A DNA stretch of 32,139 nt from a virus. Under the pieces are notes generated by a model. It saw nothing but the letters and a program-made list of their open reading frames with translations. It made no database searches and had not been told where the DNA came from. The DNA lies in IMG/VR virus record IMGVR_UViG_3300045988_095662, positions 1 to 32,139 of that record; one strand, given 5' to 3'. Within the stretch, counting starts at the first letter, position 1. Every line of letters begins with the position of its first letter. Positions 1-32,139 of this stretch are shown here, one piece after another. The translations under genes and the position numbers were made by a program.

Positions 1-99
1 GACGCGACCGCCCGCGATGCGGCTTGCCGTGTCGCTGAAGATGGGGAACTGGCTATCGAAGCCGACAGAGTAGCCCTTGGTTCCCCATACCGGACAGCC
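1..99. repeat. Terminal direct repeat, copy 1 (identical to 32041..32139)
   Basis: Base-by-base comparison of the first 99 nt with the last 99 nt shows identity. Confidence 0.97.
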
Positions 100-771
100 G
101 TAAACCTCCATCTCTGAGGGCGACCAGACCTTGCCCAAGTCCGCCCAGCTCAAACCGCTCGATTCGGTGAGCTTTTCGCTCGAAGAATAGCGCTCTTCGA
201 GAAGCACGCGCTGCGCCATGATCGCGTTCTGAAGCGCGGTCGGCAGCGCTGGCAGGAAGTCGTTGATTTCCCAGTCGTGCAGCTTCGAAACCAAGTAAGG
301 GTGCTTTTCCTCGGCGGTACCGTTGTTGTCGTTCGTATCTCGCCACTGAAGATAGCTGGTGTTTGATGCCTTGTCTCCGGTGACGCTCACGGGCGCGAGC
401 GGCACCATGACGATATGGTGCCCCTTCGCTGTGTCGCCGCACTGGTAATAGTGGTCGATAGCGCCGATGCGGTAGCGCACCGTCTGCGACGGAACGTTAG
501 CGCCCGCCGTGATGGGAACGTCGATGTAATCGCCGATGCGAAGACCGGCGAAGTTGGCGCTTCGAGCGCGGTTCCGAAGCCATGTGTAAACGTCGGTGCT
601 CCCGATCTCGTTTGCGAAAACCGAAGCGAGCGAGCGCCCAGCGTAAGAGTTTGTGTTGTGCTGTCGGTCGTATTCCTCGGCAGTCGTTACGGCGTTCGCC
701 GTGTTGCGCGCAGAAGAATCCTTCAGATTGTAGGCGGTTCCGCCGATAGAGAACTTCGACAAGTCGGCCAT
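1..771 (-). CDS. DGR target protein, N-terminal 257 codons (putative receptor-binding tail protein); the gene continues across the junction to 31909
   Basis: ATG at 771..769 follows GGAAGGAG. I scanned every triplet 1..771 in this frame and found no minus-strand stop. The frame is continuous with 32040->31909. The gene lies directly downstream of the BppU-like fibre gene. It is missing from the ORF track because it crosses the window edge. Confidence 0.85.
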   Translation of the reverse strand, partial: MADLSKFSIGGTAYNLKDSSARNTANAVTTAEEYDRQHNTNSYAGRSLASVFANEIGSTDVYTWLRNRARSANFAGLRIGDYIDVPITAGANVPSQTVRYRIGAIDHYYQCGDTAKGHHIVMVPLAPVSVTGDKASNTSYLQWRDTNDNNGTAEEKHPYLVSKLHDWEINDFLPALPTALQNAIMAQRVLLEERYSSSEKLTESSGLSWADLGKVWSPSEMEVYGCPVWGTKGYSVGFDSQFPIFSDTASRIAGGRV

Positions 772-786
772 TGCTTTTCTCCTTCC

Positions 787-1785
787 TTAGTTGAGCGTCG
801 CCGTCTCGCCGCTCACGTTCGCCTGAGCGACGGTTACGGTCTCGCTAGAAAGTGCAGTGCGTCTGTTGGTGGGCATGTACGCCGTTTCGCCAAGGACTAT
901 GTAGCCGTCCTGTAGCTCCACAAGCGCCGTCGCAAGCGTCGCGTTCTCTTCGCGCAGCTCTTGCACCTCGTCATCTGAGGGCGGCTCGATAGAAGCGATA
1001 GAGTTTGCGATGTTAAGCGCGTTCTGCGCAGCGGCGGTGGCATCCTCCGCCGCGCCGTTTGCCGCAGCAGCGGCGGCGTTGGCGCTTGAAGCGGCAGTGT
1101 TCGCCGCGCTCGCGGCGGCGTTGGCGTTGGATGTTGCCGCGTCGGCGTTCTGCTTGGCGGTGTTGGCGGCTGATGCCGCGTTGTTCGCAGCCGTGGTTGC
1201 AGCGTCGGCGTTCTGCTTGGCGGTGTTCGCCGCCGAAGCTGCGCTTGTCGCCGAAGCTGCGGCATCGTTTGCAGCCTTCGCGGCGTTGGTCGCGCTCGTA
1301 GCAGCCGAGTTCGCCTTGCTCGCGGCGCTGTTCGCCGCGCTGGCCGCGCTGTTGGCTGAGCTTACGGCCTGATTGCCACGGTTGATGAGGTCTTGCACGG
1401 CATCGTCCCAGTTCTGCGAGGGCTGCTGCCCGTCAAGAGCGCTGCGCAGGATTTCGATTGCGAAGCGCTCCGTCGAATAGGTATTGCCGCTCTTCGTGAT
1501 CGTGAAATAGGCTTCGTCGGTGTAGCCGGACACGCTGCAAAGCTTGGATTCGTCAACCGTGATCGTGGCGGCGTTGCCGCTCACCGAGCACTGGCCGCGA
1601 TAGTAGTTGCGCTTGTTCGGCAGAAGCACGACAAGCCATGCGGTAGCGCCTGAAAGCGAGAACTCAGCGCCGTTGTCGTAGATAAGCGCCTTGATTGTGG
1701 TTCCGCCATTGTCGCCCTGACCAACCTTGACGCAGGTTCCCGCACCTTCTTTCGAAATATCGAGTTCAAGCGTTCTGGTGTTCAT
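787..1785 (-). CDS. BppU-like baseplate upper / tail fibre protein with an Ala-rich coiled-coil repeat region
   Basis: 332-aa ORF. The N-terminus resembles BppU N-domains (MNTRTLELDISKEG...). The centre is an A/S/N-rich heptad-like repeat containing a 63-bp tandem duplication. Position is the distal tail module. Confidence 0.7.
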   Translation of the reverse strand: MNTRTLELDISKEGAGTCVKVGQGDNGGTTIKALIYDNGAEFSLSGATAWLVVLLPNKRNYYRGQCSVSGNAATITVDESKLCSVSGYTDEAYFTITKSGNTYSTERFAIEILRSALDGQQPSQNWDDAVQDLINRGNQAVSSANSAASAANSAASKANSAATSATNAAKAANDAAASATSAASAANTAKQNADAATTAANNAASAANTAKQNADAATSNANAAASAANTAASSANAAAAAANGAAEDATAAAQNALNIANSIASIEPPSDDEVQELREENATLATALVELQDGYIVLGETAYMPTNRRTALSSETVTVAQANVSGETATLN

Positions 1786-1964
1786 AAGGAATCACCGCCT
1801 GAATCTCTGGCCGATATGACCGATTCCTGCATGGTAGAAACAAGCACGCTGATAGCGTCAACAAGATTGTTCGTATTCTGCACAAGCGCAGATACCATCT
1901 CCTTTAGCCCTTCCTCGTGCTCAACCGCAGCCGGCGGCGCGGCGCTTTGGGCTGTGTCTTCCAT
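1782..1964 (-). CDS. Small hypothetical tail-module protein (60 aa from ATG 1964)
   Basis: The ORF is coupled to its neighbours and its stop overlaps the next start. The start is uncertain (TTG 1982 or ATG 1964). Confidence 0.45.
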   Translation of the reverse strand: MEDTAQSAAPPAAVEHEEGLKEMVSALVQNTNNLVDAISVLVSTMQESVISARDSGGDSL

Positions 1965-1972
1965 GATTCCCC

Positions 1973-4099
1973 CTAACTCCAAGTCAAACTTTCGTGGAAC
2001 TCGCCGTTAAGCCACCCGAACCCCTTCGACCCGCAGCGGCATTGAACGCCGCTTGAATCAACCCTTATGTAATGGGTCGAATCGAACGCAAGCGTTGCAT
2101 GGCTCCCGGAGGTCATAGTCAGACGCGGGTATCCCTGATTCTTTGAATCTGTCGATTGCGGAGGGCTGAGGATGATGTAAGGGTTGCCGGTAGTTGCCCC
2201 CGAGTAATACTGCACGGCTTCGAGGAAGTACCGGCCTGTGTTTCTCATCCCAACGCCGTTGTCTACGAATCCCACAAGGTCGAACAGCTGCTTTCCTGAG
2301 CATTTGAAGCTGAACCCCGATTTTCCGTCGCTCGTCGCTCCGACGGTTACGTTCGTATCAGAGTTGCGGTAGCTCTCAATCTTGTTGGTCGATACGGTGC
2401 CGGATCGGATGTACTCACCGTTGATGTATATGCGACCGCCACTGAGATAGATTCCCTGTGTCTGGCCGTTGTTAGTCAGCTTGTTGAATATGTCACGCTG
2501 CGTCTGCGCACTGACGGCTGAGCTTGCCGCATTGGCGGCGATATCCTGAACTGTCTTGCCGCCAACCTCCGCACTTGCCGAAAGCGAGAACTCGCCGGTG
2601 GTCAAGTCCCAGAAGTTCTCGCCTTCCTCGTCCGTGAGAAGCCCGGCGCGCACTCGGTCTGCGCGCATCGTCCCAGCATTGATGCAGTCAGCCGTGACCA
2701 TTCCGCCCGTTAGGAAAGTCCGCCAGTCCCACGAGCCGTCGGATGCAAGACCGGAGGCAAGGCGCAAGCCCATTCCGTTTATGTTGATTGCCCACATGCC
2801 GGACGTGCTATTTAGCGGAAGGCCGGTATGCGCGTCGATGGGGACGTTAGACCATATGGTTCCAATCTCGAAAGTCTCAACCTTGTAGGTGCCCACTGCG
2901 TTGAACTGAGCGTTGAGCGCGGATTGAAGCTGCTGAAGCCATGAAACCGACGTTCCAGCCGCCGTGTCGTAGAGCGCGTTTTGCTGGCTGTTGCTCTTCA
3001 GGGCGCTGCTGACGCTCTGCCACATGTCGGCCATCGTGTCAGTAAGCGTGCCGAACGTCACGGTCGCGTCGCCGGTGAGCAAGTCGCGCTCAATCTGAGA
3101 CACGCGGCCATGAAGACGCACGCCCTCGGCAGAAAAGCCCTTGTCGATGATCGCCACGTCATCGCCAACGCCCACGCCCTCCCACGAGCGCCCGAAGGCG
3201 TATAGGTCGATAACCGAAGCGGTGTAGGTTAATTTCGGCTCCTTCACTTGCTCCAAGTAATCTTGCGTTTCCTGCAAGAGCTGCGCCGCGTCCTCGCACT
3301 GCTCGTTGACGTATGACGCGACGGCGGGAAGAATGCCGCCCTCGCCGTCAGGGTGCCCCCAAACGGCGGTTGCTTCTGCATCCTCCACGTAGTCTTTGCC
3401 GCCGTTTATATCGCCGAAGGTGAGACGGCGACCGTAGCCGCCGCCCTCAGTCTCAACGCCCTTGCCGTAACCGTAGACGCGCGTTTTCGGGTTGTCGCTC
3501 GCAACCGAGCGCTTGACGGAAACGAGGTCTTTAGTCCACGTGAACCGTTTTGCGCTGCTCTGGTTGCCGCGCTTGGCGCGCACTCCCACGCGGCGGCTAA
3601 CGATGCCCGCGCCGTCGTGGACGATGATCGTTTCAAGCTCGCCGCCCCATGTCTCGATGATTCCGGCCAAACCCTCGCGCACGCTCTCATGGTAGAAGGT
3701 GCGCGAAGCGCTGCCGCCCTGATCGCACGTGCCGACCTCCCAGCGCGTGTCTGCGAGAATGGATGTGAGGGCTACCGACACGCTGCCAGAAGGCCGCTTA
3801 TCGTCCAACCAGTCATCCCACGTCTCGTTTACCGAGTTGATGCAGACGGCTTGCGTCTCTGGCGCGCCGTCATCGTCGTGTACGCGGTCGATGGTGTCAA
3901 CGATGTGTTCGTGGCAAACTCCCTGAAGGTCAATCCAGACTACGCGGTCGCCCTTCACAAGGTCTTCGGCGCACGTGATGTTCAGTTCGTCGGTTCCGTC
4001 CAGCGCGTCGGTGTGCGTCGCTGCGCTCACCGTGAGCCGCCCCAGATTGTCGCCCCAGCGGTTGAAGCGGGTGAAGCCGATACGTCTAACTAAAGCCAT
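1973..4099 (-). CDS. Phage tail protein (Tal-like / prophage tail endopeptidase family)
   Basis: ~708-aa ORF immediately after Dit, the canonical Tal position. The start ATG 4099 overlaps the Dit stop. Confidence 0.75.
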   Translation of the reverse strand: MALVRRIGFTRFNRWGDNLGRLTVSAATHTDALDGTDELNITCAEDLVKGDRVVWIDLQGVCHEHIVDTIDRVHDDDGAPETQAVCINSVNETWDDWLDDKRPSGSVSVALTSILADTRWEVGTCDQGGSASRTFYHESVREGLAGIIETWGGELETIIVHDGAGIVSRRVGVRAKRGNQSSAKRFTWTKDLVSVKRSVASDNPKTRVYGYGKGVETEGGGYGRRLTFGDINGGKDYVEDAEATAVWGHPDGEGGILPAVASYVNEQCEDAAQLLQETQDYLEQVKEPKLTYTASVIDLYAFGRSWEGVGVGDDVAIIDKGFSAEGVRLHGRVSQIERDLLTGDATVTFGTLTDTMADMWQSVSSALKSNSQQNALYDTAAGTSVSWLQQLQSALNAQFNAVGTYKVETFEIGTIWSNVPIDAHTGLPLNSTSGMWAININGMGLRLASGLASDGSWDWRTFLTGGMVTADCINAGTMRADRVRAGLLTDEEGENFWDLTTGEFSLSASAEVGGKTVQDIAANAASSAVSAQTQRDIFNKLTNNGQTQGIYLSGGRIYINGEYIRSGTVSTNKIESYRNSDTNVTVGATSDGKSGFSFKCSGKQLFDLVGFVDNGVGMRNTGRYFLEAVQYYSGATTGNPYIILSPPQSTDSKNQGYPRLTMTSGSHATLAFDSTHYIRVDSSGVQCRCGSKGFGWLNGEFHESLTWS

Positions 4100-4827
4100 C
4101 GTTCCACCCACTCAAGAATCGCGGTGCCGTTAGTGATGTTCAGGTGGCATCGTCCGTTGATCTCGAAGTAATCCGAATCAATCGTTACCGGCGCGGTCTG
4201 GTTGTTTACCGTCGCGTGCTCGGTCGCCATGTCAAGCCGTATGGTGCTCGAAGACGTGAGCGCGGTATTGATAGCCACAAACTCGCCGGTATCGACGTTC
4301 GTAATCCGCCACGTGCTGCCAGCGGAGGGCTTCGCCGTGACCTTCAGGTAAGCGGGTCGGTTGCCGCCAGCGTTTACGTAGATGTTGCCAGCCGAAACCT
4401 CCATGCGGCGCTTCTGTCCGTAATAGTCGGGGTCGCCGATATGGAAAGTCACGGTTGTAGTCGGGCAATCGTCGGTGATCTCGTCAAGGTCGGTGCTGCC
4501 GCTCACGATTGCGAGCAGGTAGCGCGTCGGGTCATCAGGAAGGTAGAGCGGAGCTGGTTCGTCCGTCCAGAGAGCCGCCGCGAGCTTATGCCGCATCTCC
4601 GCGACCTCGCGGCGGTCTTCCGTCCTAAGCCAAATCTCAACGGGAAGGTCGTAGCCGCCACGGTAGGCGCTCTTGAAGACCTCGCCATGCCGCCCCGGCA
4701 CGCTCTCGAACGTCGCGTTGACGGTCGCCATGATGGGGCGGCGCACCTTGCAGTAAACCAGCTTCGATAGGTCGGTGCCGTTGAAGATGATTCGGTCGTG
4801 CTGGTTCCTAGTCCGTCTAAGTTGCAA
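4090..4827 (-). CDS. Distal tail protein (Dit, siphovirus tail component)
   Basis: 245-aa ORF directly after the tape measure gene. TTG start follows GGGGGGTG. The N-terminus (IIFNGTDL...) is typical of the phage tail family. Confidence 0.7.
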   Translation of the reverse strand: MQLRRTRNQHDRIIFNGTDLSKLVYCKVRRPIMATVNATFESVPGRHGEVFKSAYRGGYDLPVEIWLRTEDRREVAEMRHKLAAALWTDEPAPLYLPDDPTRYLLAIVSGSTDLDEITDDCPTTTVTFHIGDPDYYGQKRRMEVSAGNIYVNAGGNRPAYLKVTAKPSAGSTWRITNVDTGEFVAINTALTSSSTIRLDMATEHATVNNQTAPVTIDSDYFEINGRCHLNITNGTAILEWVERWL

Positions 4828-7471
4828 CTGGCACCCCCCTTTGCTTCAGCTTACTTGCGATGCCAGCGCCGATCTGCTGGCCTGTCTCGTATGCGTCCAC
4901 GCCGTCAGCGACCGTGGCGTAAACCGTCACGGCGACGTTAACGGGCTGGCTCGGCGTGTCGGCGAACCGCGAGAAGGCGCGGTTTACCGAAGTCTCGATG
5001 AAGCCTTGCAACTGCTTCTCAGGCGCGATGAACTCGCCGCCCGCTTCGCCAACGCCGACGATTGAAGGCTCATCGAAGTAGCCGCCGCGCGCGTACCAAC
5101 TGATGCTCACGCTCGGTAGTGAAATCGGGCCGAACTCGTTCCAGCTCACGTTGAAGTGCGGAAGCTTTGGCTTCGGAATGCTTATCTTGATTCCGCCGAA
5201 GGCGTTCATGATCTTCTGCGGAATGCTCGAAATCGCGTTCCATGCGCTTTCGATAGGGTTCTCTATGAAGCCCCGAATGCTGTTGAACACGCCCTGCACC
5301 TTCGAGCCAAGGCCGGGGAATCCCAGCTTGTCGCCGATTCGGTCTGCGATGCTAACCGCCGTGCTCTCGGCAGCGTCAAGCTTCGAGCCGATGTTGTCTT
5401 TAATCGCGTTGAAGGCGTTTGCCGCTTGGCTCTTCGCCGTCTCCCAGTCGCCGTTCATCGCGGCTTGCAGAGCGCCAGCCGCAGAGCTGCCAACCGTCTT
5501 CGCGGTGTTCATGTCGTTCTGCACCGTGGAAGCGATTTGCCCGAAGGCCGAATCGGTGTTGCCGGTTAGGTTGTTCCACCAGTTAGACACGGTATCGACC
5601 GCGCCTTGTGCGAGGTTCCCGACGTTGGTTTTAAGATCGTTCCAAGCGTTCGAAGCGCCGGTTTTGATGTTCTCCCAAGTGTCGGAAGCACCTTGCTTCA
5701 ACTGCTCCCACTTCTCGCCAACGCCGGTGCAGAAATCAGAAACGCCAGTGCTGACCTGCTCCCAGATTCCGCCCCAGAACTCAGGCACGCCAGCAAAGAA
5801 ATCCTGCACGGCTTGCCACTTCTCCGAAATCCAGCCGGTGAAGTCAGACCACATCTGCTTACCCGTCTCGGTCTGCGTGAAGAACCACGTAAGACCAGCG
5901 ACGGCGGCGGACACGGCGGCAACGCCAAGGGCGATAGGATGCGCGGCGATAAGCCCGGTAAAGCCCGTCCATCCGCTAGAGAGCGTGCCGGTGAGCATGC
6001 TTCCAAGACCGCCCGCCTTGGTAACGATGTTAGAGAAGCCGGTTCCGATTTTGCTTAGAAAGCCCGTATCGCCCATGAGCTTCTTAGCGCCGCCCCAAAG
6101 CTCGCCAGCGGTCTTGAAGGCGCTTCCCACGCCCTCTGCGGCTTCCATCGTCTTACCAACGGCTGTTGTCACGCCGCCGAAGGCGACGGCTCCTAGAGCG
6201 AGGTTGTTAACAAGCGTCTGCTGCTCTGGCGAAAGGTTCTTGTACCAGCCCGTGACGGTTTCGAGCGCGGGCGCGAGCGTGTTAAGAAGGCTCGTGCCAA
6301 TCTCGGTAACGGCAGTCTTGACGGGCAAGGCCGCTTCGCCGAGTTCCTGCATGCTCTGGTTCATCTCGTTCTGCGCGTCGCGCGAAGCGAGAAGGTCTTT
6401 GTTCGTCTCTTGGTACTGCTGTCCAGCTTCGCCGAGAAGCCCGTTGAGCGTTTCGGTGATGAGCGTAGACCGCTCTTGCTGGTCGCTGCACGACGCGAGG
6501 GCGGCGTTGAACGCGTCTTCTTTCGTCTGACCCTCTGCTATCGCTTGGTTGAACGCTGCTTGCGCGTCAGAGTTGCCGGAAAGCGCCGCGCTCCACTGAT
6601 CGGCGGAAATCTTCGACCAATTGAGGGCATCGGATAGGCCAGAAACGGCCTGTCCGGTGGAAGCGGCCTCTTGGGCACCCTCGGCAAGGTTGGTGATAGG
6701 TAGAGCGTCACCGAACACCGCAAAAGCGCCAGCGGCAATGTCTGTCCACTGTTGAAGCTCTTGCTCGTTCGTGGTCAGGCGCGCCAAGTTCTGCGCCGCT
6801 TCTGTCGCGGTGTCTTCCTCGCCAAGGATGCGGTAGAAACTCGAATAGACGCTTTGCGCCGTCTCGGCGGTGCTACCCGCCTGAGTGAACGCAACTTCGA
6901 GCTGACCGCTGCGCTGTATCGCTTCCTCTTGGCTCGATGCAAGGCCGGTGAGCGCGCCAGCCGCACCGATGATGCCGCCAGACAAAGCGGTTCCTGCGCT
7001 CGAAACCTTAGACCCGGCGTTTGAAATAGCGTCGGCGTTGTCCTCGATGGTCTGGCCGAGCTTGCCAAGCGCGGTCTTAGACCCTTCGGCCTGTCGCGCC
7101 GTGTCCGCAAGCTCGCTGCCGTAGCTGTCAAGCTGGCGCTCGCACTGCATGATCGCGCGCTTCAGGCTGTCGTACTGCCGTTCTTCCTGAGCCGTGAGCT
7201 GCGCGCCGCTCTGTTTCTTGCTCTCCAACTGCGCGAGCGCCTGCTTGTAAGCGTCAAGCTTCTGCTTCGTCTCGCCGTAGGCAGAGTTGAGCGCCTTTAC
7301 CTTCTGCTCTAGCAGCTCGGTGTTTCCGGGGTCGAACTTCAGCGCCTTGTTGATATCGCGCAAGTCGCTTTGGGTGTCGCGCGATGCTTGCTGAACCTTC
7401 TTCAGGGCGCTTTGCAGCTCGGTAGTGTCGCCGCCGAACTTGATAACAAGCCCCTTGTAAGTGACCGCCAC
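4817..7471 (-). CDS. Tail tape measure protein
   Basis: 884 aa, the longest gene. It has a coiled-coil N-terminus and a Gly/Ala-rich hydrophobic central region, and sits after the chaperone pair. Confidence 0.9.
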   Translation of the reverse strand: MAVTYKGLVIKFGGDTTELQSALKKVQQASRDTQSDLRDINKALKFDPGNTELLEQKVKALNSAYGETKQKLDAYKQALAQLESKKQSGAQLTAQEERQYDSLKRAIMQCERQLDSYGSELADTARQAEGSKTALGKLGQTIEDNADAISNAGSKVSSAGTALSGGIIGAAGALTGLASSQEEAIQRSGQLEVAFTQAGSTAETAQSVYSSFYRILGEEDTATEAAQNLARLTTNEQELQQWTDIAAGAFAVFGDALPITNLAEGAQEAASTGQAVSGLSDALNWSKISADQWSAALSGNSDAQAAFNQAIAEGQTKEDAFNAALASCSDQQERSTLITETLNGLLGEAGQQYQETNKDLLASRDAQNEMNQSMQELGEAALPVKTAVTEIGTSLLNTLAPALETVTGWYKNLSPEQQTLVNNLALGAVAFGGVTTAVGKTMEAAEGVGSAFKTAGELWGGAKKLMGDTGFLSKIGTGFSNIVTKAGGLGSMLTGTLSSGWTGFTGLIAAHPIALGVAAVSAAVAGLTWFFTQTETGKQMWSDFTGWISEKWQAVQDFFAGVPEFWGGIWEQVSTGVSDFCTGVGEKWEQLKQGASDTWENIKTGASNAWNDLKTNVGNLAQGAVDTVSNWWNNLTGNTDSAFGQIASTVQNDMNTAKTVGSSAAGALQAAMNGDWETAKSQAANAFNAIKDNIGSKLDAAESTAVSIADRIGDKLGFPGLGSKVQGVFNSIRGFIENPIESAWNAISSIPQKIMNAFGGIKISIPKPKLPHFNVSWNEFGPISLPSVSISWYARGGYFDEPSIVGVGEAGGEFIAPEKQLQGFIETSVNRAFSRFADTPSQPVNVAVTVYATVADGVDAYETGQQIGAGIASKLKQRGVPVAT

Positions 7472-7561
7472 GTAATCACCCCTCTTCGGTTGTCAAAGTC
7501 CCATGAGTGCTTGAAGCAACGCGCCCTCGCGGGTGCGCTGCCGTCAAGAACTCACTTCACG

Positions 7562-7843
7562 TCATGACCAGAACGCGGCTTCTGCCTTGCGCGCCTTCTC
7601 GTCCTCGTCGTAGTACGCCGCAGCGTCGGCGTAGAACGCGTTAATCTCCAGAAGGTCTTTAACCTGCCGGTAGCTCATCATCTGAAGGTCTGAGAGCGTC
7701 AGTCCGCATTGCTGGCAGTTGTAGATGTATCGCGCGTCGCACGCGTCTTGCAGGTTACTTGGAAGCGGCGGGGCTGGCCTTTTCGGCTCCCTCGGCTTCC
7801 ACTGCATCTTTCGCGGCGCTTGGAAAAAAGTTGTCCTCGACAA
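7562..7843 (-). CDS. Tail assembly chaperone, frameshift-extension (gpT-like) reading frame
   Basis: This ORF overlaps the 3' end of the upstream chaperone ORF (7755..8165) in another frame, between the major tail and tape measure genes. That is the conserved G/GT arrangement. Confidence 0.6.
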   Translation of the reverse strand: MSRTTFFQAPRKMQWKPREPKRPAPPLPSNLQDACDARYIYNCQQCGLTLSDLQMMSYRQVKDLLEINAFYADAAAYYDEDEKARKAEAAFWS

Positions 7844-8165
7844 TGCGCATCACGTCGGAAGCCCAACCGTCCCTGCGCTCCAAGTTGTACGCGTCCGGTG
7901 GGAAGGAAGAAACCCACTCATCGAATCCGATATCAAACTTCGGCGTTGCGGTCTTGATGCACGCGTAGAAGATTTCGAGCAGCGGGACGATAGCGGGCAC
8001 GTCGCTAGTCATGAGAGAACCGGCGATCTTGGAAACTGCGTCCGCAATGTCCTTCGGGCGCTTCCTGCCGCCCTCGACAACCTCATTGAAGCATCGAGAA
8101 TAGGCAATCGGCGTGAACGCGTTGAATGTCGCTTCGTAGCTCTTTTCGCCAACATTGATAAGCAT
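7755..8165 (-). CDS. Tail assembly chaperone (gpG-like)
   Basis: 136-aa acidic protein in the canonical position downstream of the major tail protein. Confidence 0.7.
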   Translation of the reverse strand: MLINVGEKSYEATFNAFTPIAYSRCFNEVVEGGRKRPKDIADAVSKIAGSLMTSDVPAIVPLLEIFYACIKTATPKFDIGFDEWVSSFPPDAYNLERRDGWASDVMRIVEDNFFPSAAKDAVEAEGAEKASPAASK

Positions 8166-8184
8166 TCGCTACCTCCTATGCGGT

Positions 8185-8772
8185 CTACTCGGTCTTGTGC
8201 GCAAGCTCGATATCGACCGCATCAAAGAAGGTGTCGTAATCGGCAAGGCCGGTGAAGCTGTCATAGCCGCTCGTGCGAATGTCGGTGCTCGGGATGGTGA
8301 CGGGTCGCCACGTGAACGGGTAATCGAGCTGCGTAATCTCCGGCGTATCCTGAATGGTGTTAAGCTCCTGCGTCGGCTTCGAGAGCTGGCACATGAGAAG
8401 GCAGCGGCGGCGACCGAGCACGTGCCCCGGCTGCTCGCACATGAAGGCGAACTTTTTAGGCGTTCGGTCTGCGCTCAGGATGGTTCGCCCGTCCTGCGCG
8501 ATCTCGTAGCCCACGAGGTCTGCGATGAGCTGGCGAAGCTCAGCCGTCCCCTCGGTGTCGTAGAAGCTCATGGTGCCGCTTCCGCCGTTGTCCTGCTGCT
8601 TGTCAAGCCAAACCTCGTTGTCGGCGTAGCTAGAAGCCGTCTCAACGGTCGGCTCCATGCTGATAGCGACGGTGCCCGCGACGTGCACGGGGTCTTCGTA
8701 GGTAAGCGCGTCTTCGTCGGTGCAGATCGCGAAATGCGAGTTCTTCACGCCGAAGAATCCGTTTCGTGCCAT
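8185..8772 (-). CDS. Major tail protein
   Basis: 195-aa ORF in the canonical position. The N-terminus (MARNGFFGVKNSHFA...) is typical of phi13-type major tail proteins. Confidence 0.8.
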   Translation of the reverse strand: MARNGFFGVKNSHFAICTDEDALTYEDPVHVAGTVAISMEPTVETASSYADNEVWLDKQQDNGGSGTMSFYDTEGTAELRQLIADLVGYEIAQDGRTILSADRTPKKFAFMCEQPGHVLGRRRCLLMCQLSKPTQELNTIQDTPEITQLDYPFTWRPVTIPSTDIRTSGYDSFTGLADYDTFFDAVDIELAHKTE

Positions 8773-8782
8773 TTGTTTTCTC

Positions 8783-9112
8783 CTAACTCTCGGCGACGTT
8801 CACGGTGAACGCCGCTTCGGTAAGCTCTTCTGAATCAATGTTCGTGATGCTCAGCGTGAACGGGCACTCTGCGGCTTCGAGTGCATCGCGTATGCGTTTC
8901 TCGGTCGCGTAGTCGCGGTGCCGCGTGTAGAGCGCGATATCGTAGGGCATCCACGAAAGGTAGGTGCCGTTGTCCGCGTAGGCCGCTTCGTTGTAGCCCG
9001 CGACAAGGCAGATGAAGGGCGGTGCCGGTTCCTCACCGTCAGCGAAGCGCTGGTTAGCCCACGGGATGCCGAGCGAATCGAGAACGCCGCAGAGCGCCTT
9101 TAGCTCAATCAT
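8783..9112 (-). CDS. Tail completion / head-tail joining protein (109 aa)
   Basis: The ATG at 9112 forms an ATGA overlap with the upstream stop. The longer 165-aa version is an Arg-rich extension that overlaps the previous gene. Confidence 0.6.
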   Translation of the reverse strand: MIELKALCGVLDSLGIPWANQRFADGEEPAPPFICLVAGYNEAAYADNGTYLSWMPYDIALYTRHRDYATEKRIRDALEAAECPFTLSITNIDSEELTEAAFTVNVAES

Positions 9113-9480
9113 CGTCCGTCGCCCCCCATCTCCGCGAACTCTCGCGCCACTTGGTCTGCAACCTTCCTGATAACGCCGTCGCCGGGAACGGTGCCGTAAT
9201 CCTCGCCAGTCTGGTTCGTGATCTGGTGGCCGTTCTCCAACAGGTGCGTTAGCTGGTATCGCCGGTTGTGCACGGTGCATTCGGTGCCCGTCTCATCGGT
9301 CTTAACGTCGGCCTTCCAACCCTTCTTGTAAGCACCGGTGCGCACCTTGATTTCTTGCTTCAACAGCTTTACGGCGCGCCTTCCGGCTTCGCCCGCGTTC
9401 TCAGCGAGCGCGGAAACGTTGTCTTCCACGCACTCTTTCATGCAGCTGCTTATGAACCGCTCGATGCTCTGCTCAGCCAC
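9109..9480 (-). CDS. HK97 gp10-family head-tail component
   Basis: 123 aa. Size, order and the HNRRYQLTHLLENGH motif are typical of the gp10 family. Confidence 0.7.
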   Translation of the reverse strand: MAEQSIERFISSCMKECVEDNVSALAENAGEAGRRAVKLLKQEIKVRTGAYKKGWKADVKTDETGTECTVHNRRYQLTHLLENGHQITNQTGEDYGTVPGDGVIRKVADQVAREFAEMGGDGR

Positions 9481-9784
9481 GGTCGCCCACCACCTCAGCG
9501 AGCGTCAGGCGCACGAAGTCGGGGCTTGACCTGTCAACGCGCGCGACCGTGAGCCGCGCGCCGTCGAACTCGACTAGCCGCTCACCTTCGTATGCGCTCT
9601 TGCGAATCTGCAATACGGCTTCGGGGTGTACGCCAGCGGCAGCGGCGGCGTAATAGGCCGCGTCGCCCATAGAGAAGACGTTGCAGAACACCTTGCGCTT
9701 TGTTTCCTCCGTCTGCTGCACGCCGTATTCGTCCTTCTTGACGGTCTTAGCGATGAGCTGGCACGTGCCAGCCCACATGCTCAT
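9473..9784 (-). CDS. Head closure / head-tail adaptor protein
   Basis: 103 aa, in the canonical position after the gp6-like connector. Confidence 0.65.
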   Translation of the reverse strand: MSMWAGTCQLIAKTVKKDEYGVQQTEETKRKVFCNVFSMGDAAYYAAAAAGVHPEAVLQIRKSAYEGERLVEFDGARLTVARVDRSSPDFVRLTLAEVVGDRG

Positions 9785-10083
9785 TTCACGCCCCCGAACT
9801 CCGAGCTGCCGCGCATCATGGTTAGCAGATCGTCGAAGCTCTGAGTAAGGCGGTCGGCATCGGGGTTGTCCATGCCGAAGTTCGCCTTGCAGTAGACCTT
9901 CACCGCGAGCCGAACCGTGCTGTTCGAATCGTCGGCGGCTACGGTATCGGCAACGCCGCCCGCGCGCATCGCGGCGCGGGCGGCTTCGATGAGGTCTTCG
10001 ATCTCAGCGTCAAAGTCGGTGCAGTCGGCGGGAATCCTCAGCGCTTCGCGGCACGCGTCAAGCAGCTTCGGCTTCTCTGCCAT
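9781..10083 (-). CDS. gp6-like head-tail connector protein
   Basis: 100-aa acidic helical protein immediately after the capsid gene. Confidence 0.65.
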   Translation of the reverse strand: MAEKPKLLDACREALRIPADCTDFDAEIEDLIEAARAAMRAGGVADTVAADDSNSTVRLAVKVYCKANFGMDNPDADRLTQSFDDLLTMMRGSSEFGGVK

Positions 10084-10097
10084 CTGTCACCACCTCG

Positions 10098-11378
10098 TTA
10101 CTTTGCGGCGGTGCCGATGGTGAGCTGTCCGAAAGCCTTAGGCACGACAAGGCCGCCGTCAAAGAGCAGGTAGCCGTCAAAGCAGCGCTTCTGCGTACCA
10201 GGCTCGACATAGGGCGTAACGTCCACGCCGTCGAAGATGTTTCCACGGAACAGGTCGGGATAACCAGCCTTGATGATGCCATCTGCCATAGAATCGTCGC
10301 GCTTAACGAGCTTGCCGAAGATATGACCCTCAACGGCGGGGTCTTCGGTCTTCTCGTCCACGAAGTAAGAGCGCCCGTTGGCATCCTCGACCATAGCAAT
10401 GTGGTTCCAAATAGTGTTGCCGTTGGCGTAGATAATGCAGCCCTTCGGCGCAGGGTTGCCGTAGGTGTAGAGCAGGCCGAGAAGCTTGGTAATATCCGCC
10501 TTGGCAAGCGTTCCAGCGGTGGCGCAGTTAATCTTGTTGCCGGAATCCATGCCGAGCGTGCCATCAACAGTCTTGGCGTGGACACGCGCGTTGGCGGCGA
10601 CGGCAAGGCGCGCGCCAGTCTCGTTGACGATGTACTGCTCAAAGCCGTTGATAGACTGAACCGCCATCTTACGGCTCATCTTCACGGTCTTCTTGATCTC
10701 CTCGCCCGTAAGGGTGATGGGGTCGAACTCGTTCTGCTCCTCATCGGCGGGCGCGGCTCCCTCGTCGGTCTTCGCAGCGTCGCCAGCCTTGATGCTCTTA
10801 TGGCGGATAAGCTCGAACTGATGCGGGAAGTTGTCCTTGTGGATATCTCCGTAGAGAACAGCTGTGTTGTCAATCAGCGTGAAAATCTGCGTCTGAAGCT
10901 CGACGGGGATAACCGCATCGGTGTTGCTGGTCAGATGCGTGAACGCGGTGCGGCGCTCGACAAGCGCGTTGTAAGCGTCGCGCTCAACCTGCGTGAAATC
11001 GGTACCCTCGATGAGCTGCACGCCGCTCCGGCGGGCAATGTCTTTCACCCAAGCGCGGCGGGCGGCGGCGTTGTAGTCGGTCGTGTCGCGCACCTGCGGC
11101 AGAGCCCCGCGAGCGCTCGCGGAAGTGCCCAGCGGCACGGCATCGACGCGGCGGGCGCTGCCGTTCTCGATAGCGGCGCGCGCGGCGGCGACGGTCGCGG
11201 CGTGGCTGTCGCGGCGCTGCGCTGCGGCGGCGTTTCGCTTCTCGATCTCGGCGGTAAGCGCGCTCATGCGCTCAGCGTCCTGCTCGCTCGGCTCAGCATC
11301 GGTGCCGTCATCGGCCTTGTACTTGTCAACAAGCCCCTGAAGCTCGTTAAGCAGGTCATCCATAGTCAGTTCGTCCAT
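10098..11378 (-). CDS. HK97-family major capsid protein with N-terminal delta/scaffold-like coiled coil
   Basis: The start ATG 11378 lies just after the protease stop at 11383. The gene follows the prohead protease. The 458-aa version overlaps the protease gene. Confidence 0.88.
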   Translation of the reverse strand: MDELTMDDLLNELQGLVDKYKADDGTDAEPSEQDAERMSALTAEIEKRNAAAAQRRDSHAATVAAARAAIENGSARRVDAVPLGTSASARGALPQVRDTTDYNAAARRAWVKDIARRSGVQLIEGTDFTQVERDAYNALVERRTAFTHLTSNTDAVIPVELQTQIFTLIDNTAVLYGDIHKDNFPHQFELIRHKSIKAGDAAKTDEGAAPADEEQNEFDPITLTGEEIKKTVKMSRKMAVQSINGFEQYIVNETGARLAVAANARVHAKTVDGTLGMDSGNKINCATAGTLAKADITKLLGLLYTYGNPAPKGCIIYANGNTIWNHIAMVEDANGRSYFVDEKTEDPAVEGHIFGKLVKRDDSMADGIIKAGYPDLFRGNIFDGVDVTPYVEPGTQKRCFDGYLLFDGGLVVPKAFGQLTIGTAAK

Positions 11379-11382
11379 TGTC

Positions 11383-12018
11383 CTAAACCTTTCTGCTCTT
11401 GGCGATTGCCAGTGTTGCCCTAGCGATTGCAAGGGCGCTCTTACGGCGCGCAAGCTCCTTGCGCGACTGCTCAATCACTCCGTTGAGCAGGTTTCTTGCT
11501 GAAATCTCCGTATTGGGGTCAGCCGGAAGGCTCACCGCCGACACGTCGAAAACCTTTTTGACGCGCGTAATGGTCGTGGTGTGCGTGTCCCGGTCGTATT
11601 CGTCAGCGCCCACGCTGAAAGCCCACGACATGCGCGTGATAAGGCCGTTAGTAATCTCTTCGTAAAGGTCGCGCGCGGCCTGAGAGCCGCTAAGGTCTGC
11701 CGCGATGAATAGCCCGTGCTTGTCAGGCTCGACAATGAGCGTGTTGTTGCTCATGCGCGCAAGCACCTTGCCCGCATGGTCGTACTGCATGATAACGTCG
11801 CTCATGTCCGCGCCGTCGAAAGCGCCGGGGTCGATGATCTCGCGATACTCGTTGCCGTCCCAGTCGGTGAAAAGCACGTATGGGTCGTTGAATGTCGATG
11901 CGTAGCCCTCGACGTAGTAATCGGTGTCAAAGCGCTTGTTCGCGCTTCCGTCAGCCGTCCGCACGTTGAGCGGCACGGCAAGGGAACGGTATTGCCGCTC
12001 ACTCGGTTTCGCTGGCAT
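11383..12018 (-). CDS. HK97-family prohead protease
   Basis: 211 aa with AAGGAGG upstream of the ATG. It lies between the portal and capsid genes. Confidence 0.85.
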   Translation of the reverse strand: MPAKPSERQYRSLAVPLNVRTADGSANKRFDTDYYVEGYASTFNDPYVLFTDWDGNEYREIIDPGAFDGADMSDVIMQYDHAGKVLARMSNNTLIVEPDKHGLFIAADLSGSQAARDLYEEITNGLITRMSWAFSVGADEYDRDTHTTTITRVKKVFDVSAVSLPADPNTEISARNLLNGVIEQSRKELARRKSALAIARATLAIAKSRKV

Positions 12019-13276
12019 CGTCTACCTCCTTGCTGGTTCCAACGCCGCTGCTCGCGTCGATAGCGGCTATGTTCGCGTTCGTCTGCGCGGCTTGCGCCGC
12101 CTGTTCCGCCGTGTGCTCGCTGATGAGCGCAAGGTCGATGTACTCGCCGCGTATGACGTGGCGCTCGCCGCCGTCGTAGTGCGGCGATTGGAAAACATCG
12201 GCAACCTGATTGCCGTTCCAGATGCCACGGTCGAAGAGCGCGACCGAGACGTTAAGCTTCGTCGTGTTGCTGGCGAACTCTAGTCGGTTCGCGCTGAACA
12301 TGATTGAGTTTCCGTGCGCTATCTCGTTCGCCGTGTACGTCATGGAGGTGATAACGAAGCCGAGCTGAACAGCGAACGGCTCGATGCGTCCTTCGTAGTA
12401 GCTGTTGAAGGTGTCTTCGTCCGCGCAGTTCGTGACGATATCCTCATTGGAGCCGAAGAAGCGGTAAGCGCTCTTCTCGATTCGCTCCATCTGCGCCGCA
12501 TCGACCGTGTAACTGTTCGGCGTTATCTGCTGCACGTCTGAAAACAGCTTGTCATATACGGCGATGCCGCCCGCGTTGTCTGCGGAAAGCTGAGCGTTGA
12601 ACGCCTTGCGCGCCTTCTCTTGGTCGCCCTCGTTGCGGTTCTGGCTGAGCTTGCCGATGAACCGCACCGCCGCGCCCTGATTGATAGCCGACTGCTCGGC
12701 TTCGTTCTGCGCGTGCATCAGCTCCAACGTCGGCTGAAGAACGTTCGTGCCGTCGCCGAACAAATCGCTTTGGTACTGGTGGCGCGTCATAACGCCCACG
12801 CGCGACCACTCTACAAGCACGCTGTCGCCGGTCGGAAACGTGAGCTTCAGCCAAAGCTCGCCGTCAACGTCGTATGCTTCGCACTGGCTCGGAAGAACGG
12901 GGTAATAGCCCGTTATAGTGGTGCCGTCTCCCGCGTCTATCGGGATGATGAGTGCCGTGTCGTTCACCTGAAGAATCGTCCAAACGCGCTTGATGAACTG
13001 CGGCGTTGTCATCCAAGGGTTAGGCTGCTGTCGCAGCGCTCGCGCAGCCGTCGGCTGAGCCGTGCCCGATACTTCGGGCTTCAGCTTGCTTGCGTGGTCT
13101 GCGCCGCTCTCGATGATGCTGCGCGTAAGCTCGGCTTCGTAAAGACCGCCCTGCCATGTCGTGAACGACGGAGCATAGGCCGTGAACGTGGAGAAATAGC
13201 CGTTGACAGCTTGCATCTGCGGACGGTGGAACACCGCATCGAAGAGCGAGCGAACGAACGGTTGTGATCTGCTCAA
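11999..13276 (-). CDS. Portal protein (HK97 family)
   Basis: TTG start at 13276 lies 6 nt after AGGAGG (13283..13288), right after the TerL stop. ~425 aa. Confidence 0.85.
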   Translation of the reverse strand: MSRSQPFVRSLFDAVFHRPQMQAVNGYFSTFTAYAPSFTTWQGGLYEAELTRSIIESGADHASKLKPEVSGTAQPTAARALRQQPNPWMTTPQFIKRVWTILQVNDTALIIPIDAGDGTTITGYYPVLPSQCEAYDVDGELWLKLTFPTGDSVLVEWSRVGVMTRHQYQSDLFGDGTNVLQPTLELMHAQNEAEQSAINQGAAVRFIGKLSQNRNEGDQEKARKAFNAQLSADNAGGIAVYDKLFSDVQQITPNSYTVDAAQMERIEKSAYRFFGSNEDIVTNCADEDTFNSYYEGRIEPFAVQLGFVITSMTYTANEIAHGNSIMFSANRLEFASNTTKLNVSVALFDRGIWNGNQVADVFQSPHYDGGERHVIRGEYIDLALISEHTAEQAAQAAQTNANIAAIDASSGVGTSKEVDDASETE

Positions 13277-13278
13277 CT

Positions 13279-15015
13279 CTAACCTCCTATCATCGCGCGG
13301 TAATCGTCCGCAATGTTCTTCATCGCAATGAACGCGTCGCACTCAGCCGCCCACGCGTCTATGCGGTTGCGCGGGTCTTGGTTCTTCTTGTCGGGCTGAA
13401 TGTTTCCGTTCACGTCGGTTCGAATGGCGACGTTCGAACGGCACCATTCGGCAATCGGGTTGGCGTTGTCAACGATGCGCCCTTCCTTGTAGAGCGCTCG
13501 AAGCTCCTTCATCGGCATTGACAGCGTTTGTGCGCCCTGAATGACCTTTTGCAGGTTGTCAGCGCCGAAATAGTCTTCGTATGCTTCCACGGTCGGCACA
13601 TCGCGCATGTGCCACGGGTCGTATCCGCACGCTACGGCATAGATTCCGTACTTGTCTTGAACTTCCGCCACCCAATCCAGAACGTCGCGCTTGTCCATGA
13701 TGGGCGTTTCGCACGTTCGCATAAGCCCGCGCGCAATCCACGCATCGTAAGGCACACCGTCGCGACCGCCGCGCCGCCCCTCGCGCTCTGCTTGCTCCAA
13801 AGCGCGAAGCGGAATCCACGCCATATGAAGCGCGTAGATGTTCGGGTCGTTCGGTCGCTGCATCAGAAGGCAAGCGGCGGTAAGGTCGGTCGTGTCCGCC
13901 GCGTCAACGCCAAGAACGGCATACGTAAAGGTTCCGTCGCCGGGGTCGAATGTCGCTTCGTTGTGTATCTCAGCCCACGTCAACCAAGACTGAGACTGGT
14001 TTTCAATGAGGTTGAAATCCTTAACAAGCAGCGTAGGAAGGTATGTCGCATCATCCTTAGCCTTGGAAACGTTCTGTCGAAGAGCCGAAAGCGATTTGAT
14101 CGTGCCAAGGCCGGGGTTCGCCTTAATCCAAGCGCTTTCGTCTTCCCATTCCTCGCGCCCGTCAAGCTCGAAAATGAACGCGATGAAACGCTCTGCCTTC
14201 TCGCCGGTCGCCTTGCCGTCAAGCCATTTGGTCGCGTACTCGTATTGCGCATCGAAGATGCTGTTTCGCACGAAACCGTTAGTCGTGATCTCCAACACGA
14301 GCGGCTGGCGGCGCGCAGACGTTCCCTGCATCGTCAGGTCGTAAAGGTCGCGGTTCTTCATCGCGGCCAGCTCGTCCACGATTGCGCCGGAAATGTCCAA
14401 GCCGTCAAGATGGTTCGTGTTTGCGCTCAGAGCGCGAATGCTGCCCATGTTCAGATCGCAGTACAAGTCTGCAACCCTCTTGCGGATGTGCTTAGCGAGC
14501 GCAGGGCTGGTCTGCACCATGCGCCATGCGTTGTTGAAGCCTTTAGCCGCCTGATCGCGCGCGGTTGCTACGTTATAGACCTCCGGCGCGCCTTCATCGT
14601 CGTTAACGAGCAAGTCAAGCTCTATCGCAGACGCAAGCGCGGTCTTTCCGTTCTTGCGTCCCATAATCCAGAGCACTTCGCGGTACTGCCGCACGCCCTC
14701 AGCGTCAACGAATCCGAAAACGACGGACAGAATGGCGCGTTGGAAAAGCTCTAGCTTGAAATCGTGCCCCAAGCGCCCGGACGGTAGGCGGCAGAAGCTT
14801 TCGATGAAGCGAACATGCTTCTGCGCGTATTCCTCGCGGTAGTGGTACGGATAGAGCGGGTCGGTGTTGTCCATGCCCTGAAGCACGATAGCGGCAACCT
14901 GCTTCATCTTGCCGCATGCGGTTATATCGCCGCGCAGGATGCCGCCGAAGTAGTCACGTATGGCGCGCTCGCACGAACCATACTTGCCGGTCGCTCTAAC
15001 CGAACCGCGTTTCAT
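13279..15015 (-). CDS. terL: Terminase large subunit
   Basis: ~578 aa in the canonical position. The start is ambiguous (ATG 15015 or TTG 15027). Confidence 0.9.
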   Translation of the reverse strand: MKRGSVRATGKYGSCERAIRDYFGGILRGDITACGKMKQVAAIVLQGMDNTDPLYPYHYREEYAQKHVRFIESFCRLPSGRLGHDFKLELFQRAILSVVFGFVDAEGVRQYREVLWIMGRKNGKTALASAIELDLLVNDDEGAPEVYNVATARDQAAKGFNNAWRMVQTSPALAKHIRKRVADLYCDLNMGSIRALSANTNHLDGLDISGAIVDELAAMKNRDLYDLTMQGTSARRQPLVLEITTNGFVRNSIFDAQYEYATKWLDGKATGEKAERFIAFIFELDGREEWEDESAWIKANPGLGTIKSLSALRQNVSKAKDDATYLPTLLVKDFNLIENQSQSWLTWAEIHNEATFDPGDGTFTYAVLGVDAADTTDLTAACLLMQRPNDPNIYALHMAWIPLRALEQAEREGRRGGRDGVPYDAWIARGLMRTCETPIMDKRDVLDWVAEVQDKYGIYAVACGYDPWHMRDVPTVEAYEDYFGADNLQKVIQGAQTLSMPMKELRALYKEGRIVDNANPIAEWCRSNVAIRTDVNGNIQPDKKNQDPRNRIDAWAAECDAFIAMKNIADDYRAMIGG

Positions 15016-15418
15016 TGATGAAGTCAATGAGCGCGTCGGCTGCGGCGGTTCCGTTCGGCATCATGTCGGTTAGCTGCTTAACGCCGCGTGAGAACGTGGT
15101 GAACAGCTTGTTGTATGCACTGAATCCGGGATGCTCTCGCAGCCCGGTTTGCCCGCCGCCGTTGTCGTACTCGGTGAAGATGTCTTCGTAGAGCAGATCG
15201 GCGCGGGCATCGTCAAGCTTGACTTTCAGAAACGCGAGGTTGGCCAAAAGCGGCATGACGGCTTTTCGCTTTTCGTCGGGGATAGCGCCCTTGGTGATCT
15301 CGCGCAGCTTCCGAAGCTCGCTCTCTACGCGCTTCTCCTTGGCAACTCGCCGCTTCGGCGGGCTATTCCCCGCGACTGCGGGCGAAACTTTCGAAGTATT
15401 GCCTACTTTTGCCGTCAT
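14996..15418 (-). CDS. terS: Terminase small subunit (P27-like)
   Basis: 140 aa with GGGGGTGG upstream of the ATG. It lies immediately upstream of TerL. Confidence 0.75.
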   Translation of the reverse strand: MTAKVGNTSKVSPAVAGNSPPKRRVAKEKRVESELRKLREITKGAIPDEKRKAVMPLLANLAFLKVKLDDARADLLYEDIFTEYDNGGGQTGLREHPGFSAYNKLFTTFSRGVKQLTDMMPNGTAAADALIDFINETRFG

Positions 15419-15588
15419 CGCAAGACCACCCCCTTTCGAAAATCCGTCACGCGCAAGAAATTACCTCCCGGCGTTGGTGCCCTAGGAACCACCTGCGTTT
15501 TGCAGACCGGGGGGATTGTCTCGCGGGTTTACCTGCGGTTTTGCGTCCGCTTTCTCGCGGTCGCTCTGTGTTGTGTTGCGTTTTTTAA
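15419..15588 (-). promoter_or_regulatory. Candidate cos / packaging-recognition region
   Basis: 170-bp non-coding gap between the HNH and TerS genes, as in HK97-like cos phages. It contains a direct repeat: acctgcgttttgc (15491..15503) and acctgcggttttgc (15531..15544). Confidence 0.4.
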
Positions 15589-15906
15589 TCAATCGCCAAG
15601 CGATATCAAATTGCCGTCGCTGTCGAATGCCAGCCCTTGCCTAGTTGAACCCTGCCTTATCCAACCATGCACCTTCTTATGGCATCGGTCGCATAGGCTA
15701 ACAAGGTTGCTTGGGTCGGTAGCAATGCTTGGGTCGCTGATGTTCGCTGGCGTAAGCTCGATGATGTGATGCACCATGACTGCGGGCGTGATCTCTCCCT
15801 GCTGCAAGCAGTGCTGGCATAGGTGAGCGTCACGCGTCAATGCCGCGTCTCTGGCGCGTTCCCAATCGGCGGAAGCGTAGAAGGCGCGCGAGAAGTCCTT
15901 AGCCAT
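15589..15906 (-). CDS. HNH endonuclease (packaging-associated)
   Basis: Motifs CQHC...HH...N...LCDRCH. It is located just upstream of the terminase genes. Confidence 0.85.
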   Translation of the reverse strand: MAKDFSRAFYASADWERARDAALTRDAHLCQHCLQQGEITPAVMVHHIIELTPANISDPSIATDPSNLVSLCDRCHKKVHGWIRQGSTRQGLAFDSDGNLISLGD

Positions 15907-15920
15907 GCGCACCCCCAAAC

Positions 15921-15951
15921 AAAAAGGCCACGAGCGCTGCCGCCCGTGGCC
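15921..15951 (-). terminator. Rho-independent terminator
   Basis: On the minus strand, GGCCACG-(12 nt)-CGTGGCC is followed by TTTTTGTTT. Confidence 0.7.
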
Positions 15952-16011
15952 TTACCTAATCCACCGTACCGAACTTTAGCAGAATGCGGAAAGTGAACGC
16001 AAGTGCCAATC

Positions 16012-16461
16012 TTAGGCGTTCTTCAATTTCGCCCATCCTACGCGGTCGATGTAGGCGAAACCAGCCTTGCATAGTTCGCGGCACCATTGCTGCGAGCACT
16101 GCATAATGTCCGCTATCTCCGCCCATTCCTGCGCCTGAAGGTAGCCCATGCAGATTGCGTCGGCGTATCTGGTGCCTTTGAGCTTGGCAAGCCCACCGCG
16201 TCCGTCTTGCCCGTAAAGCAGTTCGCACGCTTCTTCAATCATTCCTTGCGCGTCGTTGATTCGCCGCTGCAACCTGTCTTCGAAGTCGATACGCTGCAAT
16301 ATCGAGAGTGACCCATCGGAAACCTCACCGCCCCCGCGCCCCTCCGTGTAGCTCTGCGCTTTGGCACCTTCTTTGGCCTTCATGCGTTCGAGCATATCCC
16401 GCGCCTTATCGGTCTTCACCACCTCGGCGCGGATACCCTCGAAATACTCCTTGGCTTTCAA
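16012..16461 (-). CDS. Putative phage transcriptional regulator (C-terminal sigma-70 region-4-like HTH); candidate late-gene activator
   Basis: 149 aa. The C-terminal segment YLQAQEWAEIADIMQCSQQWCRELCKAGFAYI looks like an HTH. It is the last gene before the terminator and the packaging operon. Confidence 0.4.
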   Translation of the reverse strand: MKAKEYFEGIRAEVVKTDKARDMLERMKAKEGAKAQSYTEGRGGGEVSDGSLSILQRIDFEDRLQRRINDAQGMIEEACELLYGQDGRGGLAKLKGTRYADAICMGYLQAQEWAEIADIMQCSQQWCRELCKAGFAYIDRVGWAKLKNA

Positions 16462-16472
16462 GATCGCGTCAC

Positions 16473-16913
16473 CTACTCAACGCCCGTGCTTCCGAAGCCG
16501 CCCGCGCCGCGCTCGGTGTAGCTCAGCTCATCGACCGGCACAAGCTCGCAAGGCACGTAAGGCATCACGACAAGCTGGCAGACGCGCGTTCCCGCTTCGA
16601 GCGTAACCGTCTCGTAGCTCTGGTTGATGAGAGCCGCGCAGACCTCGCCGCGATAGCCGCTGTCGATAACGCCAACACTGTTCGAAAGCGTGATGCCCTG
16701 CTTTGCGGCAAGGCCGCTGCGCGGGAACACAAGCCCCACGCATCCGCTCGGAATCTCGACGGCAAGCCCGCAGCCGACAACACACTTCTGCATTGGTTCG
16801 AGCGTGACAGTCTCGGTGATTCGGAGGTCAAGCCCCGCGTCGCCCTCATGTGCATAGCGCGGCATCTCGATTCCCTCATTGACCTTCTTAGCGCGAAGCT
16901 TCCTGCCAATCAT
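16473..16913 (-). CDS. dut: dUTP diphosphatase
   Basis: dUTPase motifs are present: AGLDL, PRSGLA, GVIDSGYRGE and a C-terminal RGAGGFGSTG. Confidence 0.93.
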   Translation of the reverse strand: MIGRKLRAKKVNEGIEMPRYAHEGDAGLDLRITETVTLEPMQKCVVGCGLAVEIPSGCVGLVFPRSGLAAKQGITLSNSVGVIDSGYRGEVCAALINQSYETVTLEAGTRVCQLVVMPYVPCELVPVDELSYTERGAGGFGSTGVE

Positions 16914-17197
16914 TAGCGCACCCCCAGAACATGACGCGTGACGCGCACGCTTCCTGCCTTAACCCATTTGCCGCCGTATGTCTGACCCTTCGGGCGGATA
17001 ACAACCTTGTTGCGGTGGCTCATCGCGACAACCTGATATTCGCTTCCCTCATGCTCCACCGTGTCGTTGAGAAAAACGAGCTTACCCGCCGAATCGACCG
17101 GGAACGAAGCGGCGCTGGCGTATGCCGCTACCTCCGGCACGAGCACGACATAAACGGGCTGCTTGATCTCTGCGCCCTTCTTCTTGATTCCGAACAT
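16913..17197 (-). CDS. Hypothetical protein (94 aa)
   Basis: AGGAGGAAGAAGG lies upstream of the ATG. A TAATG overlap joins it to dut. Confidence 0.55.
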   Translation of the reverse strand: MFGIKKKGAEIKQPVYVVLVPEVAAYASAASFPVDSAGKLVFLNDTVEHEGSEYQVVAMSHRNKVVIRPKGQTYGGKWVKAGSVRVTRHVLGVR

Positions 17198-17208
17198 CCT
17201 TCTTCCTC

Positions 17209-17664
17209 CTAAAACGGTACGTCATCGTCGTAAAGGTCTGGCGCTGCCGGTTGTGCTGGCGCAACGGGCGATGGGTCGCCGGTAGCCATCGCAAGGCCGG
17301 GCGCGGCTGCGTTCGCTGATGCCGTCGATTGCGCGTCGCGCTTGTACTGCATCAGCTCCACATCATCAACGCGAACTTCCCAGCGCTTGATGCTCTGGCC
17401 GTCCTTCTGGTAGCTGCGCGTATTGATGCGCCCGAGAAGCGAAATCTTGGTGCCCTTGCGAAGCCACGGCGCGAGCTCTTCGGCGCGCTTGCCGAACATG
17501 ACGCAATCAGGCCAGTTCGTATATTCGCCCCATGTTCCGTCGCCGTTCGGCGTGCGCTCATTGACCGCCAGAGAGAATGAAACGACGGGGTTTCCACTCT
17601 TCGTATAGCGCAACTCGGCATCTGCACCGAGATTGCCCGAAAGTGTGATCTTGTTTAGGCTCAT
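17209..17664 (-). CDS. ssb: Single-stranded DNA-binding protein
   Basis: OB-fold N-terminus (ITLSGNLGADAELRYT...), a disordered linker and an acidic tail ending DDDVPF. Confidence 0.93.
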   Translation of the reverse strand: MSLNKITLSGNLGADAELRYTKSGNPVVSFSLAVNERTPNGDGTWGEYTNWPDCVMFGKRAEELAPWLRKGTKISLLGRINTRSYQKDGQSIKRWEVRVDDVELMQYKRDAQSTASANAAAPGLAMATGDPSPVAPAQPAAPDLYDDDVPF

Positions 17665-18065
17665 ACTTCATCGCCGCCCATCTTGCGCATTTGCTGCACG
17701 ATATGAAGGCTGAGCGTCATAACGCCCTTGATGCAGTCTTCTTTGCTCCCCATCTGCTCACCTTGCAGGGTGTCGCAACCGCAGCAAGAGCCATACCAAA
17801 CGCGGACGTACCAGTATTCGCTAGGCTGATAGCCAACTTCGGGAATGACGTAAACAAGCGTCCCTTGATAGTCGCCATCATTGATTTCATGGATGTTCTC
17901 GAAGTCCGGTTTAGGGTCGCCATAGTCGCCCGTCGCTTCAAGCGCAATTGCCTTGACGGTCGCCTTGACGATATCTGAGTAATCGCAATAAAGGCATATC
18001 GGCTCAAGCCAGCTTTGGATGAGATCGCGATTCTTAGTCCACGCGTCAACAAACTTCTGAATCAT
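17661..18065 (-). CDS. Hypothetical protein (134 aa, contains a WYGSCCGCDTL motif)
   Basis: The ORF has ATGA overlaps at both ends. Confidence 0.55.
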   Translation of the reverse strand: MIQKFVDAWTKNRDLIQSWLEPICLYCDYSDIVKATVKAIALEATGDYGDPKPDFENIHEINDGDYQGTLVYVIPEVGYQPSEYWYVRVWYGSCCGCDTLQGEQMGSKEDCIKGVMTLSLHIVQQMRKMGGDEV

Positions 18066-18382
18066 CGAGTACCACCGCCGAACAGCTCGACAAGCGCCGC
18101 GCGCTGGTTAGCTCCCAAACCGCGAAGGCGGCGCGATTCGGAAATGTGCAGCTTTCGCATGGTCTGCTGAGTTCGGGCGAATCCGTAGCCCGGTGCAGCC
18201 TTGATGAGTGTAAAGACCTTCATTCGCGCCACGGCATCATCGGTGCCAGCCATGTTGAGCACGTCGGGCACGCTGTAAGAACCGTCGGCAACGCCCTTCA
18301 AGATCGCGGCGCGGCGCTGGCGTGCTGCCTTCGCCTTTTCGAGGTTTGCGCGGCGCTGCTCAGTTGTCAGATTCGGAATCAT
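18062..18382 (-). CDS. mihF: Actinobacterial-type integration host factor (mIHF) homologue
   Basis: LTTEQRRANLEKAKAARQRRA ... RMKV ... SESRRLRGLGANQRAALVELFG matches the conserved blocks of mycobacterial mIHF as I recall them. AAGGAAGG lies upstream of ATG 18382. Confidence 0.75.
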   Translation of the reverse strand: MIPNLTTEQRRANLEKAKAARQRRAAILKGVADGSYSVPDVLNMAGTDDAVARMKVFTLIKAAPGYGFARTQQTMRKLHISESRRLRGLGANQRAALVELFGGGTR

Positions 18383-18535
18383 CTTCGTAGCCTTCCTTCT
18401 CATAGGTGATGTACTCGTTGCCATGCGTCAGCTTGACGGGCGGCGTGTAGTCCTTCAGGGCACCGTCAACGCTGCCGTTCATCAGCTTGCGTTTGAGCCG
18501 CGCCCAGTCATCGTCGTTAAGCTCAATGGTTTTCA
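18359..18535 (-). CDS. Small acidic hypothetical protein (58 aa; below the ORF-track cutoff)
   Basis: Hand translation gives MKTIELNDDDWARLKRKLMNGSVDGALKDYTPPVKLTHGNEYITYEKEGYEDDSESDN. It fills the gap between flanking genes and overlaps the mIHF start. Confidence 0.5.
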
Positions 18536-18542
18536 TCGCACC

Positions 18543-18800
18543 TCATTTCTTCGTGATGCGGTAAGTGCCAGTGAGCTTCAAGCCCTTCAACGTCCGCAAG
18601 ATGTGCTCTGCGTGCTCCTTGCCGAAGATGGTTAGTGTTTGCGTCGGAATCGTGATCTCGTAGACCGTTTGCGCTTCCCGCTTCTCGCGTTCCCACATCT
18701 GCTTTAGGGCTGCTTCGGTCTTCGCCAACGTCGCTTGCATTTCCTTACTCAGCTTCGGCGTGTCGGGCTTGAAATCGAACGTTTGCGGCTCCACTGGCAC
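18543..18800 (-). CDS. Hypothetical protein (83-85 aa)
   Basis: GTG start at 18800 or 18794, after AAGGGAGG. It is the first gene after the non-coding gap downstream of the tyrosine recombinase. Confidence 0.5.
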   Translation of the reverse strand: MPVEPQTFDFKPDTPKLSKEMQATLAKTEAALKQMWEREKREAQTVYEITIPTQTLTIFGKEHAEHILRTLKGLKLTGTYRITKK

Positions 18801-18947
18801 CCTCCCTTCTCACGATTGCCTGATAATTACTTCTTATCTGGCACGGGCGGTTCTAACCCGTACCGAAAGCGGCGGTTTATCTCGCGTTTCGTCCTCGGTC
18901 GCCGCGATGCCCGAAAACGGCGTTTTGGTTCACCTTTGGCACACCTC

Positions 18948-20126
18948 CTAACCCGCCGCGCGGCGCTTCGCTTCGCTGAAGAGCTGAGCTGCCGCCGCGT
19001 CGCGTCCGGGCATCAGGTGGCCGTAGATTCGAAGCGTCGTTGCTTCGTCCGCGTGCCCCATGCGCTCAGATAGCGTCTTCAGGTCGCAGCCGTTGGCGAT
19101 AAGCCACGAAGCGTGCGTGTGCCGCAAGCTGTGAAACGTGATCTCTCGCGGCAGTCCGCATGCGTCTCGTATGCGGCTGAAAGCCCGTGAAATCGTCGTT
19201 GGGCGCATGTAAGAGCCGTCTAGCGTCACCAGCGGGCAATCAGCGCCCAAGCGCCCCAGAACGTCGCTCTGAAGCTTCGTGAAGGCATCAATAACCGCGA
19301 TATCGTCTTGCGTAAGCGCGATGTTGCGGCACTTGCGGCCTTTTGTCACGTTGCGGCGATAGGGCTTCTTGCCCTTGCCCTCAATGACGTTGCCGCCGAC
19401 GTGGACGTAAGACATGGCGCGCTTAACGTCGATGCGCTGCACCGCGCAGACCTCGCCAACGCGCATTCCGGTAACGAGCGACAGCCACGAAGCGAAGGCG
19501 TAGACGGCGGCGCGGTAATCGGCTTTCGTCTCAATCTCCTTGCTAAGCGCGCCCTCTAGCTTCCCGTTGAAGCCCTCGAAGTCCCATTCGGTGAGCGCCG
19601 AAGCTTCGTGCCGTTCCGGCGATGGTTTGGCGACGTACACCAGCGGGTTAGCGTCGCAAATGCCAGCGTCTACGAAGTGGTTATAAGCGCCGCGCAAGAA
19701 GTTGTGGACGTTGATAACGCTGTTGCGGCAAAGACCTTGCCCGCCTTCATCCTTCGCCATGAGCAAGCGTTGCTCAAAGCGGTTGAAGTCCATAACGCCA
19801 AGATCGCGTGCGTTTGCGGTCTTCAGATAACGTGCGACGTAGCGGCAAAACAGCCGATAGCTCTTAATGCTGTTCGGGCTTGCGCCGTTGCGCTCCCTCA
19901 GTTGCACGTAATCTTCGAGCAAATCGGTCAAGCGGTCGCTTCTAACCGTTCCGTCAGCCGTCACGTAAGCCGCCCACGTCTCAGCGAGGGCTTGCGCTTC
20001 CTCTTCGGTTGCCGCATTCGGAAACCGCTTGTAAGGGCGAATCGCCTTGCCGTCGATGCTGCGCCCAAGGTACAACCGGCACTCGAAAACGCCATCTGCA
20101 CCGCGCTTGACCTTAACGCCCATCAT
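18948..20126 (-). CDS. Tyrosine recombinase / phage integrase family
   Basis: C-terminal catalytic region ...RVGE...HSLRHTHASWL...GHADEATTLRIYGHL. ATGA overlap with the upstream small ORF. Confidence 0.9.
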   Translation of the reverse strand: MMGVKVKRGADGVFECRLYLGRSIDGKAIRPYKRFPNAATEEEAQALAETWAAYVTADGTVRSDRLTDLLEDYVQLRERNGASPNSIKSYRLFCRYVARYLKTANARDLGVMDFNRFEQRLLMAKDEGGQGLCRNSVINVHNFLRGAYNHFVDAGICDANPLVYVAKPSPERHEASALTEWDFEGFNGKLEGALSKEIETKADYRAAVYAFASWLSLVTGMRVGEVCAVQRIDVKRAMSYVHVGGNVIEGKGKKPYRRNVTKGRKCRNIALTQDDIAVIDAFTKLQSDVLGRLGADCPLVTLDGSYMRPTTISRAFSRIRDACGLPREITFHSLRHTHASWLIANGCDLKTLSERMGHADEATTLRIYGHLMPGRDAAAAQLFSEAKRRAAG

Positions 20127-20344
20127 GACCACTCGCAGTTTTCACGAATCCGCGAAGGGCAGTTATCGTCGTGGCAGTCCGCGCAATCCAACTGCTCTTT
20201 CCTGATGTGGAACTCAACGATTCGGTACTTCAGAGAAAATCGGATGAGCAGCAGCAGGGCATGAGCAAGCGAGTTGGTAAATTGACCGTCCCAGAACGGG
20301 CAAAGTCCGCTCATCGCGCCGCGAACCTCGTACTTGCCGCCCAT
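20123..20344 (-). CDS. Small Cys/His-rich hypothetical protein (73 aa)
   Basis: The ATG lies 1 nt after the upstream stop, and the stop overlaps the recombinase start. Contains CADCHDDNC...C. Confidence 0.45.
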   Translation of the reverse strand: MGGKYEVRGAMSGLCPFWDGQFTNSLAHALLLLIRFSLKYRIVEFHIRKEQLDCADCHDDNCPSRIRENCEWS

Positions 20345-20345
20345 G

Positions 20346-20543
20346 CTACTTGCCAACCTTCATGAACGCGCGCATAACGCAGGTGAGCGCGAACACGACG
20401 AACACGGCAAAGGCGATAAGCCCGAAACCAGCGCCGAAGAACACGCCAACCGCGATGCTCACAACGAGCGCCAGAATGGAAAACAGGACGATTGCGGCGC
20501 ATCCGTAAGCGCCCTGCTCGATCTCTCTATCTTCTTTCAGCAT
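20346..20543 (-). CDS. Small membrane protein (65 aa, 2 predicted TM helices)
   Basis: AGGAGG lies 6 nt upstream of the ATG. The protein has long hydrophobic stretches. Confidence 0.6.
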   Translation of the reverse strand: MLKEDREIEQGAYGCAAIVLFSILALVVSIAVGVFFGAGFGLIAFAVFVVFALTCVMRAFMKVGK

Positions 20544-20553
20544 GTGAAACCTC

Positions 20554-20700
20554 CTAAAACGTGAGCGCTATAAGCGCGAGAAACACTAGAAACAGCGCGA
20601 TCGCCAGAAGCGCTTGATAAGCCAAGTAGCAGACGCACCAAAACGCGGCTACGGTCGCGGCGGTGGCAATGGCGCAAAGTACGATCTGATAGCGCTTCAC
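20554..20700 (-). CDS. Small membrane protein (48 aa)
   Basis: GTG start in a GTGA overlap with the upstream stop, with GGAAGG upstream. The sequence is almost entirely hydrophobic. The 109-aa version overlaps the DUF3310 gene and is Arg-rich. Confidence 0.45.
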   Translation of the reverse strand: MKRYQIVLCAIATAATVAAFWCVCYLAYQALLAIALFLVFLALIALTF

Positions 20701-20978
20701 TTCTTGCCTTCCGTCTCGGCAATCAGGTAGTCGATGCACTGCTTGCACTTCTGCAAGTCCTGAACGCCGTTCTTGCGCCGCCAGCGCCAAAGGTATTTGA
20801 AGGCACAGCCCCACCAGTAGGCAGATTGGGCGGGCAAGGCGTACTGGTCGCCGCTCATCATCGAGCGCATAGCGTCCATGCACTCAATATGGCCGTCGCC
20901 CGCGTAGTGGTCGGGATGCTCCACGGCATCACCGCGCGAAAGCTCGCCAAGGCTCTTCGCGTGCTTCGTCTCAATCAT
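20697..20978 (-). CDS. DUF3310-family phage protein
   Basis: HPDHY...IEC.D...F...AFKYLWRWRRKNG..DL.K pattern typical of DUF3310. ATGA overlap at the start. Confidence 0.65.
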   Translation of the reverse strand: MIETKHAKSLGELSRGDAVEHPDHYAGDGHIECMDAMRSMMSGDQYALPAQSAYWWGCAFKYLWRWRRKNGVQDLQKCKQCIDYLIAETEGKK

Positions 20979-21367
20979 CGGTAGGTAACTCCAATCATCC
21001 ACTCGCAAACCAACTTGTGAAACGCTCTGAGAAATGGCTTAACGTTCGTGTCATCAGCCCAGCCCGCAATGCCTATGAATCCGTCTTCGTTGAACGAGAT
21101 AGCTTCACGGCCTGAGAAGTAGAAGCCGCTAACGCGCAGAAACGCGCTTCTGATTCCTCTACCGCCATCGGCAAGGTTGATTTGCGGCTGGTACTTCTTG
21201 CGATAGCACGGGTGCATTTCCATGTGCTCGCCGTTGCGCTCATGCTGCGCATACTCGATTGCAAGGAATCCTTCGAGCGCTCGAATGTCGTTCGTCGTGA
21301 TCTGCTTATAGGAAAGCTTGCTTGCGAACAGCTCGCGCGCGCCGTCTCGTGTCGTTGGCGCAATCAT
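20975..21367 (-). CDS. Hypothetical protein (130 aa)
   Basis: GGGGGTG lies 5 nt upstream of ATG 21367. Confidence 0.5.
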   Translation of the reverse strand: MIAPTTRDGARELFASKLSYKQITTNDIRALEGFLAIEYAQHERNGEHMEMHPCYRKKYQPQINLADGGRGIRSAFLRVSGFYFSGREAISFNEDGFIGIAGWADDTNVKPFLRAFHKLVCEWMIGVTYR

Positions 21368-21663
21368 GCCGTCACCCCCATTTCGTGCCATTGTTGAAAA
21401 CTCTGTTGAAAACCTGTGGAAAGTCGTTTTTCTGGCGCTCGAATGAGCCGCACAAAACAAGACCGCAAAGAGAAGAAGCAAGAGAAGAAACCTTGCTTGT
21501 AGAGTTGACTAGCAAGCAAGTACGGTGGGTTTTGGTTTTGGTTCAAGGAACCAAAACCCACCTTGTCTTGTTTTGTATTGTTTTGTTTTATGGTTAGGCG
21601 ACCATTTGCGAGTGGGTTTAGCCAACCTAAAACCAGAGGTTTTGCATTGGGTTTGCAAGTCAT
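21364..21663 (-). CDS. Questionable low-complexity Q/N-rich ORF (99 aa) spanning the A+T-rich structured island
   Basis: The ATG lies 7 nt after AGGAGGTG and 5 nt after the replication gene's stop, and its stop forms an ATGA overlap with the next gene. Against this, composition and codon usage are unlike the rest of the genome, and the DNA is full of hairpins and short repeats. Confidence 0.3.
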   Translation of the reverse strand: MTCKPNAKPLVLGWLNPLANGRLTIKQNNTKQDKVGFGSLNQNQNPPYLLASQLYKQGFFSCFFSLRSCFVRLIRAPEKRLSTGFQQSFQQWHEMGVTA

Positions 21664-21667
21664 GTCT

Positions 21668-22123
21668 TTACACCTCCTGACCTGCTGAATCGTTGTTCTT
21701 TGGGTTCTTGCGCGGTCTTCCGCCCTTGCGACCGTTTGCGCGTTGGCGACCGAAATAGAGCGCGTTTTTGAGCATGCGAAAGTTCGTCAAGAAGCCGTCT
21801 TCGTCTCGTTCGAGCAACCCTATATCCAACAGCTCTTCGACAAAGGATTTGCAATCTTCAATCGCCATGTACTCATCGAACGCGCCAGACTGTCCGAAGC
21901 CCAGAATGCCCGCGAGAATAAGCGCGTCTTCCTCCGTCTCGAAAGCGATACGGTGCCCCTTGGTAGCCGCCAGATATTCGCAGAGCCGCCACCAGCGCCC
22001 GTAGCCGTCATAGCCCCGGCGATGAATGAGCCGTTGGCACTTCACGTCTTGTGAAGCGTTTGAGTCGTGCGAGAAGAAGGCCATAGGCTCTTGCGCAGCG
22101 GTCGTTTCCTCCCTTGTAGGCAT
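21668..22123 (-). CDS. DUF4373 / DnaD-like replication initiation protein
   Basis: 151 aa starting at ATG 22123, after AGGAGGTG. FFSHDSNASQD...YG.WW.L.E pattern typical of Lin1244/DUF4373 N-domains. The 288-aa version is an Arg-rich extension. Confidence 0.6.
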   Translation of the reverse strand: MPTREETTAAQEPMAFFSHDSNASQDVKCQRLIHRRGYDGYGRWWRLCEYLAATKGHRIAFETEEDALILAGILGFGQSGAFDEYMAIEDCKSFVEELLDIGLLERDEDGFLTNFRMLKNALYFGRQRANGRKGGRPRKNPKNNDSAGQEV

Positions 22124-22134
22124 GTAGTCACCTC

Positions 22135-22275
22135 CTAACCGTCTTCCTCGTCGCAGATCACGTCTGGCGCGCCCTGCTGGTGCCATCCGTCCCATACGCA
22201 GTGCCCGACTTCGCGGCAGTTCGTCCAAACGTCGCGCCCAACAAACGTGCAGCACGTCTTGCCGCGATGTCGCAT
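22135..22275 (-). CDS. Possible Cys/Trp-rich micro-protein (46 aa)
   Basis: Hand translation gives MRHRGKTCCTFVGRDVWTNCREVGHCVWDGWHQQGAPDVICDEEDG. The stop lies inside the next gene's SD sequence. The ATG is in the third copy of the 16-bp repeat and has only a weak SD. Confidence 0.3.
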   Translation of the reverse strand: MRHRGKTCCTFVGRDVWTNCREVGHCVWDGWHQQGAPDVICDEEDG

Positions 22276-22314
22276 GCTTTCGAACTCGCATGCTTTCGAA
22301 CTCGCATGCTTCGG
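22271..22314. repeat. 16-bp tandem repeat, 2.75 copies (cgcatgctttcgaact)
   Basis: Read directly: units at 22271..22286 and 22287..22302, plus a degenerate partial unit from 22303. Each unit holds two 6-bp palindromes (gcatgc, ttcgaa). Confidence 0.9.
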
Positions 22315-22364
22315 GGTCTGGCATGGGCGGTTCGCCGAAATCGAGCGGCAAGGTTGCCTGTGCG

Positions 22365-22643
22365 CTATTCCTCTTCATCGCTTGAAATGTCGTAGGCAAT
22401 CGAGCTGCCAACGTAGGTGAGCAGCTTTTGCATGTGCTTAACGGTGCTCGGCTCGGGCTTCGCGTCATCTTCAAACAGGGTGTCAACCCATGCGAGGGTG
22501 CCGCGAACGATTGCGAGCGTCGCGCCCATATCAACGTCGAAGCCCTCGCCGGTCTTGGGATTGATAAGCGACATGCTGCCGTTGAGGGCGAAAGTGCCAG
22601 CGCCGACCTTGGCGATAGTCTCGGTAATCTCTTTACGCTTCAT
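22365..22643 (-). CDS. Hypothetical protein (92 aa)
   Basis: AAGGAG lies upstream of ATG 22643, and the start overlaps the end of the upstream gene. Confidence 0.5.
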   Translation of the reverse strand: MKRKEITETIAKVGAGTFALNGSMSLINPKTGEGFDVDMGATLAIVRGTLAWVDTLFEDDAKPEPSTVKHMQKLLTYVGSSIAYDISSDEEE

Positions 22644-23034
22644 CTTTCTTCTCCTTGTCAAACATGGATGTTCTAAGCTCGATGCGAAGCTTCGGGTTGC
22701 GTTCGAGCAGCCAGCGAGCGAGCAAAGAGCTATCGCTGTTGTTGATTCCGTAGGTGTGTTCGTTGCCCTGATCGTCAACGAAGGGCACGCCAACGAGCTT
22801 CGTAGTGCCCTCATAGCGCTGCTTTTCGATGAGGTACTTAGTGGAGACGCGAAGCCCGCGAGCGTCGATTGCGAGCGCTGTAAGCTCGATTTCGCGCAGC
22901 GCCTTTGGGTTCTTCTCGCACCACTCCTTGAACAGGTAACGCCTGTCCGCGACCTTTAGCGGCATCGAGTAGACGCGCTGGCGCTCTTGGCGCATGACGG
23001 CTTCGAGCGGTTGCGTGTAGTTATCGGTGTCCAT
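22633..23034 (-). CDS. Hypothetical early protein (133 aa)
   Basis: GAGGTG lies 5 nt upstream of ATG 23034. Confidence 0.5.
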   Translation of the reverse strand: MDTDNYTQPLEAVMRQERQRVYSMPLKVADRRYLFKEWCEKNPKALREIELTALAIDARGLRVSTKYLIEKQRYEGTTKLVGVPFVDDQGNEHTYGINNSDSSLLARWLLERNPKLRIELRTSMFDKEKKDEA

Positions 23035-23227
23035 GCGGGCACCTCGCTTCACGGCTCATGACGCGGCGCAAGGCCGCTTCTGCTTCCGCCTTGCTCGCCG
23101 ATGGTGCGACGGGTAGCATCTGGCGGCGGTAGACCCTGCCGATGCCCCGGTTTTCCGGCGTGCTCGCGTCTTCCTCAATGCGCGCCATCCAGAAGCCCGC
23201 GTTGTCGCGGTAGACTTCGGCCTTCAT
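23021..23227 (-). CDS. Hypothetical protein (68 aa)
   Basis: ATGA overlap with the upstream membrane protein gene. Confidence 0.4.
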   Translation of the reverse strand: MKAEVYRDNAGFWMARIEEDASTPENRGIGRVYRRQMLPVAPSASKAEAEAALRRVMSREARCPHGHR

Positions 23228-23610
23228 GACCAGATAACGCGCCACAAGACGCGACCAACCACGATGTAAAGCGGGATGAGAAGCCACCAGCCCACGAGAT
23301 CGCACAACCAACCCAGAAGGGCGGCAGCGGCCATAGGGAGGATGCCGGTTAGCGTCAGAGCAGCGAAAGCATACAAAGCCCAGCGCTGCCAGCGCGGCAT
23401 GCGCGCTATACTGTCTTCTGTCAATTGGTAAGCCCCTTTTGACACGCCCGTTCGGTGCTGCAACACCGGGCGGGCATCCTTCTTTGCATCCACGCGGCAA
23501 CGAGAGTTGTAATCGCGTGGAATAACTGCCGTTGCGCGGCATCTAGGCCGCATGATTCGCGCATTCGTAAAACCACCCCCAAAACCACCGGTTTTAATCT
23601 CGGTTTTCAT
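23224..23610 (-). CDS. Hypothetical protein with C-terminal membrane segment (2 TM)
   Basis: GGAGG lies upstream of ATG 23610. The C-terminal 58 aa are strongly hydrophobic. An internal start at 23400 is possible. Confidence 0.45.
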   Translation of the reverse strand: MKTEIKTGGFGGGFTNARIMRPRCRATAVIPRDYNSRCRVDAKKDARPVLQHRTGVSKGAYQLTEDSIARMPRWQRWALYAFAALTLTGILPMAAAALLGWLCDLVGWWLLIPLYIVVGRVLWRVIWS

Positions 23611-23626
23611 CCTTGGAAACCTCCGT

Positions 23627-23830
23627 TTACTTTTGGAACTCAACAAACCCCAGAAGCTCATTGGGCATGCAGTCGTACAACCTGCAAAGCTCAACCAGCT
23701 TCAGAGCCGATGGGGCGGTTTTCCCGTTCTCCCAACTAAGAAGCGTCGTGATGGAAATATCCAACTGCGTAGCGGCTTGCTGAGCAGTTAGAGCAGCCCG
23801 CTCACGTGCTTCTCTATACATTGCAACCAT
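23627..23830 (-). CDS. Cro-like XRE-family HTH regulator (first gene of the early operon)
   Basis: HTH segment LTAQQAATQLDISITTLLSWENG. AGGAGGTG lies upstream of ATG 23830. It is divergent from the repressor gene. Confidence 0.8.
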   Translation of the reverse strand: MVAMYREARERAALTAQQAATQLDISITTLLSWENGKTAPSALKLVELCRLYDCMPNELLGFVEFQK

Positions 23831-23864
23831 GTTCACCTCCTAATAAGCCCTAGCGATTTCAAAG

Positions 23865-23912
23865 TAAGAGGAATCGCTTACTCACGAGAAAGATAGTAAG
23901 CGGTTCCTCTTA
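23865..23912. promoter_or_regulatory. Operator candidates in the divergent switch region
   Basis: 17-bp inverted repeat with one mismatch: taagaggaatcgcttac (23865..23881) and gtaagcggttcctctta (23896..23912). A possible -10 hexamer tacaat lies at 23934..23939. Confidence 0.6.
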
Positions 23913-23971
23913 GTCTGTCAACGAATTTTTGTGTACAATAATCGGTGCAGATTACTAGAAAGAGGTCTACT

Positions 23972-24217
23972 ATGAGTTCAGACGATGAAGATATCCGCAA
24001 GCTCATTGGTTCACGAATAGCAATCGCACGAAAGGCGGCAGGGCTGAATCAAGAAGAGTTAGCCGCTGCCGTTGGTGTTCATAAGCAAACTATTTCGCGC
24101 TACGAACGCGGCGTGCTCGTACCAGATGCCAACGAAATATGCGCGATGGTATCCACGCTCAATTGTTCGGCTGACTTCCTTCTTGGTTTTTCAGACACGT
24201 TGACCATACGCGGTTAA
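23972..24217 (+). CDS. cI-like XRE-family HTH repressor (81 aa)
   Basis: HTH segment LNQEELAAAVGVHKQTISRYERG. AAGAGG lies 7 nt upstream of the ATG. It leads the plus-strand lysogeny arm. Confidence 0.8.
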   Translation: MSSDDEDIRKLIGSRIAIARKAAGLNQEELAAAVGVHKQTISRYERGVLVPDANEICAMVSTLNCSADFLLGFSDTLTIRG

Positions 24218-24254
24218 ATAAGCCGTGGAATCCTAGAATGAAAGGCGAAGTGCG

Positions 24255-25190
24255 GTGAATAGACTTGAAAAGCTTCGGGCAATCAGCCCAAGCGACATTC
24301 TTATTTTCGATACCGAAACAACGGGTCTTAATGTCGGCGGCTCGCGCCGTGATGAAATACTGTCACTCGCTGTCATGAATCTTGACGGAGACGTTCTGTT
24401 TTGCGATCTATTGAGGCCATCAGAACGCAAAAAGTGGCCGAAAGCAGAAAGCATAAACGGCATATCTCCGTCTATGGTGAAGGACAAGAAGACGATTATA
24501 GAAAGGCGCTCGGAAATCGAACCGATTTTCAAGAGCGCTAAGCTATACGTCGCATACAATGCCGATTTCGACCTAGGCTTTCTTAGAGCTTCCGGTTTGG
24601 ATATACCAGATCGTCAGACGTTTGACGTGATGAAAGAGTTTGCGAAGATACATGGGGCATGGGACGGCACGCATGATGAATGGTCATGGTGCAAGTTAGA
24701 AGATTGCGCGGCGTTTTACGGATATCGTAACTTCGAAGCTCACGACGCGCTGAACGACGTTAAGGCAACCGCGCATTGCTTCAATTCGATTCTCGATGAT
24801 TTTCTTTTCGGTGAGCCGCGCCGCCGACCGAAGCTGGTTAAGGATGAGTTCGGCGATTCGTATTTCGAGTATGGCGACGAAGAGTTTAGAAGCATCGTTT
24901 GCAGCGGTTATGCTGCCGCATTGTCCGAAACTGGCAAACACACTAACTACGCGCCATCATCTAACGAGCTTCAGCAGCAAGCCAAGGATGAAAAAGACAG
25001 TGCAGATAACCAACCGGCCAGAAACCATGCCGTGTCAGATCAGCGGAGCACCAATAAAGCACTGGTGTTAATCGGTTCCGTTTGCGCATTGATTGGTCTT
25101 GCAATCACTGTTTTAGGTGCTGCAATCGTCGGTGTTCCAATTGCTATATTGGGCGCTTTGCTTGCCGTAGGTGCAAGGGGAAGGAAATAG
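24255..25190 (+). CDS. DEDDh (DnaQ-like) 3'-5' exonuclease fused to a C-terminal double-TM anchor
   Basis: ExoI FDTETTG, ExoII AYNADFD, ExoIII HDALNDV. The C-terminal ~40 aa are hydrophobic (ALVLIGSVCALIGLAITVLGAAIVGVPIAILGALLAVGA). GTG start. Confidence 0.8.
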   Translation: MNRLEKLRAISPSDILIFDTETTGLNVGGSRRDEILSLAVMNLDGDVLFCDLLRPSERKKWPKAESINGISPSMVKDKKTIIERRSEIEPIFKSAKLYVAYNADFDLGFLRASGLDIPDRQTFDVMKEFAKIHGAWDGTHDEWSWCKLEDCAAFYGYRNFEAHDALNDVKATAHCFNSILDDFLFGEPRRRPKLVKDEFGDSYFEYGDEEFRSIVCSGYAAALSETGKHTNYAPSSNELQQQAKDEKDSADNQPARNHAVSDQRSTNKALVLIGSVCALIGLAITVLGAAIVGVPIAILGALLAVGARGRK

Positions 25191-25282
25191 AAAACCCTGC
25201 GCGGCTTCTTGGCGGTCGGCGCGCAGGGCAAGTGCAAAGAACGAAGCGCATTAGCGCACTCGCTCTAAGGGGTGATTTTAGC

Positions 25283-26860
25283 ATGGTGAAGAACAGAGCA
25301 GCCATATACGCGCGCTTCAGCTCGCACAATCAGCGCTCTGAGAGTATCGAGATACAAGTTGAGAACTCGCGCGCATACTGCGAGCGCGAGGGCTTGCAGG
25401 TCGTGCGGGAATACTGCGACTATGCGCAGACAGGGCGCAACGTCAACCGCGCTGAGTTCCAGCGCATGATGAACGATGCGAAGCTAGGTCTATTTGATTT
25501 TGTGGTGATTTACAAGGTGACGCGCATAATGCGCAACCGCGATGAAATGGCCTTGGCTCGAATCATGCTGCGCAAGGCCGGTGTTGAAATACTGTACGCG
25601 GGCGAAGAGATCGCGAGCGGTTCGAGCGGTGTGCTGCAACTCGGCATGCTCGAAGTTCTCGCGGAATGGGAAAGCGCTATCGACAGTGAGCGCATAAGAG
25701 ACGGAATCCAGAAGAACGCCGCTCGGTGCCTTGCTAACGGGCATTCGCTATACGGTTGGGATATCGTAGACGGTCGTTATAGCGTCAATGAGCGCGAAGC
25801 GGCGCTTATGCGCAAGATGAAGAACATGCTGTTTTCCGGCCATTCGGTAGCCGATATCGTGCGGGCGCTCGAAGGTGAGAAGACACGCAATGGAAAGCCC
25901 TTCAACCAAGACAAGGTGACTAAGCTTCTGCGAAGGGTGCAGAACGGCGGAACATATAGCTATGCCGGTCATGTGGTAGAAGGTGGGATGCCGGGTCTTT
26001 GGCCGCAAGTAGAACAAGACATGATAGAAAGCGTCCTTAACGACAGGCACCGCCCGCGCCGCAAGGTAGATTCGTCTAAAGAGTTTCCGCTTTCCGGCAA
26101 ACTCTACTGCACGAAATGCGGTATGCCAATGGCGGGAATGAGTGGAACATCTAAGACAGGCAAAGCCTATCACTACTACCGTTGCCGCAAGTGCAGAAGA
26201 ACAGTGCGCCGTGATCTGATAGAAGATGCCGTAGTAGATATGACGCTGCAAGCCGTTGCGCGCGACGATGTGCGACAGCGGATAGCGCAAGGAATGGCGC
26301 TCTACCAATCAGAGCAAGAAGAGACGAAGCCAGAAAGCTACTATCTGAAGAAAGAGCTTAGGCGCATTGATGCGGCGTTCGAACGCATCTGGCAAGCGAT
26401 AGAAGATGGGATTGCACCACCGGGCGGAAAAGAGCGCACGGACGAACTGAAGTGCCGCAAAGCGGAAATCGAAGCGCAGCTGCGCATAGCAGAGCGCGAC
26501 GAATCTATGTCGTTTGGCGTTGACGAACTCATGCTGTGGCTCGATGAGATCGCAACGGAACTAACGCCGCTCGATATCCTCAACAAGTTTGTTCGGTTCG
26601 CTGAGATTGACGGCAAGAGCAACCGCATACGCGTTTACTTTGCCTTCGATAAGCACGGTGACGGCTTTTCGCCTAACAGCGCGGACAAAGGCGAACACCT
26701 CTATGAAGAGAGGTGTTCGCCTAATTCTACGCTGGTGGAGCTTATGAGAAAAACGGCGAACTCCACAAGCACCGCCAACCGCGCAGCTATCCAGCTTGAT
26801 ACTTGCATCGTTAGGGTATCGAAAAACTGGTTTGTTGTCGTTGGCACGTGTCAAAAATAG
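25283..26860 (+). CDS. Large serine recombinase (probable phage integrase)
   Basis: N-terminal resolvase domain (AAIYARFSSHNQ...). Zinc-ribbon Cys pairs (CTKCG...CRKC). C-terminal coiled coil. AAGGGGTG lies upstream of ATG 25283. Confidence 0.9.
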   Translation: MVKNRAAIYARFSSHNQRSESIEIQVENSRAYCEREGLQVVREYCDYAQTGRNVNRAEFQRMMNDAKLGLFDFVVIYKVTRIMRNRDEMALARIMLRKAGVEILYAGEEIASGSSGVLQLGMLEVLAEWESAIDSERIRDGIQKNAARCLANGHSLYGWDIVDGRYSVNEREAALMRKMKNMLFSGHSVADIVRALEGEKTRNGKPFNQDKVTKLLRRVQNGGTYSYAGHVVEGGMPGLWPQVEQDMIESVLNDRHRPRRKVDSSKEFPLSGKLYCTKCGMPMAGMSGTSKTGKAYHYYRCRKCRRTVRRDLIEDAVVDMTLQAVARDDVRQRIAQGMALYQSEQEETKPESYYLKKELRRIDAAFERIWQAIEDGIAPPGGKERTDELKCRKAEIEAQLRIAERDESMSFGVDELMLWLDEIATELTPLDILNKFVRFAEIDGKSNRIRVYFAFDKHGDGFSPNSADKGEHLYEERCSPNSTLVELMRKTANSTSTANRAAIQLDTCIVRVSKNWFVVVGTCQK

Positions 26861-26923
26861 CAATTTCCGGTGTTTGCAAAACACCAGATGGGCGGCTTGC
26901 TGTAAGCCCGTCTAACGCCAGAA

Positions 26924-26954
26924 AGCGGGGCACCCCTTGTCATGGTACCCCGCT
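26924..26954 (-). terminator. Terminator hairpin between the convergent lysin and recombinase genes
   Basis: 11-bp stem (one G-U pair on the minus strand), 9-nt loop, then TTTCTGGCGTT on the minus strand. Confidence 0.55.
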
Positions 26955-26960
26955 TGAACA

Positions 26961-28025
26961 CTAATAAGAAAGCTTCTGGCCGGGGTAGATCGTATAAGGT
27001 GCCCCAATGCCGTTCTTGCTTGCGATGGTGTGCCAGTCGATACCGAGCGAAGCGCCAATCTCGCTGAGCGTGTCGCCGCTCTTGACGGTGTAGACGCGCG
27101 CAGCGCCAACGCCCGCCCTCTGGTTGACGATTGCCTGAACCTCGCTGAAGCGGTCGCCCAGAACGTCGCTGCGCGTCGGCACAACGCCGAACATTCCGCG
27201 TTCCACATCATCTGCGAGCTGAGAAGCGGAAGCGCCGTCAATGTAGTTGATGAGGTCTTGCACCTCTTGGTAACGGTCGCCGAGCTTTTCGCGGCGCTCA
27301 TCGTCAACGCCATACTCGCCGCGCATGACCGCTGCTGCAAGGTCAAGCGTCGTGCCCTCCGGCGAAGGCTCGGCGACCTCTGCGGGCGGAACGTCGGGCG
27401 CTGCCGCGCCGGACGGGTTGGCAAACTTACCCCACGCTTCGCGCGTCATATAGGCGATATCGAGATCAAGCGGCGCGTTGAAGCCATCGAGACGGCCATT
27501 CGACGTGTACTGGTGGATTGCGCAGCTACCCCAAGCGCCAAAGCCGCCATCGGGAAGCCACGGCGAAGACTGGTAGCCGGTTCGGTTGTTGTTGGCGTAC
27601 TGCGCAACCCAGAGCGCGTGATTCGGCGCGATCTGAGACCAATCCTCTTCGGTGCAAACGCTACGGCTCATGTAGACGATGCAGCGAACGCCGGTCTGAT
27701 CGTAGACGTAATCGAGGAACTGCTTTGCCTTGTCGGTTCCGATGCGCCCGTACATCTCATAATCGAGAACGGGAATGCCGTTGCCGAAGTAGTTACGGCA
27801 GCTTGCGACGAAGTGCTTAGCCTGAGCGATGGGGTCTTCTCCGTTCATGAAGTGATAGAAGCCCCAGAGCTTGCCGAGCTTGATAGCCTGCTGAATCCAC
27901 GGGTCGCAGGTGTTGTGAACGATGGTGGTTCCCTCGGTCGCCTTGCAGATAACGAAATCGCAAGGCACCTGCGCGAGGTCAAGCCCTCGCTGGTAGTTGG
28001 AAATATCAATGCCGTTGAGTGCCAT
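26961..28025 (-). CDS. Endolysin: GH25 muramidase + CW_7 (Cpl-7-like) repeats + LysM
   Basis: N-terminus GIDISNYQ...DFVICKATEG typical of GH25. Two ~40-aa repeats of the form RGEYG..ERR..LGDRY..VQ. C-terminal YTVKSGDTLSEIG...IYPGQKL (LysM). Confidence 0.9.
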   Translation of the reverse strand: MALNGIDISNYQRGLDLAQVPCDFVICKATEGTTIVHNTCDPWIQQAIKLGKLWGFYHFMNGEDPIAQAKHFVASCRNYFGNGIPVLDYEMYGRIGTDKAKQFLDYVYDQTGVRCIVYMSRSVCTEEDWSQIAPNHALWVAQYANNNRTGYQSSPWLPDGGFGAWGSCAIHQYTSNGRLDGFNAPLDLDIAYMTREAWGKFANPSGAAAPDVPPAEVAEPSPEGTTLDLAAAVMRGEYGVDDERREKLGDRYQEVQDLINYIDGASASQLADDVERGMFGVVPTRSDVLGDRFSEVQAIVNQRAGVGAARVYTVKSGDTLSEIGASLGIDWHTIASKNGIGAPYTIYPGQKLSY

Positions 28026-28716
28026 AGAAGCCCCCTCTGATGCAGTAGAAGTAATGAAAATCGACCTGCTCTAGCTCTTCGAGCGTGAAGGCGCGCGCGG
28101 AGTTCCCAGCGCTCGCCGGGTCGCGTATCCAGTAGCCGTCATCGTCGGCGCGCCAGATAAGCACGACGTGCCCGCCGTAGTCCCTATCGCCGAGCGTTCC
28201 GCTCATGCCAGCGAAGGCAAGCCACCCATCGGACACGTTTTGAAGGACGGGTGCGAGATCGTAAGAAATCGGCGTGCTCTCGATGCCGTATTCCGGGTAA
28301 TGCTCGGCAATCCACGCGCAGAACTTGCCGGGGTCGTTAACGCCATCGGTAAGGCACGTGTCACCCACGAACGATGCGAGCGTGAGCGGCGTAATGTCCT
28401 GAAGCGTCATGTATTTGACAGCCATAGCGGCGCATGTAAGGCCGCAGCCGTGGTAGCCGATGGTGCCGCCCGCATATGGTATGTAGTCCCATTGCGGGTC
28501 GGTCTGAAGCCATATCGGCATGCTGTTACCCTCGGCAATCGGCCTATCGGCAACGATTGCTAGGCGGTCTTCCTCAGCGGCAGCGTAGCCCTCTTCGCGC
28601 GCTTCAGCGAGCGCGCCCGCGTCGCTCTCGATATGGCCAACGATGAGCCAGCCGCAGAAGAGCATTGACGCGAGCGCGCCGGAAAGCACGAGGGCGACAG
28701 CCTTTAGCCTACTCAT
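28006..28716 (-). CDS. Signal-anchored papain-like (peptidase C39-like) cysteine peptidase, probable second lytic enzyme
   Basis: N-terminal TM segment (AVALVLSGALASMLFCGWLIV). GCGLTCAAMA catalytic-Cys context and a downstream GGH. It lies between the holin and the GH25 lysin. Confidence 0.65.
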   Translation of the reverse strand: MSRLKAVALVLSGALASMLFCGWLIVGHIESDAGALAEAREEGYAAAEEDRLAIVADRPIAEGNSMPIWLQTDPQWDYIPYAGGTIGYHGCGLTCAAMAVKYMTLQDITPLTLASFVGDTCLTDGVNDPGKFCAWIAEHYPEYGIESTPISYDLAPVLQNVSDGWLAFAGMSGTLGDRDYGGHVVLIWRADDDGYWIRDPASAGNSARAFTLEELEQVDFHYFYCIRGGFYGTQRH

Positions 28717-28969
28717 CGCGCTTCGGCTCGGTGTAGGTGAGCGCTTGCGCGGAATCGCCAACGCCCGCCGTGGTCGGGTCGGTCACGATGCCAAGAATCG
28801 CGAGCACGGCGAAAAGCGCGTTGATGATCGCGGCCAACTGCTCGTTCAGAACTCCAAAGTCCCACTGGTAGCCGAACGGCGCGGCGACCACCTGCACGAG
28901 CAGCAGGACGGCGGGAATGAGAGTAAGCCAGAACGTCTTGTTCTTGATTCGTGCAGTGAAGTTAATCAT
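28709..28969 (-). CDS. Holin
   Basis: 86 aa with AAGGAG 7 nt upstream of the ATG. Two hydrophobic helices and a charged C-terminus. It is immediately upstream of the lytic enzymes. Confidence 0.75.
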   Translation of the reverse strand: MINFTARIKNKTFWLTLIPAVLLLVQVVAAPFGYQWDFGVLNEQLAAIINALFAVLAILGIVTDPTTAGVGDSAQALTYTEPKRDE

Positions 28970-28970
28970 T

Positions 28971-29417
28971 TCAGTTCTCCTTTTCATAGATGAGGTCTAC
29001 GCGGTCGTAGATGTGATCGACCTTGTTTGCCATGTCGTGCGAGTGCTCGCGCGATTCCCTGATTTCGTCGTGCAGCGCCGCCGTGGAAGCCCTGATAGAT
29101 TCCATAGCTGCTTGCAGCCCTTCCGAAATGTTGTTGCTACGCTCCATCTGCGCAGCGATGCGGCCTTCCATTTCCGAGCGCTCGCGGTCGCGCTGCGCGC
29201 GCTCGTTGAGTTCGTCGCGCTTACGCTCTTCGCGCTTCAGCTCTAGCTCTGCCTGTCGCGCTGCGTTTCGCTCTTCAAGCTCCGCCTTGCGCTCGTTGTT
29301 GCGCTGGTACTCGTTAAGCAACTGCTTTGCGAGGATTCCGAAGCCGATAGCAACGAGGAACGCGAAGAACCATTCGGCACCGAAGGCCGCTGCATGGTCT
29401 AAAACGCTCTCCGCCAC
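28971..29417 (-). CDS. Membrane-anchored coiled-coil protein (lysis-module accessory)
   Basis: GTG start after GGAGGG. N-terminal TM segment followed by a long E/R/K-rich helix. Confidence 0.5.
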   Translation of the reverse strand: MAESVLDHAAAFGAEWFFAFLVAIGFGILAKQLLNEYQRNNERKAELEERNAARQAELELKREERKRDELNERAQRDRERSEMEGRIAAQMERSNNISEGLQAAMESIRASTAALHDEIRESREHSHDMANKVDHIYDRVDLIYEKEN

Positions 29418-29418
29418 G

Positions 29419-29865
29419 TCAGCCCTCCGTCACCTCTCGCCAGACGGTTTCGGTTCCGACAGCCCCCGGCTCCCAGACGTTGTTAGCAACGAGGGATTCC
29501 CAGACCTTGCCGTTGTGCTTCACGCGGGCACCGAGCGGGTAGGGATTCGTAGAATCGGGCTGCACCCATTCGGGCACTTCCTCTGTCGGCGTGTCGGGCG
29601 TGCCCGCTTCAAGCACCTTCGCCCAAAGGCTCGGCGCTGCCGTTGGTGCCCAATCGGTCTGCGACGTGTGCGCCTGAAGGCAAACGTAAATCTCGCCCTC
29701 ATAGCTCGCGCGCTCGCCCTCGGCGTAGGCGTGGCCGTTGCCGTCCCACGCGGCGAAGAGCGCGGCGGCTCGGCTCGCCACGTCGGTTGAGAGAGACGGC
29801 GCTTGTGTCTTGTAAATCGCGATGATCGCGCGCACCATGCTCTCTTCGTCTTCGGTGAGTGCCAT
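29419..29865 (-). CDS. Protein with two CBM5/12-like carbohydrate-binding repeats
   Basis: Two aromatic-spaced repeats: W..G..Y..GE...Y.G..Y.C...H.S...W.P....SLW and Y.LG..V.H.GKVW.S...N.WEPG. Confidence 0.55.
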   Translation of the reverse strand: MALTEDEESMVRAIIAIYKTQAPSLSTDVASRAAALFAAWDGNGHAYAEGERASYEGEIYVCLQAHTSQTDWAPTAAPSLWAKVLEAGTPDTPTEEVPEWVQPDSTNPYPLGARVKHNGKVWESLVANNVWEPGAVGTETVWREVTEG

Positions 29866-29890
29866 TTGTTGCCCCTTTCTCTCAGTAACG

Positions 29891-29916
29891 AAAAAGCCCC
29901 CGCGTCTGCGAGGGCT
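29891..29916 (-). terminator. Rho-independent terminator closing the DGR cassette
   Basis: On the minus strand, AGCCCUCGC-AGAC-GCGGGGGCU is followed by UUUUCGUU. It lies 28 nt after the RT stop. Confidence 0.75.
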
Positions 29917-29943
29917 TTGGTACCTGATGGTGTGTGTTCGCTC

Positions 29944-31053
29944 TTAGCTGAAGAGCTGCTTATAGAGCGCGTCCATGCGCCTTACCGTCTCGTGAGCGTC
30001 AAGCCGCTTCATGCCTCCGCGCCACGATTGGTAAGACTGGTTGACTTGCTCGACGGTCATAACGCCGCGAGCGACCAGCGCCGCTTGCTTCTTCAGCTTG
30101 CGCCGCTGTCGCGTCACGGAAGAGCGGCAAGGGCGAACAACCACCTTTTCACCCTCGCCATATGAAAACCTCTTCTTCAGGAACACGAAGCCGCGCGACA
30201 GCTTCACTACGCGCGTCTTCTTGCGGTTGATGATGATTCCCAGATCGTCGCAGAGCGCTTCGATGCGCGAAAGCGCGTCCCAAAGCGTCTGCTTGTCAAG
30301 CGCGATGCAATAGCTATCGTCCATGTAGCGACCGCTCGCGAGGATGCCCGGAAGCGAAAGCATCAGATGGTCTATCGGCGACGGCAAGGCCACCGCTAAA
30401 ATCTGGTTCGGCTCGCTGCCAAGACCAAGCCCGCGCGCGCCGTGAGCGTCTATCTGGTCGCCCATGACGCGCTTAACGCGCTCATCGTCAATGGCTCTGT
30501 CGATGATGCGCTTGCAAGCGTCGTGGTCGATGTTCGCGAAATAGTCCGAGAAATCGACCTGCAAGATGTAGCCTTCCGTCCCGTGCTTTCGCCGGTGGGC
30601 TACAAGCTGACGCTTCATGCGCTTGATTGCGTACTCGGTGCCGCGCCCCTTCACGTTTGCGGCGCATCCCTCTGTCAGGGTAGGCCAGATCGCAGGTGCG
30701 AGCGCGTGACGGCTTAAAGACTTCTGTATGACACGCTCCGAGAAGTGGACAGAGCAGATATGACGAAGCTTTCCGCGCTCGAAAAGGTCAAACTCGATGA
30801 AGCCGCGCCGGAAGTCAGCGCCCGTGAGCAGGTCGCGGCGCGCCCGCATGATGTTTGGCATGACGCGCCCCATGTAGCGCTGAACGCTTGCCTTCCAGCG
30901 AACGCCCGCAGCAGCGCCGTTCGCCGCACTGTATAGGTTATCGAGGTCTGCGACGGCTTCTAGCGTGCATCCTTCGATGCGCCTAGCCCTATTCTCCGCG
31001 CGCTTGGCATCTCGCCTTGCGCGGCGTGCTGCGCGTCGCTCTTCAGAGTTCAT
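29944..31053 (-). CDS. DGR reverse transcriptase (369 aa)
   Basis: YMDD box encoded at 30327->30316. Also LQVDFSDYF and other RT palm motifs. Start chosen at ATG 31053 (MNSEERR...) because the longer ORF would run through the spacer toward TR. Confidence 0.92.
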   Translation of the reverse strand: MNSEERRAARRARRDAKRAENRARRIEGCTLEAVADLDNLYSAANGAAAGVRWKASVQRYMGRVMPNIMRARRDLLTGADFRRGFIEFDLFERGKLRHICSVHFSERVIQKSLSRHALAPAIWPTLTEGCAANVKGRGTEYAIKRMKRQLVAHRRKHGTEGYILQVDFSDYFANIDHDACKRIIDRAIDDERVKRVMGDQIDAHGARGLGLGSEPNQILAVALPSPIDHLMLSLPGILASGRYMDDSYCIALDKQTLWDALSRIEALCDDLGIIINRKKTRVVKLSRGFVFLKKRFSYGEGEKVVVRPCRSSVTRQRRKLKKQAALVARGVMTVEQVNQSYQSWRGGMKRLDAHETVRRMDALYKQLFS

Positions 31054-31421
31054 GAGGGCACCCCGCGCGGCTTGCAGTCGGCATCCAGCAGCCGCTTGAC
31101 GGTTGACCATGAAACGCGGTCGGAAGCCGAGAACCGCGCCATGCAAGCAGCGAACGGCAACCGTCGCGGGGTGCATATTTACGGGCGCATGCCCGATGGT
31201 CGCCCCTTCCTTCCTCAAATGCACGGCGCGCGGCGCTTACGGCCGCGCGGTCTGGCAAAGCTTGGGAATCACGGCAGCGGGCGTATCCAGTCGTTCGTCG
31301 GCGCGTTGTTGTTGGCATTGCCGTTGTTGTTGACATTGCACGCGTTGGACGCAGAACCACCCATGACAGACCGCAGCCACCAATTGACGCGACGATTTCC
31401 AAGGGACAACTCGCGAACATT
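31054..31421 (-). ncRNA. DGR template RNA region (TR plus 5' and 3' flanks / spacer)
   Basis: Non-coding stretch between avd and the RT. It holds TR and a GC-rich spacer with an 8-bp hairpin (31227..31249). Confidence 0.6.
31265..31393 (-). repeat. DGR template repeat (TR), 129 bp
   Basis: Aligns without gaps to 31920..32048 (offset 655). It is adenine-rich on the minus strand, with 11 AAY codons in the VR frame. Confidence 0.92.
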
Positions 31422-31832
31422 TTACCCCTTTCCTATGAGTTTCACTCCAGCGCGAGCGCCCTTTATCAGCTTAATGTCGCTGTCGATTCGGTCTAGGATT
31501 CCTTCGAGCCGCGCGGCCTTGATGGGAAGCCCCATAGTCAGAAGGCTTTGCATGTCTTGGTAGAGATGGTTTAGGTCTGCCAGCGCAAGCGTCATGTAGC
31601 GCTTCCGCTCATCGACGTTGCGCGGCGTGTTCGGATAGAATGCGTCGGCCTTAACCAGATTGAAGACAACGCTTCGCGCCGTCTCTGCCATAGGCACCGC
31701 GAAGATGAATCGGTAGGATTTCGGAACGTCGCGCGACGTTACAAGGCGCGTCACGTCGTTTCTGATCGCAACCGCCGTGTTGAAATACTCGAAAGAGCTT
31801 AGGTTGCGGTTGCGCATGTATACGCCGCTCAC
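31422..31832 (-). CDS. avd: Accessory variability determinant (Avd-like four-helix-bundle protein)
   Basis: 136-aa helical basic protein between the target gene and TR. AGGAGG lies 9 nt upstream of GTG 31832. Size and position match Avd. Confidence 0.75.
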   Translation of the reverse strand: MSGVYMRNRNLSSFEYFNTAVAIRNDVTRLVTSRDVPKSYRFIFAVPMAETARSVVFNLVKADAFYPNTPRNVDERKRYMTLALADLNHLYQDMQSLLTMGLPIKAARLEGILDRIDSDIKLIKGARAGVKLIGKG

Positions 31833-31862
31833 TTCGCGGAACCTCCTAATCTGCGACGGTTA

Positions 31863-31885
31863 GGCGCATGCGCAAGGCATGCGCC
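31863..31885 (-). promoter_or_regulatory. GC-rich hairpin downstream of VR (candidate DGR target-recognition cruciform)
   Basis: ggcgcatgc (31863..31871), 5-nt loop, gcatgcgcc (31877..31885). It lies 23 nt after the target stop codon. Confidence 0.6.
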
Positions 31886-31908
31886 AGCGCGGTACTGTGT
31901 ACGGCTTA

Positions 31909-32139
31909 TCAGCCTATGAGGAAGCACGGCAGCGGGCGTACCCAGCGGTCCGCCGGCGCGGTGTGGTTGGCAGTGCCGTTGCTGCCGACAGGGCACGCGC
32001 CGGACGCAGAACCACCCATGACAGACCGCAGCCACCAAATGACGCGACCGCCCGCGATGCGGCTTGCCGTGTCGCTGAAGATGGGGAACTGGCTATCGAA
32101 GCCGACAGAGTAGCCCTTGGTTCCCCATACCGGACAGCC
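31909..32139 (-). CDS. DGR target protein, C-terminal part including VR (32041..32139 duplicates 1..99)
   Basis: The frame is continuous with 1..771. Hand translation: ...GGRVIWWLRSVMGGSASGACPVGSNGTANHTAPADRWVRPLPCFLIG, with stop TGA at 31911..31909. Confidence 0.85.
   Translation of the reverse strand, partial: GCPVWGTKGYSVGFDSQFPIFSDTASRIAGGRVIWWLRSVMGGSASGACPVGSNGTANHTAPADRWVRPLPCFLIG
31920..32048 (-). repeat. DGR variable repeat (VR), 129 bp, codons ~255-298 of the 300-codon target
   Basis: 17 mismatches to TR, 16 of them at TR adenines on the minus strand. Confidence 0.92.
32041..32139. repeat. Terminal direct repeat, copy 2 (identical to 1..99)
   Basis: Direct comparison. Confidence 0.97.

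Follow-up and report, generated by a model that had tools for sequence, protein, structure and literature searches.

The window analysed here, the whole 32,139-nucleotide stretch of viral DNA, holds the components of a diversity-generating retroelement (DGR) near its right-hand end. This raises the question of which protein the element diversifies, as no entry in the mechanical list of open reading frames (ORFs) corresponds to a target gene. The first-pass annotation had placed the target across the junction of the two ends of the window and described it as a 300-aa putative receptor-binding protein. Whether such a gene exists, whether the junction can be trusted, what the protein is and why the sequence was opened at this point are considered in turn.

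When the ends are joined, an ORF on the minus strand starts with the ATG at 771-769, is open through base 1, resumes at 32040 and terminates with the TGA at 31911-31909. Every coordinate that had been assigned to this ORF, with its ATG at 771, its Shine-Dalgarno sequence and the lack of a stop codon up to base 1, is correct on the circularised sequence, and calling ORFs again on the circle gives a joined gene of 903 nt and 300 aa. This length is borne out by homologues. A search of a protein collection returned 716 of them and, among the best 120, most are exactly 300 aa long, with 60-95% identity, 100% query coverage and a match to PF19789. The homologue with the top bit score, P0001 (394 aa), was considered as a longer isoform and rejected; its internal tandem duplications suggest a misassembly. 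On this comparative sequence evidence the joined ORF is a real gene and not a chance reading frame. It is missing from the mechanical list because ORFs running off an end are not listed. As had been claimed, the list shows instead a wrong-frame Arg-rich ORF (53-442, minus strand) and plus-strand shadow ORFs (for example 415-915). The wider claim that any annotation of the linear window would miss the gene holds for this list and goes too far for partial-gene callers, which would report two edge fragments.

The ends of the window form an exact 99-nt direct repeat (1-99 is identical to 32041-32139), which implies a circular unit of 32,040 nt. An overlap of only 99 nt is a typical k-mer length of assemblers, and the repeat might join unrelated sequences in a chimeric or mis-circularised contig, in which case the 300-aa ORF would be two partial genes. 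The first-pass annotation had itself named such an artefact as fatal to its reading. Against this stand (i) a junction-spanning segment of 5.5 kb, to which at least eight independent contigs can each be aligned without a gap in the block, at 96-97% identity; (ii) the presence among these alignments of a 133-kb contig from an isolate genome, Gordonibacter sp. An230, in which the junction region is interior; (iii) a 128-kb ENA contig (L001) whose gene order is identical to that of the circularised window, namely TMP, Dit, Tal, a small ORF, BppU, the 300-aa target, a 131-aa ORF, RT, CBM_5_12, holin, C39 peptidase and GH25 lysin; and (iv) the homologues themselves, which share the 300-aa length over their full coverage. 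Because independent contigs are colinear across the junction, an artefact does not apply. The same colinearity of sequence already refutes a chimeric junction, to which we give next to no weight.

TerL, portal, capsid, a large serine recombinase, a tyrosine integrase and a lysis cassette are encoded elsewhere in the window, which is a complete temperate siphovirus genome of 32,040 nt, circularly assembled. Closely related prophages occur in Collinsella (C. aerofaciens and C. stercoris among others), in Coriobacteriaceae and in Gordonibacter sp. An230, with Olsenella, Adlercreutzia and Senegalimassilia as further hosts. A megablast search of positions 1-12000 against GenBank phages gave no match. 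The features on which the argument rests are collected in Table 1.

Table 1. Features at and around the junction, in window coordinates (-, minus strand)
Feature	Position	Strand	Remarks
Tape measure protein (TMP)	4817..7471	-	
Distal tail protein Dit	4090..4827	-	Sipho_tail, SPP1_Dit
Tail tip protein Tal	1973..4111	-	Prophage_tail
BppU_N (upper baseplate) protein	787..1785	-	Ala-rich repeat, 21-nt period; immediately upstream of target
Shine-Dalgarno GGAAGGAG of target gene	779..786	-	precedes ATG 771-769
Target gene, 5' part	1..771	-	codons 1-257; ATG at 771-769
Terminal repeat, left copy	1..99	.	circularisation overlap; within target gene (gene nt 673-771)
Terminal repeat, right copy	32041..32139	.	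inner edge 32041 adjoins first mutable adenine site of VR (32040)
Target gene, 3' part	31909..32040	-	codons 258-300 and TGA 31911-31909
Variable repeat (VR)	31920..32048	-	129 nt, codons 255-298 of 300
IMH-like 3' end of VR	31920..31938	-	last 19 nt; 14-nt G/C-rich run CGCCCGCTGCCGTG at 31938-31925, then C
Conserved hairpin GGCGCATGC-CTTGC-GCATGCGCC	31863..31885	-	perfect; stem 9 bp, GC-rich
Avd-like accessory protein	31422..31832	-	136 aa; 131 aa with start used in relatives
Template repeat (TR)	31265..31393	-	129 nt; 28 adenines; 10 AAY codons in VR reading frame
Rfam RT-2 RNA (RF03077)	31038..31260	-	100.5 bits, full length; fills TR-RT spacer, directly 3' of TR
DGR reverse transcriptase (RT)	29944..31053	-	369 aa from ATG 31053; YMDD, LGSEPNQ

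The VR lies in frame at the 3' end of the target gene, as a DGR requires, and its bases 32048-32041 are the same sequence as positions 8-1 of the window. TR and VR differ at 17 positions, 16 of them TR adenines. Changes thus affect 16 of the 28 TR adenines as against 1 of the 101 other bases (Fisher p = 4e-12), and the sole non-adenine mismatch falls on a G beside an adenine (31292/31947). A second VR was not found in the window, where the best match at non-adenine positions (48/101) is background. The window's single VR lies in the junction gene, and the earlier identification of this gene as the DGR target stands.

The target is followed by the Avd-like protein, the TR, the RT-2 RNA and the RT, which upholds the claim that a DGR accompanies the junction gene. 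The Avd-like ORF sits between target and TR. Comparison with BPP-1 Avd (hhalign), Pfam and PDB chains (by sequence and by profile) gave no sequence-level similarity, and neither PHROGs nor NCBIfam has a family for this protein or for the target. Its AlphaFold model is a four-helix bundle (pLDDT 83) that superposes on BPP-1 Avd (4dwl) with a TM of 0.82 (TMt) and an rmsd of 2.2 Å. The best Foldseek matches in the PDB are 2gsc and 2rld, with the weak E-values expected for four-helix bundles; 2rld was deposited as a member of the S23 ribosomal protein family, and we take both entries to be, like Avd, members of the 23S rRNA intervening-sequence protein family (PF05635). A 99%-identical protein is already named 'Avd-like' in one database source. 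Position, size and predicted fold fit the assignment of the 136-aa ORF as Avd-like.

The spacer between TR and RT matches the Rfam model RT-2. Weinberg et al. located a related motif, RT-10, in the same spacer of BPP-1 and raised the possibility that further DGRs use other RT motifs (PMC5737381). RT-2 is here the spacer RNA of a bona fide DGR. In the ORF list the RT starts at GTG 31224, which overextends into this RNA; the most likely start is ATG 31053, giving the 369 aa called in L001. The RT matches RVT_1 and phrog_1423 (E = 5e-64), can be aligned with Brt over its full length (E = 1e-18) and carries the YMDD motif. It reads LGSEPNQ where Brt has IGSLTSQ, an N replacing the S of the usual ...SQ. 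The DGR is complete and of BPP-1 style, comprising target, Avd-like protein, TR, RT-2 RNA and RT, with a single target.

The 3' boundary of the VR adds a further element. After the run CGCCCGCTGCCGTG, the VR has C at 31924 where the TR has A at 31269, and every one of the 127 related TR/VR pairs shows this same A/C difference. The TR accordingly reads TGA where the VR reads TGC (Cys296), a cysteine that is invariant among close homologues; in a divergent subfamily the codon reads GGA in the TR and GGC in the VR, with the same fixed difference. The TGA codon of the TR was considered as a source of truncated variants. This was rejected, because a difference that is fixed in all pairs and lies 3' of the G/C-rich run represents an IMH/IMH* difference and not a mutagenised site. 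Judged from the aligned repeats, the G/C-rich run and the fixed A/C behave much as the BPP-1 IMH/IMH* pair does, and we refer to the element as IMH-like.

A hairpin lies 34 nt past the end of TR/VR homology, within the 76-nt gap that precedes the Avd-like gene, and recurs with the same loop motif in 127 of 132 related loci. Its apex, GC-CTTGC-GC, is nearly invariant and its stem sequences vary. Across 29 distinct sequences both sides have changed at 8 of 11 pairs, with a covariation score of 0.462 against 0.123 in shuffles; none of 500 shuffles reaches this score and slid controls score far lower. The hairpin was also considered as an intrinsic terminator and rejected, there being no T-run after it and no terminator predicted by a terminator scan. 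Guo et al. showed that homing in BPP-1 requires a downstream hairpin with a GC-rich stem of 7-10 bp and a 4-nt GRNA loop, 4-34 bp from the VR, and that the complementary loop CTTT abolished function (PMC3240598). The present hairpin fits this consensus in its stem and in its distance, which is at the upper end of the published range. Its loop is the 5-nt CTTGC and not the 4-nt GRNA; CTTGC on the sense strand is GCAAG on the antisense strand, so that the G..AA-like sequence is the antisense one. We regard the hairpin as a candidate DGR target-recognition hairpin or cruciform, and the invariant 5-nt loop may point to target sites being recognised in a different mode or orientation.

The likeness to the BPP-1 DGR (mtd-avd-TR-brt) is extensive. 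Both have the order target, small four-helix accessory gene, TR, structured spacer RNA and RT; both have the VR at the 3' end of the target, adenine-specific changes from TR to VR and AAY codons in the TR; both have a G/C-rich, IMH-like boundary with a fixed TR/VR difference and a GC-rich hairpin downstream of the VR; and the RT aligns with Brt and shares YMDD. The two differ in that the target here is a DUF6273 protein in which no sequence similarity to Mtd was detected, the likeness between the Avd-like protein and Avd is confined to the fold, and the spacer RNA and hairpin loop are of other types (RT-2 in place of RT-10, CTTGC in place of GRNA). The phages differ too, as the present one infects Coriobacteriia and its siphovirus tail module is TP901-1-like, whereas BPP-1 infects Bordetella and has a short, podovirus-like tail.

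Several of these departures could be read as signs that the DGR has decayed, that the TR/VR differences are relics and that the target is now an ordinary tail protein, no longer diversified. The non-adenine mismatch, the atypical RT motif LGSEPNQ, the lack of sequence similarity between the Avd-like protein and Avd, and the off-consensus hairpin loop would all agree with decay. All parts are, however, intact and are kept in 127 of 132 related loci, in which the TR lies 500-600 nt downstream of the target stop codon and shows adenine-biased mismatches. The variation among relatives is concentrated at the same sites. In 44 homologues of 300 aa that are at least 80% identical, the 14 TR-adenine codons have a mean column entropy of 2.41 bits, compared with 0.19 bits for the remaining VR codons and 0.26 bits for all other columns of the protein. 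Nine relatives with flanks about 97% identical differ in 151 of 243 comparisons at TR-adenine sites (62%) but in only 194 of 7884 at other sites in the gene (2.5%), an odds ratio of 65. Contigs of related phages also break repeatedly within the VR (see below), which implies within-sample heterogeneity. We consider decay very improbable; comparison of these sequences suggests, indirectly, that the DGR is active now, or was recently, in this lineage.

What, then, is the protein that is diversified? Residues 142-294 of the target match Pfam DUF6273 (PF19789) with 37.2 bits, well above the gathering cutoff of 23.5, and the match recurs in all 81 aligned family members. In the same 81 members there are no matches, even weak ones (Pfam E <= 5), to DUF1566, FGE-sulfatase or lectin families. 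The AlphaFold model of the target is fairly confident (pLDDT 84.8, pTM 0.84). Its fold matches 27 phage proteins in BFVD at E <= 1e-3, many of them DUF6273 and some labelled as receptor-binding protein or tail-collar fibre. In the PDB, Foldseek gives a significant match to one solved structure only, 9qa6, an IgA peptidase of Thomasclavelia ramosa (E = 1.8e-5 over 287 columns), whose N-terminal domain its authors annotate as DUF6273. The global TM-score of 0.36 indicates that the two have only architecture in common, and the peptidase domain belongs to a cellular, cell-wall-anchored protease with no link to a DGR.

The C-terminus of the target had been likened to the variable C-type-lectin-like tips of other DGR targets. 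Three papers describe DUF6273 among the domains targeted by DGRs, the VR falling at its C-terminus (PMC10743442, PMC11792537, bioRxiv 10.1101/2024.10.15.618418); of these sources PMC11792537 reports the domain and the VR position, and the other two describe it as C-lectin-like by structure comparison and propose a receptor-binding role (PMC10743442; bioRxiv 10.1101/2024.10.15.618418). To this extent the likeness is upheld. The proposed comparison with Mtd and TvpA did not reproduce it. Neither is among the Foldseek PDB matches of the target, hhalign of the target family against BPP-1 Mtd returned nothing, and the family profile found only chance matches to cytochrome oxidase (E about 0.06) among PDB sequences; similarity to the solved CLec variable proteins (Mtd, TvpA) thus appeared neither by fold nor by profile. 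As a proxy for the proposed clustering of VR residues on one solvent-exposed face, most of the variable positions accept 7-15 residue types in close homologues. The target is a DUF6273 DGR target for which a C-lectin relationship is indirectly supported and comes from the literature, because Foldseek and hhalign gave no Mtd or TvpA.

Among the DUF6273 targets of gut phages (nd4/nd12 target2; Faecalibacterium phages Lelie, Roos and Pioen; Toutatisvirus), the present protein is typical in carrying the VR at the C-terminus of its DUF6273 domain. It is set apart by its host clade (Collinsella, Gordonibacter, Olsenella, Adlercreutzia), by being the single target in its genome and by a 300-aa architecture that follows BppU and is fused to BppU in some relatives.

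The link between the VR and a tail protein, which the first-pass annotation had also drawn, is supported by gene order, as the target comes directly after the genes for TMP, Dit, Tal and the BppU_N protein. In two relatives (P0054 and P0064) residues 28-300 of the target protein are joined to BppU_N and an Ala/Asn-rich coiled coil in one fusion protein. In other relatives only the first 30-45 residues are swapped for different N-terminal modules. Fusing and exchanging modules in this way is characteristic of distal tail adhesins. The arrangement resembles the baseplate of Lactococcus phage TP901-1 (Dit-Tal-BppU-BppL) in the succession TMP, Dit, Tal, BppU_N and then a small distal protein; in TP901-1-like baseplates the slot after BppU holds the receptor-binding protein BppL. 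The distal protein differs from that of TP901-1 in being DUF6273, in having no match to lactococcal RBP families and in being diversified by a DGR. From gene position and fusions we infer that the target binds a receptor.

An accessory adhesin, for instance a tentaclin- or Hoc-like decoration protein binding mucus or other non-host ligands in place of the host receptor, is an alternative. Hoc-like and tentaclin proteins that are targeted by DGRs contain DUF6273 too, and the domain forms the N-terminal part of the bacterial IgA peptidase, which suggests that it is a general binding module. The target, however, has no Ig-like repeats and is only 300 aa long, it stands in the BppL/RBP slot right after BppU with some relatives fused to BppU_N, and there is no other RBP candidate between Tal and the DGR cassette. 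An accessory role appears unlikely, and a receptor-binding protein of the baseplate is the reading that we carry forward.

The place at which the circle was opened may itself be a consequence of diversification. The 27 TR-adenine sites of the VR lie within gene nt 772-873; the first of them is 32040 and the right copy of the terminal repeat starts at 32041, so the overlap ends one base earlier. The 99-nt overlap would then be the last stretch common to all VR variants before the first polymorphic base, and a k=99 de Bruijn assembler that met a population-level branch in a circular path would produce just such an overlap. Related contigs behave in a similar way. Seven of them (L014, L113-L117 and L145; six from IMG/VR and one MAG contig) stop inside the VR, at residues 265-286, and three more (L024, L143 and L144) end no more than 10 nt after the stop codon, in a locus search that was biased towards contigs containing the middle of the target gene. 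This suggests that VR heterogeneity broke the assembly at the junction, and the contig break probably lies inside the target gene because of VR variability. Whether DGR hypervariability itself decides where circular phage contigs are opened is, in our judgement, evenly poised. If the effect were general, 'complete' circular contigs of DGR phages would be cut preferentially within their target genes, and under linear annotation the record of DGR targets, and of how they connect to tail proteins, would be systematically too low. Hypervariable DGR regions can put a contig break inside the very gene of interest, and circular contigs should be rejoined before genes are called, which matters for virome surveys of DGR targets.

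We propose, with considerable confidence, that the window is the circle of a Coriobacteriia temperate siphovirus opened inside its DGR target, a DUF6273 protein in the RBP slot of a TP901-1-like baseplate that is diversified in the manner of BPP-1. By analogy with BPP-1, the TR and the RT-2 spacer RNA would be transcribed together, and the RT with the Avd-like four-helix protein would make a cDNA in which TR adenines are copied unfaithfully. This cDNA would replace the VR, its 3' boundary being set by the G/C-rich IMH-like element and homing being aided by the hairpin downstream of the target gene. About 14 codons (258-291), including 10 AAY codons, would be randomised, with a theoretical yield of about 10^14 variants at the tip of the protein. 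Such variants would let the phage follow changes in its host receptor.

This is an ordinary and well-supported case of a BPP-1-style DGR acting on a DUF6273 tail protein, a class that is already known, and it leaves the current understanding of how DGRs work unchanged. It provides a full parts list, with an IMH-like element, a covarying hairpin, an RT-2 spacer RNA and a sequence-divergent Avd-like protein, and a well-resolved DGR on a DUF6273 tail-tip protein in phages of Collinsella and related Coriobacteriia, common bacteria of the human gut.

The template repeat (TR) and variable repeat (VR) carry, near their 3' ends, an A/C difference that alters codon 296 of the target gene, from TGA (a stop in the VR frame) in TR to TGC (Cys296) in VR. 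A mutagenised adenine at this position of TR was considered and rejected. The difference is constant across 127/127 related TR/VR pairs and lies 3' of a 14-nt G/C-rich run that directly precedes it; the site is therefore a boundary of the IMH/IMH* type. The sole non-adenine mismatch between the repeats is a G to C change (TR 31292, VR 31947), which together with the mutated adenine it adjoins converts codon 289 from GAC to CGC.

Feature coordinates of the DGR and its phage genome
Feature	Position	Strand	Remarks
TR/VR boundary site	TR 31269, VR 31924	-	A in TR, C in VR
Rfam RT-2 motif	31038-31260	-	100.5 bits
Hairpin	31863-31885	-	9-bp stem, 5-nt CTTGC loop
BppU_N protein	787-1785	-	upstream of target; repeats at 1028-1356
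CBM_5_12 protein	29419-29865	-	148 aa, two modules; directly downstream of RT
Peptidase_C39_2 protein	28006-28761	-	after CBM_5_12 protein
GH25-CW_7-LysM lysin	26961-28025	-	after CBM_5_12 protein
Large serine recombinase	25082-26860	+	Resolvase, Recombinase, Zn_ribbon_recom domains
Tyrosine integrase	18948-20132	-	

A hairpin separates the target stop from the Avd-like gene and is kept in 127 of 132 related loci; its loop is invariant and its stems covary. Published DGR target hairpins have a 4-nt GRNA loop consensus (PMC3240598), from which the CTTGC loop differs.

The BppU_N protein contains an Ala-rich repeat with a period of 21 nt; such a seven-codon spacing suggests a coiled coil. Two relatives, P0054 (510 aa) and P0064 (470 aa), join BppU_N and a coiled coil to target residues 28-300. 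The best-scoring target homologue, P0001 (NCBI, 394 aa), could be read as a longer isoform, but this is disfavoured because two segments of the target are tandemly duplicated within it, and P0001 is probably a misassembly.

Assembly seems to be interrupted around VR by the heterogeneity of that repeat. The 99-nt terminal repeat stops one base short of the first mutable VR adenine (32041 versus 32040), seven related contigs (L014, L113-L117, L145) end inside VR, and three further contigs (L024, L143, L144) end at most 10 nt past the target stop.

Two recombinases, a large serine recombinase and a tyrosine integrase, are encoded in this one 32-kb phage genome. The CBM_5_12 protein is also kept in L001, a related 128-kb contig.

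The spacer between TR and the reverse transcriptase (RT) gene is filled exactly by the RT-2 motif, which begins 5 nt past TR. This placement shows that the listed RT start, GTG 31224, is an overextension; the true start is likely ATG 31053. Whereas the spacer RNA of the BPP-1 DGR is RT-10, that of the present DGR is RT-2, which thus joins RT-10 as the spacer RNA of a bona fide DGR.

Follow-up and report, generated by a model that had tools for sequence, protein, structure and literature searches.

This locus raises the question of why a temperate phage should carry, between its candidate immunity repressor and its integrase, an exonuclease that is predicted to end in a membrane anchor. The DNA, a stretch of 32,139 nucleotides referred to here as the window, comes from a temperate gut phage of Coriobacteriia, and an earlier note, made from the sequence alone, had singled out the gene as a candidate prophage-expressed defence or exclusion factor.

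Organisation of the lysogeny module

Between the HTH repressor and the serine integrase the exonuclease gene is the sole substantial ORF, and all three genes lie on the plus strand (Table 1), just as the earlier note had described. The GTG start assigned to the exonuclease is backed by 31 of 31 aligned homologues, each of which begins at the same position. Upstream, the repressor matches PHROG transcriptional repressor families and has homologues of 80-82 aa in L001 and L002, where 67-aa homologues of the divergent cro-like gene also stand at the same position; the ATG of the cro-like gene itself is preceded by the SD sequence GGAGGTG. The interval separating these two genes contains a 23-nt inverted repeat (23860-23882 / 23895-23917, 87% complementary) that holds AGTAAG/CTTACT half-sites, together with face-to-face promoter-like hexamers running from 23921 to 23893 on the minus strand and from 23915 to 23942 on the plus strand (consensus scores of 10/12 and 9/12, respectively), and these consensus matches suggest a regulatory role for the region.

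Only 37 nt, without a terminator-like site, separate the repressor from the exonuclease gene immediately downstream; the exonuclease is thus probably co-transcribed with the repressor and is probably expressed in lysogens, which agrees with its earlier placement in the lysogeny arm. Beyond the exonuclease stop codon lies a G+C-rich inverted repeat, and the RNA of positions 25186-25285 folds at -37.4 kcal/mol (z = -1.9) without a U tract. For these reasons the hairpin was rejected as a convincing terminator, and it may possibly represent an attenuator or a terminator lacking a U tract. At the far side of the module, similarity to L009, L089 and L002, all of them integrated copies, ends at window positions 26740-26744, and a 26-nt inverted repeat (26677-26702 / 26709-26734) adjoins this boundary. 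Because the attP region falls inside the integrase ORF, in its 3'-terminal part, the prophage in its integrated form has the exonuclease as its last gene but one. A near-DNA search of window positions 20000-32139 against 50,697 phage records returned no match. For the RT and RT-2 RNA of the window, a retron reading was rejected in favour of a DGR, since a template repeat and a variable repeat were found that differ by adenine-specific mismatches.

Table 1. Features of the exonuclease locus, in window coordinates.
Feature	Position	Strand	Basis or remarks
cro-like HTH gene, 67 aa from ATG 23830 (ORF list: GTG 23836)	23627..23830	-	divergent from repressor; Pfam HTH_3 1.3e-10
Putative divergent regulatory region (cro-like/repressor)	23860..23942	.	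inverted repeat and promoter-like hexamers
Candidate immunity repressor, 81 aa, HTH_3, without S24 domain	23972..24217 (ATG; ORF list GTG 23945)	+	Pfam HTH_3 7.4e-15
Exonuclease ORF	24255..25190	+	GTG start, 311 aa
Exonuclease residues 1-228: DEDDh core and conserved folded extension	24255..24938	+	Pfam RNase_T, invariant catalytic columns, AF2
Linker, residues 229-265, disordered, polar/acidic	24939..25049	+	pLDDT below 50 for 229-235 and 237-265
Predicted membrane anchor, residues 266-311 and stop codon	25050..25190	+	Kyte-Doolittle, AF2
G+C-rich inverted repeat (CCCTGCGCG, 16 nt, CGCGCAGGG)	25195..25228	+	between exonuclease stop and integrase start
Large serine integrase	25283..26860 (ATG)	+	Pfam Resolvase, Recombinase, Zn_ribbon_recom; phrog_95 integrase 1.1e-87
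attP region within integrase ORF 3' end	26677..26745	.	homology boundary and inverted repeat

The exonuclease gene has the lowest G+C content among the long ORFs (0.487, with a GC3 of 0.50, versus 0.583 for the window), and the A+T-rich tract on which acquisition as a moron had been proposed is therefore real. Low values are also found in the repressor (0.496), the cro-like gene (0.51) and the integrase (0.537), however, so that the tract corresponds to the whole lysogeny module and not to a single-gene insertion, and the moron explanation was rejected as stated. Comparison with L010-L017, in which the repressor is 60% identical to that of the window, the exonuclease 85-88% and a Lin1244-like gene 96-97%, reveals a mosaic pattern that points to exchange at the immunity genes.

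The exonuclease domain and the predicted membrane anchor

The protein is a member of the DEDDh (DnaQ-like) exonuclease superfamily. Pfam RNase_T (PF00929) spans residues 16-175 (E=5.7e-17; 63.2 bits against a cut-off of 24), and the Exo I, II and III motifs are complete, with catalytic residues D19 and E21 in FDTETTG, D106 in YNADFD, and H163 and D168 in HDALND. Across 67 sequences D19, E21, H163 and D168 are invariant while D106 is at least 90% conserved; the full exonuclease domain recognised in the earlier note is thereby confirmed, and its intact catalytic residues suggest a catalytically competent enzyme. AlphaFold2 (AF2) models the protein with a pLDDT above 90 through about residue 220, and the best Foldseek matches, at a probability of 1.0, are DinG-exo, ExoX (with 3'-overhang DNA), PolC-exo and Cas2-DEDDh. 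These matches make DNA the presumed substrate; the fold is also matched by ISG20-like RNases, and the substrate could instead be RNA.

The segment that follows the catalytic core had been described as a polar linker of ~90 residues, a description that holds for only part of its length. About 45 residues (183-228) instead form a conserved extension, modelled at a pLDDT above 90 as a beta-hairpin (193-205) and a helix (219-228) packed on the exonuclease core and including the basic motif EPRRRPK, while the remaining 37 or so are indeed disordered. Among homologues this true linker varies in both length and sequence, giving gappy, poor alignment columns.

At the C-terminus, residues 269-307 constitute an unbroken hydrophobic stretch of 39 residues, with 19-residue Kyte-Doolittle means of up to 2.67, flanked by K268 and R308-G-R-K311. 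AF2 places helices at 268-286 and 290-307, so that the two TM helices previously read from a ~40-aa hydrophobic C-terminus stand as a prediction, in the form of a two-helix hairpin. Under the positive-inside rule both ends of the anchor, and with them the exonuclease domain, would be cytoplasmic. Hydrophobicity of the anchor is kept among homologues while its sequence diverges, as might be expected of an anchor under selection. A search with the C-terminal 136 residues alone against 5.8 billion sequences returned one irrelevant 88-aa HTH protein and missed even the protein's own family, an uninformative outcome that we attribute to a short, compositionally biased query.

Homologues and the repressor-integrase slot

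Predicted anchoring extends well beyond the window protein. Of the 150 nearest clusters at 50% identity, 64 are anchored at the C-terminus, not counting the window's own cluster, and 12 at the N-terminus, as judged, like the anchor of the window protein, by hydrophobicity; the anchors are of unrelated kinds, and their flanking charges again place the enzyme domain in the cytoplasm. Membrane anchoring, as predicted in this way, is shown to be recurrent and independent within the clade.

The genomic position of the gene recurs in a similar manner. An arrangement of repressor, exonuclease, integrase and prophage end is found in at least 10 different prophage backbones, in which the repressor is either an HTH-only protein of 76-126 aa or an S24/LexA-like protein of 166-218 aa and the integrase belongs to either the serine or the tyrosine class. 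Gaps of 3-50 nt between repressor and exonuclease are seen in L001, L169, L170, L172, L027, L029, L175 and L177. The earlier suggestion that fusions of exonuclease and TM segments be surveyed beside repressors and integrases thus uncovered a strong association across backbones. At the level of 70%-identity clusters, 13 of 24 C-anchored, 5 of 19 N-anchored and 4 of 139 soluble clusters have an HTH or S24 gene no more than 150 nt upstream (Fisher 8e-10), and an upstream HTH gene is combined with a downstream recombinase in 11 of 24 C-anchored versus 4 of 139 soluble clusters (6e-8). These p-values overstate independence, because the HMMs were seeded from genes that flank anchored members and because the clusters are related by descent.

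The association has exceptions. One homologue of the same architecture, 38% identical to the window protein, has a stable chromosomal setting on 16 contigs, where neither phage nor defence genes occur within 10 kb of it; this is the one clear chromosomal case, and the anchored clade does not consist mostly of chromosomal housekeeping genes. Other anchored members fall outside the slot, L131 being located among structural genes and L020, L242, L302 and L306 having neither an HTH gene nor a recombinase nearby. Additionally, one soluble relative adjoins a type I R-M system and AbiH.

Candidate functions and related systems

We propose that the protein is a DnaQ/ExoX-like 3'-5' exonuclease, tethered to the membrane and made by the lysogen, that provides superinfection exclusion or defence from a single gene, and we give this proposal a little less than an even chance of being correct. 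The C-terminal hairpin would hold the enzyme at the cytoplasmic face of the membrane by way of a flexible tether of ~37 residues, and co-transcription with the repressor would lead to its production in lysogens. Confined to a thin shell beneath the membrane, the exonuclease would meet free 3' ends only on entering DNA, for instance where a linear phage genome is injected with one end first, and nibbling of such ends, with removal of a cohesive 3' overhang as one possibility, would leave the incoming genome unable to circularise or vulnerable to additional degradation. Neither the chromosome, being circular, nor the integrated prophage presents free ends at the membrane, and both would be spared. 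The architecture of the protein, its intact catalytic residues, its predicted hairpin, its position in the immunity operon and the recurrence of the slot make it a good candidate for destroying incoming foreign DNA. In favour of exclusion are the persistence of the slot across different backbones, repressor types and integrase types, and the soluble relative beside known defence genes; against it, an exonuclease that works distributively may not act fast enough to halt injection, RNA could be the substrate, and both the chromosomal homologue and the anchored members outside the slot argue for caution.

Several characterised systems embody parts of this mechanism. The earlier note recognised no defence system built on a membrane-anchored exonuclease, a statement now outdated by Mpr, a multicopy phage resistance protein of the actinobacterium M. 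smegmatis: this membrane-anchored 3'-5' DNA exonuclease is required for resistance to phage D29, depends on both its nuclease activity and its anchor, and is proposed to degrade the linear genome during entry (PMC12596739). The two proteins are unrelated in sequence. Mpr is a chromosomal host protein with an N-terminal TM segment, a nuclease region unlike known nucleases and a C-terminal DUF4352, whereas the window protein is prophage-encoded and has a DEDDh domain, a C-terminal hairpin and, by Pfam scan, no DUF4352. Similarly, SNIPE of E. coli is a membrane-bound GIY-YIG nuclease whose homologues have highly diversified membrane-targeting regions (10.1101/2025.11.03.685801), a parallel to the unrelated anchors among relatives of the window protein. 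SNIPE is a single protein whose nuclease sits on the cytoplasmic side of the inner membrane and which separates self from non-self by spatial restriction; for the window protein a comparable location is predicted from hydrophobicity, the AF2 hairpin and the flanking charges. SNIPE differs in being an endonuclease with an N-terminal anchor and a DUF4041 domain that binds DNA and the tape measure; the window protein is anchored at the opposite end, shows no GIY-YIG or DUF4041 match in Pfam or PADLOC, and has no evident partner-recognition domain beyond its 45-residue extension.

Other systems share either the nuclease or the genomic setting. Olg1/Sie1 of Pseudomonas phage Fc02 is likewise a prophage protein with a DEDDh-like domain, and its expression gives superinfection exclusion (PMC9936078); it differs in being reported from the soluble fraction and encoded by an overlapping gene at another genomic position of a Mu-like phage, and none of 26 tblastn matches among the 50,697 phage records, a collection that may not include Fc02, came from a Pseudomonas phage. 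Ppl provides a further instance of single-gene defence by a 3'-5' exonuclease (PMC12904381). ExoX, DnaQ and Cas2-DEDDh have the same fold and catalytic motifs, and ExoX and Cas2-DEDDh trim DNA 3' overhangs, but these are soluble housekeeping or CRISPR-adaptation proteins without a membrane anchor or the 183-228 extension; membership in Cas2-DEDDh was rejected despite a domain-level match to PDLC01247, the neighbours being a repressor and an integrase with no cas1/cas2 fusion or adjacency. As regards setting, lambda (rexAB) and Gordonia phage CarolAnn (43/44) transcribe defence genes together with the repressor (PMC6426606). The lambda cI-rexA-rexB and CarolAnn 45-44-43 transcripts, which include exclusion genes and among them one for a membrane protein, resemble the present operon in layout, with the difference that they specify two-gene abortive systems based on ion channels and no nuclease.

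Scans of the window protein with Pfam and PADLOC reported RNase_T, RNase_H_2 and DEDDh only. Of the model, structure and PADLOC searches called for previously, those directed at the fold succeeded, while no PADLOC model or named defence family matched at full length, the hits being confined to the generic DEDDh domain and the N-terminal part of PDC-S48. The latter, a listed single-gene defence candidate, also begins with a DEDDh domain; its profiles run to 411 and 512 positions, of which the window protein matches only 8-168 and ten relatives reach about 199 at most, and membership was rejected because a match that ends by position 170-200 implies different C-terminal parts. Membership in the diDNases of Actinomycetes and Clostridia, which are small, soluble, NrnC-like DEDDy enzymes, was rejected as well, given the DEDDh motif, the lack of a reported PF01612 and the lack of any diDNase in the PDB sequence search; the sole trait they have in common with the window protein is adjacency to HTH genes (PMC11706625). 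A literature search found no described membrane-anchored DEDDh/DnaQ exonuclease in prophages. We regard the protein as a previously undescribed, DEDDh-based version of the membrane-tethered nuclease that is probably expressed in lysogens.

Any entering 3' end would be met by a 3'-5' exonuclease at the cytoplasmic face, and the enzyme might instead act on ssDNA from natural transformation or conjugation, guarding the prophage against recombinational replacement, or more generally on nucleic acids near the membrane, membrane-associated RNA included; the gene would in that case be one of lysogenic conversion. The chromosomal homologue in its non-mobile context suggests such a cellular role, and the fold matches RNases too. 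We nevertheless consider this unlikely, if the least so of the alternatives, in view of the strong tie to prophage immunity operons, as for anti-phage genes, and the lack of competence or conjugation genes in the examined neighbourhoods.

An abortive or triggered defence, in which the tether restrains a dangerous exonuclease until membrane perturbation or linker proteolysis signals infection and frees or activates it to degrade phage and host nucleic acids, would make sense of the disordered, variable linker; SNIPE without its TM segment is toxic (10.1101/2025.11.03.685801), and the systems occupying the same slot in lambda and CarolAnn are abortive (PMC6426606). Such a mechanism is made rather improbable by the absence of a conserved sensor or protease partner adjoining the gene in the neighbourhoods examined, by the few substrates that an intact circular chromosome offers an exonuclease, and by the very short linker of many homologues (proteins of 233-250 aa).

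Existing annotation favours a phage replication or repair accessory, in the form of a proofreading or polymerase-associated subunit: homologues are named 'DNA polymerase III epsilon subunit-like' or 'DNA polymerase exonuclease subunit', phrog_192 is matched at 1.4e-43, and the PDB sequence search returned only PolC-exo and epsilon, to which sequence similarity is weak. This role seems very improbable, since all 26 NCBIfam epsilon models score far under their own cut-offs (the best at 42.7 bits against 196), the gene shares a strand with the repressor at the end of the prophage, SSB and the replication genes being in an early operon opposite it, no DNA polymerase is found among the window ORFs scanned, and a membrane anchor is ill-suited to a replisome subunit. 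Least credible of all is counter-defence, in which the enzyme would degrade a nucleic acid that a host immune system produces or uses as a signal. Anti-defence genes do occur in related prophages (Acb2/Tad1-like in L001, Lar-like in L169), and very short substrates are within reach of DEDD enzymes (PMC11706625), but counter-defence genes are normally early lytic and not part of the repressor operon, tethering would have no obvious rationale, and diDNase structures went unmatched in the PDB sequence search.

Returning to the proposal of superinfection exclusion, a broader version is possible, and is held more tentatively than that for the single protein: a large undescribed DEDDh clade, in which about half of the 150 nearest clusters repeatedly gained unrelated anchors at one terminus or the other, may give temperate phages of gut Actinobacteria and Firmicutes a widespread single-gene means of exclusion. 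Expressed from the repressor operon, the enzyme would tell self from non-self by location alone and would block circularisation by trimming, at its 3' end, any linear DNA that passes through the membrane. The repeated, independent gain of unrelated anchors amounts to a natural experiment, and argues that tethering is the selected property. If confirmed, such a function would extend a principle of bacterial immunity recognised only recently, in which a nuclease gains safety and specificity from attachment to the membrane at the site of DNA entry, as known from SNIPE, Mpr and Zorya, to the very common DEDDh exonuclease fold and to prophage-encoded exclusion, and would correct the widespread labelling of these proteins as a 'DNA polymerase III epsilon subunit' or 'DNA polymerase exonuclease subunit'. 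It would also carry the principle into the Coriobacteriia (Collinsella, Olsenella, Eggerthellaceae), bacteria that are abundant in the human gut and genetically little studied.

Lysogeny module of a gut Coriobacteriia phage

The window is a temperate-phage genome in its excised, circular form; because positions 1-99 are repeated exactly at 32041-32139 (a 99-nt direct repeat), the contig closes at ~32,040 bp. Terminase, portal, capsid and tail genes lie on the minus strand and the lysogeny module on the plus strand, and an endolysin with GH25/CW_7/LysM is also encoded. Since Collinsella aerofaciens, an Olsenella sp. and an Eggerthellaceae MAG carry integrated prophages that are near-identical or related to this phage, the host is a member of the gut Coriobacteriia. 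Homology to these integrated copies ends within the 3' end of the serine integrase, which places attP there (Table); the exonuclease is therefore the second-to-last prophage gene, and the last ~39 integrase codons are altered upon integration.

Features of the phage genome
Feature	Positions	Strand	Details
Tyrosine recombinase, early region	18948-20132	minus	394 aa; 'Phage_integrase'
cro-like HTH gene	23627-23830	minus	
Regulatory region, ~140 nt	between cro-like gene and repressor		23-nt inverted repeat; face-to-face promoter-like hexamers
Inverted repeat, 23 nt	23860-23917		87% complementary; 12-nt spacer; AGTAAG/CTTACT half-sites
HTH repressor, 81 aa	23972-24217	plus	
DEDDh exonuclease gene	24255-25190	plus	
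Large serine integrase	25283-26860	plus	
attP region	26677-26745		inside 3' end of serine integrase ORF; homology end 26740-26744 and adjoining 26-nt inverted repeat
Diversity-generating retroelement	29944-32048	minus	RT, RT-2 RNA, template and variable repeats
Reverse transcriptase ORF	29944-31224	minus	RVT_1
RT-2 RNA	31038-31260	minus	Rfam, 100.5 bits
Template repeat, 129 nt	31265-31393		
Variable repeat	31920-32048		

The 23-nt inverted repeat, flanked by the divergently oriented cro and repressor genes, overlaps both promoter-like sites and is a likely operator. With respect to composition, the A+T-rich tract that the earlier note took to suggest a moron does include the exonuclease gene, whose G+C of 0.487 is the lowest among all long ORFs (GC3 0.50 versus about 0.72-0.76 in structural genes), but it is not specific to that gene: G+C is low in the repressor (0.496), cro (0.51) and integrase (0.537) too, and the anomaly is thus a property of the whole module. 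The immunity region is also mosaic. In Collinsella prophages (L010-L017 and L091-L095) compared with window positions 21668-25190, the Lin1244-like early gene is 96-98% and the exonuclease 84-88% identical, while the repressor reaches only 60% and cro 56%, suggesting that the phages are heteroimmune yet retain the same exonuclease.

The tyrosine recombinase is conserved together with the serine integrase in related prophages (L001, L002 and L172), and the early regions of two related prophages encode anti-defence-like proteins, one of the Acb2/Tad1-hairpin family (L001, 5632-5847) and one resembling Lar restriction alleviation (L169, 174-512). Within the retroelement, 16 of 17 mismatches between the repeats fall at template adenines (A-to-N, minus strand), and the variable repeat is located at the 3' end of a gene crossing the contig junction towards BppU-like tail genes.

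Architecture and kinship of the exonuclease

The exonuclease is a genuine DEDDh-superfamily protein, with an RNase_T match at residues 16-175 (Pfam, E=5.7e-17), and is presumably active because D19, E21, D106, H163 and D168 are invariant or nearly so among 67 homologues. An unbroken hydrophobic stretch (residues 269-307), with K268 on one side and RGRK on the other and with Kyte-Doolittle means over 19 residues that reach 2.67, forms a hairpin of helices 268-286 and 290-307 in the AlphaFold2 model (mean pLDDT 85.6). The ORF, exonuclease motifs and hydrophobic C-terminus described previously are borne out. The ~90-aa polar linker, by contrast, does not survive: residues 183-228 are conserved (consensus FGEPRRRPK...DEFG..Y.DYGDEE) and modelled as a beta-hairpin and helix on the catalytic core (pLDDT >90), and disorder is limited to residues 229-265. 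As an N-terminal signal sequence is absent and basic residues flank the hairpin on both sides, the positive-inside rule predicts a cytoplasmic exonuclease domain.

PDB sequence searches returned only weak matches, to PolC-exo and the epsilon subunit, and every NCBIfam epsilon/PolC model scores the protein far under its cut-off. By fold, the protein comes closest to DNA 3'-5' exonucleases (the DinG exonuclease domain of S. aureus, ExoX with 3'-overhang DNA, PolC-exo and Cas2-DEDDh), with ISG20-type RNases ranking lower, so that DNA is a more likely substrate than RNA. An identical protein of human gut virome origin is present in UniProt/BFVD, named only 'DEDDh'; relatives elsewhere are named '3'-5' exonuclease' or 'DNA polymerase III epsilon subunit-like', and PHROG 192 is labelled 'DNA polymerase exonuclease subunit'. 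A PADLOC run, as the earlier note had proposed, gave a match to a generic CRISPR-associated DEDDh domain and to the N-terminal part of the candidate system PDC-S48, with no further match reported and the same outcome for ten relatives. Given that the N-terminal part alone matches, a PDC-S48 identity was ruled out for the family. Membership among SNIPE, Mpr, diDNases and epsilon proofreaders was likewise rejected; for each of these, as for PDC-S48, a defining feature was checked and found lacking.

Recurrent anchors and a recurrent genomic slot

In an exhaustive HMMER search, 1.84 billion cluster representatives yielded 4,397 matches at E<=1e-3, of which 250 reached E<=1e-30. Among the best 150, hydrophobic segments are C-terminal in 64 (in addition to the window's own cluster) and N-terminal in 12; N-terminally anchored members, with a single TM segment or hairpin, are P0151, P0161, P0170, P0180, P0195, P0198, P0211, P0219, P0224, P0235, P0245 and P0262. 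The kinds of anchor are mutually unrelated: they include single tail-anchors, hairpins and a TM2 domain, while at the N-terminus TM segments or hairpins occur. Flanking lysines/arginines again put the enzyme in the cytoplasm in the anchored examples inspected. Among remoter relatives, nearly all are soluble, at 170-200 aa. That a tether has been gained repeatedly and independently, at either end, is the strongest argument at the sequence level for membrane tethering itself being the selected property. SNIPE homologues have been reported to show a parallel pattern in their membrane-targeting regions (10.1101/2025.11.03.685801). One soluble 176-aa relative (P0048) adjoins type I R-M genes (HsdR, HsdS, HsdM), AbiH and an integrase-like gene in a setting that resembles a mobile-element defence island (L179, 1-7531).

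Close homologues (59-99% identity) always lie in the order cro (minus), repressor, exonuclease, serine integrase (all plus), host genes. The wider survey of repressor and integrase neighbourhoods suggested earlier likewise found this slot in clearly different prophages (Table), with anchored clusters strongly linked to it. Repressor-exonuclease gaps are 3-50 nt throughout, which argues for a conserved operon. In L173, a 302-aa DUF2806 protein (5991-6899) is encoded between repressor and exonuclease, suggesting that the slot can take more than one cargo gene.

The exonuclease slot in divergent prophages
Locus	Repressor	Exonuclease	Downstream
L169 (RecT/YqaJ/RusA-type early region)	126-aa HTH	present	host folD, fhs, ruvABC
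L170/L024	166-aa S24	present	serine integrase (38% identical)
L172	125-aa HTH	present	gene cut by contig end
L027 (Atopobiaceae)	120-aa HTH	324 aa, two TM segments	serine integrase (30% identical)
L029 (Actinomycetes MAG)	209-aa HTH-S24	419 aa, anchored	tyrosine-integrase-like gene
L173	S24, then DUF2806	389 aa, anchored	serine integrase
L175	HTH-S24	233 aa	serine integrase
L177	109-aa HTH	250 aa	recombinase-like gene

For quantification, 324 complete exonuclease ORFs, all from fetched loci, were clustered at 70% identity into 182 clusters, and neighbours were scored with home-made HMMs. An HTH/S24 gene lies on the same strand within 150 nt upstream of 13 of 24 C-terminally anchored clusters, 5 of 19 N-terminally anchored clusters (in viral contigs, with anchors called on longest possible ORFs) and 4 of 139 soluble clusters; a recombinase follows directly downstream as well in 11, 5 and 4, respectively. 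The contrast between C-anchored and soluble clusters is large, although the Fisher's test values of 8e-10 (upstream HTH gene) and 6e-8 (HTH plus recombinase) are optimistic, the HMM seeds having been drawn from neighbours of anchored members and the clusters being mutually related. Notable exceptions are a hairpin-anchored chromosomal homologue, described below, L131, where the exonuclease is placed among structural genes, and L020, L242, L302 and L306, with no such repressor or recombinase neighbours.

A candidate exclusion function

We tentatively propose, at somewhat less than even confidence, that a lysogen-made, tethered exonuclease trims 3' ends of entering DNA. Expressed from the repressor operon and held below the membrane by about 37 disordered residues, the enzyme would take nucleotides off incoming 3' ends, leaving a genome unable to circularise or exposed to further attack; chromosome and prophage would be spared, as they offer no free ends at the membrane. 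In related prophages an HNH gene adjoins the terminase genes, an arrangement typical of HK97-like cos phages, and by our reasoning trimming of a cohesive 3' overhang would suffice.

Every element of this mechanism has a precedent. Exclusion genes linked to the repressor include lambda rexAB and CarolAnn 43/44 (PMC6426606); Mpr is a membrane-anchored 3'-5' exonuclease whose activity and anchor are both needed to protect an actinobacterium (PMC12596739); SNIPE, a membrane-bound nuclease, cuts DNA during injection and is toxic once untethered (10.1101/2025.11.03.685801); the prophage exclusion protein Olg1/Sie1 of Fc02 is DEDDh-like (PMC9936078); and Ppl provides single-gene defence by a 3'-5' exonuclease (PMC12904381).

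Some limited room must be left for an explanation other than those considered here. It is unlikely that the enzyme acts instead on some other DNA entering the cell, or on RNA close to the membrane, though a chromosomal homologue hints at a cellular role: on 16 contigs, this 309-aa protein (38% identity, hairpin anchor and basic tail; L005-L008 and L019, 10001-10930 in L005) is encoded with a TMEM175-type channel gene on one side and PTS EIIA / LPG synthase / RecQ genes on the other, and no phage or defence gene occurs within 10 kb. Slightly less probable is a triggered or abortive form of the same defence. A replication proofreading accessory, as annotated, is very improbable, being contradicted by gene position, sub-threshold scores and the membrane anchor, and a counter-defence gene is the least credible.

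Returning to exclusion by a tethered exonuclease, the earlier premise that a membrane-anchored exonuclease is not a recognised defence has been outdated by Mpr (PMC12596739), and this precedent lowers the surprise of the finding. No account of DEDDh exonucleases with a membrane anchor in the immunity regions of prophages was found in the literature, and two points new relative to the earlier note, how broad the anchored clade is and how strongly it is linked to immunity operons, raise the value of the finding. Differing from known membrane-tethered nucleases in its catalytic fold, in an anchor at the other end and in being prophage-borne, the exonuclease would be, functionally, a membrane-tethered nuclease of new form.

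Follow-up and report, generated by a model that had tools for sequence, protein, structure and literature searches.

Does this stretch of phage DNA carry a working diversity-generating retroelement (DGR), and if so, which protein does it diversify and how might its copying be primed? The window, by which we mean the whole stretch that was analysed (32,139 nucleotides, IMG/VR virus record IMGVR_UViG_3300045988_095662), had been described from its letters and open reading frames as holding a complete DGR in the order known from Bordetella phage BPP-1. That description was borne out both in the parts and in their order, each part lying where it had been placed or within 2-3 nt of it. We are highly confident that the locus is a canonical, active DGR of the order target-avd-TR-RT, carried by a temperate phage of siphovirus type, ~32 kb long, that infects gut Coriobacteriia (Collinsella and relatives), and that it most likely diversifies host-receptor recognition. 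The parts of the DGR all lie on the minus strand and are listed here together with the neighbouring baseplate gene and the hairpin that follows the RT gene.

1..771, minus strand: 5' portion of the target gene (start codon ATG, 771-769; 1-99 are the same letters as 32041-32139; reading frame rebuilt across the junction)
787..1785, minus strand: gene for a BppU_N-domain baseplate/fibre protein, directly upstream of the target (domain and PHROG annotation)
31909..32139, minus strand: 3' portion of the target gene, with the variable repeat (TGA stop at 31911-31909)
31920..32048, minus strand: variable repeat (VR), 129 nt, codons 255-298 of the target
31422..31832, minus strand: Avd-like protein, 136 aa, pI 9.98 (GTG start, AGGAGG 8 nt upstream; assigned from a fold model)
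31265..31393, minus strand: template repeat (TR), 129 nt, found by repeat comparison with the VR; 28 adenines, mostly in AAC/AAT codons
29944..31053, minus strand: DGR reverse transcriptase (RT), 369 aa, YMDD at residues 243-246 (30327->30316); RVT_1; phrog_1423, 211.9 bits
29886..29918, minus strand: terminator-like hairpin (11-bp stem, loop AGAC, U-tail; z = -4.9 against shuffles)

Read along the minus strand, the cassette runs target(VR)-avd-TR-spacer-RT. The first 99 nt of the window are identical to its last 99 nt, in direct orientation, and we therefore take the contig to be circular, with a unit of 32,040 bp. The target gene wraps this junction (771 -> 1, equivalent to 32041-32139, then on to 31911-31909) as an ORF of exactly 300 codons with the VR at codons 255-298, in agreement with the 300 codons and the approximate VR position given by the sequence-only reading. 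The span which that reading assigned to the element, 29944-32139, does contain a real cassette but leaves out the 5' two-thirds of the target gene. Upstream of the cassette are Tal, the BppU_N protein and the target (by domain and PHROG annotation), and downstream are a CBM_5_12 protein, encoded by a separate gene just past the RT gene, a holin, a C39-like peptidase and a GH25-CW_7-LysM endolysin, so that its placement between the fibre and lysis genes holds. A megablast search of INPHARED phages with the cassette gave no match. The phage that carries it is of the Collinsella type.

Residues 142-294 of the target match DUF6273 (PF19789; E 3.5e-9, 37.2 bits against a gathering threshold of 23.5), and the score rises to 47.8 bits once the TR-encoded sequence is substituted for the VR. 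Homologues of the target annotated as DUF6273 are found in Collinsella, Olsenella and Adlercreutzia. This domain has been modelled as C-type-lectin-like (PMC10743442), and it has been described as a C-lectin-like DGR target that carries the VR at its C-terminus (PMC10743442, PMC11792537). The AlphaFold2 model of the target had pLDDT <50 across the VR, and PDB searches, by fold (Foldseek with this model) and by sequence profile, returned only noise; its fold matches in BFVD were other DUF6273 proteins.

The gene order leading up to the target is Dit-Tal-BppU-target, and in phages of the TP901-1 type it is the receptor-binding protein BppL that is encoded after Dit-Tal-BppU. Since the target occupies the position of a receptor-binding protein, the DGR most likely diversifies host-receptor recognition via a tail-tip protein. 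One may also consider that the DGR is real while its target is not the tip that binds the host receptor, and is instead another surface adhesin (resembling "tentaclins", or a Hoc-like decoration that binds mucus or glycans) or a protein with some non-receptor action. Although DUF6273 domains are also known from gut-phage DGR targets other than fibres (PMC10743442), the model of the target gave no fold match, and the CBM_5_12 protein just after the RT places other carbohydrate-binding modules nearby, we consider this rather improbable: the target sits in the BppL place, it has no Ig-like repeats, and in two relatives (P0174 and P0184) BppU_N and the DUF6273 protein are fused in a single chain, 76-82% identical over 91% of the query. 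The gene order and these fusions thus favour the receptor-binding tip that had been proposed for the target, at the strength just given.

The VR and TR form a direct repeat with 87% identity across 129 nt. Their 17 mismatches, read on the minus strand, comprise nine A>G, six A>C, one A>T and, as the sole difference away from a template adenine, one G>C. Adenines make up 28 of the 129 TR bases and carry 16 of the 17 mismatches (hypergeometric P = 4e-12), a recount that agrees with the adenine bias reported earlier. TR itself is non-coding, with 211 nt between it and the RT start downstream; translated in the frame of the VR it ends in TGA (its A125, at 31269), where the VR has TGC. Judging by the sequences, this A125(TR)/C(VR) mismatch is a fixed difference between donor and recipient and no product of mutagenesis; the fixed C(VR)/A(TR) is present in all close and in most distant loci. 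A 125-aa ORF that spans TR and the spacer was rejected, as that region is an RNA of the RT-2 family (see below), and a search for an extra VR-like copy through the whole window found none. Within the 300-aa target, some 17 codons of the C-terminal DUF6273 domain appear to vary combinatorially.

Of the 79 loci that encode homologues of the RT (RTs 36-99% identical), 66 have a TR/VR pair with adenine bias, arranged in the same way. Some close relatives (loci L007, L009, L013 and L022) reside as prophages in Collinsella aerofaciens isolates that have been cultured. We judged activity from public assemblies, used as a proxy for reads. Among 11 near-identical phages from different samples all 11 VRs differ, while the flanks are ~98-99% identical, and in these assemblies the variable columns include 27 of the 28 that correspond to TR adenines versus 6 of the 101 others, which is where variation had been predicted to fall. 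At the protein level, hypervariable columns occur only at TR codons that have A at position 1 or 2. At one locus (L083) an identical TR goes with a VR that differs at 18 of 129 positions.

Such differences might be old, the cassette being a decayed or frozen DGR in which retrohoming has ceased. The single non-adenine G>C in the VR could be ordinary drift, and activity is read from differences between assemblies; however, the ORF of the RT is unbroken and keeps both YMDD and the conserved template-contact residues, TR is almost invariant among close relatives while each VR is different, and VR divergence reaches 13-17% as compared with ~2% in the flanks. Moreover, lineage-specific non-A substitutions of TR are mirrored in the cognate VR, indicating that information flows from TR to VR. 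We therefore regard a frozen element as very unlikely, and the DGR has apparently been active recently.

The best PDB match of the RT is 8ub7_A, a 328-aa RT that corresponds to BPP-1 Brt (full length, E 1.5e-12), and BLASTP aligns it over its full length with BPP-1 Brt (E 1e-18, 25% identity). Residues that contact template or dNTP in bRT are conserved (F66, R74, I76, G182 and Q187), with I181 replaced by L, and the motif LGSEPNQ corresponds to IGSLTSQ of bRT (Ser -> Asn). A group II maturase in the PDB gave a partial match (3.5e-5), NCBIfam scores stayed under their cut-offs (group II RT-maturase 54.7 against 300, retron St85 20.8 against 235, Drt2 22 against 390), and PADLOC returned generic matches only, of at most 60 bits. 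Judged by these matches and by the homologue loci, the RT appears to belong to the DGR clade, as had been claimed, with Brt/8ub7 as best match and the group II, retron and DRT models far below cut-off. That the RT instead derives from a group II intron, a retron, a DRT or an Abi system, with TR and VR an unrelated partial gene duplication, is effectively refuted, for although weak generic matches exist (to group II maturase, retron St85, Drt2/3a/5 and the PADLOC UG classes), all of these are far under the family cut-offs, the best PDB match, full-length, corresponds to BPP-1 Brt, neither intron nor retron RNA was found (RT-2 being the sole Rfam match), and a duplication arisen by chance would neither concentrate 16 of 17 differences at adenines (P ~ 4e-12) nor recur at 66 of 79 homologous loci.

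A longer, GTG-started ORF of 426 aa was rejected for the RT because homologues align from the ATG at 31053. Past the RT, the rho-independent terminator that had been noted was recovered as a hairpin with a U-tract (29918->29886); a simple terminator scan reported no sites, probably missing this one because the stem takes up part of the T run.

For the Avd-like protein, sequence searches (Pfam bAvd and 23S_rRNA_IVP, PHROGs, NCBIfam, PADLOC and the PDB) gave no significant match. A profile of 42 sequences hit only designed or generic helical proteins in the PDB and aligned with bAvd at a probability of 0.2 in hhalign, and among the distant homologues just 2 of 42 matched bAvd and 2 of 42 matched 23S_rRNA_IVP. 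Because these searches came back empty, we compared folds instead. The AlphaFold2 model (pLDDT 88.5) has four long helices, and its best Foldseek matches were 2gsc and 2rld (TMt 0.90 and 0.85), with a best E-value of 1.3e-3, which is weak; against bAvd (4dwl_C) Foldseek gave a TMt of 0.80, an rmsd of 2.4 and a probability of 0.99, and across 4dwl, 2gsc and 2rld the rmsd ranged from 1.8 to 2.4. No identical protein was found in public contigs, and the 99%-identical P0002 was used in its stead; in nr, a protein with 99% identity bears the name "Avd-like ... retroelement protein". Published Avd proteins have an average pI of 9.5 +/- 0.7, which the value of 9.98 fits, and their genes have been called "very poorly conserved" (PMC5758913). 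By its modelled fold, its size, its charge and its position, and not by its sequence, the 136-aa protein would be an Avd. It resembles the Avd/23S rRNA IVP family (4dwl, 2gsc, 2rld) in predicted fold, length, basic charge and location between target and TR, and differs from it in having no significant sequence-profile match; the basic helical protein that had been placed in the Avd position thus stands on those four features and falls short of a family match in sequence.

Two candidate cis elements lie at, and just beyond, the 3' end of the VR:

31925..31938, minus strand: GC-rich 14-mer lacking A, CGCCCGCTGCCGTG, located at the VR 3' end; the fixed C at 31924 comes next
31863..31885, minus strand: GC-rich hairpin GGCGCATGC-CTTGC-GCATGCGCC, 34 nt past the end of the VR

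The 14-mer is probably an IMH-like core and would mark the 3' boundary of information transfer, its analogue in BPP-1 being the (GC)14 element (PMC3240598). The hairpin is identical in 13 close loci despite differing flanks, and the 93-nt region that holds it has z = -2.6. More broadly, 39 of 43 loci have a perfect stem of at least 7 bp within 110 nt after the VR, as opposed to 4 of 43 when a control region is taken, and the sequence of the stem changes from one locus to another. It is a candidate hairpin/cruciform element for target recognition; the role of the hairpin in BPP-1 has been described (PMC3240598). By sequence, the 3' cis elements of a DGR appear to be present, namely an IMH-like VR end that differs from TR and a hairpin downstream of it.

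Between TR and the RT gene lie 211 nt (31264->31054), in and around which the following were assigned:

31038..31260, minus strand: RT-2 RNA (Rfam RF03077; scores 100.5 bits where the gathering score is 40, and spans model positions 1-222 of 222)
31227..31249, minus strand: candidate Avd-binding stem-loop that closely follows TR (9-bp stem with one bulged C, GUAA tetraloop)
31260..31268, minus strand: 5' strand of the TR:spacer helix, UUCCCAAGC, in the 3' tail of TR directly after the fixed A125
31211..31219, minus strand: 3' strand of the TR:spacer helix, UUUGAGGAA, in the spacer and followed by G at 31210

The GC-rich spacer of ~210 nt in the sequence-only reading is therefore present, with the correction that it is a structured RNA family. 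RT-2 occupies the same place, upstream of the RT gene, in all 16 related loci (16/16), and in these as in the window the match is full-length and well above the gathering score. The original description (Weinberg et al. 2017, PMC5737381) gave RT-2 no function; it made a DGR link for RT-10 only and speculated on a DGR role of the other RT motifs. In contrast, RT-2 is here always situated between an adenine-biased TR and a DGR RT. Its conserved purine-rich single-stranded segment, moreover, pairs with the tail of TR, a part that the Rfam model does not cover.

The energy of the stem-loop after TR is by itself not significant (z = -0.6), and the hairpin is kept between loci while its stem sequences differ. 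By comparison with published DGR RNA elements (bioRxiv 10.1101/2023.10.23.563531) it is a candidate Avd-binding element. The TR:spacer helix, in which A 31211 pairs with U 31268, was tested by explicit pair counting and by the energies of cognate versus non-cognate duplexes. Across its nine pairs 75.4% of cells are paired, as compared with 45-59% in slid controls, and 40 cells are changed on both sides, as compared with 17 +/- 3.7 in shuffles (0 of 500 reach 40), the relatedness of the loci being only partly removed by these controls; compensatory changes occur in six of the nine pairs. For the distal part of the helix, cognate duplexes have a mean of -4.39 kcal/mol and non-cognate ones of -2.30 kcal/mol (P = 4e-7). 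RNAalifold gave no structure for TR tail and spacer as aligned with MAFFT, since that alignment is not structure-aware. By analogy with BPP-1, A 31211 is a candidate priming adenosine.

The element would work as follows, the steps up to and including priming being patterned on BPP-1. A transcript over avd, TR and the RT-2 spacer would fold, and TR would be copied into cDNA by the RT acting with the Avd-like protein, a basic four-helix bundle, with misincorporation opposite template adenines. Synthesis would probably be primed in cis, with the 3' tail of TR (UUCC...) pairing with the spacer segment that ends in GGAA, before G, and this pairing would set the spacer adenosine beside the first template base. 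The cDNA would then replace the VR, a step seen through its outcome, which is a sequence pattern. The fixed A(TR)/C(VR) just past the 14-mer would fall outside the transferred part, and the GC-rich hairpin 34 nt downstream of the VR would mark the recipient site. More speculatively, and with our own judgement evenly balanced, RT-2 may serve a large clade of DGRs, most of them gut-associated, as its scaffold RNA for cis-priming, with A 31211 of the invariant GGAA (before G) as the primer opposite U31268, like Sp A56 in BPP-1, and with TR A 31269, which is invariant across the clade, as either the first template base or a discriminator of donor from recipient that is never inherited by the VR.

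The DGR of BPP-1 (mtd-avd-TR-brt) shares with the one described here its gene order, a VR at the 3' end of a tail-associated target, adenine-specific TR-to-VR differences, an accessory protein that is basic, ~130 aa long and folded like Avd (here as modelled), and an RT that aligns over its full length (25% identity, E 1e-18). Also alike are an A-free GC-rich stretch followed by donor/recipient differences, a GC-rich hairpin after the VR, and a spacer segment that pairs with the 3' tail of TR (at Sp A56-G57 in BPP-1, at GGAA before G here). In contrast, the spacer is RT-10 in BPP-1 (PMC5737381) and RT-2 here, and the target is Mtd there and a 300-aa DUF6273 protein here. The hairpin lies ~4 nt after the VR and has a 4-nt GRNA loop in BPP-1, versus 34 nt and a 5-nt CTTGC loop, and several IMH/IMH* differences there correspond to the single fixed A/C here. 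The Avd sequences are not detectably similar, and our phage is a siphovirus-type one with a BppU baseplate and a Gram-positive actinobacterial host.

Gut DGRs with DUF6273 targets have been described in the Faecalibacterium prophages Lelie, CP11, Roos and Pioen and in phages nd4 and nd12 (PMC11792537, PMC10743442). These likewise have the VR at the target C-terminus, belong to temperate gut phages and contain avd in their cassettes (PMC11792537, PMC10743442). Their hosts, however, are Bacillota, and several have two targets or Ig-domain "tentaclin" architectures, whereas the window has a single 300-aa target directly after the BppU_N protein, in a phage of Coriobacteriia.

Thus, the DGR is a textbook member of a well-known system and no new kind. 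Known DGRs number in the tens of thousands, and they abound in gut phages, so that the element as such brings little new to the field. What it does provide is a label for a 32-kb circular contig, as a temperate phage of the Collinsella type in which a tail-tip DUF6273 protein is diversified, most likely for receptor recognition, and a compact cassette with every cis element mapped, which is experimentally testable since its relatives reside as prophages in cultured C. aerofaciens isolates. The orphan RNA family RT-2 gains a functional home, and a BPP-1-like TR:spacer priming duplex gains comparative support in a distant DGR clade. If the proposed role of RT-2 is true, the priming mechanism of BPP-1 would reach a second, unrelated-looking family of spacer RNAs, and a single nucleotide would set the direction of transfer in the RT-2 DGR clade.

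Read on the minus strand, the window contains a 129-nt direct repeat (31265-31393 against 31920-32048, 87% identical), whose two copies we call the template repeat (TR) and the variable repeat (VR). From TR to VR there are 17 differences, nine A>G, six A>C, one A>T and one G>C, and 16 of the 17 fall on TR adenines, of which the 129 nt hold 28 (P ~ 4e-12). The adenine bias claimed for this pair by an earlier, sequence-only reading thus survives a recount. A both-strand scan for sequences matching TR at its non-adenine positions revealed no extra VR-like copies. The sole non-adenine difference, at window position 31947 (VR position 102), is the first base of codon 289 of the gene holding VR, where GAC in TR has become CGC in VR (Asp to Arg); among 45 close homologues only the window's target has Arg at this codon, and the change goes back either to a point mutation or to a rare misincorporation opposite a base other than adenine.

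The first 99 nt of the window (1-99) are the same as its last 99 nt (32041-32139), with a unit of 32,040 bp, so the window is a circularly assembled contig, and the target gene of the diversity-generating retroelement (DGR) crosses its junction. Since the reconstructed target ORF starts at 771, the interval originally proposed for the complete cassette, 29944-32139, misses the first two-thirds of that gene, whereas the Avd-like ORF, the spacer, the reverse transcriptase (RT) and the hairpin with its U-tract were all found where they had been placed.

Parts of the DGR in the window
771 (ATG) to position 1 (= 32041-32139), then to the TGA at 31911-31909, minus: target ORF of 300 codons, reconstructed across the junction
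32048->31920, minus: VR, codons 255-298 of the 300-codon target ORF
31832->31422, minus: Avd-like ORF of 136 aa, GTG start with AGGAGG upstream
31393->31265, minus: TR, the 129-nt direct-repeat partner of VR
Between TR and the RT gene, minus: spacer of 211 nt
31038-31260, minus: RT-2 RNA (Rfam RF03077)
31053->29944, minus: RT of 369 aa, YMDD at 30327->30316
29918->29886, minus: strong hairpin with U-tract (z = -4.9)

The RT matches RVT_1 and, over its full length, phrog_1423 (211.9 bits). Its best match among all PDB sequences is, end-to-end, the 328-aa RT of 8ub7-8ube (E 1.5e-12), followed by a partial match to a group II maturase (E 3.5e-5), and its scores against group II, retron, DRT and Abi models are all far under the cut-offs, which bears out the proposal that it is a DGR-type enzyme. 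[quoted passage not shown] Six residues of bRT, F66, R74, I76, I181, G182 and Q187, are reported as contacts of the template base and the incoming dNTP, and they align to F88, R97, I99, L211, G212 and Q217 of the window's RT, the motif IGSLTSQ of bRT being LGSEPNQ here.

The 136-aa protein had been assigned as Avd from its position and character. It gave no significant sequence-family match; a profile of 42 distant homologues did not reach Avd in the PDB, nor did hhalign link it to bAvd, the Avd of BPP-1, and among the 42 themselves two match Pfam 23S_rRNA_IVP and two match bAvd. A confident AlphaFold2 model (30 homologues, pLDDT 88.5) has four long helices, and in a fold search of the PDB its top eight matches were without exception chains of 2gsc or 2rld (TMt up to 0.90), the entry 2rld having been deposited as a member of the S23 ribosomal protein family; against bAvd (4dwl_C) the model gives TMt 0.80, rmsd 2.4 Å and probability 0.99. 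The pI is 9.98, compared with 9.55 for bAvd, while published Avds have a mean pI of 9.5 +/- 0.7 and very poor conservation (PMC5758913). An nr entry 99% identical to the protein bears the name Avd-like retroelement protein. Predicted fold, pI and position therefore speak for the assignment, whereas the sequence-family search with the window's own protein does not.

At its 3' end the repeat holds a fixed difference. All 24 close sequences have A at TR position 125 (window 31269) and C at the matching VR position (31924), this being the only TR adenine without variation, and the contrast of TGATTC in TR with TGCTTC in VR is kept in most of the clade and in nearly all RT-homologue loci with a TR/VR pair, across several phyla. 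In the VR frame, TR reads as a TGA stop where VR has the TGC codon of an invariant Cys296. Directly upstream of position 125 lies an A-free, GC-rich 14-mer, CGCCCGCTGCCGTG; by analogy, we read the 14-mer and the fixed A/C difference as a putative counterpart of the IMH/IMH* arrangement of BPP-1, and the 3' limit of transfer probably falls within or before the 14-mer. Located 34 nt past VR is a 9-bp GC-rich hairpin, GGCGCATGC-CTTGC-GCATGCGCC (31885->31863, minus), identical in 13 close loci despite differing surroundings. In 39 of 43 loci the 110 nt past VR hold a perfect stem of 7 bp or more, its sequence differing between loci, as opposed to 4 of 43 for a control region. This agrees with the hairpin/cruciform requirement shown for BPP-1 (PMC3240598), although the window's loop has 5 nt and the hairpin lies farther from VR.

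Rfam RT-2 matches the spacer over the whole model (100.5 bits, gathering score 40) and is the only Rfam match within the window. RT-2 was found in the equivalent position, between an adenine-biased TR and a DGR RT, at all 16 related loci tested (L002, L007, L013, L014, L017, L022, L024, L033, L034, L036, L044, L049, L053, L054, L063 and L069). In the paper that introduced the RT motifs, RT-10 alone is connected with a DGR, that of BPP-1, and for the others this is a matter of speculation (PMC5737381), and we found no later functional assignment of RT-2 in the literature. Just 3' of TR (31249->31227) is a stem-loop with a 9-bp stem, one bulged base and a GUAA loop, not significant alone, which is similar to stem-loops reported to lie downstream of many TRs and to bind Avd (bioRxiv 10.1101/2023.10.23.563531) and is a candidate for one of them.

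A helix can form between the 9 nt on the 3' side of A125, UUCCCAAGC (31268->31260), and a stretch of the spacer, UUUGAGGAA (31219->31211), that has an invariant G next to its 3' end; through this helix the conserved purine-rich RT-2 segment GGAAG pairs with the TR tail, which the Rfam model does not include, and the paired positions covary. Across 23 diverse loci, 75.4% of the cells in this 9-pair helix are paired, compared with 45-59% for slid partners; both sides have changed in 40 cells, whereas shuffles give 17 +/- 3.7 and 0 of 500 reach that number, and compensatory changes occur at six of the nine pairs. When the conserved UUCC:GGAA core is omitted, the distal duplexes are still distinguished by energy, at -4.39 kcal/mol for cognate and -2.30 for non-cognate combinations (P = 4e-7). 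In BPP-1, TR118-121, in the 3' tail of TR, pairs with Sp53-56 of the spacer, and cDNA is primed from Sp A56, then G57, synthesis starting at TR G117. The geometry is parallel here, with spacer A 31211 pairing with U31268 next to the fixed A 31269, and on this analogy adenosine 31211 would prime cDNA synthesis.

Does the DGR work? RT homologues with 36-99% identity are encoded at 79 loci (one genome per species scanned), from Collinsella, Gordonibacter sp. An230, Olsenella, Lachnospiraceae, Gastranaerophilales, Treponema and others, and 66 of the 79 have an adenine-biased TR/VR pair in a VR-avd-TR-RT layout. In 12 close loci the cognate VR mirrors lineage-specific non-adenine substitutions of TR, which shows TR-to-VR transfer. 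Among 45 public target homologues (identity at least 80%), high entropy is confined within VR to precisely those columns whose TR codon has A as its first or second base (AAC or AAT for the most part), and the remaining VR columns are essentially invariant. The window and ten contigs from different samples encoding P0002, an Avd variant 99% identical to the window's, form a set of near-identical phages in which all 11 VRs are distinct, with 27 of 28 VR columns at TR adenines polymorphic as against 6 of 101 elsewhere. Locus L083 has the same TR as the window and flanks ~99% identical, but 18 of the 129 positions of its VR differ; against its nearest relatives, the window diverges by 13-17% in VR vs ~2% in flanks. 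These differences among public assemblies, the nearest substitute for the read pile-ups proposed earlier, support a working DGR. As for public protein clusters at 90% identity, several target clusters have hundreds of members (e.g. 531, 574, 790) and Avd clusters are mostly singletons, a pattern that a hypervariable protein would give in public data.

Judged by PHROG and Pfam matches, the window is a complete temperate siphovirus-type genome (GC ~59%), with large terminase, portal, major head, major tail, tape measure, Dit, Tal and a BppU_N protein, then the target, and after the RT a CBM_5_12 protein, a holin, a C39-like peptidase and a GH25-CW_7-LysM endolysin. Near-identical cassettes occur in Collinsella and Gordonibacter genomes and in ~32-kb contigs, and the INPHARED phage collection gave no match. 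Cultured isolates of Collinsella aerofaciens carry related prophages (loci L007, L009, L013 and L022). The genome encodes two differing integration enzymes:

18948-20132, minus: tyrosine integrase (phrog_1, E 9.5e-50)
25082-26860, plus: large serine recombinase (phrog_95, E 1.1e-87)

The latter adjoins a DNA-polymerase-exonuclease-like gene (24255-25190); the plus-strand block holding the recombinase has a lower GC (0.52 vs ~0.60) and could be an insertion or module in its own right. The CBM_5_12 protein (148 aa, two modules, 29419-29865, minus), encoded between the RT terminator and the holin, is followed by a charged 148-aa protein with no family match (28971-29417), both candidates for adhesion or lysis accessories, and the 251-aa C39-like peptidase-domain protein between holin and endolysin (28006-28761, minus) has a hydrophobic segment at its N-terminus and is a possible second lytic enzyme.

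DUF6273, which Pfam places at residues 142-294 of the target, is presented in two papers as a C-lectin-like DGR target with VR at the C-terminus of the domain (PMC10743442, PMC11792537). Its score rises from 37.8 bits with the real VR to 47.8 bits when residues 255-298 are replaced by the TR-encoded sequence, so the Asn-rich consensus of DGR-target templates has become part of the family model. No PDB fold match was obtained with a target model that is poor across VR, and the BFVD matches were other DUF6273 phage proteins. In TP901-1-type baseplates the receptor-binding protein occupies the slot after BppU, and the window's target sits in the slot after the BppU_N gene; moreover, some relatives have a BppU_N domain fused to a DUF6273 target in one protein (P0174, 510 aa; P0184, 470 aa), a physical link between target and baseplate. 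The DGR therefore most likely serves to diversify host-receptor binding, in line with the receptor-binding tip first suggested.

As a whole, both the initial observation and its interpretation are supported. With its avd-TR-RT core, as in BPP-1, the DGR is of architecture B, the commonest type (scheme of PMC5758913), and its DUF6273 target domain is already known from gut-phage DGRs. To this, the analysis makes modest additions: the spacer is identified as RT-2 RNA, donor and recipient show a fixed difference at one nucleotide, and a BPP-1-like TR:spacer duplex gains comparative support.

Follow-up and report, generated by a model that had tools for sequence, protein, structure and literature searches.

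A DGR of Architecture B1 with an RT-2 spacer RNA in a temperate siphovirus of Collinsella

The window analysed in this work is the whole of IMG/VR record IMGVR_UViG_3300045988_095662, a stretch of 32,139 nt, and all coordinates are positions in it. The window carries a TR/VR pair that very probably (about 0.93) belongs to a functional DGR in a phage of the Collinsella group. Sequence transfer from TR to VR is adenine-specific and directional, and has occurred many times over in a near-clonal backbone; the element is probably also active in the very population sampled. The DGR is a clean example of a well-known system in its commonest layout, and it leaves the general understanding of these elements unchanged.

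Genome, cassette and hosts

Self-comparison of the stretch revealed that positions 1-99 are the same as positions 32041-32139. This 99-nt terminal overlap indicates that the genome is a circle with a unique length of 32,040 bp. The contig ends cut the target gene, which is not truncated but continues round the circle (31909-32139 plus 100-771, minus strand). The overlap begins at 32041, adjoining the first variable site of the VR (32040), and other assemblies of the same phage have no break at that point. An end overlap at the VR is the expected product of a de Bruijn graph branch arising from polymorphism of the VR within the sample, and it was probably generated in this way. The phage, a temperate siphovirus of 32 kb found in Collinsella and its relatives among the Coriobacteriia, has the following features.

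13279-15027, minus strand: terminase ORF
11999-13342, minus strand: portal ORF
10098-11474, minus strand: capsid ORF
4817-7471, minus strand: ORF of tape-measure size
4090-4827, minus strand: Dit
1973-4111, minus strand: Tal
787-1785, minus strand: BppU-like baseplate gene
100-771, minus strand: start of the target gene, encoding its first 224 aa and following the BppU-like gene directly
31909-32139, minus strand: remainder of the target gene, with the last 76 aa and the stop codon, completing a reconstructed ORF of 300 aa
31920-32048, minus strand: VR, encoding the last ~43 residues of the target, to ...RPLPCF
31422-31832, minus strand: Avd-like gene, 136 aa
31265-31393, minus strand: TR, 129 nt, non-coding
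29944-31053, minus strand: RT, 369 aa
Between RT and lysin, minus strand: genes of a CBM5/12 protein, a holin and a C39-like protein
26964-28025, minus strand: GH25 lysin
On the strand opposite to the cassette: large serine recombinase

The cassette has the order target-avd-TR-RT, with the TR upstream of the RT and 211 nt before its start codon. The arrangement avd-TR-RT with an upstream target is Architecture B1, the commonest DGR layout (Wu et al.), and this cassette belongs to it. An ORF at 31043-31420 (125 aa), overlapping both the TR and the RT-2 RNA described below, was treated as spurious, and no tRNA or tmRNA genes were found.

The RT is intact, with YMDD at residue 243 and a Pfam RVT_1 domain, and in PHROGs it matched phrog_1423 with an E-value of 4e-62. 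Its best PDB relative was the bRT of BPP-1 (8ub7, E 1.5e-12, query residues 34-362), and the residues LGSEPNQ (211-217) aligned with IGSLTSQ of bRT, in the I181/G182/Q187 region. Judged by these matches, the protein is a DGR-type reverse transcriptase.

The small protein encoded between target and TR has 136 aa and a pI of 9.98. AF2 modelled it, with a pLDDT of 82, as a bundle of four helices in up-down arrangement, for which the top Foldseek match was 2rld (depositors' title 'S23 ribosomal protein family'), a family to which Avd belongs. The best TM-score was obtained with BPP-1 Avd (4dwl, 0.67/0.81, rmsd 2.4), although the Foldseek E-values were only 5e-3 to 0.3 and the four-helix bundle is a common fold. 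At sequence level, the protein is homologous to the one annotated as Avd in Roseburia phage Shimadzu, with an identity of 28% from end to end, and a 99%-identical protein in nr is already named 'Avd-like'. Searches of Pfam, NCBIfam and PDB sequences yielded no match. Pfam bAvd (PF22296) did not match either, though this family recognises BPP-1 Avd, and alignment to bAvd by hhalign had a probability of 0.1. We call the accessory protein Avd-like, a name that its position, size and pI and the predicted bundle fit.

The target contains a Pfam DUF6273 domain (residues 142-294, E 3.5e-9, 37.2 bits against a cut-off of 23.5), and the VR lies at the C-terminal end of this domain. DUF6273 has been described as a C-type-lectin-like DGR target domain of gut phages with a C-terminal VR (PMC10743442, PMC11792537), the likeness being one of published models. 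The target gene sits directly after the Dit, Tal and BppU-like genes, and its product, a distal tail or baseplate protein, may bind the receptor. The AF2 model of the target has a pLDDT below 50 over residues 188-287, and the fold search made with it gave noise only. Neither the target nor a 30-sequence target profile matched PDB sequences, apart from chance matches to cytochrome oxidase, and the hhalign probability for an alignment with Mtd was 0.1.

Loci related to this cassette were collected by a look-up of identical RTs, a metagenome pattern scan (4 loci) and a genome scan. Their hosts are Collinsella, Gordonibacter sp. An230, Enorma, Olsenella and Coriobacteriaceae, and the same cassette is present in cultured strains, namely Collinsella aerofaciens isolates and Gordonibacter sp. 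An230. A public assembly collection lists the identical RT protein in 117 of its index blocks, which suggests that the phage is common. The DGR region and 25 kb of the genome had no nucleotide match among deposited phage genomes, and no paper on the DGR of this Collinsella phage was found in the literature.

Adenine-specific transfer from TR to VR

The TR/VR alignment given in the initial annotation proved exact: TR 31265-31393 and VR 31920-32048 align at an offset of 655, ungapped over 129 nt, with 17 mismatches. The same pair was recovered by an independent repeat search, at 87% identity. At 16 of the mismatches (31269, 31286, 31291, 31295, 31298, 31306, 31310, 31318, 31327, 31330, 31331, 31336, 31337, 31345, 31346 and 31384) the TR base is T on the plus strand, that is A on the coding minus strand, at the very positions reported before. 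The 17th is 31292, C on the plus strand, where a coding G becomes C. As the TR has 28 A in 129 nt, the binomial probability of at least 16 of 17 mismatches falling on A is 3.3e-10. Read in the target frame, the TR gives RVNWWLRSVMGGSASNACNVNNNGNANNNAPTNDWIRPLP-stop and the VR ...VIWWLRSVMGGSASGACPVGSNGTANHTAPADRWVRPLPCFLIG-stop. The TR has an in-frame TGA (stop) where the VR has TGC (Cys), and 8 nt separate the end of the VR from the target's stop codon. TR adenines are mostly found in AAC/AAT codons of the VR frame, and the variable ones sit at codon positions 1 and 2. Nine of the 11 Asn codons are altered in the VR (to I, G, P, G, S, T, H, T and D), in agreement with the translations made previously. 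The window, scored at non-A TR positions only, contained no further TR copy and no second remote VR.

All 16 adenine mismatches had been attributed to mutagenesis, and this stands for 15 of them. The exception is 31269 (coding position 125), which is A in the TR and faces C (31924) in the VR in 29/29 related pairs; TGATTCC in the TR against TGCTTCC in the VR is moreover kept through nearly the whole RT clade. Because the difference is fixed in all pairs and in the wider clade, it cannot be assigned to mutagenesis. The mismatches of this genome are thus 15 diversifying ones of A type, one fixed and one non-A.

The 29 related TR/VR pairs comprise 28 distinct VRs and only 11 distinct TRs. Mismatches are not spread over the four bases, since 16/17 in this genome and 364/370 in the 29 pairs lie at TR adenines. 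The statement of the initial annotation that homing has occurred in the lineage was borne out by the non-A variants of the TR, counted relative to the TR of the window: 113/113 had been copied into the cognate VR, which shows one-way transfer from TR to VR. Nor is the TR as variable as the VR. Mean pairwise differences per site among the 11 genomes with an identical RT protein were as follows.

VR: 0.129
VR, TR-A sites only: 0.576
VR, non-A sites only: 0.0054
Rest of the target gene: 0.0069
VR 3' flank and Avd-like gene (locus 9135-9660): 0.0044
TR: 0.0025
RT: 0.0028
TR-RT spacer: 0.000, with zero substitutions

In these 11 genomes the flanking genes therefore differ at 0.003-0.007 per site, against 0.129 in the VR. 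Protein databases give a similar picture, as clustering of the target protein at 90% identity gives groups of hundreds of distinct members, most representatives being found on one contig, whereas one Avd-like sequence is unchanged on 192 contigs. The pattern also extends to other RT relatives. A scan of genome contigs for RTs 35-99% identical to that of the window yielded 79 loci, of which ~68 had enough upstream DNA, and each of these had a repeat of ~94-138 nt (60 nt in one truncated case), located ~620-920 nt upstream of the TR, with A-biased TR/VR mismatches. These RT relatives come from Bacillota, Melainabacteria, Spirochaetota, Synergistota and other groups.

Other origins of the repeat pair were considered. 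Two 129-nt copies with 87% identity could in principle stem from partial gene duplication, as an ordinary direct repeat with neutral divergence and occasional gene conversion. The base-specific and copy-specific asymmetry already refutes this, and its probability is negligible: neutral change would hit all four bases and not TR adenines in 16/17 and 364/370 cases, one copy is constant while the other is hypervariable, and an RT, an Avd-like gene and an RNA in the position typical of DGRs lie between or beside the copies. Recombinational swapping or strong diversifying selection, acting without reverse transcription, would be in line with the fact that receptor-binding tips of phages are often hot spots of both processes. 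Nevertheless, neither can sense a non-coding copy 655 nt away, the variation ends sharply at the repeat boundaries and is found only where the TR has A, and the non-A sites of the VR, with 0.0054 differences per site, equal the backbone; we consider such an origin highly improbable.

A DGR that homed in the past and is now dead in this genome, its VR alleles being old and vertically inherited, has a small chance of being correct. Alleles can indeed persist, as the VRs of loci L004 and L010, from different samples, are identical. Against it, the RT and the Avd-like gene are intact, as are the RT-2 RNA, the IMH-like end and the hairpin, not one substitution separates the spacers of 11 genomes, the 29 loci have 28 distinct VRs while their backbones differ by just 0.3-0.7%, recent non-A changes of the TR are already in the VR (113/113), and the contig breaks exactly at the first variable site. 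This same break bears on another possibility, in which the DGR is real and only the assembled VR is a consensus or chimera of coexisting haplotypes: the 99-mer contig end abuts the first variable VR position, suggesting a polymorphism branch, and metagenome assemblers collapse such bubbles. We regard a chimeric VR as unlikely, though with a chance worth keeping in mind, for there is no direct sign of chimerism, the VR frame is open, and its 15 A-site substitutions are like those of 28 other assemblies (about 4-19).

Repeat ends and spacer RNA

The elements at the 3' ends of the repeats and in the spacer between TR and RT are the following.

31924-31938, minus strand: IMH-like 3' end of the VR, with GC-rich CGCCCGCTGCCG (31927-31938) and the fixed C at 31924
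31863-31885, minus strand: candidate hairpin/cruciform, 9-bp GC-rich stem and 5-nt loop, 34 nt after the VR
31261-31269, minus strand: 3' tail of the TR, with the discriminator A at 31269 and then UUCCCAAG (31268-31261)
31228-31248, minus strand: GC-rich stem-loop GCGCGGCC-GUAA-G(C)GCCGCGC with a bulged base, 17 nt after the TR
31203-31219, minus strand: spacer strand, UUUGAGGAA (31219-31211) followed by GGAAGGGG
31038-31260, minus strand: RT-2 RNA, a match to the full Rfam model RF03077 (positions 1-222 of 222) with 100.5 bits, the gathering score being 40

On the basis of its sequence conservation, the 31269/31924 difference is classed as a fixed donor/recipient discriminator of the IMH*/IMH type. 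The last diversified A of the VR is at coding position 110, GC-rich CGCCCGCTGCCG comes next, and in locus L016 a TR variant at position 123 is absent from its VR. The last variable A and this uncopied variant bracket the 3' limit, so that transfer stops somewhere from position 111 to position 124. Such a limit at the IMH has been described (PMC5758913).

Perfect stems of at least 7 bp were found within 90 nt after the VR in 30/32 relatives but in only 3.4% of random windows, and their sequences vary from one relative to another. No intrinsic-terminator-like site was identified in the cassette and no T tract follows the hairpin, which argues against a terminator. A GC-rich inverted repeat downstream of the VR is a feature of about 34% of DGRs and is not universal. 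In BPP-1 the hairpin/cruciform after the VR promotes retrohoming, and the hairpin found here corresponds to it and may have the same role in homing.

RT-2 was the sole Rfam match in the window. It fills the spacer, from 5 nt after the TR to just past the start codon of the RT, and it was present at the equivalent place in 19/20 diverse relatives; in BPP-1 the same position is taken by RF03022 (Phage_DGR). Folding of the 386-nt region from TR to RT was no better than that of shuffled sequence (z = -0.46), so that support for RNA structure comes from the Rfam model and covariation and not from the MFE fold. Within the spacer, the stem-loop at 31228-31248 is a candidate for the Avd-binding element. 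In 207 DGRs an Avd-binding stem-loop has been reported shortly after the TR, its stem of ~9 bp having a flipped base and being capped by a tetraloop (Handa et al., bioRxiv 10.1101/2023.10.23.563531), and the one found here fits this description, which suggests an equivalent function.

The tail segment UUCCCAAG can pair with UUUGAGGAA, which directly precedes the conserved GGA(G/A) of the spacer; the resulting helix falls outside the Rfam RT-2 model. This pairing was evaluated in 31 distinct TR-tail/spacer combinations by permuting tails and spacers between loci. The mean number of contiguous pairs was 4.84, in comparison with 3.83 +/- 0.18 after permutation, and 0/5000 permutations reached the observed value. 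Covarying partners included UUCUUUAA with UUAAAGAA, UUCUGUGU with AUGCAGAA, and UUUUUUGU with ACAAAGAA. An extension of the helix across the conserved UGA of the TR and GGA of the spacer was considered and rejected; no covariation supports it, and the helix was consequently ended at U126:A. In the template-primer duplex of BPP-1 (TR:Sp), a 3' adenosine of the spacer primes cDNA synthesis. By analogy, we predict a priming adenosine near 31211 and initiation of the cDNA at or just 5' of 31269.

The mechanism that we envisage is as follows. A transcript with the TR and the RT-2 spacer RNA would fold with the RT and the Avd-like protein into a ribonucleoprotein, in which the 3' tail of the TR (UUCC...) would pair with the spacer segment (...GGAA). 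Synthesis of the cDNA would be cis-primed at this duplex and head 5'-ward through the TR, with random nucleotides going in opposite TR adenines. The cDNA would then replace the VR as far as the GC-rich IMH-like end, assisted by the downstream hairpin. Up to about 13 codons, mostly AAC, would be recoded in the C-terminal DUF6273 domain, and the outcome would presumably be a changed receptor specificity. More tentatively, RT-2 might be the cis-priming RNA, and also the scaffold of RT and Avd, of a large DGR clade found in several phyla, with the TR-A/VR-C difference (31269/31924) lying exactly at the junction of the priming helix and marking both the start of the cDNA and the distinction between donor and recipient. 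We hold this wider proposal to be possible but rather doubtful. If it were true, it would provide a second DGR RNA architecture, independent of that of BPP-1 and rich in natural covariation, and a route to cDNA priming and to how retrohoming tells VR from TR.

Significance and comparison with known systems

Collinsella is an abundant gut genus with few described phages. The phage provides a very clean natural record of DGR activity: when dozens of its near-clonal genomes, sampled from different people, are compared, nearly all the differences fall on adenine-templated sites in the tip of one tail protein. This finding indicates the likely receptor-binding protein of a widespread temperate Collinsella phage. 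In addition, RT-2, an orphan family of Rfam, gains a concrete context as the TR-RT spacer of a DGR clade.

The cassette resembles that of BPP-1 (mtd-avd-TR-brt) in the order of its elements, which are a target with a 3' VR, a small basic accessory protein, the TR, a spacer RNA and the RT, and in its place between tail-fibre genes and the lysis/attachment region. Both TRs are of similar size (129 nt here and 134 nt in BPP-1), and both systems show A-specific mismatches in AAC codons. They also share a GC-rich IMH-like end with a difference that discriminates TR from VR, and a GC-rich inverted repeat after the VR (PMC3240598, PMC5758913). The TR-tail:spacer helix, in turn, mirrors the TR:Sp duplex. 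The differences are as clear. The RT aligns with bRT end to end at only 25% identity, and no sequence similarity to bAvd or Mtd was detected in either the accessory protein or the target. The spacer RNA is RT-2 (RF03077) and not Phage_DGR (RF03022), and about 34 nt separate the repeat from the hairpin, whose loop has 5 nt. Finally, the phage infects a Gram-positive actinobacterium of the gut and has the virion of a siphovirus with a Dit/Tal/BppU baseplate.

The closest annotated phage is Roseburia phage Shimadzu (LR596903.1), whose RT is 48% identical. It encodes a 136-aa annotated Avd and a tail-fibre target with a C-terminal DUF6273 domain, in the order tail fibre, Avd, RT, endolysin and integrase. 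It differs in the phylum of its host (Bacillota), in its target of 431 aa with a tail-collar N-terminus, and in the absence of nucleotide similarity. Targets of the DUF6273 type are also found in the Faecalibacterium prophages Lelie, CP11, Roos and Pioen and in nd4/nd12 ('tentaclins'), with RTs about 30% identical. In target1 of nd4/nd12 the domain and the VR are N-terminal and Ig-like domains are added, whereas this phage has one 300-aa target with one VR.

Concerning the spacer RNA, Weinberg et al. (2017, PMC5737381) tied only RT-10 to a DGR, that of BPP-1, and speculated on the other RT motifs; a search of the literature found no link between RT-2 and DGRs beyond that speculation. In the present phage, RT-2 lies directly after the TR of a demonstrably diversifying DGR. 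What this cassette adds to the known systems is modest and consists of the assignment of RT-2 to a DGR spacer, the covarying helix between the TR tail and the spacer, and the A/C discriminator found clade-wide.

Genome ends and integration

The window is a genome assembled as a circle, with a terminal overlap of 99 nt (positions 1-99 are identical to 32041-32139) and a unique length of 32,040 bp, and the cut point of this circle lies inside the target gene of the diversity-generating retroelement (DGR). Because the overlap begins one base away from the first variable site of the variable repeat (VR), its position suggests a branch in the assembly graph caused by VR polymorphism within the sample.

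Two recombinases were found in this genome:

25082-26860, large serine recombinase ORF, adjoining the lysis module
18948-20132, minus strand, second recombinase of 394 aa, tyrosine-type "phage integrase" family (Pfam E 1.3e-21)

The tyrosine-type enzyme is placed among the early genes and is additional to the serine recombinase. Four integrated copies (L003, L005, L008, and L009) share the phage end point ...CATAAGCTCCACCA (near locus 14306-14310), which maps to window positions ~26745-26760, in the 3'-terminal part of the serine recombinase ORF. The host DNA past this point corresponds to three different contexts, namely patatin/rplM, YkuD/racemase and smpB. Since the four copies end alike yet enter three host contexts, the attP crossover seems, from these junction sequences, to be located ~100 nt upstream of the serine recombinase stop codon, and several integration sites are used by the phage. 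The length of the integrase is not constant among relatives (519, 525, and 588 aa).

The template repeat and its discriminator base

In the sister lineages (L020-L029 and L042; template repeat, TR, at locus 2661-2789), several TR adenines were changed to G, at coding positions 49, 67, 108, and 110 of the repeat, and VR was fixed as G wherever such a change was present. TR itself is therefore evolving, and the set of diversifiable codons shifts with its changes. The A at 31269, which differs from the C of VR at 31924, or its equivalent was kept by nearly all members of a clade that covers several phyla (the window and L030-L094). A few members (L073, L076, and L095) have another repeat end, GGCTCCT in TR vs. 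GGCTTCT in VR. In the VR frame the A of TR gives a TGA stop, and this base exactly adjoins the helix formed by the TR 3' tail and the spacer. The C of VR is accounted for, at least partly, by the conserved Cys-Phe at the C-terminus of the target protein.

The spacer RNA and neighboring ORFs

The surroundings of the reverse transcriptase (RT) gene contain the following features:

31038-31260, minus strand, Rfam RT-2 RNA (RF03077), occupying the TR-RT spacer
31043-31420, minus strand, ATG ORF of 125 aa, crossing both TR and RT-2 in a different frame
29419-29865, minus strand, protein of 148 aa with two CBM_5_12 carbohydrate-binding modules, between RT and holin

The CBM_5_12 protein was present and conserved in all copies and may serve either as an accessory to lysis or as a component of the virion. 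The 125-aa ORF is most likely spurious, but it may be annotated by gene callers.

No substitutions were found in the RT-2 spacer when 11 genomes were compared, and RT-2 also fills the spacer, just upstream of RT, in 19 of 20 diverse relatives (loci within L030-L095). In a subgroup of four relatives (L080, L081, L077, and L078) TR ends ~49 nt upstream of the predicted RT start, a distance much below that of the other relatives. Although the search for RT-2 at L081 gave no match, the GGAA|GGA spacer motif, which pairs with the TR tail, is retained ~35 nt downstream of TR. This leaves two readings, a mis-set RT start or a spacer RNA that overlaps RT coding sequence. In BPP-1, the place that RT-2 (RF03077) has in the window is taken by another RNA, Phage_DGR (RF03022).
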